Below are positions 1-64,000 of a stretch of 64,000 nucleotides of DNA, one piece after another (position 1 is the stretch's first letter; the number at the start of each line of letters is the position of its first letter). Below the pieces are notes generated by a model. That model saw only the letters and a program-made list of their open reading frames with translations, did not search any database and was not told where the DNA came from. Source of the DNA: Okamejei kenojei (lineage: Eukaryota); contig CM069138.1 of assembly GCA_035221665.1 (NCBI GenBank), positions 86,924,001 through 86,988,000 on the forward strand, read 5' to 3'. The translations under genes and the position numbers were made by a program.

Positions 1-1405
1 ATTACTGGGCAGTCAATATTAAAAATAATGAATTTTTGGCTAGAAGAAATAGATAATAAACCAAATTGGTTAAATATGGAAAAAGAAGATTGTTCTCCAT
101 TTGAAATTAGCTCTATAATATTTGCTAACACTAACGTAGCTACGAAAAATTTATAGTGAAAATCCGATAATAGAAAACGGAATCCGCATCTGGAAACAAA
201 TAAAGAAAACATTAAAACTAAAATTTATACCATTAGGTTCTTACCATCGCCAATAATCTTACGTTCAAAACCTTCAATGATGGATAAGGCTTTTTTTACA
301 ATGGAAAAATAAAGGAATCTCTAAGATGGGTGATCTTTATAAGGAAAACTCTTTTCTCTCATTTCAAGAGTTACAACAAACTTATGGACTACACAATAAA
401 GAATATTTTAGATATTTAACAAATCAGAAATTATGTTTCTTCTGCAAATACACAAGAACTTAGAAATAGAAAGACAGAAATTTTAGATGAATGCTTGAAT
501 AAACATCCAAATAACGGAAAAAATGATATCATATATATACAATATTTTATTGGAAAGTGAAAGTGTCCCCATCAACAGAAACACATAGACAGTCTTGGTA
601 AAATGAATTAGGCCAAATTATAAGACCAGAAATATGGGATGAAAGTTTACAACAATATACATCATTGTTTCGTTAAATGCTAAACATTCCCTTATACAGT
701 TTAAAATACTACATAGATTACATTATTCCAAATCTAATTACATAATATTTTTCCCAAAAATATCCTCTATATGTGATAAATGTCAAATCTCAGAAGCAAA
801 TTTGTCACACTCATTCACTAACTGTATAAAAATTGTAAAATACTGGAATGAAATATTAAGATAATTTCGAATGTTGTCAATATAACTTTGACTCCTGATC
901 CAAAGTTAATAATACTTGGAATACTTGAAACTGACCAACTAATAACAATGAACCAAAGAACTTTTATCGACTATGGTTTAATAATTGGGAAAAAATTAAT
1001 ATTAAAATTTTGGAAAGGCCCTACATCCCCAACAATCAAAATGTGGAACATAGAAATGTCGGAGACACTTCATCTGGAGAGATTGAGGCTTGTCCTAATG
1101 GACAGATTAGATCTCTTCAGAGGGATTTGGTCTCCATATATTAAATATTTACAGGGTCATAATGGTTCAGCACGAGGACTTGACTGAGACCTGAATATTT
1201 GAATAGATGAAGAAATATATATAATAAATCATGAATATATCTCCAAGGACGGATTAATGATTTATATTCCATTCTCCATCAAACTTTTCACACTCTTTCT
1301 CTCTATCTTTTCATGAAGAAAAGATAGAGTTAAAAATTAAAATTAAAAAAAATAAAAAAATAAAAATAAAAAAAAAAAATAAAAATAAAAAAAAAATAAA
1401 AAAAG
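1..1405 (+). mobile_element. L1/Tx1-clade LINE, degenerate 3' part of ORF2, 3'UTR and A-rich tail (copy 1)
   Basis: Frameshifted ORF2 C-terminus (IQFKILHRLHYS, ICDKC, LILKFWK...ETLHLE), pyrimidine-rich 3'UTR, A-rich tail ~1331-1405. Confidence 0.85.
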
Positions 1406-2735
1406 AATCCAATTATTCTTAGTATAATACGATTTTGGAAACAAATAAAATTAACTTTAAAATTAAGAAAATTATCGCTTCTTTCTCCAATAGCTAATAA
1501 TCCCTCATTCAAACCATCCATTATTGATAAAACGTTTATCCATTGGGAAAGAATAGGAATTAAAACGATGGGAGATATGTATGAAATGGGAATTTTTTTA
1601 TCATTCCAACAACTACAACTAAAATATAATTTGAAAAGTAATCAATATTTCAAATACCTTCAAATTCAAGATTATTTGAAAAAGTATATACAAGGATATC
1701 AAACTTTTAACCCCAGATCTATTGGAGGAAGGAATGAATAGAAGGCAGAATCAACAATTTAATATCTACTTATATAATATAATTCTAATATAGAAAACAC
1801 CAACGACAGAGGCAATTAGAAGAGACTGGGAACAAGAGTTATTGATAAAAATTCCGAACGATAGGTGGGATAAAAAATTATTATATGTAAACAAATGTTC
1901 AATGAATGTAAGACATAACCTAATTCAATTTAAAATTTTACATAGATTATATTATTCGAAAACAAGACTGAATAAAATATTTTCAAATGTTTCTCCCATC
2001 TGCGACAAATGTCTAACTCAAAATGTCATTATAGCACATTCCTTTGTCTCTTGTACAAAACTGTATACATTTTGGAATGAAATTTTTGGAATTTTTACAA
2101 ACCTATTTAACACAAAATTGAACCCCAATATCGAATTGATTATCTTTGGATCAATGGAAGAGGGAAATAAACTAACTATATTCCAAGAAGCTTTTCTTAA
2201 TTATGGTCTAATAACAGCGAAAAAACTTATACTTAAATTTGGAAAAACGCACCTATGCCAAACATTCAAAATGTGGATCTCAAACATGCCTGAAACGCTA
2301 CATCTTGAAGAAACGAGATTCCTCTTACTAGGCAAAGTAGACCAATTCTTAAAAATTTGGTCTTCGTTTATCAACTTTTACAAGCATATTGGAGCAACAT
2401 AACAAACCTTAGAAATTAAATGGTTTAGAACTGGGTGACGATGGGTAAAAATATGAGATAGGTAGATCTCTCCTAATCTCTCTTTTTTTTACTTTTTTCC
2501 TTTTCTTCAATCTTTAAACTTCTCATCTCTGTCCTTTATTTCTTTTGTTTTCTGTTTCTACTCACTTGTCTATCTATTCTGACACTCTTTATTTATTTTT
2601 TCTCTCACTATTCTTTTATTATTGAACCAAAAGTATGAAGTTGTACAAGAATGAAAATATGTATTTATGTATTAGGTACTTAAGTACCAGACTACTGTAC
2701 TTACTTCTAACAAAAATAAACAAACAAAAAAAAAG
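1406..2735 (+). mobile_element. L1/Tx1-clade LINE, 5'-truncated 3' fragment with poly(A) (copy 2)
   Basis: ORF 1842-2402 (LIQFKILHRLYYS..SPICDKC..AHSFVSC) is paralogous to copy 1; T-rich 3'UTR, AATAAA and A tail at ~2710-2735. Confidence 0.85.
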
Positions 2736-3062
2736 ACCCGTCCATGGATAAACACAATAAAATATTAATACTAAAATTCAAATTAAATAAATTACTATCA
2801 GAGAAAGTTATAAGATTATTCCAAATTACAAGACAGGAACAGTTTGAATTTAGGGAGAAGCCTCATAAACTTCTCGCACGCCAATTAAAAAAACGAGAAA
2901 ACGAACACACGATTTCAAAGATTAAATCAGACAAAGGGGAAGTATTAACATTACCGAATGAAATTAATAAAAGATTTGTGCAATTTTATGAGAATTTGTA
3001 TACATCCAAAACGACAACGGACACCAACACAATCACTGAGTTTCTGGATAATTGCATCTTCC

Positions 3063-3264
3063 TGTAGATGATATGTGTGTACACCTTTAATTGATAGTAA
3101 CGATGTCCATGCTAACCACTCCCCCACCAGTTAGTATAATTGTAACCCACACGCCCCTAGCTCTCTCTCTGGTGTTCGTGACAGACCACGTACAGCCAGG
3201 GCTATGTATGACGTGTGCTTAATAAAAGTGCTGAAGACTTAAAGGTGTCTTAGAGCATTCTTCA
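3063..3264 (+). repeat. Gypsy 5' LTR (202 bp)
   Basis: Direct repeat of 7569-7772, differing by one substitution and one CT unit. Confidence 0.97.
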
Positions 3265-6200
3265 TGGCGTCAGAAGTGCTTCTTCCTGCGTCTCTGGTCT
3301 ATCGCGTTTTATTTCATTAGTCCCAGTACCCCCTCCTGGTTCCGTGATGGCTTCTGCCTGTCGTAAGCCTGACATCCTAGTCTTTGATGCAGACATCACT
3401 CATCGCTGGAGTGTGTTCCGACGGGACTGAGCATTATGTTACCATCGCCCACCCTGCTGTGGCCCCCGCTGTCAAGGCTTCCCTGCTGCTTAACCTGGCT
3501 GGTCCGGAGGCGCTCGAGCGTTCGGAGTCGTTCGTCTATGGACATGGTGAGAGTGCCCAAGACCCCGATTGCCTGATTGCTAAATTTACGGCGATGTGTG
3601 ACCTTCCCACTAATCACATTTTAGAGCGTTTCAAACTGTTCTCCAGACGCCAGAACCCTGGGGAGTCTATTGACAATTTTATGGCCGCGCTGCGCCAGCT
3701 GGCTCGCCGATGTAACCTGCATGACCTGACCCCCGATACCTTGACCCGTGACATTTTAGTCTTTGGTCTGCGGGATGAAAAGCTGGGCTCTGAGCTGCTG
3801 CGTAAGCCTGATCTGACATTCCATGAGGCGCTGCATGCCTCTCGTTTAGCTGAGGCTGTCTCCTCCGCTGTACCTGACCCTGTGGTCCACACAGCCAGTC
3901 TCGCTGGTCCCCCCGGTACAATTGCTCCCCGGCGACAGTGGGCAAGACCACTGCAGGGCTCCAGACCGCCTCAACGATGTCCAAATTGTAACTTTGTCTC
4001 ACACCGTTTTAATGTGTGCCCGGCGTTGGGGAAAACCTGTAACTTTTGCAACAAGCTCGGGCACTTTTCAGCTGCATGCCGTTCCCGTGGGAACACTGCT
4101 CAGCCACAGCGGAAACCGTCTCGCTACCTGACACGTGATGATTCAGCGTCTGGTTCCCATCTCCAGCACGATGATCTTCCCCCGTCTGACCTGAATCTTC
4201 TCAGAGCGAGCTGGATGTGTTTTCCTTGCGAGGTGCAGCTGGACTGATAACGGACCCGACCGTCCGAGTCACGGTGAATGGCATGGCCTTCTCTGCTAAG
4301 GTCGACACGGGGGCAGCTGCCAATGTTATGTCAACAAGCCTGTTCAGGAAGATAAGAAATAATGAGCCTGTTTCCACAGACAGTGCTGTTTTGCGTGCCT
4401 ATGGGGGTGGCGTGCTTATTCCTGTGGGGAGGGCCACTCTCCACTGCACTGGTCGACCACTCGGCCCCTCTCTTTCTTCCTGCTGGACAGTAAATGTGAC
4501 CCCCTGTTCGGCGTGGAGGCCTGCCAGGACCTCGGGTTGGTGAGCTTCCACAGCGATGTCCACCTGGTAGAGGCACCCCTGAACCCGCTGGCCGAATTCC
4601 CGGACCGGTTCGACTCGAAGCTGGGGAAGTTGCCCTGCAGCTACAAGATTGCCCTCAATCCCGACATCACGCCGGTCGTCCGTCCCCCGCAACCGTGTGT
4701 CCTTTGCCATGAGGGGCAAGTCGAGTCTGCTCTTCGCGAGATGGTGGCCCACGGGCATCCTGGCGCAGTCACGGACTCCACCCAGTGTGGTTTTTCTACT
4801 ATGGTTGTCGCTGCGAAGAAAGACAAGAGCGAAATACGGATCTGCATCAACCCCAAGGACTTGAACTTGGCCATCAGGCGCCCGCACTATCCCATGCGGA
4901 CGGTGGAGGATGTTGCTGCGCAGGTTGGCCCTGCCACCGTGTTCTCGTTCTTGATGCCAAGAGTTCGTTCTGGCAGATACCTCTAGACGAGCGGTCCTCG
5001 CACCTGACAATCTTCAGCACGCCCTTCCGCAGGTATCGCTTCCTCCGCATGCCGTTGGGATCAACTCTGCCAGCGAGGTGTTCCAGAGGACCATGAACAA
5101 CTGTTTGCTGGACTTTCCGTGTGCCATCATTGTCGACGACATCCTGGTTTATGGGAAGAATGGTCGCTGAGCACGACCACCACCTTTCGTCAGGTGCTGC
5201 AGCGGGCCCGGGAGGTCAACCTGAAACTCAACCCGAAAAAGTGCCGATTCCGGGTCCCTGAGGTCACCTATGTGGGGCATGTTTTCACGGCACGGGGCTG
5301 AAGCCCGACCCGCAGAAGACGGCCGCAATATCCGAGATGCCTGGCACCTGCTGACGTGCCTGGCCTGCAGCGCTTCTTGGGCATGGTCAACTAACCTGGG
5401 AAAGTTCATCCCCCGACCTGAGTGAACTGAGTGCCCCTCTGCGGGATCTGGTGAAAAAGGACACTGCCTGGGCCTGGTTCCTGCAACACCAGCGCGCATT
5501 TGACACCCTCAAAGTCTAAGCTGGTCAGCATGCCAACGCTGAAGTACTTCGACCTCCAGCGCCCCATCGTTCTCACTGTGATGCCTCTAAGTTTGGCCTC
5601 GGGGCCGCCTGCCTGCAGATCCATGATGGGGTGCAACTGCCTGTGTCCTACGCGTCCCGCACAATGACGTCCGCTGAACAACACTATGCCCAGATTGAGA
5701 AGGAACTGCTGGCGGTTGTCTTTGCCTGCTCCAAATTCAAGGACTATATCCTGGGCAACTGTTTCACTGTCGAGACGGACCACCAGCCTCTGGTCACCAT
5801 CCTCAACAAGCCAATACACCATGGCCCCTCCCGGCTCCAGCGCATGATGCTCCAGCTACAACGCTTCACTTTCACAGTGGTTTATCGCAAGGGCAAGGAC
5901 ATGGTTGTTGCTGACACGCTGTCTCGGCGGCGCCTCTCTCATCCACAACCCAGCATCCGTACGAGAACGTTCCGATCTGATAGTCCTGGGCGTGAACTTC
6001 GTGCCCTCACGGACAGTTGAAGTCCCTAGCCGAGCACACGGCGGCAGACGCTTCGTCTACAGCAGCTGGCCGCGATCATCAGGCAGGGTTGGCCAGAACC
6101 GCCGTTCTTCCCTGCCGGCCGCTGCGGTGCCTTACTTCTTGGTTCGTGACGAGTTGGTGCTGCGTGATGGTGTGATTGTGAAGGGGCACAAGGTGGTGGT

Positions 6201-7568
6201 GCCCGAAGCACTACGGTAACAATACTTCGAAACCCGCTCATCGTGGCCATCCCGGGGCCGAGGCGAACCCTTTCCATCTCTCAGATCCAGTTCTTCTGGC
6301 CCGACATTGCTTTGCTACTTCCCGGGATAGGGTCTCCGCGTGCCCTACCTGTAACTGCCAACGCTCCGCAGCAACAGTGGCAGCCGCTCCTGCAGCAGCC
6401 AGCTGCTTGACCTGCCATGGTCTGCGCTAGCAACCGACATCTTCCGAGTGCACGGAAAGCACTTCCTGGTGCTTGTCGACTCTTACCTCCAGCTGGTTTG
6501 AAGATGACCAGCTCCACTCCCTCTCTTCCTCCGCAGTCATCGACAAGTTGCGCCGCCACTTTGCCACCTTCGGGTACCCCCGTCAGCCTGCAGTCGGACA
6601 ACGGCAGCCAGTTTCACCAGTGCCGAGTTCCGCGATTTTGCTGAGCGTTGGAAACTTTCGTCATTACGCCAGCAGCCGGAATACCCAACAGAGCAATGGA
6701 CTGGCCGAGCGCATGCGGTCCTGCAGTGCTAAAGGACTGTTGGAACGTTGCCGCCTATCCCGCTCCGACATCTACCTGGCCCTGCTGAACCTCCGCAACA
6801 TCTCCCCGCGACCATGCCCTGGGCTCCCCGGCTCAGCGACTCATGTCCCCGAGTCACAGGCCCACGGTCCCGGTGTCTCAGCAGTCCCTGTCCCCTTCCG
6901 TCCTTAAGCCTGCCTTGGTCCGGGAGCGCATTACCGAAAGACACAGTATCCCAGAAGCATTCCCACGACAGGTCCTGCCGTGTCCTCTGGCCCTCTTCTC
7001 CCTGGCCAGGTCGTCCGTATGTGGTCCCCTTTCTGGCCGTTCCAGGCTGGCCGTGGTCGTCGGCTCTGCCGGTTTCCCCTCGCTCCTACCTGTCAACCGC
7101 GACGGAAGGGTGTACCGCCGGTCCCCGGCCAGCATCTCCGGCTCGTGAACGAGCCTCTCCCACCCCCCCGGCGGCTCCTTATGCCCCCCCGCTGCCCCTG
7201 TTGCGGCCCTGTGCTTTGCCCATTCCTCTGGGGCCGGCCTCCCCTCGTCCTCCTCCGGAGCGCCTCCCGGCTGCGGTCCCGCTTTTCTCCGGCTTCCGCG
7301 CCCTTCTCTTCGCCTCCCTCCCCGCTGCCTTTTCATCGCCAAGGGTTCTCCTGTCCTAGCCCCCCACCATGCCCCGCGTCCCCGCTTGTTACTGTCGGGG
7401 AAGGAGGTGATGGCGAGTGGCGGACCCAGTCTGGTCGCCTGGTCAGGCCGCCGGTCCGCTACGGCGATTACGTGTGATCCTGTATCCCTGTGCTTTACTG
7501 TTTGCACTCACCTGGCGCATGAGACGTGGTCGCCCTGTCACTCACTGTTTGTTTTGGTAGAGGAAGGA

Positions 7569-7772
7569 TGTAGATGATATGTGTGTACACCTTTAATTGA
7601 TAGTAACGATGTCCATGCTAACCACTCCCCCACCAGTTAGTATAATTGTAACCCACACGCCCCTAGCTCTCTCTCTCTGGTGTTCGTGACAGACCATGTA
7701 CAGCCAGGGCTATGTATGACGTGTGCTTAATAAAAGTGCTGAAGACTTAAAGGTGTCTTAGAGCATTCTTCA
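7569..7772 (+). repeat. Gypsy 3' LTR (204 bp)
   Basis: Direct repeat of 3063-3264, preceded by the polypurine tract. Confidence 0.97.
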
Positions 7773-10585
7773 CTTCCCAAACTAGAATTGCAGGAACAAG
7801 AGGAATTGGGAGCACAAATCTCAAATAAGGGAATAGAAGAAACAATATTCTCATTAAAAAATGGAAAAACACCAGGTCCCGACGGATTTAGTAATGAATT
7901 CTATAAAAGTTTTTACGATATATTTAGTCCTCGTCTACAGAAAATGTACACACACGCTTTCAGAGAACAAATATTACCTGATACACTAGCAGAATCTACG
8001 ATTACATTAATACTTAAGAAAGATAAAGATGAGGAAGAACCTGGATCCTTTAGAGCTATCGCGTTGTTAAATACAGATCAAAAAATATTAGCAAAAATAT
8101 TAGCAAGAAGATTAGGTAAGTACGCCATTAAACGAATACATCCGGATCAAATGGGCTTTATCCCTAAGAGACATTCATTTAATAATTTGAGACGTCTGCT
8201 TAATATAATGCACTCATACCAAACTAAAGATCCAAATCGCGCAATTATTTCGCTGGATGCAGAGAAAGCATTCAATCAGGTTGCATGGAAGTATATGGTT
8301 AAGGTATTGCAAAAATTTCAACTGGGAGAGAATTTCATTCAATTGATTAAATTAATATATAATAAGCCAACGGCCAGAATATTAACTAATAATATTTTAT
8401 CCATGAAATTTCAACTGTCAAGGGGTCATAGACAAGGTTGTTCATTATCACCATTGTTATTTGCCCTCATCATTGAACCACTAGTGGAAAGAATTAGAAC
8501 TCATCCGAATATCCATGGATATAAGACAAAATATTCAAACAATAAAATATCATTATACGCTGATGATGTACTTTTGTGCATCACAAAGCCTCATATCACT
8601 ATACCCAATATTTTAAATTTAATTGAGGGTTTCGGTTCATTTTCAGGTTACAGAATAAATTGGAATAAAAGTGAAATCATGTCAATAAAACCGAAAGATT
8701 CTATAAATCTCGTACAATTTCCTTTTAAAATAGCTGGGGGGAAATTTAAATACTTGGGCATTGAAATTACTAGAAGATATCAAGCCATGTTTAAAGCAAA
8801 CTATAACCCTGTACTTAAGAAATTACATAATTTAATTAAATTCTGGAAAACACTCCCGATGTCCTTAATAGGTCGAATAAATGCCATAAAAATGATTTTT
8901 CTACCTCAAATTCTATACTTGTTCCAATCAATCCCACTATATCTACCCAAAAGGTTTTTTAAAAAATTGGACTCAGATATTACAAATTTTATTTGGGATT
9001 ATAAGTCCCATAGAATACAAAGACCACACCTGAATGAACCCAATGTAGTAGGGGGATTAGCACTCCCTAATTTTATGTATTATTATTGGTCGGTAAATAT
9101 TAGAAATATGATTCAATTGTTGGATAATGCTCTTCATCAACCGAATGGATCATTATGGAGAAAGAGACAGCTCCCCCTTTAATATTGGTGCGATCCTTCT
9201 TTCACCAATGACGGTGAATAATACAAGCTACAAACAAAAACTCAATTATACATAGTACAATCAAAATTTGGAAACAAATAAAATACAATTTAAAACTAAG
9301 AAACTTATCTCTCCTATCTCCTATTGCTAAAAACCTTCTGTTTAAACCCTCAATTATAGACAAAGCATTCATACAATGGAAAGAGCAGGAATTAAAACTT
9401 TGGGAGATTTGTATGATACGGGAAAACTATTATCATTTAAACAATTACAACTAAAATACAATCTGGATAACAATCATATTTTAAATATTTTCCAAATATG
9501 TGATTATTTGAAAAACACATGCACATGAATTTCACACAATGCCATTAGACTTACTAGATGAAGTAATGAATGCAAAGGCGGAACCACCAAATTAATTTCA
9601 CATATATATAACATTATACTAAATGCAGTAATACCAACAAACGGAAGTTTGTGAGGTGAGTGGGAAAACGAACTAAGCATAAAAATTTCCAATGAAAGGT
9701 GGAATGAATACTTATTAAATGTGCACAAATGCTTAACATAAGACACACTTTAATACAATTTAAAATTATACATAGATTATACTACTCAAAAAACTAAATT
9801 AAATACAATTTTCCCTAACGTTTCACCAATTTGTGATAAATGCACTGTCAAGAAGCTACTATAGCGCACTCATTCATCTTTTGTACAAAAATTCAAAGGT
9901 TTTGGATGAAATCTTTGAAATGTTCACAAAAGTGTTTAAAATAAAAATGACACCAAAGCCAGAATGGATTATTTTCGGAATGGCAGAAGGTAGTCCGGAA
10001 TTAAATGTGTACAAAAAGAATTTCTTTGATTATGGCTTAATAAAGGAAAAAAAAACTAATCTTAAAATTCTGGAAAAATGCTCCTATACCAACATTAAAT
10101 ATGTGGATTTCAACTATGTTTGAAACACTACACCTGGAAGATATGAGACTCTGCCTGGAAGGAAAATCAGAACGCTTCTTTCAGACGTGGTCTGCATTTA
10201 TAGAACTGCTACAAAGATAGGGTGCAGGAGTACCTCGGACCTTGGTAGGGGGGGATGAAAAACTATGGAGTTGGTGGATTCCTTTTGCGTGATATATATA
10301 ACAGAGTAACTGGCTTTTTTTCTTTTTCTTTTTCCTTTTCCTTTTCTTTAGGGTCTATCTCTTAACCCCCTTTCTCTAATTCTTTGACCAAGGGTTTCTT
10401 CTCCCTTTTGGAACGCTCTTTCACTATCACAACTCTTTTCACCTATTTAACTCTCTTTCTTTCTATTCTTTTTCTTTAAAAGCCATAACATTATGGGGTA
10501 CAATGATTGTGACAAGATATATGTGAAGTACATTGATGTATTTACCTCTAATAAATAAAATATTTAAAAAAAAAACAAAAAAAAC

Positions 10586-10994
10586 TGTTTTACCTTTGTT
10601 GCACGCATTTCTAATTTCCTGTTTGATGCCATCCCCAACTCCACTACTACTTTTAGGTGGCCTGTACACATCTCCCACTAGCGTTTTCTGCCCCTTAGTG
10701 TTTCGCAGCTCTACCCATATCGTTTCCACATCCTCCAAGCTAATGTCCTTCCTTTCTATTGCGTTAATCTCCTCTCTAACCAGCAACGCTACCCCACCCC
10801 CTTTTCCTTTCTGTCTATCCCTCCTGAATATTAAATATCCCTGGATGTTCAGCTCCCAGCCTTGGTCACCCTGGAGCCATGTCTCTGTGATCCCAACTAT
10901 ATCATATTCATTAATAACTATCTGCACATTCAACTATATCATATTCATTAATAACTATCTTCACATTCAACTCATCCACCTTATTACAAATGAG
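10586..10994 (-). mobile_element. CR1 LINE fragment (APE endonuclease)
   Basis: YDIVGITETWL, FRRDRQKGKGGGVALLV, YRPP motifs in ORF 10463-10933. Confidence 0.88.
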
Positions 10995-11590
10995 TGAGGC
11001 CAGCGAGCGGCAAGAGAGAGGTATTTAGACGGAGAGCTGCCAGAGGAGAGCGGGAACCGGCAGAAGGCGCTGAGGTGGCGGCTGGTTTCGCTGTCCGGCC
11101 TGGCGGCCGCTCTCAGCCATCCAAGCTACTTCTCCCCCCCACCGGCCTCAATGCGGTGGCATTGTACGCCTCCTTGCAAGGAGCGTCGCAAGTGGCATCC
11201 TCCCGACCCCTCCTTCACAACATTCATGCCCTTCCCGCAACTTTACCTCAGGCCAGACTCCCCAAACGCTGTGAAAGGAGCTCTCCCCCACACCCCGGGA
11301 AATACGGTATTTAAAAACATAAACACAAAATGTACTTACCACATCATTGGTACACGAACTCCATTCTCCTCTCTTTGTTTCCTAACATACACTTAAAATA
11401 TTGACAATCCATATTTGAAAACCCCGTCAAGAAACTAGCGCTGTGCATGCGCAGTAGGCTGCTGCACCTGCATAGTGCTGTAAAGGCAGAATTTCTGCTG
11501 CCTTCAGCCCAGCTTGAAATTGACGGTTTCCAGCAGCACTGACGGCACGTGGGCTGCACAGACCTTCAAGGGTTCCAAGCGCTGCGGATG

Positions 11591-11659
11591 AAAGGCACGG
11601 AGAATTATGCCTACCTAAGAGATCGATCTCTTAGATAGGCATAATTCTCCCATGCCTTT
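11591..11659. repeat. Loopless ~69-bp palindrome, probably MITE-derived
   Basis: GGAGAATTATGCCTAcCTAAGAGATC|GATCTCTTAGaTAGGCATAATTCTCC, centre 11624/11625. Confidence 0.8.
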
Positions 11660-12189
11660 ATTATTTATACTTAGTTATTCACAATTAATAATTTTAGTCA
11701 GGGTAGGCAGTGCCTACCTTGCCTACCCTGACGACACCTGCATGGTATGCGTGTTCTCCCGTCCCCCACTCGCATCTGCTCCCTCTCTCTCGCTGTTACA
11801 CCCCGCTCTTCCGCCACCTGTTCCTTTGGGGGATGAGGAGTTGACCATTTATGAGAGTCTCTCTGGAATCGAGAATTTCATTGCTCAATACATATTCATA
11901 GATTAGGCTGAAGAATTCCATTGCCTTGAAATTAGCAGAATAGTGAAATTCGACTCAGAAACTATCATCATTGTGGTTCCAGTCTGGCATACAATTAATT
12001 TTCCTATAATGTGACCATACGGCACCTCCGTTCCTCAGATTAAATATATTTTTACACATAAATTATGAATAAAGATATGAATTTATACTCAGCGATCATT
12101 CAGCCAGCACCTTGTTCGTTTTTTTCTTTATGGTGAATGACCTTGGATAAATCCCATGATTCCTTGTGTTTTTCGGAATACCGAACTCA

Positions 12190-12328
12190 CTTATTGGCTT
12201 GGTATAATTGTAAATTATTCCTAATGGGTATAGGATGGTGTTAATGTGCAGGGATCGATGGTCGGTGTGGGCTTGGTGGGCCGTAGGGCCTGTTTCTGCG
12301 CTGTATTTCTAAACTAAACTAAACTAAA
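12190..12328 (+). mobile_element. HE1/V-SINE-like 3' portion with (CTAAA)n tail
   Basis: GGGCCGTAGGGCCTGTTTCTGCGCTGTATTTCTAAACTAAACTAAAC tail, shared with SINE copies at 37.2 kb and 63.6 kb. Confidence 0.65.
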
Positions 12329-12739
12329 GTTACTTTATTCATGAAGCCACATACAGAGCTGGCCAGCATCCTTTTTTCTTCCAATATTCTTCTTCTAGAA
12401 TTTTCTGTCTTTTGGTGTCTTTGCATCAATGGAAGCTGTTAAGGGCCTGTCCCACTGCGGGGACTTAATTTGCGAGTTTAGAAGAGTTTGCCCTCAACTC
12501 ATACTTGTAGCATGGTCGACAAGTGGTCCTAGGAGGTCTTTGTAACTCTCCTTCATGCTCGAGAGTAGTCCCCGCATACTCGAGGCCTCAGCTAGGTCGC
12601 GGCGTTTTTTTCAACATTTTGATCCTGCATCTTACAGTTGCCTGACAACAATGCAGAATCTACTCCTCTAAATTTGGGTGGTAATATTAAACATACTCAG
12701 CCGATTAGGATCCACATGTTGCCGATCGTCCTGTGTAGT

Positions 12740-15700
12740 ATCCTGCCAACTAGAAGGGGGAAGGTGGGTGACAGTGAGAAACGGAAGTAAACATGGAATG
12801 CACAGATCCCCGGGTGTTGTACCTCGTGTGAACAGGTTCATCCACTTAAAAGCTGTCGGGTCAGAAGATGTTGACACACTCTGCGACGCACTGGCTTGCG
12901 ATGCAAAACGTGCCGTTGAGCCAAAATCATGGAGGCCGACGCCAGGCAACGCAGTGGTGGTTGGAGACTCCATTGTGAGAGGTACGGACAGGGGTTTCTG
13001 CTGCAACAGTAGGGATTCGAGGATGGTGTGCTGCCTGCCAGGATCCACGCTGTCACGGACAGTGCAGAAAATCCTCAAGGACGAAGGTGAACAACCGGAC
13101 GTTGTAGTGCATGTCGGCACAAACGATGTCGGAAAGAAGGGGATGAATATTCTGAAGCGTGACTTTAGAGAGCTCGGAAAAGTGCTGAAAGCAGGACCTC
13201 CAGGGTGGTTGTCTCCGGTTTGCTTTTAGTTCCTCGTGCTGGCGAGAGCAGGAACAGGGAGATACAGGACCTGAATGTGGCTGGGGAACTGGTGCAGGGG
13301 GCAGGGATTTAGATTCTTAGACAACTGGGATCTGTTTTGGAGTAAGGGGGAACTGTACAAAAGGGACGGGCTGCACCTTAACAGGTGGGGGACCGGCATT
13401 CTGGCAGGCAGGTTTGCCACTGCTACACAGGTGGTTTTAAACTAAATTGTGGGGTTTACCGAGACGTGGCTGCAGGAGGATCGGGTCTGGGAACTTAATA
13501 TTCAGGCTTATTCATCCTATAGGAAGGACAGGCAGGTGGGCAGAGGAGGGGGGGGGGGGGGGGGTAGCTCTTCTGGTGAGGAATGGAATTCAGTCCCTTG
13601 CAAGGGTAGACATAGGGACTGACGAGGTAGAGTCACTGTGGATTGAGTTGAGGAATTGTAAAGGCAAGAAGACACTAATTGGTGTTATCTACAGACCCCC
13701 TGGATGAAGGGTGTAAGTTGCACCAGGCGTTAAAACTGGCATGTAACAAAGGTAATGCCACTGTGGTGATGGGGGATTTCAATATGCAGGTAGACTGGGA
13801 AAATCTGGTTGGTTCAGGACCCCAAGAAAGAGAGTTTGTAGAATGCCTCCGAGATGGATTCTTAGAGCAGCTTGTAATGGAGCTGACCAGAGAAAAGGTA
13901 ATTCTGGATTTAGTGTTGTCCAATGAACCAAATTTGATAAGAGAACTCGAGGTAAAGGGACCACTTGGAGGTAGTGATCATAATATGATTCGGTTTAATC
14001 TGCAATTTGAGAAGGAAAAGGTTAAATCGAAAGTGGCAGTGATGCAGCTGAACAAAGGGGACTATGAAGGCATGAGGGGGGAGCTGGCCAAGGTAGACTG
14101 AAAAGGGATACTAGCAGAAATGACGATGGAACAGCAATGGCAGGAATTTCTGGGCATAATCCGGAAGACACAGGATCATTTAATTCCAAAAAGGAGTAGG
14201 AGGCAACCGTGGCTGACAAGAGAAGTTAGGGATAGAATAAAACTAAAAGAAAAGATGTATAACACAGCAAAGAGTAGCCGGAAGCTGGAGGATTGGGAAA
14301 CTTTCATAGAACAGAAGGAAACAAAACTGGCAATACGGGCTGAAAAGATGAAGTACAAGGGGAAGCTGGCCAGGAATATCTCTTCTTGCGTATGAAGCAG
14401 TTTGAAGGCGATGTTCACCTGTGTCACAGGATCTTGGAACCGTCATTACATGGTGTGCGGTTTCTGTTCGAGGTGTGTACAGGCTGCTGAAGGGCGCAGT
14501 CCCCAACGTTTCATGTTATGATTGAAAAACGCAACACCAGTTCGCAGACGCTTCAGTGTAACCCACTCTCTGCGGATGGCAACAGTGTTTTGGTAACGGT
14601 CATTGTGGGCGGGATGTTGGGTGTCCTGCCAGCAGGCTCTCCATAGCTCATAGCAGAACAGCCAGGAATATAAAGAAGGACAGTCTTCTTGAGAAATGTT
14701 AAGGGAAAAAGAGGAGCAAAGTCAAATGTGGGTCCCTTGAAGGCAGACACGGGTGAAATAATTATGGGCAACAAGGAAATGGCAGAAGAGTTGAATAGGT
14801 ACTTCGGATCTGTCTTCACCAAGTAAGACACAAACAATCTCCCAGAAGTACTGGAGGACAGAGGATTTCAGGGGATCGAGGAATTGAAATAAATTTTCAT
14901 TAGGCGAGAAATAGTATTGGATAATGGGACAGAAGGATGATAAATCCCCTGGACCTGATGGTCTGCGTCCCAAGGTCCTCAGGGAGGGGACTCCAGAAAT
15001 AGTGGACGCATTGGTGAACATTTTCCAATGTTCAATAGATTCAGGATCAGTTCCTGTGGATTGGAGGATAGCTAATGTTATCCCACTTTTCAAGAAAGGA
15101 ACGAGAGAGAAAACGGGGAATTACAGACCAGTTAGCCTGACTTCGGTGTTGGGAAAGATACTGGAGTCAATTATTAAAGAGGCAATAATGGGGTATTTGG
15201 ATAGCAGTAAAAGGATTAGTCCAAGTCAGCATGAAAGGAAAATCATGCTTGACTAATCTTCTTGAATTTTGTTGACAATGTGACAAGTAAAATGGATGAA
15301 GGGGAGCCAGTGGATGTAGTGTATCTGGACTTTCAGAAAGCCTTTAATATGGTCCCACACGGGAGACTGGTGACTAAAATTAGAGTGCATGGTATTGGGG
15401 GTAGGGTGTTGATGTGGAGAGAAAATTGGTTGGCAGACAGGAAGCAAAGAGTAGGAGTGAACAGGTCCTTTTCAGAATGGCAGGCAATGGCGAGTGGTGT
15501 GCCGCAAGGCTCGGTGTTGAGGCCACAACTGTTTACCATATATATTAATGAATTGGAAGAGGGAATTAGGAGCAACACTAGTAAGTTTACGGATGACACA
15601 AAGCTGGGTGGCAGTGTGAACTGTGAAGAGGATGTTAGGAGGTAGCAGGGTGACCTGGACAGGTTGAGTGAGTGGGCAGATGCGTGGCAGATGCAGTATA

Positions 15701-16512
15701 ATATAGATAAATGTGAGGTTATCCACTGGCAAAAACAAGGGGGCAGATTATTATCTCAATGGGGTTAGGTTATGTAAGGGGGAGATACTGCGAGACCTCG
15801 GTGTCCTTGTACACCGATCACTGAAAGTTGGCGTACAGGTACAGCAGGCAGTGAAGAAAGCTAATGGAATGTAGGCCTTCATAACAAGAGGATTTCAGTA
15901 TAGAAGTAGAGAGGTTCTTCTGCAGTTATATAGGGCTCCGGTGAGACAACATCTGGAGTGTAGTGTGCAGTTTTGGTCTCCTAATTTGTGGAAGGACATC
16001 CTTGTGATTGAGGCAGTGCAGCGTAGGTTCACGAGATTGATCCCTGGGATGACGGGACTGTTATATGAGGAAAGATTGAAAAGACTAAGCTTGTATTCAC
16101 TGGAGTTTAGAAGGATGAGGGGATATCTTATAGAAACATATAAGGACTGGACAAGCTAGATGCAGGAAAAATGTTCCCAATGTTGGGCGAGTCCAGAACC
16201 AGGGCTACAGTCTTAGAATAAAGGGGCCATTTAAGACTGAGGTGAGGAAAACGTTTTCACCCAGAGAGTTGTGAATTTGTGGAATTCCCTATATATTGCC
16301 TGAAGTAGAGGGCAGTGGAGGCCAAATCACTGGATGGATTTAAGTGTTAGATAGAGCTCTAGAGGCTAGTGGAATCAAGGGATATGGGGAGAAGGCAGGC
16401 AGGGGTTATTGATTGGGGATGATCAGCCATGATCGCAATGAATGACGGTGCTGGCTCGAAGGGCCGAATAGCCTCCTCCTGCACCTATTTTCTATGTTTC
16501 TATGTTTCTATG
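12740..16512 (+). mobile_element. Near full-length degenerate CR1 LINE (ORF1 SGNH esterase; ORF2 APE + RT) with internal deletions and an inserted element
   Basis: ORF1 motifs VVGDSIVRG, VHVGTND, DGLHLN; ORF2 motifs VMGDFN, GGSDH, KSPGPDG, YRPVSLTS, YLDFQKAF, SGVPQGSVL, KFTDDTKL; 3' octamer tail (TTCTATGT)n at ~16490-16512. Confidence 0.93.
14380..14660 (-). mobile_element. 5'-truncated Ingi/Vingi-like non-LTR retrotransposon 3' end inserted in CR1, with 11-bp TSD
   Basis: TSD GCCAGGAATAT at 14369-14379 and 14661-14671; minus strand translates RREWVTLKRLRTGVAFFNHNMKRWGLRPSAAC...ETAHHVM and ends CATACGCAAGAAGAG. Confidence 0.7.
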
Positions 16513-16719
16513 ACTACGCCAGTTGTAGGAGGGATTGTGTGCTATACCCGTACCATGTCTGGTTTTATTGTACAGCCATAAAACAGTGTAGATCTGTGGT
16601 GAGTTTATCGAACAAGTCGGTTTATTGAAAGCCTCGACAGTGCGCAACATTAAACACTCTGAGAGAACCTACAGTATTTTTATATTCTCATGAGACAATG
16701 GTTACTTGTAAGCCTAGTC

Positions 16720-19453
16720 AGTGGTAAACTAATACATCCAGTTCAAACTGGGTTTATACCTAAATGACACTCGTTTTTATCATTTGAGTCATTTGTTTAA
16801 CATAATATATTCGCAGAGAATGCCAAATGAAGATCTAACAATTATTTCTCTAGATGCAGAAAAAGCTTTCGACCAAGTCTTATTTTTTCACACTGTTGTA
16901 AAAATTCCAACTGGGAGAAAACTTTATTTTATGGGTGAAGCTTTTATACACTAATCCGACAGCTAGAATACTAACAAATCAAATGCTTTCACCTAAATTT
17001 TATTTATCTAGGGGTAACAGACAAGGATGTGCTCTATCTCCAATGTTATTTGCTTTAGCCATAGAACCTCTTGCCGAGAGTATCAGGTCCCATACAGGCG
17101 TTTAGGGATATAATAATAGAATATTGACTGGCCTTGAGGGGGATACGACATATATTGCCTGAAGTAGATTCATATTGCCCGAGTCGAAGACGAGGGCAAT
17201 ATGGATCTAGTGAGGGCAATATATGTCGTATCTCCCGAAAGAGGACAGTCAATATTGTTATTATTACCCATATCAGACATCTAGAGGAAAATTTGAACAT
17301 CTCAGCTCGGCGGACTTCCACGTAAAATTTAACCAAAATGGACGCGGCAGTCTTCCTGTCTGCCGTTGAATATTCTAAATTTCCCACGCAGCGTCACGTT
17401 TGCCGTCACGTTGCCAAGTTCCCGGATGTGAGACCAGGGGAATATAAAAACTATATTCCCGCTGTTTTAACAGGTAAAGTCCATAGGCGTTCGCAAGAAA
17501 GGGGAATATAAGAAAATATTCCCCTGTTACCCCTGCTGGCAGTAAAAACGAAGGGAATACAATTTTGTAAAAGCATACCTCAGATGTGTGATATGGGTAA
17601 TAATAATAGAATATTGACTGGCCTTGAGGGGGATACGACATATATTGCCTGAAGTAGATTCATATTGCCCGAGTCGAAGACGAGGGCAATATGGATCTAG
17701 TGAGGGCAATATATGTCGTATCCCCCGAAAGAGGACAGTCAATATTGTTATTATTACCCATATCAGACATCTAGAGGAAAATCTTCGTCAAAAGTTGCGA
17801 ACCTCTTCTCGCAGGAGGCTGCCATTTTGCTTGTTTTGTCGAGAACAAATTCTAAATTTCCCACGCAGCGTCACATTGCCAAGTTCCCGGATGTGAGACC
17901 AGGGGAATATTATAGAATATACTTGGGCTTGTTTTGGTTAAAATGTAAAGTCTATTCACTCGTGGCGGCGAAGCCCCGAAGTAGTACTAGTTTGGAGGCA
18001 CCGAGGCAAGTTCTAAACCAGAAACTTCGTTTTATATTAGGGATCAAACATTACAAGAAAATTGGTACTTACCTTAAGTGTTTACAACATCGCGGCGGGC
18101 TATTTATCCCGAGTGAATAGAGAAATTATACGCAAGCGGGCGGAGAGCGGGAGAATTTCCCTTTCAGAAAAATGCTTTCTGTGCGGGCGATGACGAAAAG
18201 TTGGAGTCACCCCGAGACGGTGCCGTGGCAGGCGCGAGAGTTCCCGTTACATGCCACGCGGAGCTGTGACATGATTTCCCGAACATAGCTAAATGCTATT
18301 TACAAAAATGTCGTATAAAAGCATAAATAGTAACATCGTTGTGAGTGTCAGCGTGCCAACAATTCTAAAATGTTGAACAACTCACGTGACGCTCTCTCGA
18401 AGCTGGATCCGCTACTGTATTTAGTCCATAGGCGTTGACAAGCACAAACAAGAATTTCTCATAGACTCCGATGTGTGATATGGGTAATAATAAATAGAAT
18501 ATTGACTGGCCTTGAGGGGGATACGACATATATTGCCTGAAGTAGATTCATATTGCCCGAGTCGAAGACGAGGGCAATATGGATCTAGTGAGGGCAATAT
18601 ATGTCGTATCCCCGAAAGAGGACAGTCAATATTGTTATTATTACCCATATCAGACATCTAGAGGAAAATCTCAACATCTCAGCTCGGCGGACTTCCACGT
18701 AAAATTTAGCCAAAATGGACGCCAAAGTCTTCCTGTCTGCCGTTTGGGAATATAGACCCCTCTAAAATATTCCCTGCGTTGCCTCCTTCGCAAAATCTCG
18801 TTTGCTGTTCGTCACGCTACCTCTTCTCGCCTGCCATTTTGCTTGTTTTGTCCAAATTCTAAAATTTCCCACGCAGCGCCACATTGCCAAGTTCCCGGAT
18901 GAGACCAGGGGACTATATTTACCGCTGTTTTAACACGTAAAGTCCATAGGCGTTCAGCAAGAAAGGGGAATACAAGAAAATATTCCTGTTAACCCTGGGC
19001 AGTAAAAACGAAGGTACAATTCAGATGTGTGAATATGGGTAATAATAATAATTATACGTTTAAACCCGATCTGGTCCACAATTGGTTAAATACATGGATT
19101 TGTGCACCGTGAACAGAGTTTGCATTTACCCATCTGCCGTTTCGCAGCGTCACGTTGCCGTCAGTTGCCAAGTTCCGGTATGTGAGACCAGGGGAATATA
19201 AGAACGCGTTTTAAGGTAAAGGGCGTTCGTAAAAGAAAATATTCCCCTGTTACCCCTGCTGGCAGTAAAAACTAAGGGAATACAATTTTGTAAAAGCATA
19301 CCTCAGATGTGTGATATGGGTAATAATACCAAATATACATGCAGATGATGTACTTTTATACATTACTAATCCCCAAGTTAGTATTCCAAATGCTCTAAAC
19401 ATCACAGAACAATTTGGTTCTTTTTCTGGATAAATCGGAACAAAAGTGAAATC
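16720..19453 (+). mobile_element. L1 RT fragment split by the hairpin-element array
   Basis: IHPVQTGFIP, ISLDAEKAFD and GNRQGCALS before 17110; resumes at 19329 with ADDVLLYITNP..FGSFSG..NKSEI, collinear with L1 copy 3. Confidence 0.85.
17111..19328. mobile_element. Tandem array of an unclassified non-autonomous DNA element with a long terminal hairpin, flanked by TAATAATA direct repeats
   Basis: Three near-identical ~155-bp imperfect palindromes centred at 17187, 17677 and 18565; right-end motif CAGATGTGTGATATGGGTAATAATA (or close variants) at ~17580, ~18470, ~19022 and ~19303; TAATAATA at 17111 and 19321; removing the array rejoins the L1 RT sequence. Confidence 0.85.
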
Positions 19454-20105
19454 GCGCGCAGCGAAACGTGGAGGGGCGTGGCGGGGGCGCGCATGGCAAG
19501 ACGTGCCGGGGAAGCGTGTTGCGGCGAGGTGTGGCGCGCATAGCGAGACGTGCCGGAAGTGCGCGCACCAAAGCGTGGAGAGGCGAGGCGTGGCGGGGGC
19601 ACACAGGGTGAGACATGCTGGGGGCGCGCACAGCGAAGCGTGGAGGGGCGAGGCAAGGCGCGCAGAGTGTTGGGTGGGCGTGCACGGCGAGACGTGTGGA
19701 GGCGCGCACGTCGAAGCGTCGAGGGGCGCGCTCGGCAAAGCGTGGAGGGGCGGGGTGAGGCGGGGGCGTGCGCTGCGAAGCGTTGAGGGTCGAGGCGAGG
19801 GCGCGCACGGCGAAGCGTGGAGGGGCGAAGCAAGGCGGTGGCGTGCACGGCAAGGCGAGGCAGGAGCGCACACAGCGAGGCGTGGTGGGGGCTGCACGGG
19901 GAGGCGTGGCAGGGGCGCGCACGGGAGGCGTGGCGCGGGCGCGCACAGCGTGGCAATAGCGCGCACGGCAAAGCGTGGAGGGGCGAGGCGTGGCGTGGGC
20001 GCGCATGGCGAGGCGTGGCGGGGCGCGTGCGGGGAGGCGTGGCGGGGGCGCGCACAGCGAGGCGATAGCGCGCACGGCAAAGCGTGGTGGGGTGTGGTGA
20101 GGGGG
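19454..20105. repeat. Degenerate GC/CpG-rich tandem repeat (GGCGCGCACGGCGAAGCGTGGAGG-like), upstream part of the CpG island
   Basis: Recurring GCGCGCAC, AAGCGTGGAGGGGCG and GAGGCGTGGCG motifs. Confidence 0.75.
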
Positions 20106-20300
20106 GGGCGCGCATGACGTTGCGAGGCGGGGGCGCGCATGACGTTGCGGGCGGGGGCGCGCATGACGTTGCGTGGCGGGGGCGCGCATGACGTTGCGGG
20201 GCGGGGCGCGCATGACGTTGCGGGGCGCGCATGACGTTGCGGGGCGGGGGCGCGCGCGGCGCGGAAGGGCGAGGCGGAGCCGGGCCGCCATGTTGGCGGT
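20105..20300 (+). promoter_or_regulatory. PAPOLG CpG-island promoter: 6 copies of GCGCGCATGACGTTGCG (CRE/ATF-like TGACGT) with GC boxes, and a YY1-type GCCGCCATGTTG motif
   Basis: Motifs read directly from the sequence; located immediately upstream of exon 1; no TATA box seen. Confidence 0.7.
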
Positions 20301-20431
20301 GCCTTCATATTCATGGCGATATCCGAGGGCATCGTTGAAGAGTTGCTGAGGGCGGCTTCCAGAGATAAAATCAGGATAAAGTCACAGTCAGTTGTCACGC
20401 AGCGGTGGGTGCAGCCGTCGGCCGTGAGGAG

Positions 20432-20448
20432 ATGAAAGAAATGTCAGC
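20432..20448 (+). CDS. PAPOLG: Poly(A) polymerase gamma, coding exon 1 (MKEMSA)
   Basis: ATG AAA GAA ATG TCA GC|gtaagt; N-terminus MKEMSA is characteristic of PAPOLG rather than PAPOLA (MPF); lies in the CpG island. Confidence 0.93.
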
Positions 20449-20719
20449 GTAAGTGAGGGCTGGCGGCGCAGAGACCGAGAGACGGAGAGGCCTCGGCGCC
20501 TCCCCCACCCCCCGCTCCCCGTCTGAGGAAGGCCGTCCCTCTCCAGCGCCGCCGCCGGTGTGTGAGTGGGAGCCCGCGGCCGCCCAGCCTCTGCCCTGCG
20601 GGTGTCTGACCCACACACCGAATGCCGGAGTCACTCGGCGGCACAGGCGGCGGCTCAGGGCACAAGGGGCGGCGGATAGTTGGGGCCCAGACCCTTCCTC
20701 ATGCTCAGGGGAGGGGGGG

Positions 20720-21985
20720 AGGGAGGGGAGACTGGGGATATGGAGGGTCGGGAGGGGGGGGGGACTGGGGATATGGAGGGTCGGAGGGAGGGAGGGGGGG
20801 ACTGGGATATGGAGGGTCGGGGGGGGAGGGTGGGTGGGGGGGACTGGGGATATGGAGGGTAGGGGGGGGGGAGGGAGGGGGGCTGGGGATATGGAGGGGG
20901 GAGGGGGAGGGGGGGGACTGGGGATATGGAGGGTCGGGGGGGAGGGAGGGCGGGACTGGGGATATGGAGGGGGGGGGGAGGGAGGGGGGACTGGGGATAT
21001 GGAGGGTCGGGGGGGGAGGGGGGACTGGGGAAATGGACTGGGGATATGGAGGGTCGGGGGGGAGGGGGGGACTGGGGATATGGAGGGTCGGGGGGGGAGG
21101 GGGGACTGGGGATATGGAGGGTCGGGGGGAGGGGGGGGGGACTGGGGATATGGAGGGTCGGGGGGGAGGGAGGGGGACTGGGGATATGGAGGGTCGGGGG
21201 GGAGGGGGAGATGGGGATATGGAGGGTCGGGGGGGAGGGGGGGGGACTGGGGATATGGAGGGTCGGGGGGGAGGGGGGTACTGGGGATATGGAGGGTCGG
21301 GGGGGAGGGGGGGGCGGGACTGGGACTGGGGATATGGAGGGTCGGGGGGGAGGGGGGAGGGGGGGGGAGGGAGGGGGGGACTGGGGATATGGAGGGTCGG
21401 GGGGGGGGAGGGAGGGGGGGGGGGATGGGGATATGGAGGGTCGGGGGGAGGGGAGGGGGACTGGGGATATGGAGGGTCGGGGGGGAGGGGGAGGGGACTG
21501 GGGGATATGGAGGGTCGGAGGGGGGGGAGGGGGAGGGGGAGACTGGGGATATGGAGGGTCGGTGGGGGGGAGGGGGGACTGGGGATATATGGAGGGTCGG
21601 GGAGGGGGGACTGGGATATGGAGGGTCGGGGAGGGGGGGGACTGGGGATATGGAGGGTCGGGGGGGGGAGGGGGATGGGGGGGGGGAGGGGGGGGCACTG
21701 GGGATATGGAGGGTCGGGGAGGGGGACTGGGGATATGGAGGGTCGGGGAGGGGGGCTGGGGATAATGGAGGGTCGGGGGGGGAGGGGAGACTGGGGATAT
21801 GGAGGGTCGGGGGGGGAGGGACTGGGGATATGGAGGGTCGGGGGGGGGAGGGGGGGATGGGAGGGTCGGGTGGGATATGGAGGGTCGGGGGGGGAGGGGG
21901 GACTGGGGATATGGAGGGGCGGAGGGGGAGGGGATGGACTGGGGATATGCAGGGTCGGGGAGGGGGGGACTGGGGATATGGAGGG
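20720..21985 (+). repeat. G-rich minisatellite, ~30-33-bp unit GACTGGGGATATGGAGGGTCGGGGGGGAGGGGG, about 40 copies, in intron 1
   Basis: Tandem units with variable G-run lengths; source of the spurious Gly/Pro-rich ORFs. Confidence 0.95.
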
Positions 21986-23870
21986 GCACCGCAGGCGACG
22001 GTCAGGGAAGTGTGGAGTGATTGGTTTTGGGCTGGGTGAGGCGCACAGACAGCAGCATCGATCAGTGAAACTAGTTGGTGAACGGGAAAGCACAAGGGTT
22101 ACTTGAAATTAGAGGAATCAATATTCACACTGAAGACGGGCACAAGATGCTGGAGTAACTCAGCGGGACGGGCAGCATCTCTGGAGAGAAGCAATGGGTG
22201 ATAGTTCGGGTCGAGACCCTTCTTCGGACCGATGGGTTGTAAGCTGCCTCCCTATTAGACCCTGGGCAGGCATCGTTGATGGGCAAACCTTCCGCCGAAA
22301 GTTAGGCCTCTGCCTCTGGCTTCAATTGATAGCCTTGACCTCCCATCCCAGCGCCTCCCTTCCCTTCCATGTTCCCACAGGGAAGTCCCTAATCTTTGCA
22401 GCATTGCAAATAAATAATATCAGCTGCAGACAGAACTGATAATATAACGTTTTAAACCATGCAGCATTCAATACACCGCGCTGATTAGTAGTTGCTTTAC
22501 TTATGAGGAATTATCTTTTAACATTATGATTTTGTTTGGAGTAGTTAAACTATTTGATTTGTAAACTGCTTGTGTTGAGAACATCTTTGGAATGTTTTTT
22601 TTTAACTGAATTTTGTTTGCATGGGAATCGTATCTGTTATTTCCAAATCTCTTTTTGATCGAAACCCTTTATATAACTGCAGACTTTTGATGTCCAGTGG
22701 TGGAGTTCTGTCTCCTGAATCTTTGACTGCACTGCTAAACTCGGGGTTAGTATACTTTATTTCCAGGAAGCATTAGTAATTGTTTAAGAGGTGGAATGTA
22801 TTTGAAAAATACCTTGTATGTTTCTGGCAAGAAATGTTCTGCTGTTTTCATTCAAGTAGTTAACATAAATTTGTTATGGCCATTGATCAATTTACAATTT
22901 TCTTTTTGTTCATTGTTTGAACAAGTGTTAAAGGTTTTCTTCTGCACTCGCTGCATGTATTGTGTGCATGTAGTGAAAGTGTATTATCTCAATTTACTTT
23001 TCAACTTTAATTTTAATCATTTTAAAATTCCTTGATTTGTGCTGTACGTGATTGCTTAGTGACACTTTGATGCATGCAAGTGTTTTACCTCAACCCAAAT
23101 GCTGGCAATATTTTCTCTTTCAAATAGTTTGATTGGCAGAAAAAGAAGTGGGATTGTATTCATTTACAGTGCCCTCCATAATGTTTGGGACAAAGACCCA
23201 TCATTTATTTATTTGTCTCTGTACACCACAATTTGAGATTTGTAATAGAAAAAATCATGTGGTTAAAGTACACATTGTCAGATTTTAATGAAAGCAATTT
23301 TTATATATTTTGGTTTCACTATGAAGAAATTACAACTGTGTTTATACATAGTTCCCCCATTTCAGGGCAACATAATGTTTGGGACACAGCAATGTCGTGT
23401 AAATGAAAGTAGTCATGTTTAATATTTTGTTGCATATCCTTTGCATGCAATGACAGCTTGAAGTCTACGATTCCTGGACATCACAGTTGCTGGGTGTCTT
23501 CTCTGGTGATGCTCTGCCAGGCCTGTATTGCAGACATCTTTAGATTATGCTTGATTTGGGGGCTAGTCTTCTTCAGTTTTCTCTTCAGCATATAAAAGGC
23601 ATGCTCAATTGGGTTCAGATTTGGTGATTGAGTTGGCCACTCAAGAATTTGCCATTTTTTAAGCTTTGAAAAACTCTTTTGTTGCTTTAGAAGTATGTAT
23701 GGGATCATTGTCTTGTTGTAGAATGTACTGCTGGCCAATGAGTTTTGAGGCATTTGTTTGAACTTGAGCAGATAGGATGTGTCTATACACTTCAGAATTC
23801 ATTATGAAACTACCATCAGCAGTTGTATCATTGAAGATATGTGAGCCAGTTCCTTCAGCAGACATACATG

Positions 23871-24472
23871 CAGGGCTCGAAATTAACGGTTGCCCAGGTG
23901 CCAATGGTGACCTTAAGTCCCGCCGGGCAACCTAAAAGCCGTGCCATTTTTGCTCGGCTTGGCAAGCACCTGGGACACCTATCGTTCAACTCTGAGTATA
24001 TATGCCGCCCTGCACATGCGCACTGCCACGGCAACTGGTCGGCGCCGGGCACTTTCTCCCTCCATTTGCATTGTGGGAGATCTGGCCGCCATTGCTCGCC
24101 GCGACCGCTGAAAACCAACTCGGAATCACTCCCTGGAGCTGGAGTTACTCCCTGGAGTAACTCTTGCTTCTTGGTTTCCAGGTCATCCAAAAATATTCCA
24201 AATGGAATTTAAACTGGAGTGGACCCTCCACCTCCAAACTCTGAAAAATAACAGCCTGTTGCACTTTATCTGTGTGTTTACTGTGTGTGTGTGTGTATAT
24301 AATATATATATAATGTGTATGTTGTCTATGGTATATAGACACACTGAATTTTTATATCCTGTTCTGTATTATGTTTACATATTCTGTTGTGCTACAGCAA
24401 GCAAGATTTTCATTGTCCTATCTGGGACACATGACAATAAAACTCTCTTGGACTTGAGCAAAAAAGGGTTCT

Positions 24473-24522
<50 letters not shown>

Positions 24523-27500
24523 GGGGGGGGGGGGGGAAGAGCTACCTTAAATTTAGTTGCATCGGGTTGGGTAACGACGGTAGGGTGAAGACTATTCCAT
24601 GCTTTGATTGTGTTGGGGAACTCCATGGAGCAGCCAGCATCTCTGGATAGAAGAAATTGGGTGATATTTCGGGTAGAGACCATTCTTTAGATTTCCTGTG
24701 TTTTTAGTTGAATTTAAAGGTACAGCGTGGAAACAGGCCCTTCAGCCCACCAAGTCCACGCCGACCACCGATCACCCGTACACTAGTTCTATCCCACACA
24801 TTAGAGACGTGTCAAGAGTGTTTTATTCTCTCACATCCTGAAATCCTTACTTGCAGCAGCACAACAAAATATGTAAACATAGTACTCTGTAAACAATATT
24901 ATAAATGAGAAAACAAAACGGTGTATATTNNNNNNNNNNNNNNNNNNNNNNNNNNNNNNNNNNNNNNNNNNNNNNNNNNNNNNNNNNNNNNNNNNNNNNN
25001 NNNNNNNNNNNNNNNNNNNNNNNNNNNNNNNNNNNNNNNNNNNNNNNNNNNNNNNNNNNNNNNNNNNNNNNNNNNNNNNNNNNNNNNNNNNNNNNNNNNN
25101 NNNNNNNNNNNNNNNNNNNNNNNNNNNNNNNNNNNNNNNNNNNNNNNNNNNNNNNNNNNNNNNNNNNNNNNNNNNNNNNNNNNNNNNNNNNNNNNNNNNN
25201 NNNNNNNNNNNNNNNNNNNNNNNNNNNNNNNNNNNNNNNNNNNNNNNNNNNNNNNNNNNNNNNNNNNNNNNNNNNNNNNNNNNNNNNNNNNNNNNNNNNN
25301 NNNNNNNNNNNNNNNNNNNNNNNNNNNNNNNNNNNNNNNNNNNNNNNNNNNNNNNNNNNNNNNNNNNNNNNNNNNNNNNNNNNNNNNNNNNNNNNNNNNN
25401 NNNNNNNNNNNNNNNNNNNNNNNNNNNNNNNNNNNNNNNNNNNNNNNNNNNNNNNNNNNNNNACCTTTGGAGTGCGGGAGATAACCCTAACACTAACTCT
25501 AGATTGATAGGCTTGGTATTTATAAATTATTCCTCGCTTGTGTGGGATAGTGTGCGGGGGATCGAAGGTCACTATCTCTGAACTAAATGTGACACGGGGG
25601 CCCCAGGGGTTGGACTTGAACCCTCAATATTCTGCATGGGAACTAAACTGTTGGTCACGAGTTGTTCCAGACTCTCTTCCAATGGTCTCTCCAAACCCCC
25701 AGAGGCAGCAGGCTTTTCAACTGGGTACAGGCAATGTTGTCAATGTACCGGTGCCACCCATCTGCTCCGTCCACTGAGTCTAAATACCCACCACCCATTT
25801 TGAAGCAAGGTGGGGGCGTGTTGTTCCCAAAGTCTGCATTTTCCCATAGTCAATGTTACTAAAACAGATGATGTGGAGATTTTGTGCAGTACTATTAGTG
25901 GGATCTAGCTTTCACAGGCTGGGTCTACAAATGGGGGGCGTCAGGGAAAGTGGGAGGGGGTTGGAAGATGGGAGGGGGAGAAGAGTGGCGGGGAAAGGAA
26001 GAAGGGGGAGAGGGGTGGAAGGAAGAGAAGAGTTCAGTCTACACTCACTGAATCCATCCCTGTGAAAAGTTAGAGACGGTGATTTGGAATTAGAAGCAGA
26101 CCAAAATAAAATAAAACTGAACAATTCAGAAATCTTTTCATTTGCACAATTGAATTTATTGTATTAATTTTAATATATTCATGTTTAAAACCCGTGCATT
26201 GAAGGAAGAATATTTTACAGCCCATCTGTGGATCCTAACCCTAACTGGGCATCACCCACAGGACAGCATACGTCAGCGTGTGACAGGGCACACGACATGA
26301 TGAGACGCCCAAATGTCGCCCCTAGATTTTGAACATTCCAAAATCCTGGGGCGACAGGGAGACACCGTGTGTCGCCCGTGGGTCACTACTTGCGTGACGA
26401 CCCGACCACGACGCGACAACTTCTTTTCAGGCTATCGCCGAAAATGTCTCCCAAGTGGGACAGGCCCTTAAATCCCTCACCCCACAGGAGGGGGAGAGAA
26501 ACTGCAAAGCCACCTGCCTGCGTTTGTCCCATGTCCCTCCAAACCTGAACTATCCATGTACCTGTCCCTGTCTTTCTATCTGCCTCTCTCTCTGTCTACC
26601 TCTTTCCCTGCCTCTGCTCTTTCTGTCTCTCTGGGTCTCTGTGACTCTGTCTCTCGCTTACCAGTTCTCCCCCACATTTTCCATCAGAAGCCCACACTGA
26701 AATTTGGGCATTGAAGCTCCACCTAATGCTCCAGTGTAGTGCCAAGTAACAGCCATGTTGCTGAAAGGGTTGTTGTGAAGTCCTTGACTTCGTCCTTACC
26801 ATACCGGCAAGTTCAGCTGAGGCTGAGCGAAGCTTCAGCCGGCTGAAGCAGCTGAAGATCACCATCAGAAGTTCCCTCCAGGACGACCAGGTGACGGATC
26901 TGCTCTTCATTGGCCTGCGCTGCACGCCAATAACATCAAGGACCTTGATCCCTGACCAGCCATCAGATTGTGGCATGCAGGAGGGATTAGTGCAAGGAGG
27001 CCTGACACGGGAGAAGACCCAGCTGCAGCATCTGCCTCGGGACCTCACCCTGACAGTGACAAGTCTGATGAGGAGGATGCTCTGCTCGAGAGCGACTCGG
27101 ATGACAATTAAAGTGACTTTTACATGTATTTGAACAGCTCTGTCTTTACTTTGCTTTTCAGGAGATGGTTTAAATATCAAGCAGAAAGGTTACACAAGTT
27201 CTCACAAATATAATGTTTCTGTTCATTTAAAGTTGATATCTCTCCTTTCTCCCCCCCCCCCCCCAAAAACAAAAGAACACCAGCCATTTTTATTGCCCTT
27301 CTGGGCAATCTCACGTGCCCCGTTCCATGATTGATGCAATATAGTCTTCTTGGTGGGCACAGAGTAAAAGAGGTACTATGTACATTCAAAAGTATGGTAT
27401 AGGTCTGGTCAGGTGATAATAATAACAATACAGTAACAGTTATTTTACAAGAAAAATAAAATCACTTCCATTCTCTTTTTCTTTTACATTACAAACTCCT

Positions 27501-28299
27501 ACAGCAGAAGGGATATATTATGTATCTATTTTTCCCCTCTTGTTGTTACTGTGCCTACCTTCAAAGGTGTCAAACAGATCGATTCAATTCTTTATCATCG
27601 TATTTTACTGTGACGGCACAACAGAGATTGATGATTGACGATTCAAGAGGAAAAGACTCATGCCATGGCCATGTCATGATAATTTTCGGTTCTTCACAGA
27701 AAACATGCTTGCATCAATCTGTAGTGTGCATGGTTAAACATATATGTTACCATGGTCCAGGATGTATTGACACAGGTTGATCATACGCTGAATAATCCAA
27801 CCATATTTTTGTTTGGAAGTGGAAATTAATAATAGAAATTGCATTCATTGCAACGTGTAAAAAGAGTTGAGAAATTGCATTATAAGTGTTAAAGGAACTG
27901 CAGATACTGGAAAAACGAGGGTTCACAAAAGGCTGGAGAAACTCAGCGGGTGCAGCAGCATCTAAGGAGCGAAGGAGATGGGCGACGTTTCGGGTCGAGA
28001 CTATTATAATTTTGCTGCATGTCATTGTGGTATATATCATGTCTTGATTGGTGAAAATGTTTAGTTTGTGACTTTATTTCAAGCGACAATAATATGTGAA
28101 TGCTTCATTTAGCATAATTCCGACTGGTAACTACTCACTTCGTCTGAGCACATTATCGCACGCGTCATGCAAACCGTCTTAAATGACCACCTAAACTGTC
28201 ATTTGGCAACCTAAAAAGCTGCCTAGGTTGCCCAGCAGCAATTTGAATTGTTTTTAACAAGTTAAATTGTTAAATTAAAAAAGTTAAGTGAGAGCCCTG
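23871..28299 (+). mobile_element. hAT-like DNA transposon nested in Tc1 (contains the assembly gap and further insertions)
   Basis: Short TIR CAGGGCTC...GAGCCCTG; subterminal GGTTGCCC/GGCAACC motifs at both ends; hAT dimerisation-domain remnant IPASSAEAERSFSRLKQLKITIRSSL at ~26790-26920; Tc1 sequence resumes after 28299; no clean 8-bp TSD. Confidence 0.7.
24930..25462. other. Assembly gap (533 N)
   Basis: Run of N. Confidence 1.
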
Positions 28300-31267
28300 A
28301 CAGGCCATAACACCCCCACCACCATGTTTCACAGATGAGGTGGTATGCTTTGGTTCTTGGGCAGTTCCTTCTCGCCTCCATACTTGCTCTTGACATCACC
28401 CTGATATAAGTTAATCTTCGTCTCATCTGTCCACAAGACCTTTTTCCAGACCTGCGGTTGCTCTTTTAAGTACTTCTTGGCAAACTGTAACCTGGCCATC
28501 CTATTTTTGCAGCTAACCAGTGGTTTGCAACTGCAATGTAGGCTCTGTATTTCTGTTCATGAAGTCTTCTGTGGACAGTAGTCATTGACAAATCCACATC
28601 TGACTCCCGAAGAGTGTTTCTGATCTGCCAGACAGGTGTTTGGGGATTTTTCTTTATTATGGAGAGAATTCTTCTGTCATCAACTGTGGAGGTCTTCCTT
28701 GGCCTGCCAGTCCCTTTGCGATTAGTAAGCTCACCAGTGCTCTCTTTCTTCTTAATGTTCCAAACAGTTGATTTTAGTAAGCCTAAGGTTTGGCTGATGT
28801 CTCTAACAGTTTTATTCTTGTTTCTCAGTCTCATCATGGCTTCTTTGACTTTCATTGGCACAACTTTGGTCCCCGTGTTGATAAACAGCAATAAAGGTTT
28901 CCAAATGTGATGGAAAGACTAGGTGCTGAGAGCTCTCTTATACCTGCATTAATGAGGCAATTAAACACACCTGAGCAATTATAAACACCTATGAAGCCGT
29001 GTGTCCCAAACATTACGGTGTCCTGAAATGGGGGGACTATGTATAAACATAGCTGTAATCTCTACATGGTGAAACCAAAATGTATAAAAATGGCCTTTAA
29101 TAAAATCTGACAATGTGCACTTTAACCACATGTAATTTTTTTTTTCTATTACAAATCTCAAATTGTGGAGTACAGAGGCAAATAAATAAATGATGGGTCT
29201 TTGGCCCAAACATTATGGAGGGCACTGTATTTTATGTTGCAACAAAATCTTAAATTTATCAATTTAGTGTTCTGATTTTTTAATTTTTTGATTTAAGACA
29301 CAAATAAATTACATCCATAACATTTTAACTGTAGCATTACTGATGCAGTTACGAACCATTATTGCTTAAAACTTTTTTGTAAGCGTTCATATTTGATATA
29401 TAAGCGCATCCTGCAAAGTAGCTACTACTTCAACTCTTTTAACACTACACATCTGGATTAACAGGCATTATACAATTGAATCGTTGTCTATTCCTGTTTT
29501 GAAATGATCGGTGGACATTGTAATGGGAAAAGATAATTGGAACTCTTAGATTAATGGTGGATTTGGAAGTAAACCTGCGCTTGCTTGTCAAGTTTTCACT
29601 GACTGCAATATGTTTATTGTTACCTAAGAGGAAATTTGTTTTGTGTGCTTTTTGGATCTAAGCTTTATGTAACAAGTCTGTTAAGCTGACTTGTGACATT
29701 TTGAAAGTTTGTTTTAAAATGGTTTTGCTGTACTCCAATGCACTTAGTATTAAGCATAATACTTGGATATTAATTTGACAATTTACGTAGACCAAGTGCA
29801 TAGGCCCACTGGCAAATTATCTCTGCTTCATAAATCTTTTGTGTTAAATCTGCTAACACAATACCTGCTGGCCTTCTGGACAAATTGTTTCTGGTTTGCA
29901 CGCTTTGGTGTGCAGTTTATTTGCACAAAAGATCGATTTTGTTACCGGTTCCATTGCAGAACTATCTCTGCAATTGTTCCCATTGCAATTCCAACCACTG
30001 CTCCTTCCCCTAACATGTGTTGGTGCCACTATGTAGAAATTGTGTATTTCTGGCAAATTGGTTTGCAGTTTAAGAAAAAAAGCAAGTGGGAAGATGACTG
30101 AAGAAATTAACTGTGAATGGGCAGCTAGAGGAACGTATTCACGGTCCCAAAACCAAAGCAGGAAGGAAATGGAACACAGTAGTTAAAGAAGCAAACCTTT
30201 TATGAACAGGGATTATATAGAGCTTTAGAGATTTGAAATTTAAGTAACTGTGCACTCAAATTTCAAGTGTAGATTTTCACAGACTCTGCGGGGGGGGGGG
30301 GGGAGAGGGAGAGGGGCGGTTCTTACAAGTACTATATGTTGTGTGTGATTTGAAGTTTATGTATTCCCAGAACTAATCAGTAGGAGAAAAAAAATGAAGG
30401 AGAGCTGCTATGTGTATACATTCTGTCACAATTTGCTCCACCTTTCATTCTCTTTTTGCTTTATGGTGAAGGAGAGAGGGAAATGTCAGAGCACTATAAC
30501 TATGGATCACAAGCCGCATATAGCAGGCAGCAGTGAGGTTTCTACTTGCAGGAATATAGCCGTGAGGTGATTTAAGTTCACATGGGGTCACAACCATTGA
30601 TCCAAGAAAGTGAGTTTGAATCCCAGCACTGGAGCTAAAGCATTTAAGTGTGTAATAAAGCAAGACAATAGAAACACAATTGATAACAGTGCTAACAATG
30701 AAACTATTGGATTGTTTGTCTTTAAAAATGCCACCTGGTTCATTCATATCCATGGGGAAGGAAATCGGTCATCCTTGTCTTTCTGACCAATGTGTACTCT
30801 AAACCCACCAATGGCTATTGTACGAAGAAAGATAATCCAATGTCCCTTAACTTTTAAATTGCCATGATGCTTGTAACCTGTATTTTGTGGTCTTTCTAGT
30901 CAGCCAATGTATTTCAATCCTTTGTTTAAGAAAGAACTGAAAAATCGAAGGTAGACAAAAATGTTGGCGAAACTCAACGGGTGAGGCAGCATCTAGGGAG
31001 ACAAGGAATAGGTGATGTTTCAGGTCGAGACCCTTCTTCAGACTTGATCTTGAATCCTTGATTAGATTTGACCAAGAGCAAGTAGGCTTGCCACATTTCA
31101 AATCTTTTGAGGTTAATACATTTGTCCCTTAAGCATGGTGCATGTTACATAGATACATAGAAAATAGGTGCAGGTGGAGGCCATTCGGCCCTTTGACCCA
31201 GCTCCGCCATTCATTGTGATCATGGCTGATCGACCCCAATCAATAACCGGTGCCTGCCTTCTGGTAA

Positions 31268-33065
31268 ACTGCAGATGCTGGTTTACCATTGTAAAAAAAA
31301 CACAAAGTGTTGGAGTAATTCATGGGGTCAGGCAGCATCTGTGGAAAAAAAATGGATGGGTGATGTTCGGGTCTGATCTCTTCAGATGATTATGGTGTGG
31401 GTGGATGGGGAGAGAAAGCAGGAAGTGAGGATGGGCAGACAAAGTCTACTGTGTGATAGGTGGATACAGATGAGGGGTTGTTTTTATTGGACAAAGACCA
31501 GAGATGAAAGGACAAAAAGTGCAAGATAAGGATGGAAGAGGTGAAAATGGTGATGCCAGAGGAAGGTATATAAGGAGGAGGGAGAGAAATGTGGGGGGCA
31601 CAGGGAAGGGGTGGGGGGGGGGGGGGGGGGGTGGAAGAGAGGACACAAAAACAAAAAGCGGGATAGTTCATAGGTTAGTTACCTAAAACTGAAGAATTCA
31701 ATGTTCATATTGTTGGGTTTTAAGCTACCCATGGCATATGAGGTGCTGTTCTTCCAGTTTGCACATGGTCTATCTCTGGCAATGAAAGGCCCAGGACAAT
31801 GGTTCAATGGTACTTTATTTGTCACATACTGAAGTACATGTTTGTATACAGTTCAGTACGTATCACTATACATAAGCACTTAGGTACATCTTAGATCGGG
31901 ATCTTAGGTACAGTACAAGTGTACAGCAGTAGTACACTGAGACGGTATACCGAGTCGCAAGATTTTACACCATCTTTGTGTCATAGTTGTTGTAAGTGCA
32001 GGGTTCTTGATCTGACCATGAAGGTCTGTTGTCCGGGTGGCTTTGCAGGGTCAGCCTGGCCAAGCATCTGCCACGGCTCAACCACTATAGGCTGTGTTAT
32101 GTCCATGTGCTCTTCTTCGTTCATAATGGGAAAGGGAATTAAAATGGTTAGCAACTGGGTGATCCAACAGGGCGAGGTGGGCCGAGCACATGATTTTGAC
32201 GAGACAGTCGCCAAGTCTTTGCTTGCTCTCTGGTGTAAAGGAGGCCTTATCACGAACACTGAATGCAGTAGATGAGGTTAGAAGAGATGCACACAAACCT
32301 CTTCTCATCTGGAAGGGCTGCTGTGGTCCTTGGATGGACGTGAGGAAGGACATTTAGGGACAAGTGTTGCATTCCTGCGGCAGCAGGGGAATGTACTTGG
32401 GGAACGGGTGGTTTGTGCTTGTGGAATGAGTGAACCAAGGAGTCCTGGAGGGAGTGGTCTTCACGGAAGACAGAAAGGGGTGGGAAGATGTGACGGGTGG
32501 TGGAATCCTGTTGAAGGTGGCAGATATGTTTGGAGAATTGTGTGATCCATCTATAACAGCAGGTGGAAAACCACATTTACTAAAGAAAGAAGACATCTCG
32601 GATGTCTTCTAGAATGGGAAAACCTTTTGAGAGCAGATTCAGCTGATATGAAATCGAGATTAGGGGGGTTGCATCTTCGCAAGAGGCAGGATGGGAGAGA
32701 TGGCTGGTGGGTTTGTAGTAGACGTCAATAGATGGAGACAGAGATCAAGAAAGGGAAGAGGTCGGAGATAGTCCAAGTGAATTTGAAAGCAGGTTGGAAG
32801 TTAGTGGTAAAGTTAATGAAATCAACGAGTTCTGCATAGATGCAGTAGGCAGCCCTGATGTTGATGGAGCTGAGGAAGCGTTAGGGGATGGTGCCAGCGC
32901 AACTAACAAAACGGTCAGGTACGGCTGGGGACTGTGTGAGTGCCCATAGCTAAACCTTTAACTTGATGAAAGTGAGTGAAGTCAAATGAGAAGTTGTTGA
33001 GGGTGAAGGCAAGTTCAGCCATGTGATGGAGAGTGTTAGTAGAGGGAAAGTGGGTCTCTGTTCAA
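31268..33065 (-). mobile_element. Penelope-like element fragment (RT C-terminus + GIY-YIG endonuclease + terminal repeat)
   Basis: Minus-strand RFVCISSNLIYCIQCS, ESKQRLGDCL, HPVANHFNS; terminal repeat with GCTGGAGTAA/GCAGCATCT motif. Confidence 0.8.
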
Positions 33066-33269
33066 AGAAGACCTTGAGACCTTCCAGTTGGGGGGGGGGG
33101 GGGTGCGGGGGGGTGGAGGTGTAATGGGACTGAATGTCTATTATGAAGATTGGTTGCTTGGAAGTTGAAAGTTATTGGAGTTGAAAGCTGTGTACGGTCT
33201 CGTGGATATAGGTTGAAAGGGACTGGACCTACTCTCACTTTTTCTGTCTCTGCCGCGTGCGCCCCTATT

Positions 33270-34285
33270 TTGGGACATACTGGGTCATACAAGATGTCCT
33301 CTTTCTTTCGTCATCATGGCTTCCCCCATGCTGTCATAGATGGTGCTCTCACCCACATCTCCTCTGTGTCCTGCTTCTGCTCTCACTCACCCTCTCCCCT
33401 CCACCTTAGACAGAACAGGGACAGAGCTCTGAACTCGGTCTTTCACCCCATCTTCAATGTGATCCCACCACTAGTGACATCTTTCCTTCCACACCCCTTT
33501 CTGCCTTCTGCAGAGATGGCTCCCTCTTTGGCTCCTTGATTCAATCATTCCTTCCCACCTGAACTAACCCTCCCCTGGAACCTTCCTTTGCGACCGCAGC
33601 AGATGTAATACCTGTCATTGAACCTCCTTCCAGGAACCACAGCAGTCCTTCCTGGTGAGACAGAGGTTCACATGCACCTCCTCTAACCTCGTGTACTGCT
33701 TGTGGTGTTTCCGATGTGGCCTCTTTTTTACTTTTACAAGACCAAGCACAAATTAGGCAACCATGTCGCTGAATATTTTCACTCGGTCCACCAAGGCCAG
33801 TTGGATTTTTCAGTTGCTAACTACTTTAACTCCCATTCCCATTCCCATACTGTCCTTTCTGTCCTGGGCCGCCTCCACTGCCAGAGTGAGAACACCAATT
33901 TTCATAATTCTCCAATTTTGGGTAACTAATCTACAACCTTATGACCCTTTATTTATTCATTCTTATTTTGTCCTCCTATCCACTCCACCTTGGACCTGCA
34001 CCAATTTCACCCCTTCCACCTATATTCCTGCCTCTGTCTTCACAATTTGCACCTCTATAATCCTTATCTCTGGCCTTAGCTGAATCATCTGCCTATCAAA
34101 GCATCCAATCAACTGTATCCTATCACTTGCTAAGCTTTGTCCTGCCCCTTATCTCTTCTAGCCTTTTCTCTTCTCTCCTTCCACCCCCTCCCCTGCAGTC
34201 TGAATAAGGGTCCCGACCTAACTGTCACCTGTCAATTTTCTCCGGAAATGCTGCCTGACCTGCTGAGTTACTCCAGCATGTTGTG
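33270..34285 (+). mobile_element. Penelope-like element fragment, inverted relative to the neighbouring copy
   Basis: MSSFFRHHGFPHAVID, RFTCTSSNLVYC, KTKHKLGNHVAEY, VANYFNSHSHSH; ends in GCTGCCTGACCTGCTGAGTTACTCCAGCA. Confidence 0.8.
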
Positions 34286-34512
34286 GTAATTGAAGTTCTG
34301 GAACACTCTGATCATTTTTATTGAGAATACTTGACTTTCTATGGGGAAATTAATTTAGGTTCTGTAGGATTATTGCCAAAATGAATCATTTGTAGGATGA
34401 TCAAACATTTGTATTTCTATAGATAAGGTGATGCAGTTTGCTATATATCAATTGGTCTTAACATTAGTACACATTGCATTACAATATGTAATGAAATCTT
34501 TCCTTTTTGCAG

Positions 34513-34682
34513 CGGCAATGTTATGCTGGGGCCTCAGTCTCAAGAGGCTCAGAAGCATTATGGGATCACCTCTCCAATTAGTCTTGCCTATCCCAAGGAT
34601 GTAGATGATATTTCCACTCAGAGCTGATTGAGGCTTTGAAGCCATTTGGAGTATTTGAAGAGGAAGAGGAATTAAACCATAG
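34513..34682 (+). CDS. PAPOLG: PAPOLG coding exon 2 (apparent 1-bp deletion at ~34622)
   Basis: ttttgcag|...QKHYGITSPISLAYPK...(frameshift)LIEALKPFGVFEEEEELNH|gtggta. Confidence 0.93.
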
Positions 34683-34768
34683 GTGGTAACTTTGAGACAG
34701 TTTTTACGGGCTGATTTTCCATTTTGTTTCCAATTGAACAATAGTAATAGTTTCCTTTAATGTTTCAG

Positions 34769-34835
34769 ATTTGTTGTTTTGGGTAAATTAAACAATTTGG
34801 TTAAAGAATGGATCGCAGAGATCAGCGAAACAAAG
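34769..34835 (+). CDS. PAPOLG: PAPOLG coding exon 3
   Basis: FVVLGKLNNLVKEWIAEISETK; AG/GT flanks; phase matches. Confidence 0.96.
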
Positions 34836-35453
34836 GTAAAATTCTTGTTAAAGTAAAATATTATAAATTGTAAAATGTTATTAGTAGGTTATGTTACAAG
34901 TAGTAGCAGTGCGTTTGTATTTTCAATTGAATCTTCAGTTGTGGTTGATGTTATAACTTAGCTTATGTGATGTTCCTTTATGTTCTTTGCTATTTTGATT
35001 CCAATACCACCCGCAATGCAGTTAAAGCAGCTAGCAAGTTCTCACTCCAAATGAGTAATTTAAACTCTTGTGATTAAGTTTAATTTTGCTAATAAATCTC
35101 ATGTTTCTACATAATTGTGTGTAAGGTGATTTGAATATTTTGATAAATGTAATTTTTAGATCGCTATTGCTCGTCACTTATGGAAAAGGTATATCTATTA
35201 TCACTAAATAGCTTTAGTGATTCAATTTTTATATGATCAATTGAGTGGGATAGTGTGTAGCTGTTGAAAACATCTTGTGTTTGATTCAGAAATGCTCCTG
35301 CAGCCAAGTGTAACTTCAATGACCATATCTTTTAACAGACAATGTGAATACATTTGAACACTCATCCTTAAATGATATTTAGCTATTATACATTTCCAGT
35401 TTTGATGGTATATTAAAATAATTATTTTATTACACAAATGTGGTAAAGTATAG

Positions 35454-35579
<126 letters not shown>

Positions 35580-35667
35580 TAACATTTCTTCTAACGTAAT
35601 ATAAAGTAAGTACCAAATGCTGTTTTGCCTAATCTGAAACTATGGTACTTTCTTGGGTTGTTAATAA

Positions 35668-35823
<156 letters not shown>

Positions 35824-37171
35824 TGATTTGTCTGTGGTTATCAGACTAACATTTTCTGTTAATTTAGGTTATTTCTGTCTCAATATTTGTTTTTCGTGTT
35901 CTAGATTTTGAATAAATTATATTAATTTGATAACCGATTTGTCATCATGATACTTTGGTATGAACCTTAGACCGACGTTTCATTTTTTGCCCCAAGGATA
36001 GAATGGTAATTGCTAATTTTTAAAAAAAAAACTGCAGACTACGGATCTCCAAATTATAAACAGAAAAAAAAGGCTGAACCTCTGAAGAAGGGTCTTCAAG
36101 CTGAACTATTGTTTTTCTCTTTCCATAAACGCTGCCTGATCTGAGTTTTTTTTCCAAGTTTTTTCTGCATTTAATGGGAATTCATTGATTTTTTTTTTCT
36201 TTCTGATAATCCCCAAGAGATCATCTGAGGCTTTAATTGGTTACGTTCCTTAATCATTTTCTTTCTAAAATTGTCAGGCATATTATGTCACATATTGTCC
36301 ATGCTCATGTTCTCATCTTGACTTCCGATATCCTCTGTTATTTTGCAATAATGTTATGGAGAGATAAAAGTGCCATCTGTTTCAATTCTCTGTATCCATG
36401 CAAGTGCTCCTGCATTATGAAATTCCTGTATATTCAAGATAGCACCATTCCAATAATAGCTTCTCTTCCTGCTGTTATTTAGACATTGTATTTCCTTGCC
36501 ACCATTGTCCACGTTAATAGTGATAGCACATGCATGATTCAGGACCATACCATCACTAGAGACCAGTTTATAGCCAATTGTATTGACACATATCAATAAA
36601 TGTCTGCAAACATTAAACTAGGCAGAGGATATGGAATCAGATCACACCCTGGTAGTAATGCTGCAGATACACATCTCTAAATTAGCCAAATTTAAAGCTA
36701 TGCTGTCTATTTGCATATTGACTACTTGATTACATGGCAAATTAACTTGAGTATATATTTCTGCTGCAAAAAAAAAGAATAATCGATCCTAACCATTAAT
36801 CTTTGACATCCAATGATATCGCCTTGCACCCCACTATTAATATCTTGGAGTGCACCAGAAACTGGACCTGACACAAATGGGTAATAGTTACCTGTGCTGC
36901 AAAGAGTGATTTGTCACCAAATTTCCCAAATCTAAATGCTGCGAATGGAATAAAATTAGATTCTATTTGGATTAGTGTAATTCCAATGTCACTCAAAAGT
37001 TCTTTTGACTGGCACCCCATCCATTCCACTTTTCATTCACTCTCTTCATCATTGGCATATTGTCTGTATCATCAACACAGTGTACTGCAGTTGCTCAATA
37101 ACACCACCTTGACAACACCTGTCAAAGCTAGAACTTCTACCGTCCAATAAGGACGAGAAGAGCAGGCACAC

Positions 37172-37412
37172 TGGGTTCAATCCCGACTACGGGTGCTGTC
37201 TGTACAGAGTTTGTACGTTCTCCGCATCACAGCGTGGGTTTTCTCTGAGATCTTTCGTTTCCTCCCACACTCCAAAGACGTACAGGTTTGTAGATTATTT
37301 GGCTTGTTATAAATGTAAAATGTCCCTGGTGTGTGTAGGATAGTGTTATGTGCGGGGATTGCTGGTCGGCATGGACTCGGTGGGCTTCTATGCTGTATCT
37401 CCAAGCTAAACT
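37172..37412 (+). mobile_element. HE1/V-SINE-like tRNA-derived SINE
   Basis: B-box GGTTCAATCCC and V-domain-like GAGTTTGTACGTTCTCC...GTGGGTTTTCTC...TTTCCTCCCACA. Confidence 0.8.
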
Positions 37413-38161
37413 GATGGTCAGGGTGGGGGGTGGGAAATGTGTGCGAACTGGGGTTTTTGTACATAAACAAAGTGATCTATTTTCATTGGTGGGTTAAATC
37501 CTGGTATTCCTTATTCAACAGTACTGTAGTGGCACTATCATGAGAAGCAGCTCATAGAAGCCAGCTCTGCTCATATTGTTCTAATTGCGTACACATAACC
37601 TGCCATTAAACTGATTTTCGTAACTTGCTTATTTTTCAATTATTGGGGATTTTAAATGTATTTTGAAAGTACATTTGTTTTTACTTTGCTCTTGTGCACT
37701 CATTCTTGCTCATCTGCTTTTTTTAAATTTGCTCCCCGAATACTTTGGAATTGAATTAAATACTGTAGCTTTGTTGCTTCATTTAAAATAAGGTATCTTC
37801 ATTGATACCTTCAAACAGTTTATTATTTCTTTCCATATTCAACTTTAGAACAATTGATTTTTAAGTTATGATTAGTTATTATTGAATTTAAATAGATAAT
37901 TTGGCTGCCACATTGAAATTGTCTGGCACATTGGTGTCATATTTTCTTTAATGTAACGGTAAATCTACTTTTTAACTTGGATGAAGTGTTCAATTGTTTT
38001 GACATGACATATCCAAATATAATTGGGGGAAATGTGAAGAATATGCAGTTACTTTGAAATTGCCCTAGATTACAATCTTTGGGTTTTTTTAAGTTTTGTT
38101 TTTGTTAAAGGTTCCTCATTAATGATCTGCATCTCTGACTTCTGCCCTTTTAAATTTGCAG

Positions 38162-38215
38162 GCAGTGGAGGATGCCTTTGTTCCAGTTATCAAATTTGAA
38201 CTGAATAACATTGAG
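38162..38215 (+). CDS. PAPOLG: PAPOLG coding exon 6
   Basis: AVEDAFVPVIKFELNNIE; AG/GT. Confidence 0.97.
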
Positions 38216-38690
38216 GTGAGGTTGTTTCTGACAGTTCAATTGCACTTACTTGGAAGAGAATTGAGTGTTTTTATTTCTAACATTTATCAGGGTGACTGAT
38301 CTATTGCACAGATTTCTGAAGGCTTTTAATCCTGAGCCTCAAATTGGGATGTTTGGGACTTGTGTGACCGTTTATATGCCCATTCATCTTCATGGGGAAC
38401 ACCTTTTACTCCGGTCAATATTCCAACTGAACTCCACTGGATTGAAAACCTCTTGTGAATGTCAGATCCACAGTCTGTTTAGCAGGAAGATGATGTCTAC
38501 AATTTGCTTTTGTTTTAGTGGGAATAATGTTTGCATAAAGATTAAAGCTTAAGCCTAATGTACTGTGTTAAGTTGTATGCTCAGGCAGTTTTGAGAGAAT
38601 TTTACTAAATTAGCCTGTCCCAAATGTTGGCAATCTCCTTTTCGAGAAACAGCTACAGAATAAATACGTTACAATACCATAATGATGTAA

Positions 38691-38918
<228 letters not shown>

Positions 38919-39323
38919 TGAGGAAAATATTGCAAAGGTATCTTTCATTCCAGTCTGCGTTAGGACTGGTAGACCATTAATGACTGAACACCAGCCAGCA
39001 TGGCATCTTGCACTGTGAGGATGGTCAAACATTGGAGGATTTCCCCATAGTCTTTCCTCCTCCTCCTCCCCCCCCCCCCCCAATTAGTCAAAGGGTTTGT
39101 TATGATAAAAAAAAACCCTGTTTAGTTGTTGATGCTGTTTACTGCGCTTTTCTTGCAGTTGGTGCATGGTAAAGATCAAATTCATTGTAGTGTATTAAAT
39201 AAACACCATGATTCAGCTAGTGCGCTTACGCTACTGCGAGGTGATAGATAGATCCATGCAATAAATGTTCTGGTGGCCAATCGAAAGGACACTTATGAGA
39301 TTTTTCTCTCTCCTTGTAACTGA

Positions 39324-39590
<267 letters not shown>

Positions 39591-39663
39591 TAAACCAGAT
39601 GTTAAACTTAAATTATTTGTTAGATATTTGTGATTGGAAAACATGCTAATTGTACTGTAATAA

Positions 39664-39813
<150 letters not shown>

Positions 39814-41666
39814 TGAGTAATTCCTTTGAACTTGTCAAGATATTCTAACAGCTTCCATTTTGTTTTCTTGTTAATTTTGCAGAAAGTGAAATCTGAGCTT
39901 AAGGTAAAACTTTTACAGTAAAACTCCAATGGCATGGATCTATGGGGGTGCTGGACTGGCACCTTTTCCAGACCATCTACAGACCCCAACACATTTATAA
40001 AAAATAAAAATAAAAAAAATTGATGTTATAGTAAAATAATTTCCAGTGAACTCAGACTGTCAGTTTAAAGGGAACATGGTAAGATGATGCTGAAAGATCA
40101 GGATTTCTAAATTCCAAATAGTCAGATTGCAGATTAAAGGAGTTTTATTGTGGTGTGTTATTAAACTATAATGAATGCTCGTGAGATTTTGCACCAGGAT
40201 ACCTGAACAAAATACATATTTTAGAATTAGAAATTTAACTTTTTAATGTGTCTCGGGTAAATTTAGAAACTTGGCAATGTAGATGGTGGGGACTTGTTTT
40301 TGGAGGGAATAGTCTTGGCATAATGAGTTTGAATTGGAGGAAAGTCTTTGCATGAGTTAGACATTTTGGATTGATATGACATCTTTTCACCTCAGTTTTG
40401 TAAATCTTTGATATTCCCCAAGGGACTGACGGGATTCCATTGCTGACTATGGAAGGATAAGATTGTTTTTGCACCAGTGGAGTAGACTATTTTCCTAAAG
40501 GCTGAATGACCAATTCCTTCTCCAATTTCTTTACATAAGATCATAAGTGATAAGAGTAGAAATAGGCCATTCGGCCCATCAAGTCTACTATGCCATTCAA
40601 TCATGGCTGATCTATCTCTCCCTCCTAACCCCAATGTTTTTATGTCCTGATAAAAATGTTTCAATTTCCCCTTGATTGTTCACATACATGCAGAATATAC
40701 TTATTCCAGAACAGTTTGAGGTGAATGAAGAATGTTGCTATCAACTGGAATTATGAGTTAAAGCCACAAGATTAAGTCTTGACTAAAAATCAAATAATTT
40801 AGGAGGGTCCAAGGAGCCCCAAAATATTGGTGAAAAGCTAATTTGATATTGTGCTAGAATTATGTTTACATGCTTTCAAGAGAGAGCTGATGCTTTCAAT
40901 AGAGAGCTAGATAGGGCTCTTAAAAATAGCGGATATGGGGAGAAGGCAGGAACGGGGTACTGATTGGGGATGATCAGCCATGATCACATTAAATGGCGGT
41001 GCTGGCTCGAAGGGATGAATGGACTACTCCTGCACCTATTGTCTATTTGTCACTAATTTGGGAAATACCTTTTTTCCCTTTGTTGCAAATGGCAGCAATG
41101 ATTACAATATTTATCCTGAGGAATGCCAAAACTAGGCAAATGTGCAATTTTGTTTGTTACTCTTTGCAAATAACCATTATTGTACAATTGTAGTATTAAT
41201 ACTTCATTAAGTCTATAAACATGTTTTGTGTTATCATTCGCTGGAGTTCTAAGAACACAGTATTTAAACCGAACCAATAATCCAGCAATTTTGATTGGAA
41301 ATCATTGTGCGTTTATTGCAAAACAAATTCGGATGCGGGTTGGAGGAGGTAGTCTTGGACCATAGGGTTTTGATATTACTTAAATACAATTCCAGCAGAA
41401 TGTCAAACCGTTTAACTAGTATACTTGGTGTCCATTAATCCTCTCAAATCATTCAAGTGCAGATATTTGTTTACAGTATTTAACAATGGCTCCATCATTC
41501 TAATCTTTTAATTTCATGTCGATGGTGATCTATATATGTATTCTGATAGGAGGCAGGCAGCATACAGCAACTTTGCTGCAGTTGCGAATGTACATTCTTA
41601 GAAACCTAAAACCAGGCTTACTATTAGACCTGAGATAGTGTTTGTTTTGTTATCTTCACTTATTGA

Positions 41667-41807
<141 letters not shown>

Positions 41808-41849
41808 TAATGTTTATTGTGCGCTATTAAATTTCTTTTTTTTTAATAG

Positions 41850-42011
<162 letters not shown>

Positions 42012-43244
42012 TAATGTAATATTAATGACTAGTTTCCTCTGGTTTGCTAATATAGGCTGCAAAGTCTATACATTTGAGCAATAGCTCTTTGAATCATGTG
42101 AAATTTACCATTATAGTTAGGCTATAGATTTATCATGATCTTCTTGGTGTTGAATGGTCAGGTTTTGGTCATAGGATATTGCTGGCATGTGAATTTGAAT
42201 ATATTTTTAGTAAGTGTGGTGTGAGCTTGATTTGTATCTTGGTATGCTCTTTGAAGTATCGACTGAATTTATTCCACTTTTAATTTATTGCCTGTGGAGT
42301 ATCTGAAAGCTAAAAACACATTTGGAGTTTGGTCAGTGTATTTGACATTGGAGGCAGGAGTTTGTAGAGAGCACTTTATTGAAATAGTCTAAATTGGAGA
42401 TGCGTTTAAGTAAAATGTGCTGATTTAAGGTACAAGAATATTTTTGAACAAAAGTTAGATTATTACCTCTAAACATATCTTCATGTATTTAATCCTGTCA
42501 TTTCTTAGAATAATCAATTTTGAAGTACAACTAGAGTTTTAGTGTATGTCACATTACTAAATTTACGAGATGCTGCATGAGCCACTGAGGTATTCCAACA
42601 CTTTGTGTTCTATTATAAGAAGGAACTGCAGATGCTGGTTTAGGGATGCTGCCTATCCCGCTGAGTTACTCTAGCTTTTTGTGTTCTATACAAGATTCCA
42701 GCATCTGCAATTTCTTGCGTCTCCAGCACTATGTATAAAGCTGAAAACATACCAGTTGTAGATATGGTTGTAGATATATTTTTGAAAGAAAACAAACTAA
42801 ATATGAAAAGTTACAGGATCCCAAATTTTATATATCCTATGCTGTTGAGACAAGATGAGAGGATGGTAGGGGAATTGACCATAAATGTTAAATCCTTGTA
42901 AGTTGTGCCAAGGATTGAAAGCTTGCCAGGGATGAACTATACTTTGCGGACAGCTCTCTTGAGACAGCGAATCCTGATGCCCTATTCATCACTGGCGACT
43001 TCATTCAAGCAAACATCACAAACATGCTACCCAAATATCAATAGCATGTCTCCTGTCCCATGAAGGGTGTTAATAGTCTAGATCATGTCTACACCACCAA
43101 GTACATCTCTTGCTCCATCCCTTGACATCCAGTGTCCATCTGTCAGTGCACCTCCTGCTAGCTTACTAACACTAAAGCATGAGGCACAAACAAAACAATA
43201 ATGTTGGATAATCTTCATTTTAAAAATTTGTAAAGTTTTGTTAA

Positions 43245-43394
<150 letters not shown>

Positions 43395-43499
43395 TGAGTG
43401 TACTTTTTTTCAATGGCTACATTAAAGTTGTGGTGTTGTAATTCTGTTACAGACTTTTGAGTGCTTTCTGTATGCTTTGGAGAGATACCGAATCATTTC

Positions 43500-44720
43500 A
43501 TGGAAACAGACCATTCGGCTCATTTTATGCATGCTAAATGAGCTAATACCACTAGCCTGGCCCATATTTCTTCGAAGCTTCCTATCCATGTACGTGCTTC
43601 TGTTTTTTTCAAAATGTATCTGCCTCTATCATTTCCTCTGGCATCTCATTTAACTCTGTTAAAAGTTGTCCCTTTGCTCTTATTTGCATATCTCCCCCCC
43701 CCCCCCCTCACCTTAAACCTAATACTCTCTAGTTTTAGAATTCCCTATCGTGGGATAAGACTATGGCTATTCAATGCCTCTTGTGATTTTATAAACCTCT
43801 AAGTTCACCCTTCAGCCTCTAGTTTCCAGAGGAAAAAAGGAAATCCAGGCTGTCGTTGTAACTCAAACCTTCTAAACCTGGTAGTATCTTCAAATCTGTT
43901 CAGTGTCTTTTCTTATTTGGTGACATTGTTCACATAGCAGGACAACCAGAACTGCACACGTCACTCCAAATGTGGCATTAACAGCATCTTGAACAACTTT
44001 AACCTGATGCCCCAACTCATGTACTTAATGTCCTATCTGATGAAGGTAAGCGTACCAAATGCCACCTTCATCACCATGTCTTTCTGTGTCGCCACTTTCA
44101 GGCATCCCTAGCTATCTCTCTCTCTCTCTCTCTCTATACCACTCCCCAAACTCCTGCCATTTACTGTGCAATCCTCCTGCCCTGGTTTGTTTTTACCAAA
44201 GTTTAACATCTTGACCCAGCCCGACCCCCATGGCACACCACTTGCTGCAGCCTCACGCCTGAAAAGACAACCCCGACCTTCAATCTATTTTTGTATCCAG
44301 TTGTCTCGCTCACCCTGGATCCCATGTGATCTAACGTCCCTAAACAACCGACCATGAGGCATTTTAGTCCTACCCAAAGTCCATGTAGTCATTTACAGCT
44401 CTGCCGTCATCAATCGTTTTGGTCGCCTCAATTAAATTTGTGAGGCATGATTTAATGTGCACAAAGCCATGCTGATAATCCGCAATCAGACCACCAGTGG
44501 TGTAGGGCTTACTGGTCTTAAGTTCCAAGGCATTTCCATGTAGCCTTTCTTAAATAGAGATAGAATATTAGCCTCCTGCTGTTTGGCACCAAGCCCATGG
44601 CAATTGATTATATAAATATCCCTGCCGGTGGCATTTTCCCAGCTTCTCATAACATCTTAGGGTGCACCTGATCAGGACCTAGTAATTAATCTTCCTTTGT
44701 GCATTTTAAGTCCTCCAGCA
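43500..44720 (-). mobile_element. Old CR1-type LINE fragment
   Basis: Minus-strand CR1 RT/3' similarity (GACAACCAGAACTGCACAC, TACCAAATGCC); heavily decayed; boundaries approximate. Confidence 0.6.
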
Positions 44721-44909
44721 CCACTTTAGGTCGATTATTATCACATGTAGCAAGGTACAGTAAAAAGCTTTGTTTTCCCTGCTATCCACAGATCAGATAT
44801 AACGTACATAAATACAATCCAGTCTAACTCCAGTACAATAGAAGGAGCAGTTATACAAGTTATAGAAAGAGACAAGAGTGAACGTTGGACTGCTTGAGAA
44901 CGATGCAGG

Positions 44910-46005
44910 ATAAGTGATAGTGGGAATAAAGAAATGGCAGAGGAATTGAATAACTTTATTGCATTAGTCGTCACAGTGGAAAACACCAGCAACGTGGCTG
45001 AAATTCAAGAGAGTTAGTGGGTGGAAGTGAGTGGAGTGGGAGAGGTGTTTGGGAAACTGAAGGGGCTGAAGGTGGATAAGTCACCTGGGCCGGATGGACT
45101 GCACCCTCGGGTTCTAAGAGGTGGCTTTAGAGATTTTGGAGGCATTGATAGTGATTTCAGGAATCGCTCGTCAGGAATGATCCCAGATGATTGGAAAATT
45201 GCCAATATTACCCTGCTGAACAAAAAGGGAGCAAGGCAGTATAGTGGGAAATATAGGGCGGTTTGTCTGACTTCGGTGGATGGTAAGTTTTTAGGGTCCA
45301 TTATTATAAAGGATGAGGATACGGAGTACATAGAAGTTCATGATAAAATAGGCCAAAGTCAGCATGGCTATGTGAAGGGGGGTCTTGACAAATTTGCTGG
45401 AATTCTTTGAATAAGTAAATAGCAGGGCAGACAAAGGAGAGTCAGTAGAAGCTGTGTACTTAGATTTTCAGAAAGCCTTTGATGAAGTACCACTCGTTAA
45501 GCTGCTTACGAAGATGAGAGCCCACGGTATCAAAGCTTAGATACTAGCTTGGAGAGCAGGTTGGCTGGATCGCAGAAGACAGTGTCAATAAAGGGGGCTT
45601 TTCATAGTTGGCTGCCAGTGACTAGTGGTGTTCTGCTAGGGTCGGTGCTGGGGCTGCTACTCTTCACGTTGGATATTAATGATTTGGACGAGGGGATTGA
45701 AGGCTTTGTGGCAAAGTTAGCAGATGATATGAAAATAGGTGGAAGGGCAGGTAGTGTGGTCAAAGCAGGGACACTGCAGAAGGACGGACAGGTTGTGAGA
45801 GTGGGCAGAGAAGTGGTAGATGTAACCTAGTGTGGAGTCATGCATTTTGGTAGTAGGAATAAAGGCGTAGACTATTTTCTAAAAGGAGTGAGAATCCAGA
45901 AATCAGAGGTACAAAGAGACCTGGGAGTGCTGGTGCAGGATTCCCAAAAAGTTAATCTGCAAGTCAAATCGGTAGTAAAGAAAGTAAACTCAATGTTAAC
46001 ATTTA
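44910..46005 (+). mobile_element. CR1 LINE RT fragment
   Basis: DKSPGPDGLHPRVL, YRAVCLTS, SGVLLGSVLG, KLADDMKIG. Confidence 0.88.
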
Positions 46006-46915
46006 CAGTGCCCTCCATAACGTTTGGGACAAAAACCCATCGTTTATTTATTTCCCTCTGTACTCTACAATTTGCGATATGTATTAGAACAAATCACATG
46101 TGCACATTGTCAGATTTTATTAAAGGCCATTTTTATACATTTTGGTTTCACCATGTAGAAATTACAGCAGTGTTTATACATAGTCTCCACATTTCAGGAC
46201 TCCATAATGTTTGGGACACAGCAATGTCATGTAAATGAAAATAGTCATGTTTAGTATTTTGTTGCATATCCTTTGCATGCAATGACTGCTTGAAGTCTGT
46301 GATTCATGGACATCACCAGTTGCAGGGTGTCTTCTCTGGTGATGCTCTGCCAAGCCTGTATTGCAGCCATCTTTAGTTTCTGCTTGATTTGGGGGCTAGT
46401 CCCCTTCAGTTTTCTCTTCAGCATATAAAAGGCATGCTCAATTGGATTCAGGTCGGTGATTGACTTGGCCACTCAAGAATTGACCATTTATGAGCTTTGA
46501 AAAAACCCTTTTGTTGCTTTAGCAGTATATTTGCGATTATTGTCTTGCTGTAGAATGAACTGTCGGCCAATGAGTTTTGAGGCATTTGTTTGAACTTGAG
46601 CAGATAGGATGTGTCTGTACACTTCTGAATTCATTATGCTACTACCATCAGCAGTTGTATCATCAATGAAGATAAGTGAGCCAGTACCTTCAGCAGCCAT
46701 ACATGCCCAGGCCGTAACACCCCCACCACCAGATTTCATAGATGAGGTGGTATGCTCTGGATCTTGGGCAATTCCTTCTCTCCTCCATACTTATCTCTTG
46801 CCATCACTCTGATATATTAATATTTGTCTCATCTGTCCACAAGACCTTTTTTCCAGAACTGTGGTTGTTCTTTTAAGTACTTCTTGGCAAACTGTAACCT
46901 GACCATCCTATTTTT

Positions 46916-48545
46916 ATGAATGAATAAGTTTATTGGCCAAGTATTCACATACAAGGAATTTGCCTTGGTGCTCCGTCTGCAAGTGACAACATGACATAAA
47001 GTGAGTTAAGAATGATGCATAAAACATTAAACATTAATAATAAAACATTATTGATTAAATGTGAATTAAATAGAATATCACAACAAAAGGAGGCTACAGA
47101 TTTTTTGGTTATTGAGTTGAGCTACTACTCATGGGGGAAAAAAAGCTGATTTTTACGTCTGGCTGTGGCAGCTTTGACAGTCTTGAGTCACCTTCCAGAG
47201 GGAAGTGATTCAATGAGTTTGTGGCCAGGGTGAGAGGGGTCTGAGATGATCTTACCCGCTCGCTTCCTGGCCCTTGCAGTGTACAGTTTGTCAATGGAGG
47301 AAAGGTTGCAGCCAATTCTCAGCTGATCGGACGATTCGCTGCAGCCTCCGGGTGTCGTGCTTGGTGGTTGAGCCAAACCAGACCATGATGGAGAACGTGA
47401 GGATCGACTACGTTGGCTGTATAGAATTGGACCATCGTTGCCTGTGGCAGATTGTGCTTCCTCAGCTGCAGCAGGAAGTACATCCTCTGTTGTGCCTTTT
47501 TGACTGTGGAGTCGATTGTAGACCCCCACTTGAGGTCCTTGGAGATGATGGTTCTGTAGATTAGTGGCTCATGATATGTCATGTTTTTGTAATTACGCCC
47601 ACTAGCTTATTAGCGTCACGGTCTACTGCACTCGTCAGTCTAAAGTGAACTCTCAAGTGAGAACTTGTAGTTGTTTATTCTAAATAAACTCTCGGAGTTC
47701 TTGTGATAATAAAGACCTCGCGTCAAGTCAGGTTATACACTGTTTATTTAGATTAAACAACTACAAGTTCTCACTTGAGAGTTCACTTTAGACTGACGAG
47801 TGCAGTAGACCGCGACGCTAATAAGCTAGTGGGCGTAATTACAAAAACATGACTCATAGCATGAGCCGCTAATCTACAGGTTCCCAGGAACTTTAAAGAC
47901 AGATGTGACTGTAGTGTTGTTGCTGGTGGGTGGGGTGAGGGGAGGGGAGCTCCCGTAGTCGATAATCAATTCCACTGTCTTAAGAGCATTGAGCTCCAGG
48001 TTGTTGCGATGGCACCAGGACGCCAGCTGTGACACTTCCTGTCTGTAGGCAGATTCCTCCCCATCTTGGATCAGTCCAATCAGGGTTGTGTCATTCACAA
48101 ACTTGAGAATCTTGACAGAGGAGTCGGTGGAGGTGCAGTCATTGGTGTAGAGGAGACGGGAGAGTACGCAGCCGTGCGGTGCTCCTATGCTGAGCATTTG
48201 GTGATCCGAGATATGCTTTCCCAGCCTCTTATGCTGCTTCCTGTCTGTCAGGAAGCCGGTGATCCACCGATAGACACAGTCAACTCGGAAAGTTTGGAGT
48301 GTAGTAGCTCTGGCACAATGGTGTTGAAAGCAGAGCTAAAATCAACAAACAAAATCCTCGCGTCGGTCCCCTGGCAGTCTAGGTGTTGGAGGATGTGTCA
48401 TCCACAGATCTATTGGCCCGATATGTAAACTGCAGAGGGTCCAGCAGGGGGTTTGTGATATTTTTCAGCTTGGCCAGCACAAGCCTTTCAAGGGTCTTCA
48501 TGAGTACAGAGGTCAGTGCGACAGGCCTGTAGTCATTAAGACAAG
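46916..48545 (-). mobile_element. Rex1/Babar-clade non-LTR retrotransposon, 5'-truncated, (ATTC)n tail
   Basis: GAPHGCVLS..LYTNDC..KFVNDTTLIGLI..EESAYRQEV..NNLELNALKT; KKAQQRMYFL; ISDPSHPGH..LPSGR; tail AATAAACTTATTCATTCAT on the minus strand. Confidence 0.85.
47555..47878. mobile_element. 324-bp fold-back element (TG...CA, ~135-bp inverted arms, 5-bp TSD GGTTC)
   Basis: Arms 47555-47689 and 47742-47878 are reverse complements; GGTTC at 47550-47554 and 47879-47883; Rex sequence is restored on removal. Confidence 0.9.
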
Positions 48546-48620
48546 TGGTTTGCATCTTGCAGTGTAGCCGCTGTATTTCTGTTCATTGAGTCTTTTGTGG
48601 ACAGTGGTCATTGACAAATC

Positions 48621-50366
48621 TGTAAATGACCCAGCCATTCTCACAAACATGGTACAACAGAGTTTATTAAAAGACACTTACAGTACACTACAGCATGTTG
48701 CTTCAGCTATGTCGCTGGCCCTGAAGAAATGAAGAGCGCTGAGCATTTTGACTATGTGCCTGCAGTTCTGGATCACAACAACAGATTGTAGTAGCTGCTG
48801 AAACTATTGATGACCCTGCAGTCCTACTCGCTAAGTTCAGGCAGCTGTGTGACCTTCGTGCCAACTCCAACTCCATACTTGAACGTACTAAGTTTTTTGC
48901 TCGCTACCAACGGCAAGGAGAACCCGTTGAAAATGTCATTAACGATCTGAAACACATGGCTGCACGCTGCCATTTTGGGGATCTGTGTGAGGATCTCATC
49001 TGCGACAAACTGGAAAGAGGTCTGCTTAGTGATAAGGTACAAGACGAACTGCTCCACGATACTGAACTGACAATGCTACCGACACCTATCGTAACCGGCG
49101 TTTTACAACCCTACGCATCACCTCGACAGCCTCGGAGATCTATCAAACGGTGCTCTAACTGTGACGGCTCCCACGTTCCAGGTTGTAAATTCTGCAATTC
49201 TTTCGGTAAAAATTGCCACTGCTGTAGGAAGATGAATCACTTCATGAAATGCTGTCATTTGTGTATAGATCGTTCGTTCCCAAGGCAGGCTGTGCACCTG
49301 TTAAAACATGAACCTACTGATAATGAATACCAGGAGCTGGAAGCGCCATCTCCTGTTCGGTTCCCAGAGCATGAAGATAATAGTCGTAACATCAACTTGC
49401 TGATTGCTTCCACTAACAAGCATCTTGTCCCTGAAGTTTCTTTGCTCATTAATAACAACATCACCGTTGCAAAGATCGACTCTGGTGCCATGTGCAATGT
49501 CATGTCTTTATCTGAATTTAAACAAATCCATAATGCCGACCGTATTGCAAACACTTCGACCACTTTGCAAGCCTACGGGGGAGGGGAACTGCTCCCATTT
49601 GGAGAAACAACTGAATTGCCGCCTGGAGTCACAAGCTCACAAACTGAAGTTTGTCCGTGGGAATTCTGCAACTCTGCTTGGCATTAACGCATGCCAGGAT
49701 CTAGGACTGGTTGCCTTTGGGCCTGCTGTCCAACAAATTTCTCCCACTGAGGGTTCCACTCAGCAAATACTTTCACAATGCAAAGAACTCTTTGACGACA
49801 AGCTTGGGAATCTGCCCATCAAGTACAACATCGCCACTGATCCAAATGTATTACCTGTGGTCCGAACACCACACCGTATTCTGCATGCTATGCGCGACAG
49901 AGTTTACAATGAGCTCCAGCGGATGGTGTCTCTGGGTGTCATTGCTTCGGTCACTGGGTTTCCACCATGGTGGTTGCAGCAAAGAAGAACAAGGAAGAAA
50001 TCAGAATCTGCATCAACCCCAGAGACCTAAACACAGCGATCAGACGCCCACACTACCCGATGCTTACAGTAGAGGAAGTTGCTGCTCAGATAGGCAGTGC
50101 ATCTGTGTTCTCTGTTCTGGATGCCAAAAGTTTGTTTTGGCAGATCCCACTTCTGACACCATGTAAATGACCCAGTCATTCTCACAAACATGGTACATCG
50201 GAGTTTATTAAAAGACACTTACAGTACACTACAGCATGTTGCTTCAGCTGTATAGCGGCAAATAGACTAATAGCACAGGCTGGGTGACGATAATATGAAC
50301 AGTGTAGTAGGCGGAGCTTCTAATACCAAAGCACTACATTGGTTAGTGTGGAGTAACCAATCTACA
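48621..50366 (-). mobile_element. Rearranged Gypsy element: LTRs/PBS on the minus strand, gag-PR-RT remnant on the plus strand, TSD AAATC
   Basis: Full LTR 50162-50366; 88-bp partial LTR 48621-48708; PBS TGGTGTCAGAAGTGGGAT (minus strand, 50144-50161); TSD at 48616-48620 and 50367-50371; plus-strand CCHC, KIDSGA, IRICINPRDLN. Confidence 0.88.
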
Positions 50367-50880
50367 AAATCCATAGTGACATTACTTCAATTTCTGAGCC
50401 ACGCAGGAAATCTCTGATAGGTTCCAGGGCCCACTTTAAGTACCTCATGGTATTTAAAGCTATAATGGTAGAGGTTGCAGATCGAAACTGTTTTCAGTGG
50501 GTTAACAGTCAAAACACCAGAAGTGATTAACAAATATTTAGTGACATGAGAAAAATACTAATATGCAACAAGTGGCAGGGTCTGGAATGTTATATCAGCA
50601 ATGAGAGTGTAGGTAAATTTAATTGCTGAGTGAAGTACTTCAAAATAAAATTTCAGATAATAGGGAAAAGGCCAAAGAGCAGCTCTGGCTGGATTGTACA
50701 AGCATACACATGTAGGGTTGAATGGCTTCATTCCATGCTTCAACTTTCATGTAATTGTGTGAAGTGCAGGGCAATGTGAAATCCAAGCAGCGAGTATGAA
50801 GCAAGCTTCAGACAATAAAAGGGTACACAAAAGGCTGGAGAAACTCAGCGGGTGCAGCAGCATCTAAGGAGCGAAGGAGA

Positions 50881-50920
50881 TAGGCGACGTTTCGGGTCGA
50901 GACCCTTCTTCAGACTGGTC
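50881..50920 (-). ncRNA. Minimal hammerhead ribozyme motif in a Penelope-derived terminal repeat
   Basis: Minus strand CTGAAGA-a-GGGTC-tc-GACCC-GAAAC-GTC: CUGANGA and GAAA boxes, stem II and a GUC site; stems I and III very short. Confidence 0.6.
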
Positions 50921-51129
50921 AGGGATCAGGGAAACGAGAGATATAGACGGTGATGTGGAGAGATAAAGAACAATGAATGAAAGATATGCAAAAAAGTATC
51001 GATGATAAAGGGAATAAAATCTGACAATAAAATCTGAGTTAACTACTTGAAACTTGTGGCAAGTCCATTTGAAATGTGAGTTTATTTTAGTTTATTAAAG
51101 GATACTAAAACTCTTTTATTTGATTACAG

Positions 51130-51380
<251 letters not shown>

Positions 51381-51439
51381 TAAGTTTGGTTTTTAACTTT
51401 GTTTTTAATTGCTTCATGCCATAAAGGGGTTATGTTTGT

Positions 51440-54240
51440 CATAGTCATACAGCATGGAAGCAGGGCCAACTTGTCCATGCTGACTAAGATGCTCCATCTC
51501 TGTTAGTTCCACTTGCCTGCATTTGGCCCATATCTCTCTAAGCCTTTCATATTCATATATACCTGAACAAATGTTGTTATAGTATCTGTCTCGACTTCCT
51601 TCCCAGGCAACTCATTCCGTATACCTTCCGGCCTCTGTGTCGGAAAGATTTCCTGCCTAGTTCCTATTAAACCTTTTCCCCCTGACCTTAAACCTGTGTC
51701 TTCTGATTCTTGATTCCCCTACTCTGGGTAAAATATTGCATTCACTCTGTCTATTCCCATCATGAATTTGTACATCTCTATAAGATCAACTCTCAGCTTC
51801 CTATGCTCCAAGTCCTAGCCTGTCTAACCTCTCCCTATAGCTCAGGCCTTCTAGTCTTGGCAATATCAAGTTTTTTCTGCACTCTTTCCAGCTTAATGAC
51901 ATTCTTTGCATACCAAGGTGACCAAAATGAACACAATACTCCAAATGTAGGCATAAAGTGATGAAGTAACTCGGCGATCTGGCAGCATCTCTGGCGAACA
52001 TGGAGAGGTGACATTTATGTGTCGGGATCATTTTTTAGTGTGAAACGTCGCTTATCCATGTTCCCCCAAGATGCTGCCAGACTGGCTGAGTTCTAGCACT
52101 TTTTTTGTAAACCAGCATCCGCAGTTCCTGTGACTCTACAATACTCCAAATATGGCCTCACCAATATCTTGTACAACTGTAACATAACATCCCGACTTTT
52201 ATACTCAATACCCTGATGAATTGAGGGCAATGGACCGAAAGCCTTCTTGAACATCCGATCTACCTGTGACACCACTTTCAGGAAACTGTGTCTATCCTCC
52301 TAGATTCTTTTGCTGTACAACACTCCCCAGGGCCCTACCGTTTACTGTGAAGGTTCTTCCCTGGTTTAACTTTCCAAAATGCAACACGTGGCACTTATTT
52401 ACACTAAACTCCGTTAGCCATTCCTTAGCCTACTTGACTTGCCCAGCCGATCAAGATCTTGCTATAATTTCCACTGTCGCCAACTTCAGCACTGCAGGAT
52501 ATTGCTTGGGGCGCTGTGCTGACGGCAGCCTCTGCCTGCAGCCTGTTTGTTTTTTCAATTTTTTTAAATTTTTATTCTGTTTTAAAGTTTGTCTTTGGGG
52601 GGAATCTTTGACTTTTATATGGGTGGGGGTGGGGGGCAGGGTAAGGGGGAAACTGTTTCCCAGTCGCTTCCTGGCGGGGACAAGACTATTTCTCCGAGTC
52701 GCGTCCTCGCCCCCCCCACCCCACCCCTCGCGGCCTACCACATGGATTGGCCTCTCCTGCCGGAGACTGGGAACCTGGCCAGAGCTACAACAGCGGCGGC
52801 GCAGCGCTGAATTCACCGCGGAGCTGGCGATACCTGCCTGGATCGCCGTTTGGAGCTCCGGAGCGTTGGGCCGCTGCTCCAACATCTTGGAGCTGCAGTT
52901 TGGGAGAGCTTCCAAAGCGGGCAGCGATGACCGTCATCGCGGAGCCCTGGGACCCTTTGCCGAGGGCCACCAGCGCTGCATCTCCGCCCAGCGCGGCCTG
53001 TGGACTTTGGGAGCCGCGGACTCCGGTAGGAGGGGGCCGACTCTGATGTCCAGGCTGCTGAGGAGGTCCCCCAGCCCCGACGTAGGACTTGCATCACCCC
53101 GGCGAGCAGGCCTGAACATCGGGCCGCCCGTAGCGGCGACTACGGAGGGCTTGGGGAGGCCCCGACCACGGGTGAACATTGGGGAACATTAGAGGAAGAG
53201 ACAGACTTTGGTGCCTCCCCTCACAGTGGGAAACTTTTGATTCTGCTATGTGGGGATGTTTACATTGAATTCTATCAACTCTATGGTGTGTTCTTTATTT
53301 TCATTGTATGGCTGTATGGTGATTACATTTTACTGTGCCAACTGGCACATGTGACAAATAAATGTATCTTGTATCTTAAGTGTCATCTCCAAACTTACTA
53401 ACCATGCCATATACCTTCTCATCCAAAGCATTGATATAAACCACAAACAGTAATGGGCCCCACCACTACTAGTCACAGCCCTCCACCATCATCCTCTGCT
53501 TCCTTCCATGGAGCTAATTCTGTATCCAATTGCCGAGCTTTTGCTGGATCCCATGCTTCCTTTCCATGCCGAAGTGTACCAAATGTCTTTTTAGTTTACT
53601 GAGGTACAGTGAAAAGCTTTTATGTGCTAACCAGTCGGCGGTAAAACAATACACGATTACTAACATGCCATTCACAGTGTACTGGTGCATAATAAGGAAT
53701 AACATTTCGTGCAAGATGTTTTGCTGAAGTCCATGCTGACGACATCTAAGCCTTTGCCCTTGATAACCATTTTGCTTATCACTTAGAAAAAACTCAATTA
53801 GATTTCTAAGACGGGATCTCCCATGTACAAAACCATGCAGCGTATACCCAATCAGCCCCTTTCCATCCAAGTGTATATTTATCTTATCGCGTAGAATCCT
53901 CTTCAGTAACTAGCCGACCACAGATGTTAAGCTCACTGGTCTATAGTTGCTTGGCTTTTCCTTGCAGCCCATCTTCAATAGAAGCACAGCTTTACTCGCC
54001 TTTCAGTCTTCCGCCACCACACCCATGTATAATGATGATTCATATATCTCGGCCAGCAATTTTGTGTCTAGTTTCCTTGTTGTCTTTGGGTATTTCTGAT
54101 CGGGTCCAGGAGGTTTATCTACCTTCATACATCTCACGATGTCCAGCACAACCTAAACGATAATACAGACGGTCATCAAGACATCTCCATTAACTATCCC
54201 AAGTTCCCCAGTCTTCATGTCCTCCATGGTAAAAACAGAA
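51440..54240 (-). mobile_element. Fragmented CR1 LINE with younger insertions (Penelope terminal repeat; a GC-rich ~0.9-kb non-autonomous element at ~52475-53378 with AATAAA and (TGTATCT)n tail)
   Basis: LQLYKILVRPYLEYC, GLSYRERLDRLGL, HGFVHGRSRLRNLIEFF on the minus strand; boundaries approximate. Confidence 0.7.
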
Positions 54241-55762
54241 GAGAAGTATATTAGTTTAATCTAGTTTTGTAGTGTTCTGACACACTCAGCACAATTATCC
54301 TATGATAAGTAAAGGTAGAACTATAACCAGTTTGATATTTTGTCAAATTTTGGAATGCATTATTTAATGCTTACAAACTAATTTTAAACCTAATGTGATT
54401 CGAAAGACTCAACCTAGTTTTGTGAAAAACTGTGAAGGGAAATTAAAATAAACTTGCATTTCAATGCTGCATGTTCCGAATCAGATGTTCTACAGTGAAT
54501 GTAACTAGTGAATGTAGTATGTCTGGATCTTAAGTATTTGACTGGTACCACACAAATTTGCAGGAAAGGTTTTGACTGAGTGGCGATAACAAATCAGCAA
54601 GCATACAGGTCAGAAAACATAATTTTGGATTGTAGCTTGAGGTGCCACTGCTTTTCATTCTGAGATTTTGAGTACTTGCTGTCTGCATTGGGCAACGTCT
54701 TGCCAGAGGCAGACGAGAATCAAATGTAAAGCTGTGTCAGCAAGTTAGGAACTTGCATGTTTGTTTGGGAATCCTAATTATTTTGGCACTTGAGCTGAGA
54801 ATAATGGCAGTTTGCGCAGAGCTCCCACATTTCCCAGAAATTTCTAGTCTAATAACATCTAGGGTGAAAAAGTTATTTCTAAATTTTCTGAAATACAAAT
54901 CCCCTTGGGAATATGAGCGGAGAGAAGAATGCAATATTCTGGGAGAACTGTATCTCTGGTTTCTGTATTGAAAGGTGCATAACCTTGCCATGGAGTTGAA
55001 GCGGTATAGATTAATGCGGTTGATTTTTCAGATGAGAGATTATGATTGACAATACTCACTGATTAACAGGGTAGCCCTAAGAGACTATTAATAGTTGGAG
55101 ACTCCAGGGTAGGGGATTGGTCATTAGGCAACGATTATAAATCACTGGATTCCGTACCTCACCAGCGGGTTGGGGCTGTGTTGTGTATATTTTTTGTGAC
55201 TGACATTGATGATTTTGGGCCTGAAAACTGAACAATAAAATATGCAAGTTTGTTTTAAAAAGACAAAGATAGTGTTCAGGATAGACATGCTAGGTCTGTT
55301 CAGACTTATTGGAATATTGTCGGAGTGGTAAGAGTCTAGACACACTGAAAGAAACAAATTCTAAAGCTGGGGTGGGGTCACAGATACAAAGAACATTCAT
55401 AAAATATAATTAAACCTTCACTGTTTGTCTCCATTGAATACTAAAAGTCTGACTCATTGGAGGTCTGCCTTCATTTTATTTGACAAAAGTGTTGACAGCT
55501 GATTATATAAATTTATTCTAAATTCTCCAATTTAGACCATTGAGTTCAGATGACCTATAAATGAAGTAGAGTAGATCAACCAGGATCTTGCATAATGGTG
55601 GAAGAGGCTTGAGGGACTGAACGACCTTCTCTTCCAGTATGCCTTGTGTCAGTATTTTGTAAAAACAAACCCATGATGTTGTGTTTAATGATAGTTATTG
55701 GTATGTATTCACTGTGATCCAATACCTTCTAAAGCATTTTGTGTGTTATTTTTCTTTTTTAG

Positions 55763-55872
55763 GGATAATTATGTGACCATCTGGTTTATTGGGATCATTT
55801 TTAAGAAGGTGGAAAATGCAGAAAGTGTAAACATTGATCTGACGCAAGATATTCAGTTGTTCACTGACACAG
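55763..55872 (+). CDS. PAPOLG: PAPOLG coding exon 15 (gene continues beyond the window)
   Basis: DNYVTIWFIGIIFKKVENAESVNIDLTQDIQLFTDT; AG/GT; next exon not found before 64000. Confidence 0.96.
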
Positions 55873-56959
55873 GTAAACAAATGATTAATTTGCTCATCTC
55901 AGTATTTTCACTGCCATAGATATTATAAGTTCTACAATGAAAAATAATATTGTAACATCTTCCCTTTCTATTAGTTTACCTAAAGTTCAGCAAGTTTAGG
56001 ATGTTTTCACATTTTCATATTCTCTATATTTTTATTATTTTTATTTACCATCTTGTCCCAAAAAAGTAATCCGTTCCTTGGATTGTTTTGTGGTACTCCA
56101 GCTTATCTATGTCTAGGAAAGAACTGCAGATGCTGGTTTAAATAGGTAAACACGAAATGCTGGAGTAACTCAGCGGGACAGGCAGCATCTCTGGAGAGGA
56201 GGAATCATCAGAGATGATACTTGTCCTGCTGAGTAACGCCATCATTTTGTGTCTACCTTCCAACTTATCTATTCTGCAATTTTTCAATATAATTTCATCC
56301 ATGCCTTTTACAAGGTGCTATTAATCACATTTCTTGTGTAACCTTCTAAAATGTTGTGTACACAATAGTGGCATTTAGTTGAACATTCCTCTGCATCAGG
56401 GAATGTTTGTAGGGCAGGCATTTACAATCTATTGATTTTTGTTACGCTTTATCATTCCACTTCTTATCATGTATGCTTGTCAACCTATTGTATCCGGCTT
56501 CCTATTTGGTGGTTTTACTTTCCAGATGCTCCATTTATTAGGATGCAACTATGTCCCCATGTTAGGGTAGAGAAAGTAAAACTTACAGCTTGTGCTAAGT
56601 CTCTGCTGCTAGGGCAATTTGTGACGTTATGTATCCCAGAACAGTTTAGTTTGAAAGCATTTTATGGTTATATTCTTTGGAGAACTAAGTAGACACCTGT
56701 AGATCTTCTGAAGTGAATCAATAATTGGTAACACGGAGCTCTAGATGAAAGGTTTATTTTACTTTTCCTTCACCAAAACTTAGTTAAATTGCTCTTGATC
56801 TTGAATCAGGACATTTATTTTGTCATTTGCTCCTCATGAGATTCTTTATTTTGAAGGGTGGTAAAAGTAGTTTTAGATGCAAAAACAAAGTGATAAAGTA
56901 TCTTATAATTGTAGATCTAAAATAAGATAATTTATCATTACATTTCTAGTAAACATGCA

Positions 56960-58955
56960 TGTGTGGCATGTTGAGGCGGCCCGAACGCATAGATACAATC
57001 CCGTGCCCCGGGGGCTTGCTCTGTTCAGGAGAATCTCCTGGAGACCGGGACAGCGGGCGCCCGCGACGGGGCGGTTGAGCCACATGGACTGGCTCGCTCG
57101 GGTCCAGGTGGGCTGGTTTCAAACGAGCCACAGACACCGTTTCACGCCGGCCTCCCATATCCAAATCAAATGTAGTAGGCCCGTCTCGCAGCAGGCAAAA
57201 GGGACCTTCATACGGGCGCTGCAAGGGTGATTGTGGGAGTCACGGCGAAGAAAAACGTACGGGCAGCCCATCCGCGGCAGTGGCACATGGGAAGGGGCCA
57301 CTCCATGATGCGACGTGGGGATGGGAGATAGGGCGCCGACCCTCTCCCGCAAGTGGATCAGCACCGATAACGGGGGTTCCTGGGACCCATCAGCAGCAGG
57401 GATAAACTCCCCGGGGACGGTGAGCGGAGCACCATATACCAACTCCGCGGAGGATGATGACAGATCCTCCTTGCGGGCCGTCCGAATCCCCAACACGACC
57501 TATGGCAACTCGTCCATCCACCCAGGGCCTGTGAGACGAGCCTTCAGACAGCGGTGGAACCGCTACACCAACCTATTTGATTGGGGATGGTACGCTGTCG
57601 TGTGGTGGAGCTGTGTTGCCAACAGGCGGGCCATGGTGGACCACAGTTCAGATGTAAACTGGGCGCCCCGGTCGGATGTGATGTGCAGTGGAACCCCAAA
57701 GCAATCCAGGCTGCTACGAGGGCACGAGCACACAAACTGCGTTGAAGTGTCCGTGAGCGGGATGGCCTCCGACCACCGCGTAAAATGGTCGACCTCCGTA
57801 AGCAGGTGTGAAACCTCTTGGGACGGAGGCAGCGGCCCCACGATGTCCACGTGTATGTGATCGAACCGCCGGCGTGGCACTGCGAAGTCTTGAATGGGCG
57901 CCCGGACGTGTCTATGCACCTTTGATGTCTGGCACGGGATACATGCCCGGGCCCAGCGAGCAACTTGTTTCCGAAGCCCGTGCCACATAAATCTTGCGGC
58001 CACCATAGTGACCGTGGCCCGGATGGATGGGTGGGCCAGCCCATGGATCACCTCAAACACGCAATGGCGCCAGGCCGCCAGAACGATAGGCCTCGGCTGA
58101 CCCGTGGATACGCCACAGAGGATGGAACCCGAGGAACCCAACGACACGTCCTCAAGCACCAGGCCAGAGATCGCGGTGCGGTACGCCGGCATCTCATCGT
58201 CCACCAGCTGGGCCGCCGCCCAGTCGGAGTAATCTATCCCCGAGGCCGGGTTAAGCACGGCTGCAGGTAGGTGAGTTCAAAGAGTGGACAGGGCCGGTGA
58301 TCACCCGTGAGCGTGAGCATCTCGCTCATGAGGGCTGAGGGCATCCGGTCGCCGCGCCCGCCCATGTTAAGGTCCTGACAGGCGCTCTGCATTCGGCTCG
58401 GCCCGTGGATCCGGAGCAACAGCTCCTTGAGGCCTGTGTATTTCCCCACGACCGGTGGGTTACCCAGGTAAGGAATGACCCGACCGGCCGTCTGCTGGTC
58501 AAGGACGCTTACCACATAGTGATAGTGAGTCTCGTCAGCTGTAATGCCGCGGATGTGAAATTGGGATTCGGCCTGTCAAAACCAAACACTCGGCTGCGAG
58601 GTCCAAAATGTAGCCAGCTTCAGGGAGACCGCGTTGAGTTCGGCCTAGTAAGCAGCAGAGGCAGAATGCATTTTTAAAATGTCCTTTCCAGGATTACACT
58701 CCTGGGCGTCTGTGTCACCCATGTGGCGGGGACTGGCAGGAGTCCAGCCAAAAACTAGTCAGACACAGGTTGTGTGCTCTAGACGTGTTTAATCTTCTCC
58801 ATACAGCTCCCTACTCCTCAGCTGACACGGGCGTTGCCCGGCCTTAAATAACAACGGAGATAACAACCCAGTGACTCGCGCCTCCCCCACCAAGACGCCG
58901 CCCTCTAGAGCCGATGGTTCGTCGTGACCTTTGGTTGCTATCAGTTGCCGCCACA
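56960..58955 (-). mobile_element. Internally deleted Gypsy element (one LTR, gag remnant fused to integrase)
   Basis: LTR 58722-58955 with TGTGGCGG...CCGCCACA termini; integrase HHCC (HGLAHP..CIPC), HVDIVGPLP, ITSDRGAQF, YHPQSN, GPF motif; PR/RT/RH absent. Confidence 0.85.
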
Positions 58956-59049
58956 ATGTCACCTTAATCCTAGACTTGACTATTTTATTCATGAATTAAA
59001 ATTTTCAGCTAGTAAAACGCTGAAATATCTAATTGCTTTTTAGATGTAG

Positions 59050-60840
59050 GAAACATGAAAATCTTGCTTTTAAGAGTGTGGTGGTGAGAGTTCAAAGCGT
59101 GTTCCTGATAAAGGGTAAGGCAGGTGGGCATGAGAAAGACTGGATCATGAGAGTGATTGAGATTCTGGTGAGGAAAAAGGAGGCATGTGCCAGGTATAGG
59201 CAGCTGGAATCGAGAGTATCACTGGAGAATTTTAGGAGACTGAGGAGCATACTTATGAAGGAAATCAGGATGACAAAAAAGGAGGCAAGAGATAGCTCTG
59301 AAAAATAATATTAAGAAGAATGCAAGGTATGTAATAATTACATTAAAGGGAAGAGGATAACTGAGATAGTAGGGCCCATTAGAAACCAAAGCAATTGTTT
59401 CTGAGGAGTTGCAAGAGAATGAGCAAAGTACGGAAAGAGTATTTCTCCCACGTTTACTGTGGAAAAATACAAAGACTAGTCAACCTGGTTTTGCACACGA
59501 AGAGATTGTGTTGCATGAATTGGAGTAGAAGTAACCAAGAAGGCAGACAAGGACAAGACCAGAGACGTTCTCTACATGGACGTCCGCAAGGCTTTTGAGG
59601 TTCTGCATGACAGGTTACTCTGGAAGGTTGGATTGTATGGAGAGCAAAGGCGTGAATACAAAATTGATTCGTGGAAGGAAGCAGAGGGTGGTAGTGGATG
59701 ATGCTTTTTTAGGGCTGGAGGATTGGGACTAGTGAGGTGGCTCGGCGCTGGGTCCATTGCTGTTTGTGATTTCTATTAATGATTTAGATTAAATGTGCAA
59801 GGCTTTTTTGGTAAGTTTGTAGATGTCACTAAAGCAGGTGGTATAGACACTGAAGGGGGTTAGCAAAAATTACAGCAGGATATTGATCAGCTGGGAAAAA
59901 TGTGTAAGAACTTTTTTTTCTAACATGTAAATACTGATTCTGTTCTGTAGTTTTTGTACAATCCACAGGCATTGCCACTTTCATTTCACTGCACATCCTG
60001 TATGTGTATGTGACAAAGTTGACTTGACTTGCAGAGAGAGGCTGGTTAAATCGAAGGTAGACACACAATGCTGGAGTAACTCAGTGGGTGGGCTAGAGCA
60101 TGCTGAATGGAGTTCAGTGCCGAAAAGTGTGAGGTGGTGCATTTATGGGAAGGCAAACCACAGCACGACATTCACAGAGAACGGAAGGTCCTGGGGTGTG
60201 TAGTGGAACATAGGGATCCCGGAGTACAGGTGGTGAAAGTGGTGTCACAAATAGGGTGGTAGAGAAGCCTTTTTGGAACACCAGCCTTCATCAGTCGGGT
60301 GTTAATGAGTGATGTTGGGACATTTTACAGTTTTGGTCACCCTACTATGGGAAGGATGTCATCAAGCTGGTAAGATGACACAGTAGATTTATGAGGATGT
60401 TGCCAGGATTCAGGTGCCTGAACTATAGGGAAAGGTTAGACAGACAGAGAGGTTAGAGCACAGGAAGCCAAGAGATTATCTCATAGTGTTGTATAAAATT
60501 ATGAAGGAAATTGATTTGATGAATGCACAGTTATTTACCCAGGGTAGGGGAATCGAGAATCAGATTACCTCAGTTTAAAGTGAGAGGGGAAAGAATTAAT
60601 AGGAACCTGAGCAGCAACTTTTTCACTGAGGATGGTGAGTATATCGAATGAGCTGCCGGAGGAGGTAGTTAAAGTAGGTACAATAATAACATTGAAAAGA
60701 CACTTGGATAGATAAATGGATAAGAAATAAAATAGAGACACGTGGACTGAATGTGGGCAAACTAGCTTAGTCGTCGTTGATAGGTTGAGCTGAAATCCTG
60801 TTTCTCTGCTTTGGCTTCTCCGCTTATATGACTGACTCTC
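59050..60840 (+). mobile_element. Old CR1 LINE ORF2/3' fragment
   Basis: Decayed RT similarity and CR1-type 3' end (GGAACCTGAGCAGCAACTTTTTCAC...TATGACT). Confidence 0.65.
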
Positions 60841-62277
60841 TGACTCAATGTAACAAAAGTCTTTGTTTGACACAGTAAATACAGTACATTACAGCACAAC
60901 ATCATCCTTTATGAGGATTAATCACCGTTTTAAATCCTTGTTAGAAACTGTTATGGTTAGATTATTATTTACAGTTTCTTTCAACTATCTAAATTTGGTG
61001 GTGTACTCTGCCCAGATCTTGAAGCCAAAATCTAGAATTTTTGCAGCAGGGCAGAATAGCTTCAATAGGAATTAACTATCGTGGTATCATCCTGGCTAGA
61101 TTCAAGCTTCATCAGTTTTACATTCTCTCCCTCGCTTTTCAATATTCCTTCGGTGCCTCTAGCACCTGTTTTCTTTCTTAATATAGTTTAGTTATCCTGT
61201 TAAATTTTACTTTTAACATGAAACTTGACGGGCAACAGTTCTTTCATGTGAAGATAGCTTCTTTAAGTGCTCATGCTTGCCTTAGATTTCATCCTGATTT
61301 AACATTTTTGATTTCCATTTGCAAAACTAAAAATACTTTTGTACATGTTGGACAAAATGGGACAAGCATTTTCAACACTGGAAGATTATGCTGTAATTAA
61401 AAGATAATTTCCACAAAAGGCTCTCTCGCTTGGCATAGCTGAACTTTTGAAGTGTCTGATGAAATATTTTTCATTTATTAGTATAAATGTTCAATTTCAA
61501 TATTCTTACTAAAACTGTTTGTAGTCTGACGGCATATAATGGATTATACTGCTGCTAATTCGGGAAAATAGTTCTGATTGTTGGAGATACCAGAAAGATG
61601 GGTACCAGTTGTAGATTGCTTATGCTAAAATAAATGTTTTATTTTTGGAATAACTAATGCAATTGCTCAAACAGGAATTGACTTCCTCTGAGACAAGAAT
61701 TGCCTAACTTTCTTTTGGAATTGTATATTCATTCCCACTGGACAGTGAGTTCTTCCCAACCTTTTCATAGGCTCATTCAATTTATTTTATTGACTTTATC
61801 CAGTCATAAGACTACTATAGGATGGAAGTTCCCAACTTGATCCACCAGGTTCTTGTTGGCTCTCTGCAAGAGTATTCCAGTCTTGCTCTCTTCTATGATA
61901 CTGGGTATGGTTTTATTTCCTTCAAAAGATTTCTCCAATATATTTTTTGATAATGATGATTGACTCCTTCCCACAGAAATGCTTTGCTCTAGGCACCCTG
62001 ATTTTTTTTGATTTTTTTTATTATTGTAAATTTATGTGCCCTAGCCTCTGATCCTTGTACCAATGCAAACAAATTTAGACCCTTCGTGACTTTAAAACAT
62101 GTCTAACCTCTTCTCAACCTTCTAAAGGGAGAAGCTGGGATTGATTGTTCAACTTATAACAAAACTCCGCACATGGGATTAATGTACTCAACCTTTTCTA
62201 TGTCCTTTCTATGGACTTCATGTTTCCACTAGTGCAATAACCAAAACCAAATATTTTTCTCGAGGTCTGGTTTAGGC

Positions 62278-62495
62278 AACCAGCTGGTAGTGCTGCTGCC
62301 TTGCACTAGCAGTGAACCAGGTTCGATTCTAACCTTAAATGCTGTCTGTGTGGATTTTGCATGTTCTCCCTCTCACCACGTGGGTCTTTCCGGGTGCTCC
62401 AGCTTCTGACAATGTTCCAATCCCGTGCAACTTTGTAGGTTAATTGCCCCTTGTGTGGAGGGAGTGGATGTGTGAGTGGGATAATATAAAACTGA
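62278..62495 (+). mobile_element. V-SINE-like SINE copy
   Basis: A/B-box-like start (GGTTCGATTC) and V-domain TGTGGATTTTGCATGTTCTCCC...GTGGGTCTTTCCGGGTGCTCC. Confidence 0.7.
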
Positions 62496-63576
62496 TGTTT
62501 ATAATGCACATTATTATTCTCACTCAGTAGACATCAGAGCTATTTTGCAAAAGCATCTTCCTTAAGTGCCACAAATACCTGGTTTGCTCTAGATTTAAAA
62601 CAAATAATGTCATTAGTATGCAGAAGACACAAGATCTGATTCAAAGACTAATGTTCATGTTCAAATAGTGCAAGGTGCAGTGATTTGTATTTGCCATGCA
62701 TTGGACATTGTTGCTTTTTGATCTTTATTGCATCTTTATGCTGGCAGATTCTAGTGTATGTTTGCCTCTAAATATTTGGTTAAATGTTAAAGTCATCTCA
62801 TCACTTGAAAACAACAATGACTTGGTTTTCCAAAGTTTTCAAATGAACAGGCTGGTACTTTTATCCAAATATGGAGTAAATAAATAGGATATTGGAAACC
62901 TCAATAGTGTCGTCTGCGAATTTGTTAATGGAGTTAGAGCAGAATTGGCCCCACGCTCATAGGGCCAAATGCCAGTTGGAATTCTTAACTTTCATGGAGT
63001 GAAGACTGATCAAGTTACTGTGATAAATGCAGTCATTGGTCACATCATGAAATACTATTGGAGTCGAGCTTCACCAACTGATTCCTGGGATGTCAGACTG
63101 TCTTCTGGATAGACTATACTCTCTGGACTGGGGTTGGACAGCCCGATGTTGGGGAAGTCTCACAGCTTAAGGATAAGGGGGAAATGGACTGAGATGAGGA
63201 AAGACTTTTTTCACACACAACTCTCTGCCACAGAGGGTAGTTGGAGGCCAGTTCATTGGCTACCCTTGTGGCTAAGGGGATCAGAGGGTATGGAGAGAAG
63301 GCACGGGATACTGAGTTGGATGATCAGCCATGATCATATTGAATAAGGGCTGAATGGCCTACTCCTGCACCTAATTTCTATGCTAAAATAAACTAAACTT
63401 AATGTCTTATAGCTTGTGTAAAGCACTGCAGATTGCAAAGAACACCTGCTAACCAATCTGTCATCTAAAATCCCCCCCCCAATTTGCAGTTTATAAGCAA
63501 TGACAGACTTGCAAACATTACTATGAAACATCCATAAAGCAAAGCACACTGTTTACTTGAAGCATTACTACAAAAT

Positions 63577-63862
63577 TTGTTTAGAGATACGGTGTGGAAA
63601 CAGGCCGTTCAGCCGAGTCCACACCAACCAACGATCACCCGCACATTAACACTACCCTACACGCACTATGGACAATTTTACATTTATACTAAGCCTACAA
63701 ACCTGTGCGTCTCTGGAGTGTGGGAGGAAATTGGAGCACCCAGGGAAAACCCACACAGGTCATGGGGAGAAGGTACAAAATCTGTACAGACAGCACTGGT
63801 AGTCGGGATCGAACCCGGGTCTCTGCCGTTCTAAGACAATAGCTCTGCCACCATGCCACCTG
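63577..63862 (-). mobile_element. HE1/V-SINE-like SINE copy
   Basis: Reverse-complement B-box (GGGATCGAACCC), V domain and 3' tail matching 37172-37412. Confidence 0.8.
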
Positions 63863-64000
63863 TAAAATCTAATACTGTCCCATCGACACGTGGCAGAAAT
63901 CCAATCTGAATTACATCGAGTTTTCTCAATTGTCAGCAAGTTGATGACACGTGCTATCAAGTAAAATTTATCTTCCGAAAAGCCACTTTTGAAAAGTAAG

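Follow-up and report, generated by a model that had tools for sequence, protein, structure and literature searches.

Animal elements of the CryptonA group are known to carry a single intronless DUF3504 gene in ~2 kb, to lack terminal inverted repeats and to leave plentiful deletion derivatives (PMC3212892, PMC13465315; here as below, for the cited portions of each paper). The supplement to the first account enters terminal repeats of animal Cryptons as "n.d.", none being reported, and direct repeats of 4–6 bp are not treated there as a requirement for CryptonA (PMC3212892); in the cited part of the second, no repeats were found in fungal CryptonA (PMC13465315). The ends of the Eulor5/6 repeats are said to resemble salmon Cryptons, in a passage that does not describe their structure (PMC5753468). 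Crypton movement has stood as a hypothesis since 2003, with the ends of animal CryptonA reported as featureless. For CryptonF/S, including the Goodwin circle model and CryptonF-1_cRei, an element end recombines with a similar short target, without true duplication and with clean excision proposed or seen; in the active CryptonF, excision is clean and copy number rises (PMC9977147). CryptonV is described as inserting specifically into microsatellites (PMC8869645).

Three other systems share features with the locus described here. In integron attC sites, used by the integrase IntI, and in the attP site of CTXphi, a strand-selective imperfect palindrome rebuilds the recombinase site, the partner is a duplex site, and units are added at the regenerated site. 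The attC site recombines solely in its folded single-strand form, requires no more than microhomology and carries extrahelical bases that block a second exchange, the product being resolved by replication, and CTXphi is named as the only similar case in the cited part of that review (PMC4792948). Helentrons and their non-autonomous derivatives (HINEs) show an asymmetric inverted repeat, a terminal palindrome, tandem arrays and no duplication (PMC4067079). Finally, DIRS elements combine a tyrosine recombinase with an internal stretch complementary to the joined ends.

The array in the window and its autonomous parent

The window is the whole 64,000-nt stretch analysed (coordinates 86924001-86988000) in the 2.76-Gb genome of Okamejei kenojei. 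Within it, an array of hairpin-bearing units interrupts a decayed frame (Table 1) which we take to be L1 ORF2 by the likeness of its translated motifs. An earlier sequence-only reading of this DNA had described an L1 RT split by an insert, and the empty site of 19 paralogous L1 copies bears this out, setting the insert at 17114 to 19326; a separate 20-bp deletion in L1 lies just to its right. As that reading also noted, the insert has neither a terminal inverted repeat nor a poly(A). Three copies of the ~180-bp left end open the three hairpin-bearing units. The right-end 16-mer occurs seven times in the window (0.08 expected), of which three are inverted and lie each just past a hairpin, in keeping with the complementarity proposed there, and four are forward, including the one at 19032-19047 that had been noted as an extra right end of the third unit.

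Table 1. Features of the array and its host site (window coordinates).
Feature	Position	Strand	Support or remark
Decayed L1 ORF2 (RT region; assumed label), split by the array	16760..19440	+	
Target-site left half (ATAA), L1-derived	17110..17113	+	Paralogous empty L1 sites, target counts, hotspot empty sites
Unit 1, 490-bp non-autonomous CryptonA derivative, family A	17114..17603	+	
Unit 1 terminal hairpin: arm 1, c-GAA-g loop (17186-17188), arm 2	17114..17257	+	
Internal complement of the joined ends: half-sites with 5-bp spacer, then right-end complement	17252..17287	-	
Tyrosine recombinase coding remnant	17302..17373	-	93% identity to full-length copy L098
First head-to-tail junction: right end meets left end over a 7-bp spacer; complete ~200-nt palindrome	17578..17777	+	
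Unit 2, family A derivative, 887 bp	17604..18490	+	Holds nested element; right part indel-rich
Nested second-family (B) CryptonA copy in unit 2	17911..18400	+	End approximate
Unit 3, family A derivative, right end 19045	18491..19045	+	Hairpin intact (98%); body indel-rich
Partial fourth unit, without hairpin	19046..19326	+	
Target-site right part (T + 5 bp + ATAT), L1-derived	19327..19336	+	Empty L1 sites, target counts

Unit 1 is 99.2% identical to its nearest copy among the loci compared, and its hairpin contains three tandem G.A steps when the + strand folds. The nested family B copy (85% identity, 14 gap openings, right end beyond recognition) sits at an internal ATAT-N6-ATAT site of family A. 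In the body of unit 3 (75% identity, 17-19 gap openings), the minus strand carries the beginning of the recombinase gene. The fourth unit consists of ~90 bp (19046-19140) with no match among the loci compared, followed by the family A right-end region, whose last 99 bp match unit 1 at 98% identity. Relative to the full-length copy L098, the window units are internal deletions that still include pieces of the gene. Of the claim that the insert has no ORF, it holds that no intact gene is present, but recombinase gene pieces do lie on the minus strand (the remnant in Table 1 and the unit-3 start); likewise, there are three units as described, but their bodies, described as different, all derive from one parent by deletion, apart from the nested second-family element in unit 2. 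The internal site of family A that holds the nested copy (window 17907-17920) is itself a hotspot of nested insertion for both families (L174, L001, L265, L276).

The bodies of units 2 and 3 show 75-85% identity with 14-19 gap openings, whereas 29 other family B loci are 98.7-100% identical, which could suggest that the array was assembled in error from a real family of monomers. Contigs from sequencing runs leave the bins 17985-18182 and 18777-18875 uncovered, and their joints bypassing the insert are paralogous L1 copies, neither observation carrying any weight here. An artefact is nonetheless very improbable, given that both outer junctions match the empty L1 site, that clean dimers and trimers occur at other loci, and that the 29-mer spanning the head-to-tail junction has at least 123 exact copies genome-wide. 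These copies likewise confirm in sequence the circle-junction architecture that had been proposed for the joint. The noise touches the letters of the inner units, where the indels of units 2 and 3 probably reflect assembly error or local decay, and does not call arrays as such into question; unit 1 is clean, and so are the hairpins and both outer junctions.

Family B, reached through the unit 2 body, has other sequence in the same layout, and its 2.34-kb copies encode a DUF3504 recombinase. Searching the genome with this protein recovered the family A parents: the recombinase gene is present in ten copies of 2,045–2,210 bp that have both ends of family A, and its frame runs without a break in L098 and L101. 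The L098 frame (478 aa, on the strand opposite the window's + strand) is the one frame of at least 250 aa inside the 2.16-kb element. Its product matches DUF3504 (PF12012; 41.8 bits against a cut-off of 29.7), with a QRICH1 domain below cut-off, and retains the catalytic residues R177, H299, R302, H325 and Y334 (R-H-R-H-Y). The predicted structure (pLDDT 70.6) has its best fold matches in QRICH1 and Cre, at a whole-length TM of 0.28-0.36; the integron integrase IntI ranks 44th among the fold matches, the recombinase being closer to Cre. The nearest named homologues among 241 matches are sea-urchin "KIAA1958-like" proteins (57%).

The expectation that these elements are non-autonomous, and that their tyrosine recombinase is encoded outside the window by longer copies, is thus supported by parents of ~2.15 kb with the same ends elsewhere in the genome. 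The element can no longer be called unclassified: its parent is a DUF3504 element whose membership in CryptonA is well supported by that domain together with its nearest homologues. In agreement, the family has no reverse transcriptase and no terminal inverted or long direct repeats. The reverse transcriptase/RNase H and the inverted or split terminal repeats of DIRS were not found, and the hairpin motifs are of DNA type. A non-autonomous Helentron (HINE), another HUH rolling-circle element or a MITE with a TAAT duplication would be suggested by the sub-terminal inverted repeat, the terminal palindrome and the lack of duplication, all shared with the cited HINE account (PMC4067079), and we give these readings next to no chance. 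The long copies that share these ends encode a tyrosine recombinase, with no further long frame beside it, the window units contain pieces of that same gene, and neither the terminal inverted repeats nor the target-site duplication of MITE and DDE elements were found. The hairpin of ~145 bp also differs from the 5-10 bp given for HINEs, and the 14-bp symmetric target is a further difference. Viral contigs yielded no relative.

At least four CryptonA lineages (L080, L083, L091, L095, L104), with 32-57% protein identity to family A, occur in this genome. Families C and D have the same end layout; in L104 the catalytic residues are intact, and a hairpin was not found nearby. In family B, the gene lies in both orientations relative to the hairpin (L069-L071, L081 and L085 versus L072-L079, L082 and L087). 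It points away from the hairpin in the copies most alike, which have a partial inverted copy of the inner arm, and towards it in the more diverged ones; the switch is possibly an inversion made by the recombinase. A KIAA1958-like DUF3504 frame without catalytic residues (L115:3093-4232, contig C3), with a family A copy ~2.3 kb away, is probably a domesticated host gene.

Copies, ends and target site of family A

Exact matches across the genome, which are lower bounds, number at least 751 for a left-end 23-mer, at least 1,208 for a right-end 22-mer, and at least 2,102 for an inner left-arm 18-mer (counted with a three-letter filter on one flank position and including the small sister family C). 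With relatives at ≥99% identity for 108 of 179 units, the family is young. Among 162 insertion loci (not a random sample), we counted 148 monomers, 11 dimers and 3 trimers, and neighbouring units are unlike in 14 of 17 pairs. The closer relative belongs to the right unit in eight pairs and to the left in four, with five ties; in the window, the left unit looks youngest.

Flanks of independent copies were aligned, as the sequence-only reading had advised, for 80 loci taken in order along one contig (C1) with the core not fixed, giving 82 left ends, 76 of them with a right end. The 4-bp cores at left and right are TATT/TAAT in 36 copies and TAAT/TAAT in 24, about six odd right cores being probably mis-placed matches. 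The two cores are identical in 26 of the 76 copies and different in 50, which excludes the target duplication of a MITE. The identical direct repeats of 4-6 bp at both termini that are expected of CryptonF/S are therefore not required here. After 12 tandem, tail-to-tail or odd cases were left out, 64 insertions defined a symmetric 14-bp target with a 6-bp spacer, ATAW↓T-N5-WTAT (letter counts A57 T58 A63 W64, T63 N5 W64 T58 A56 T51). As to microsatellites, the sites described for CryptonV, some copies sit in (TA)n or (TAA)n and most in mixed AT-rich sites matching this motif.

The crossover could be placed at a repeat hotspot, where 19 of 24 empty paralogues have one common sequence. Compared with these empty sites, the insertion takes its left core from the target and its right core from the element; one T is common to both, and nothing is duplicated or lost. 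Of 100 left ends in an unbiased listing counted by hand, 83 have the element's own left spacer, 12 a near variant or that of family C, and five an unrelated one. The element-fixed left spacer and the hotspot together indicate a crossover at the left edge of the spacer with no need for spacer homology, a trait shared with attC; in the window this point lies directly after 17113. The 8-bp direct repeat TAATAATA, previously taken as the crossover core, does not fit this picture. The empty L1 site reads GGATATAATACCAAATAT, with only 6 bp in common, and the crossover is a point between two half-sites sharing one T; the repeat is a by-product of target preference. An 8-bp target-site duplication was rejected on the empty L1 site, the hotspot and the core counts, as were variable target duplications of 10-20 bp, seen in 4 of 64 insertions and 5 of 164 motif-matched empty sites with no enrichment. 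The hotspot itself is one position in a young repeat family, with several independently filled copies (L159, L161, L102, L240-L263). Two aberrant insertions (L266, L267) comprise one with a short target deletion and one with the target spacer at both ends.

These counts also bear on a different account, in which the same element and enzyme move as a double-stranded circle, with two exchanges across a mismatched spacer as in the Goodwin model or with coupling sequences like those of Tn916/Tn1549, the hairpin being a binding or regulatory structure extruded by supercoiling. It is favoured by a duplex target that is symmetric around its 6-bp spacer, by the presence of the Tn1549 integrase among the fold matches of the recombinase, and by a foreign spacer in up to 5 of 100 left ends. 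A carried coupling sequence, however, predicts many foreign left spacers, most are the element's own, and the foreign spacer of L267 is that of its own target; carried coupling sequences are thus not supported by the left-spacer counts.

The right junction of an insertion rebuilds a full target, which fits the mixed arrays as well as two further kinds of joint. A family C right end is joined to a family A left end in 3 of 100 left ends listed (the reverse in 0 of 100 right ends listed), and in tail-to-tail dimers (L147, L167, L009, L274) a gap of exactly 4 bp separates the right ends, as insertion into the resident's right flank, taken in reverse orientation, would predict.

A strand-biased hairpin and a proposed folded-strand circle

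The junction at 17575-17780 folds into a single ~200-nt hairpin (-79.2 kcal/mol, z -18.7, 0/200 shuffles as good), confirming the complete ~200-bp palindrome reported where right and left ends meet; the - strand folds less stably (-68.7 kcal/mol). The spacer between the half-sites measures 7 bp at the joined ends and 5 bp within the internal complement, so that the folded strand carries a 2-nt bulge; for joined ends, target and internal complement, the spacers stand at 7/6/5. The 7-versus-5 offset is present in families A, B, C and D of this genome and in three metagenome loci (L287, L293, L313) of 15 inspected, the others being truncated, degraded or unclear. Among 80 metagenome loci, 37 have 1 kb of downstream flank; a hairpin of at least 100 bp lies 3′ of the gene in 22 of these and was not found in the other 15, against 0 of 31 upstream of the gene and 2 of 129 control pieces.

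The mismatches in these palindromes are unevenly divided between the strands. Across 19 dereplicated hairpins, read on the strand having the hairpin at its 5′ end, G.A mismatches outnumber C.T by 104 to 13 and tandem GA outnumbers TC by 40 to 0, while G.T and A.C show no strand bias (30 versus 20, p 0.20); given their common ancestry, these counts are not independent events, and p-values overstate independence. Loops are c-GNA-g or c-GNNA-g in 12 of the 19; a universal GNA loop was rejected, seven automatic apex calls, family D among them, being neither. Tandem GA steps are reported to stack strongly in DNA as a stabilising motif (PMC8163305), and GNA/GNNA mini-hairpins to be far more stable as DNA than as RNA (PMC13037366, both as cited in part). 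Tandem GA, loops and fold energies all favour the folding of one strand, as palindrome features do in attC. This bias does not follow the mRNA, since the gene is turned round in the young copies of family B.

In recombination by tyrosine recombinases, the top strand is cut at the spacer's left edge (5′ stagger). With the crossover at that edge, the strand exchanged would be the + strand, the one that folds, and the tandem G.A steps and GNA/GNNA loops are always on the strand that this polarity predicts to be exchanged. We therefore favour, by analogy with integron cassettes and with a probability of roughly 0.6, a model in which the element moves as a folded single-stranded circle by one strand exchange. 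One strand would be exposed, probably at replication; its arms would then fold, and pairing between the internal complement and the right end would splint the two junctions together on that one strand. Exchange by the recombinase would be limited to the folded strand: a single-stranded circle would be released, the empty site would be resealed on that strand, and the element would stay on the other. The circle junction would then fold into the 200-nt hairpin, a duplex recombinase site whose 2-nt bulge blocks a second exchange, and one exchange with a duplex target followed by replication would complete the insertion. As each insertion would rebuild a full target at its right junction, later copies could insert there and arrays of unlike units grow.

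The double-stranded circle leaves both the 40:0 strand bias and the conserved 2-nt offset unexplained. In its favour, the internal inversion in family B, whose young copies have the gene inverted, may need a two-strand exchange, a counterpoint to the folded-strand model. Also weighing against that model are the absence of the hairpin from 15 of 37 metagenome loci, an offset readable in 3 of 15 inspected, apices other than GNA/GNNA in 7 of 19 hairpins, the unbiased G.T and A.C counts, the lack of a clear age order within arrays and an enzyme nearer to Cre than to IntI. On balance, we consider the double-stranded circle possible but unlikely. Less likely still, the strand-specific hairpin could be a priming or replication signal of the excised circle, with integration at an ordinary duplex junction. 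GNA/GNNA mini-hairpins do occur at (phage) single-strand origins in the cited part of one account (PMC13037366), and three adjacent equal-length units in one array (L273) would fit local amplification. An origin would have no need of an internal complement that rebuilds the recombination site, bulge included, and arrays are mostly of mixed units, as counted above.

The folded-strand model would account for the clean excision with copy gain of the active CryptonF as well as for the mixed tandem arrays, and would describe a compact recombinase without need for spacer homology. Relative to attC and CTXphi, it would concern a eukaryotic element with its own Cre-like enzyme, a site split over two ends and complete only once joined, and tandem G.A steps and GNA loops as marks of strand selectivity. 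The broader proposal that animal CryptonA are the eukaryotic counterpart of integron cassettes, each a G.A-braced, 2-nt-bulged folded strand with a single exchange into ATAW-N6-WTAT, seems to us slightly better than an even bet. Were it true, a folded-strand recombinase pathway, described in the cited review as confined to integrons and CTXphi (PMC4792948), would exist also in animals and would have been recently active in a vertebrate, and folded-strand recombination would be the ancestral activity of the domesticated ZMYM/QRICH1/KIAA1958 domains.

In contrast to previous descriptions of CryptonA, both the ends and the target site are defined here, and the element has a hairpin at its end and an internal stretch complementary to the junction. 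The annotation of the Crypton-derived Eulor repeats describes them as hairpin-like and may thus already record the palindrome itself. A long strand-biased hairpin is absent from the cited account of CryptonF (PMC9977147), and the end architecture was not found in the literature searched, a scope that leaves Repbase, Repbase Reports, Dfam and subscription papers outside. This young high-copy family newly provides the base at which crossover occurs, the target site and the 7/6/5 relation of the spacers; it also offers an enzyme with an intact frame, exactly placed ends, a target of 14 bp and a prediction of which strand is active.

The remainder of the window contains further repeats. A GC-rich 24/25-bp tandem repeat (19440-20280) and a strongly G-skewed ~36-bp minisatellite of 35 copies (20715-21985) flank a GC-rich stretch, a possible G-quadruplex region. 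By their motifs, we take broken frames at 3381-6900, 48752-50170 and 57120-58280 to be Gypsy-like gag/pol/integrase, those at 1794-2402 and 7743-9182 to be further L1 ORF2 pieces, and those at 10463-10933, 13679-15645 and 45018-46238 to be CR1-like; a hAT-like C-terminal fragment (26596-27189) and a Tc1-like transposase fragment (28466-28918) are presumably also present, on the same motif basis.

Follow-up and report, generated by a model that had tools for sequence, protein, structure and literature searches.

The closest described relatives of the element studied here are the animal Cryptons of the CryptonA and CryptonV types. In the available text of Kojima and Jurka (2011) these carry a single intronless gene for a tyrosine recombinase (YR), with a DUF3504 match and intact catalytic residues, have abundant non-autonomous deletion derivatives and show neither long TIRs nor a regular target duplication (PMC3212892). 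The same text describes animal Cryptons as being without terminal repeats and refers to a model based on circular DNA. In its accessible part, a review from 2026 calls the mechanism of Crypton transposition experimentally undemonstrated and assumes a double-stranded circle (PMC13565253), and the accessible section of a curation guide gives only a short direct repeat for Cryptons (PMC8969392). For an active algal CryptonF, the accessible portion of the report describes clean excisions and yet a rise in copy number, and calls for a more complex mode (10.1101/2022.05.23.493040).

Several other mobile systems provide partial parallels, given here as far as the accessible parts of the sources describe them. 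When attC reacts with attI in integrons, a folded single strand undergoes a single exchange that is resolved by replication, and both integrons and CTX phage depend on a tyrosine recombinase (PMC3458562); in attC, unpaired features determine the strand (PMC5027507). The DIRS YR retrotransposons encode RT/RNase H, have an ITR pair and contain an internal region complementary to both ends (PMC6681497). The bacterial elements SE-6945 and SE-6283 are YR-based, carry four core genes, exchange the top strand only across a 6-bp spacer and have a copy-out outcome; their text describes no folded site, and the spacer passes from the left end of the donor to the new right end (PMC9345347). IS200/IS605 elements use strand-specific hairpins and a single-stranded circle, with an HUH enzyme, small hairpins at both ends and a single-stranded target (PMC13565253).

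The hairpin analyzed here is the left end of a non-autonomous Crypton, that is, of a YR transposon. It belongs to the second of four Crypton units that lie end to end in an L1-like remnant, within a window of 64,000 nucleotides (the whole stretch of DNA that was analyzed). The features, in coordinates of the window, are as follows.

16700..17113, plus strand: L1-like reverse-transcriptase remnant (the target), left part; it resumes at 19327 and runs to about 19430, the outer limits being approximate
17114..17603, plus strand: Crypton unit 1 (non-autonomous, 490 bp), beginning with the 7-nt left spacer and ending with the right-end box; apex at 17186-17188
17133-17185/17189-17241: arms of hairpin copy 1, with a 3-nt GAA loop and a C-G closing pair
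17582..17772, plus strand: full fold-back in its junction form, unit 1 right end plus unit 2 left end, with the internal complementary arm as their partner (seen in the folds and as inverted repeats I4 and I11)
17595..17603, plus strand: putative binding box at the right end of unit 1, with the inferred top-strand crossover at 17603/17604 (junction logos, motif scans)
17604..17610, plus strand: fixed 7-nt element spacer, which in the fold faces a 5-nt partner at 17746-17750 and leaves a 2-nt bulge
17604..18490, plus strand: non-autonomous Crypton unit 2, with the studied hairpin and a nested copy of another family
17623-17675/17679-17731: arms of hairpin copy 2 (the studied hairpin), with a 3-nt GAA loop and a C-G closing pair
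17626-27/17727-28, 17651-52/17702-03 and 17671-72/17682-83, plus strand: three tandem 5'-GA/5'-GA pairs
17675-17679, plus strand: C(GAA)G triloop
17738..17777, plus strand: internal complementary region, matching the left arm, the spacer (5 nt) and the far end of the element
17784..17825, minus strand: what is left of the opening codons of the YR gene (parent 1873-1914), with its start codon at 17825-17823
17911..18400, plus strand: degraded nested family 3 copy at a box within unit 2, left end placed by eye
18491..19045, plus strand: non-autonomous unit 3, apex at 18564-18566, with an exact hairpin and a degraded body
18517-18563/18567-18613: arms of hairpin copy 3, with a 3-nt GAA loop and a C-G closing pair
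19046..19326, plus strand: fourth unit, partial, with a right end and no recognizable hairpin (parent 1958-2157 at 78.5%)

The L1-like remnant, which was assigned by reading the sequence against L1-like ORFs found in searches, shows no target-site duplication around the insertion, and the inferred crossover from the fourth unit to host DNA is at 19326/19327. In BLAST-type matches to the parent element (L052), unit 1 corresponds to positions 1-179 (99%), 1688-1760 and 1938-2157, unit 2 to 1-183 (100%), 1873-2038 and 2128-2157, and unit 3 to 2-181 at 99%, with its body at 75%. The nested copy matches the family 3 parent by BLAST at 17952-18160 and 18122-18400, with 76% identity. The unit bodies differ because they carry separate internal deletions of one parent, one nested Crypton copy, and some stretches that look degraded or mis-called, at 75-76% identity with the parents. 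The YR gene remnant reads antisense to the strand that bears the tandem G·A pairs (the G·A strand).

The host genome (2.76 Gb) has repeats of vertebrate type. A DNA search gave 99-100% identity in all 40 scored of 1,273 candidates. Exact matching found the left-arm pattern 1,988 times and the apex pattern, which fits family 2 as well, 2,176 times, whereas reversed controls gave none. The family is young, at about 2,000 copies, and contigs of four sequencing runs place the element in several studies and in organisms labelled A, B and C. Longer copies bear the start of an ORF on the opposite strand, longer relatives of which carry DUF3504. A search of the genome with one of these relatives located a complete parent of 2,157 bp, whose 478-aa YR ORF is free of stops. 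The hairpin lies downstream of this gene, and the G·A strand is antisense to it. The catalytic residues R177, H299, R302, H325 and Y334 are all present, the invariant Arg of the YR being the residue that precedes the Gly in the motifs.

Protein P0001, which is 92% identical to the parent YR, matches DUF3504 above cutoff and QRICH1 and Phage_integrase below it. Its predicted model (mean pLDDT 76.5) has Cre as the best fold match (Z 19.4, rmsd 3.5 over 298 residues), with an integron integrase at Z 14.7; searching solved structures by sequence returned weak YR and QRICH1 matches only. In a YR tree built without named Repbase CryptonA/CryptonV references, the parent YR groups with the sea-urchin protein P0012 and family 2 (100/100). 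A Pfam search with the 76-aa window remnant alone gave one chance-level match, and a pattern search of viral contigs gave 9 matches, with no relative among them. The element is a Crypton of the animal DUF3504 type. It shares with the described animal Cryptons the single YR gene and the absence of long TIRs: its ends have only the box (ATAW plus one T) in common, spacer duplication occurs in a few copies and no target duplication is regular, and the non-autonomous derivatives have both parent ends in common. It differs from them in a terminal fold-back complementary to the joined ends, in a box-spacer-box target and in one-sided junctions. The YR is the only ORF of at least 300 aa in L056 and the parent's sole long ORF, and an HUH transposase (IS200/IS605, Helitron, Replitron) is absent, so an HUH reading was rejected. 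A Penelope/hammerhead reading was also dropped.

The three apices foreseen in the original prediction are all in place, with C-G-closed GAA loops at 17186-17188, 17676-17678 and 18564-18566. The accessible text on such loops describes C-G-closed GNA triloops as especially stable in DNA (PMC3201870). Tandem GA pairs are likewise present, although the studied hairpin holds three of them where one had been proposed. Both proposed internal loops exist and take a finer form: TGAAG/GTGAG resolves as T·G, G·A, A·G, A-T and G·G, and GCCTTGA/GAAAGAGGA as a tandem GA, then three pairs and a 2-nt bulge. Relative to the studied hairpin, copy 1 has one different base and copy 3 one extra base in the spacer. 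The internal loops are indeed near-identical while the unit bodies differ, but because the family is young the identity among three window copies says little about selection. The middle loop may recall the core of a self-cleaving deoxyribozyme; such a reading is unlikely, since family 2 has other letters there.

Folded as DNA, the 208-nt stretch reaches −79.2 kcal/mol on the plus strand (z −21.5, 0/200 shuffles as stable) and −68.7 kcal/mol on the minus strand (z −17.4, none of 200 shuffles close). Across the whole window, ten other hairpins of the 13 found contain one tandem GA and no tandem TC. An Rfam search of 16500-20000 to E 5 found nothing over the hairpin and two weak snoRNA matches outside the hairpins.

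To gain insight into whether the fold is selected, copies were compared within and between families. Mismatch positions are constant rather than randomly variable in 87 aligned genomic copies, where the hairpin interior has one common variable site, C17723T (53/87), which produces a G·T wobble on the plus strand. The sister family 2 retains the apex and the mismatch positions. Of 53 positions counted from the apex in families 1 and 2, 35 are pairs that stay the same, 9 carry compensatory and 2 wobble-compatible changes, 1 is paired in just one of the families and 6 are mismatched in both at the same places, so that covariation is found as anticipated. The middle loop keeps its position in family 2 and changes its letters, from GA/GA to AA/GC. 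Homogenization of the arms can also yield compensatory changes.

The one-strand G·A design recurs in mostly unalignable families. Sheared tandem G·A pairs in DNA prefer a pyrimidine-GA-purine context. Among 17 Crypton hairpins, picked after the pattern had been noticed, tandem G·A pairs number 39 on one strand and 0 on the other, 34 of the 39 in this context; 10 other multi-base mismatches include 4 of the form GC/AA. These hairpins come from the host genome (3) and from metagenome loci (14), and represent about 13 unalignable lineages that are nevertheless related. Relative to the YR gene, the G·A strand lies antisense in 16 of the 17 families. An unselected, strand-neutral scan covered 80 of 437 confirmed metagenome YR loci, a sample that was not dereplicated. 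In 64 downstream hairpins it counted 53 tandem GA on the antisense and 3 on the sense strand; the corresponding counts were 3 and 1 for 32 upstream hairpins, and 0 and 1 for 11 within the gene. Of metagenome loci with at least 600 nt downstream, 23/47 were positive for the design, and another scan added a few (L108, L125, L157). Two YR loci of the host genome, L089 and L093, showed no hairpin of such design, which is not universal among Crypton-type YR loci.

Computed strand energies bear out the expected preference in part. In the comparison of 17 families the G·A strand of the studied family folds at −75.6 against −65.3 for the other, and it is clearly favored in some further families; most gaps are small, and two of the 17 are equal or slightly reversed. 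Taken together, the fixed mismatches, the compensatory changes and the recurrent one-strand G·A pairs argue for the original proposal that the plus strand forms a recognition substrate rather than a decayed inverted repeat.

The left arm of the fold contains the start of the element. The far arm complements, in this order, the left arm, the spacer and the opposite end of the element, so that the outer stem can close only where the two ends of the element meet. The flanks of 62 left and 64 right junctions give a palindromic target consensus, ATAW|W-N4-W-WTAT, in which a 6-bp spacer separates two inverted boxes similar to the element's own. At the folded junction the boxes are 7 nt apart on the top strand and 5 nt apart on the complement; only this folded form brackets the target's 6 bp. 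The same 7/5/6 geometry is found in family 2, whose YR is about 55% identical to that of family 1, and in family 3, with a YR at 38% identity, an upstream hairpin, the G·A strand sense and a C(GCA)G loop. A 7/5 spacing was also read by eye in the metagenome families L108-L113, L123, L125 and L147. The far-end complement is clearly above shuffles in 3 of 20 tested loci (L125, L123 and L120; 82 v 27, 64 v 35 and 56 v 33), modestly above them in L103, L112 and L136, and 13-15 nt or absent in others. A far-end match in L156/L159/L161 proved to be an internal repeat and no terminus, and was discarded.

Junctions were read on contig C1, at its first 90 matches or clusters for an arm pattern that does not include the spacer; tandem junctions (3) and insertions into family 2 ends (4) were set aside. 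The element's 7-nt spacer is present at 80/87 left junctions and at 0/73 right junctions, where 67/73 have the target's N4 spacing. Against the half-and-half outcome expected of a staggered two-strand exchange followed by replication, this gives a binomial p of 2e-22 with copies treated as independent. For family 3, 32 right-side junctions divide evenly between A (16) and T (16) at the first spacer base; as this base is non-homologous, the crossover is placed at the left spacer border, with no homology needed there. By YR chemistry a crossover at the left spacer border is one of the top strand, so the top strand would be the one exchanged; in families 1, 2 and 3 alike, this strand bears the G·A pairs. 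Tail-to-tail pairs (L002, L016, L249, L303) have exactly four target bases between the ends. Seven of the 87 left junctions deviate, some with target-spacer letters on both sides (L247, L248, L340), as also read in L015 and L020, suggesting an occasional fill-in or repair step. Tandem junctions are no proof of circles, because insertion into a right end yields the same sequence. The one-sided junctions show a single exchange; a folded substrate does not follow from them.

Based on its sequence features, the hairpin is probably a folded single-stranded recombination site for the element's YR, moved by a single exchange at the folded junction. In the mechanism that we propose, the G·A strand would fold as single-stranded DNA or as an extruded cruciform, and its left arm and spacer would pair with the internal complement to form a box-spacer-box site with a bulged 7/5 spacer. 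The YR would then recombine this folded left end with the double-stranded, target-like right end, joining the two ends of the G·A strand; replication would free a single-stranded circle while the other strand retains the donor copy. In the circle the junction would refold on the internal complement, whose far part could now pair with the right end. One top-strand exchange by the YR at the left border of the target spacer, with the resulting junction resolved by replication, would follow; with a single top-strand exchange the left side would always receive the element spacer and the right side that of the target. Right ends would stay good targets, leading to tandem and tail-to-tail arrays, and the sheared G·A pairs and GNA loop may both stabilize the fold and mark the strand to be used.

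The main rival of such a folded substrate is a strand-biased exchange of duplex ends, with a circle that is double-stranded before integration and a hairpin that folds on the released single strand to serve priming or second-strand origin, protection or YR loading. It accounts equally well for the one-sided junctions, which fit both, and the top-strand-only exchange and 6-bp spacer of SE-6945, as described in the accessible text (PMC9345347), provide a precedent, except that there the spacer is passed on from the donor's left to the right end and here it is fixed on the left. That the bulk of the stem, which has two more YR-like boxes on each arm, is 25-70 bp away from the crossover, and that a hairpin went undetected at some YR loci, also suit it. 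It leaves unexplained that the complementarity of the far arm spans precisely the junction and that, in several families, spacers of 7 nt and 5 nt on the two arms go with a 6-bp target. It is on account of this 7/5 spacer and complement across the junction that we favor the folded substrate, and we regard strand-biased duplex exchange as rather unlikely, though the most serious competitor. The model of the literature, as far as the available texts give it (PMC3212892; PMC13565253), has a double-stranded circle, two-strand exchange and inverted arrays of YR-binding boxes that act as duplex; the hairpin would then be a by-product of box symmetry and arm homogenization. Three box motifs per hairpin arm and three to four at the other end would fit such arrays, as would the predicted fold nearest to Cre; the complete absence of the element spacer from right junctions does not, and homogenization would remove mismatches, yet tandem GA pairs on one strand and in one context persist. 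We consider this model improbable.

Tandem G·A pairs are common in RNA too, and the plus-strand hairpin is very stable when folded as RNA (−139.2 kcal/mol, z −20.6), so that RNA readings had to be weighed, namely a hairpin that is miRNA-like or a regulatory antisense, and an RNA copy from which a DIRS-type reverse transcriptase would work; the DIRS internal region that complements both ends, noted above from the accessible text (PMC6681497), would agree with the last of these. We judge a role in RNA very improbable. Against it, the YR gene has the G·A strand as its antisense strand in nearly all the families, the parent is without a reverse-transcriptase ORF, tail, 5' truncation or regular target duplication, Rfam gave no match across the hairpin, and the C-G-closed GNA triloop is, in the available description (PMC3201870), a DNA-stable motif. 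Least credible of all is a decayed MITE-like inverted repeat or an assembly artefact. The neighboring window bodies do appear degraded and the genome has other long palindromes, but exact copies on many contigs, recovery in several studies and organisms, and fixed mismatch positions with compensatory changes speak against it, and this reading is refuted by the copy counts, the cross-family G·A design and the covariation.

The original prediction drew on attC and on IS200/IS605 (HUH) ends; since the enzyme is a tyrosine recombinase, attC, together with CTX phage, is the right analogy and IS200/IS605 the wrong one. By our comparison, the likeness to attC and CTX as described in the sources above would extend to unpaired features that favor one strand of a palindrome, a single exchange, replication, and arrays built by repeated insertion. 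Unlike an integron, the element is eukaryotic, has its recombinase gene within itself and would have its site completed by far-end pairing; its marks would be tandem G·A pairs and a 7/5 spacer, and its target is a degenerate AT-rich palindrome found genome-wide. The integron hallmarks (IntI, attI, promoterless cassettes with R/L boxes) are absent, the YR being of DUF3504 type and inside the mobile unit, so by analogy the element would work like attC but is no integron. With DIRS elements it shares a region complementary to both ends, here within the terminal hairpin; in contrast to them it has neither RT/RNase H nor an ITR pair, and its single strand would derive from DNA and not from reverse transcription. 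On this basis animal Cryptons may well be eukaryotic transposons of integron-like chemistry, with a single-strand circle, a splint-folded, G·A-marked 7/5 junction and one YR exchange that replication finishes.

The element class itself was already known; to it the analysis adds an intact parent, the target with its cut position, a 7/5/6 spacer geometry and junctions that are one-sided. In the literature on Cryptons that was covered, mainly open-access papers and exclusive of Repbase Reports and supplements, neither the hairpin nor the model is described. Single-strand exchange with replicative resolution would give exactly the clean excision plus copy gain described in the accessible report on the algal element (10.1101/2022.05.23.493040). 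If the proposed mechanism is true, folded single-stranded DNA recombination by tyrosine recombinases, as in integrons and CTX phage, would reach animal genomes and Cryptons would be linked mechanistically to DIRS elements. A 478-aa vertebrate enzyme and about 400 nt of cis sequence would then constitute a complete, break-free system for inserting single-stranded DNA, and the ancestors of the domesticated DUF3504 genes would have been readers of folded DNA.

The locus offers an intact vertebrate enzyme, mapped ends, a target consensus, a predicted cut position and strand, and a natural deletion mapping of the element. Among 82 derivative units, which descend from a few master deletions and are not independent, 78 retain 175 nt or more at their hairpin end. 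In 44 of the 82 the breakpoint falls at 175-184, just beyond the complement, with most of the interior lost.

The Crypton families of the genome beyond family 1, whose hairpin with tandem G·A pairs is under study here, were compared with regard to their own hairpins, and the remaining repeats and hairpins of the window were catalogued alongside them. Names of the Gypsy-like, L1-like, CR1-like and Tc1-like elements follow a by-eye reading of their translations.

17911-18400, and loci L088, L091 and L092 of the same genome: family 3, a second Crypton family
L090:4468-4620 (locus of the same genome): downstream hairpin of a fourth Crypton family
19420-20280 and 20700-21990: GC-rich tandem repeat of 24-25 nt and strongly G-skewed minisatellite of 34-36 nt
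3381-7500, 48752-50166 and 57500-58600: broken Gypsy-like elements
7743-9182: broken L1-like element
13600-16500: broken CR1-like element
23481-23798, 28466-28918 and 46488-46790: broken Tc1-like elements
About 56199, 52028 and 11623: additional long hairpins, 48-55 bp

The family-3 hairpin lies on the sense strand, upstream of the tyrosine recombinase (YR) gene, and has a C(GCA)G loop. This family also carries a second palindrome, near-perfect and 214 bp long, immediately ahead of the start codon, pieces of which reappear at the far end of the element. In the fourth family, the hairpin has a single tandem GA, which is on the antisense strand, and an irregular apex. A terminal hairpin was not detected at L089 and L093, two further YR loci of this genome, which are possibly another type of Crypton or a domesticated gene; at L089 the frame stays open over 459 aa, and the locus forms a long branch in the YR tree. 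The survey of hairpins in the window found tandem GA pairs to be absent from the three additional long hairpins. The G-skewed minisatellite could form G-quadruplexes.

Frequent insertion sites of family 3 are (TA)n, TATAG-type repeats and the boxes of family 1. The right ends of family 2 serve as insertion sites for family-1 elements (L086, L087, L242, L311, L315 and L328), and arrays can therefore mix families. Several insertions (window 17113/19327; L002 and L029) fall in one shared segment of an L1-like reverse-transcriptase gene, in agreement with the target consensus of two inverted boxes around a 6-bp spacer. In a minority outcome, letters of this spacer flank both sides of the insertion (L015, L020, L247, L248 and L340), and such cases may record a second-strand fill-in route.

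At L032, a derivative sits in frame within an L1-like ORF2. The N-terminus of the YR, the antisense hairpin and L1 sequence are thereby linked in one open frame of >640 aa. This fusion is probably due to chance.

Close relatives of the element are present in the organisms labelled B and C as well as in marine metagenomes (sequencing runs X11, X17 and X18), and among named proteins the closest comes from a sea urchin (67% identity across the YR region). This hints at horizontal transfer.
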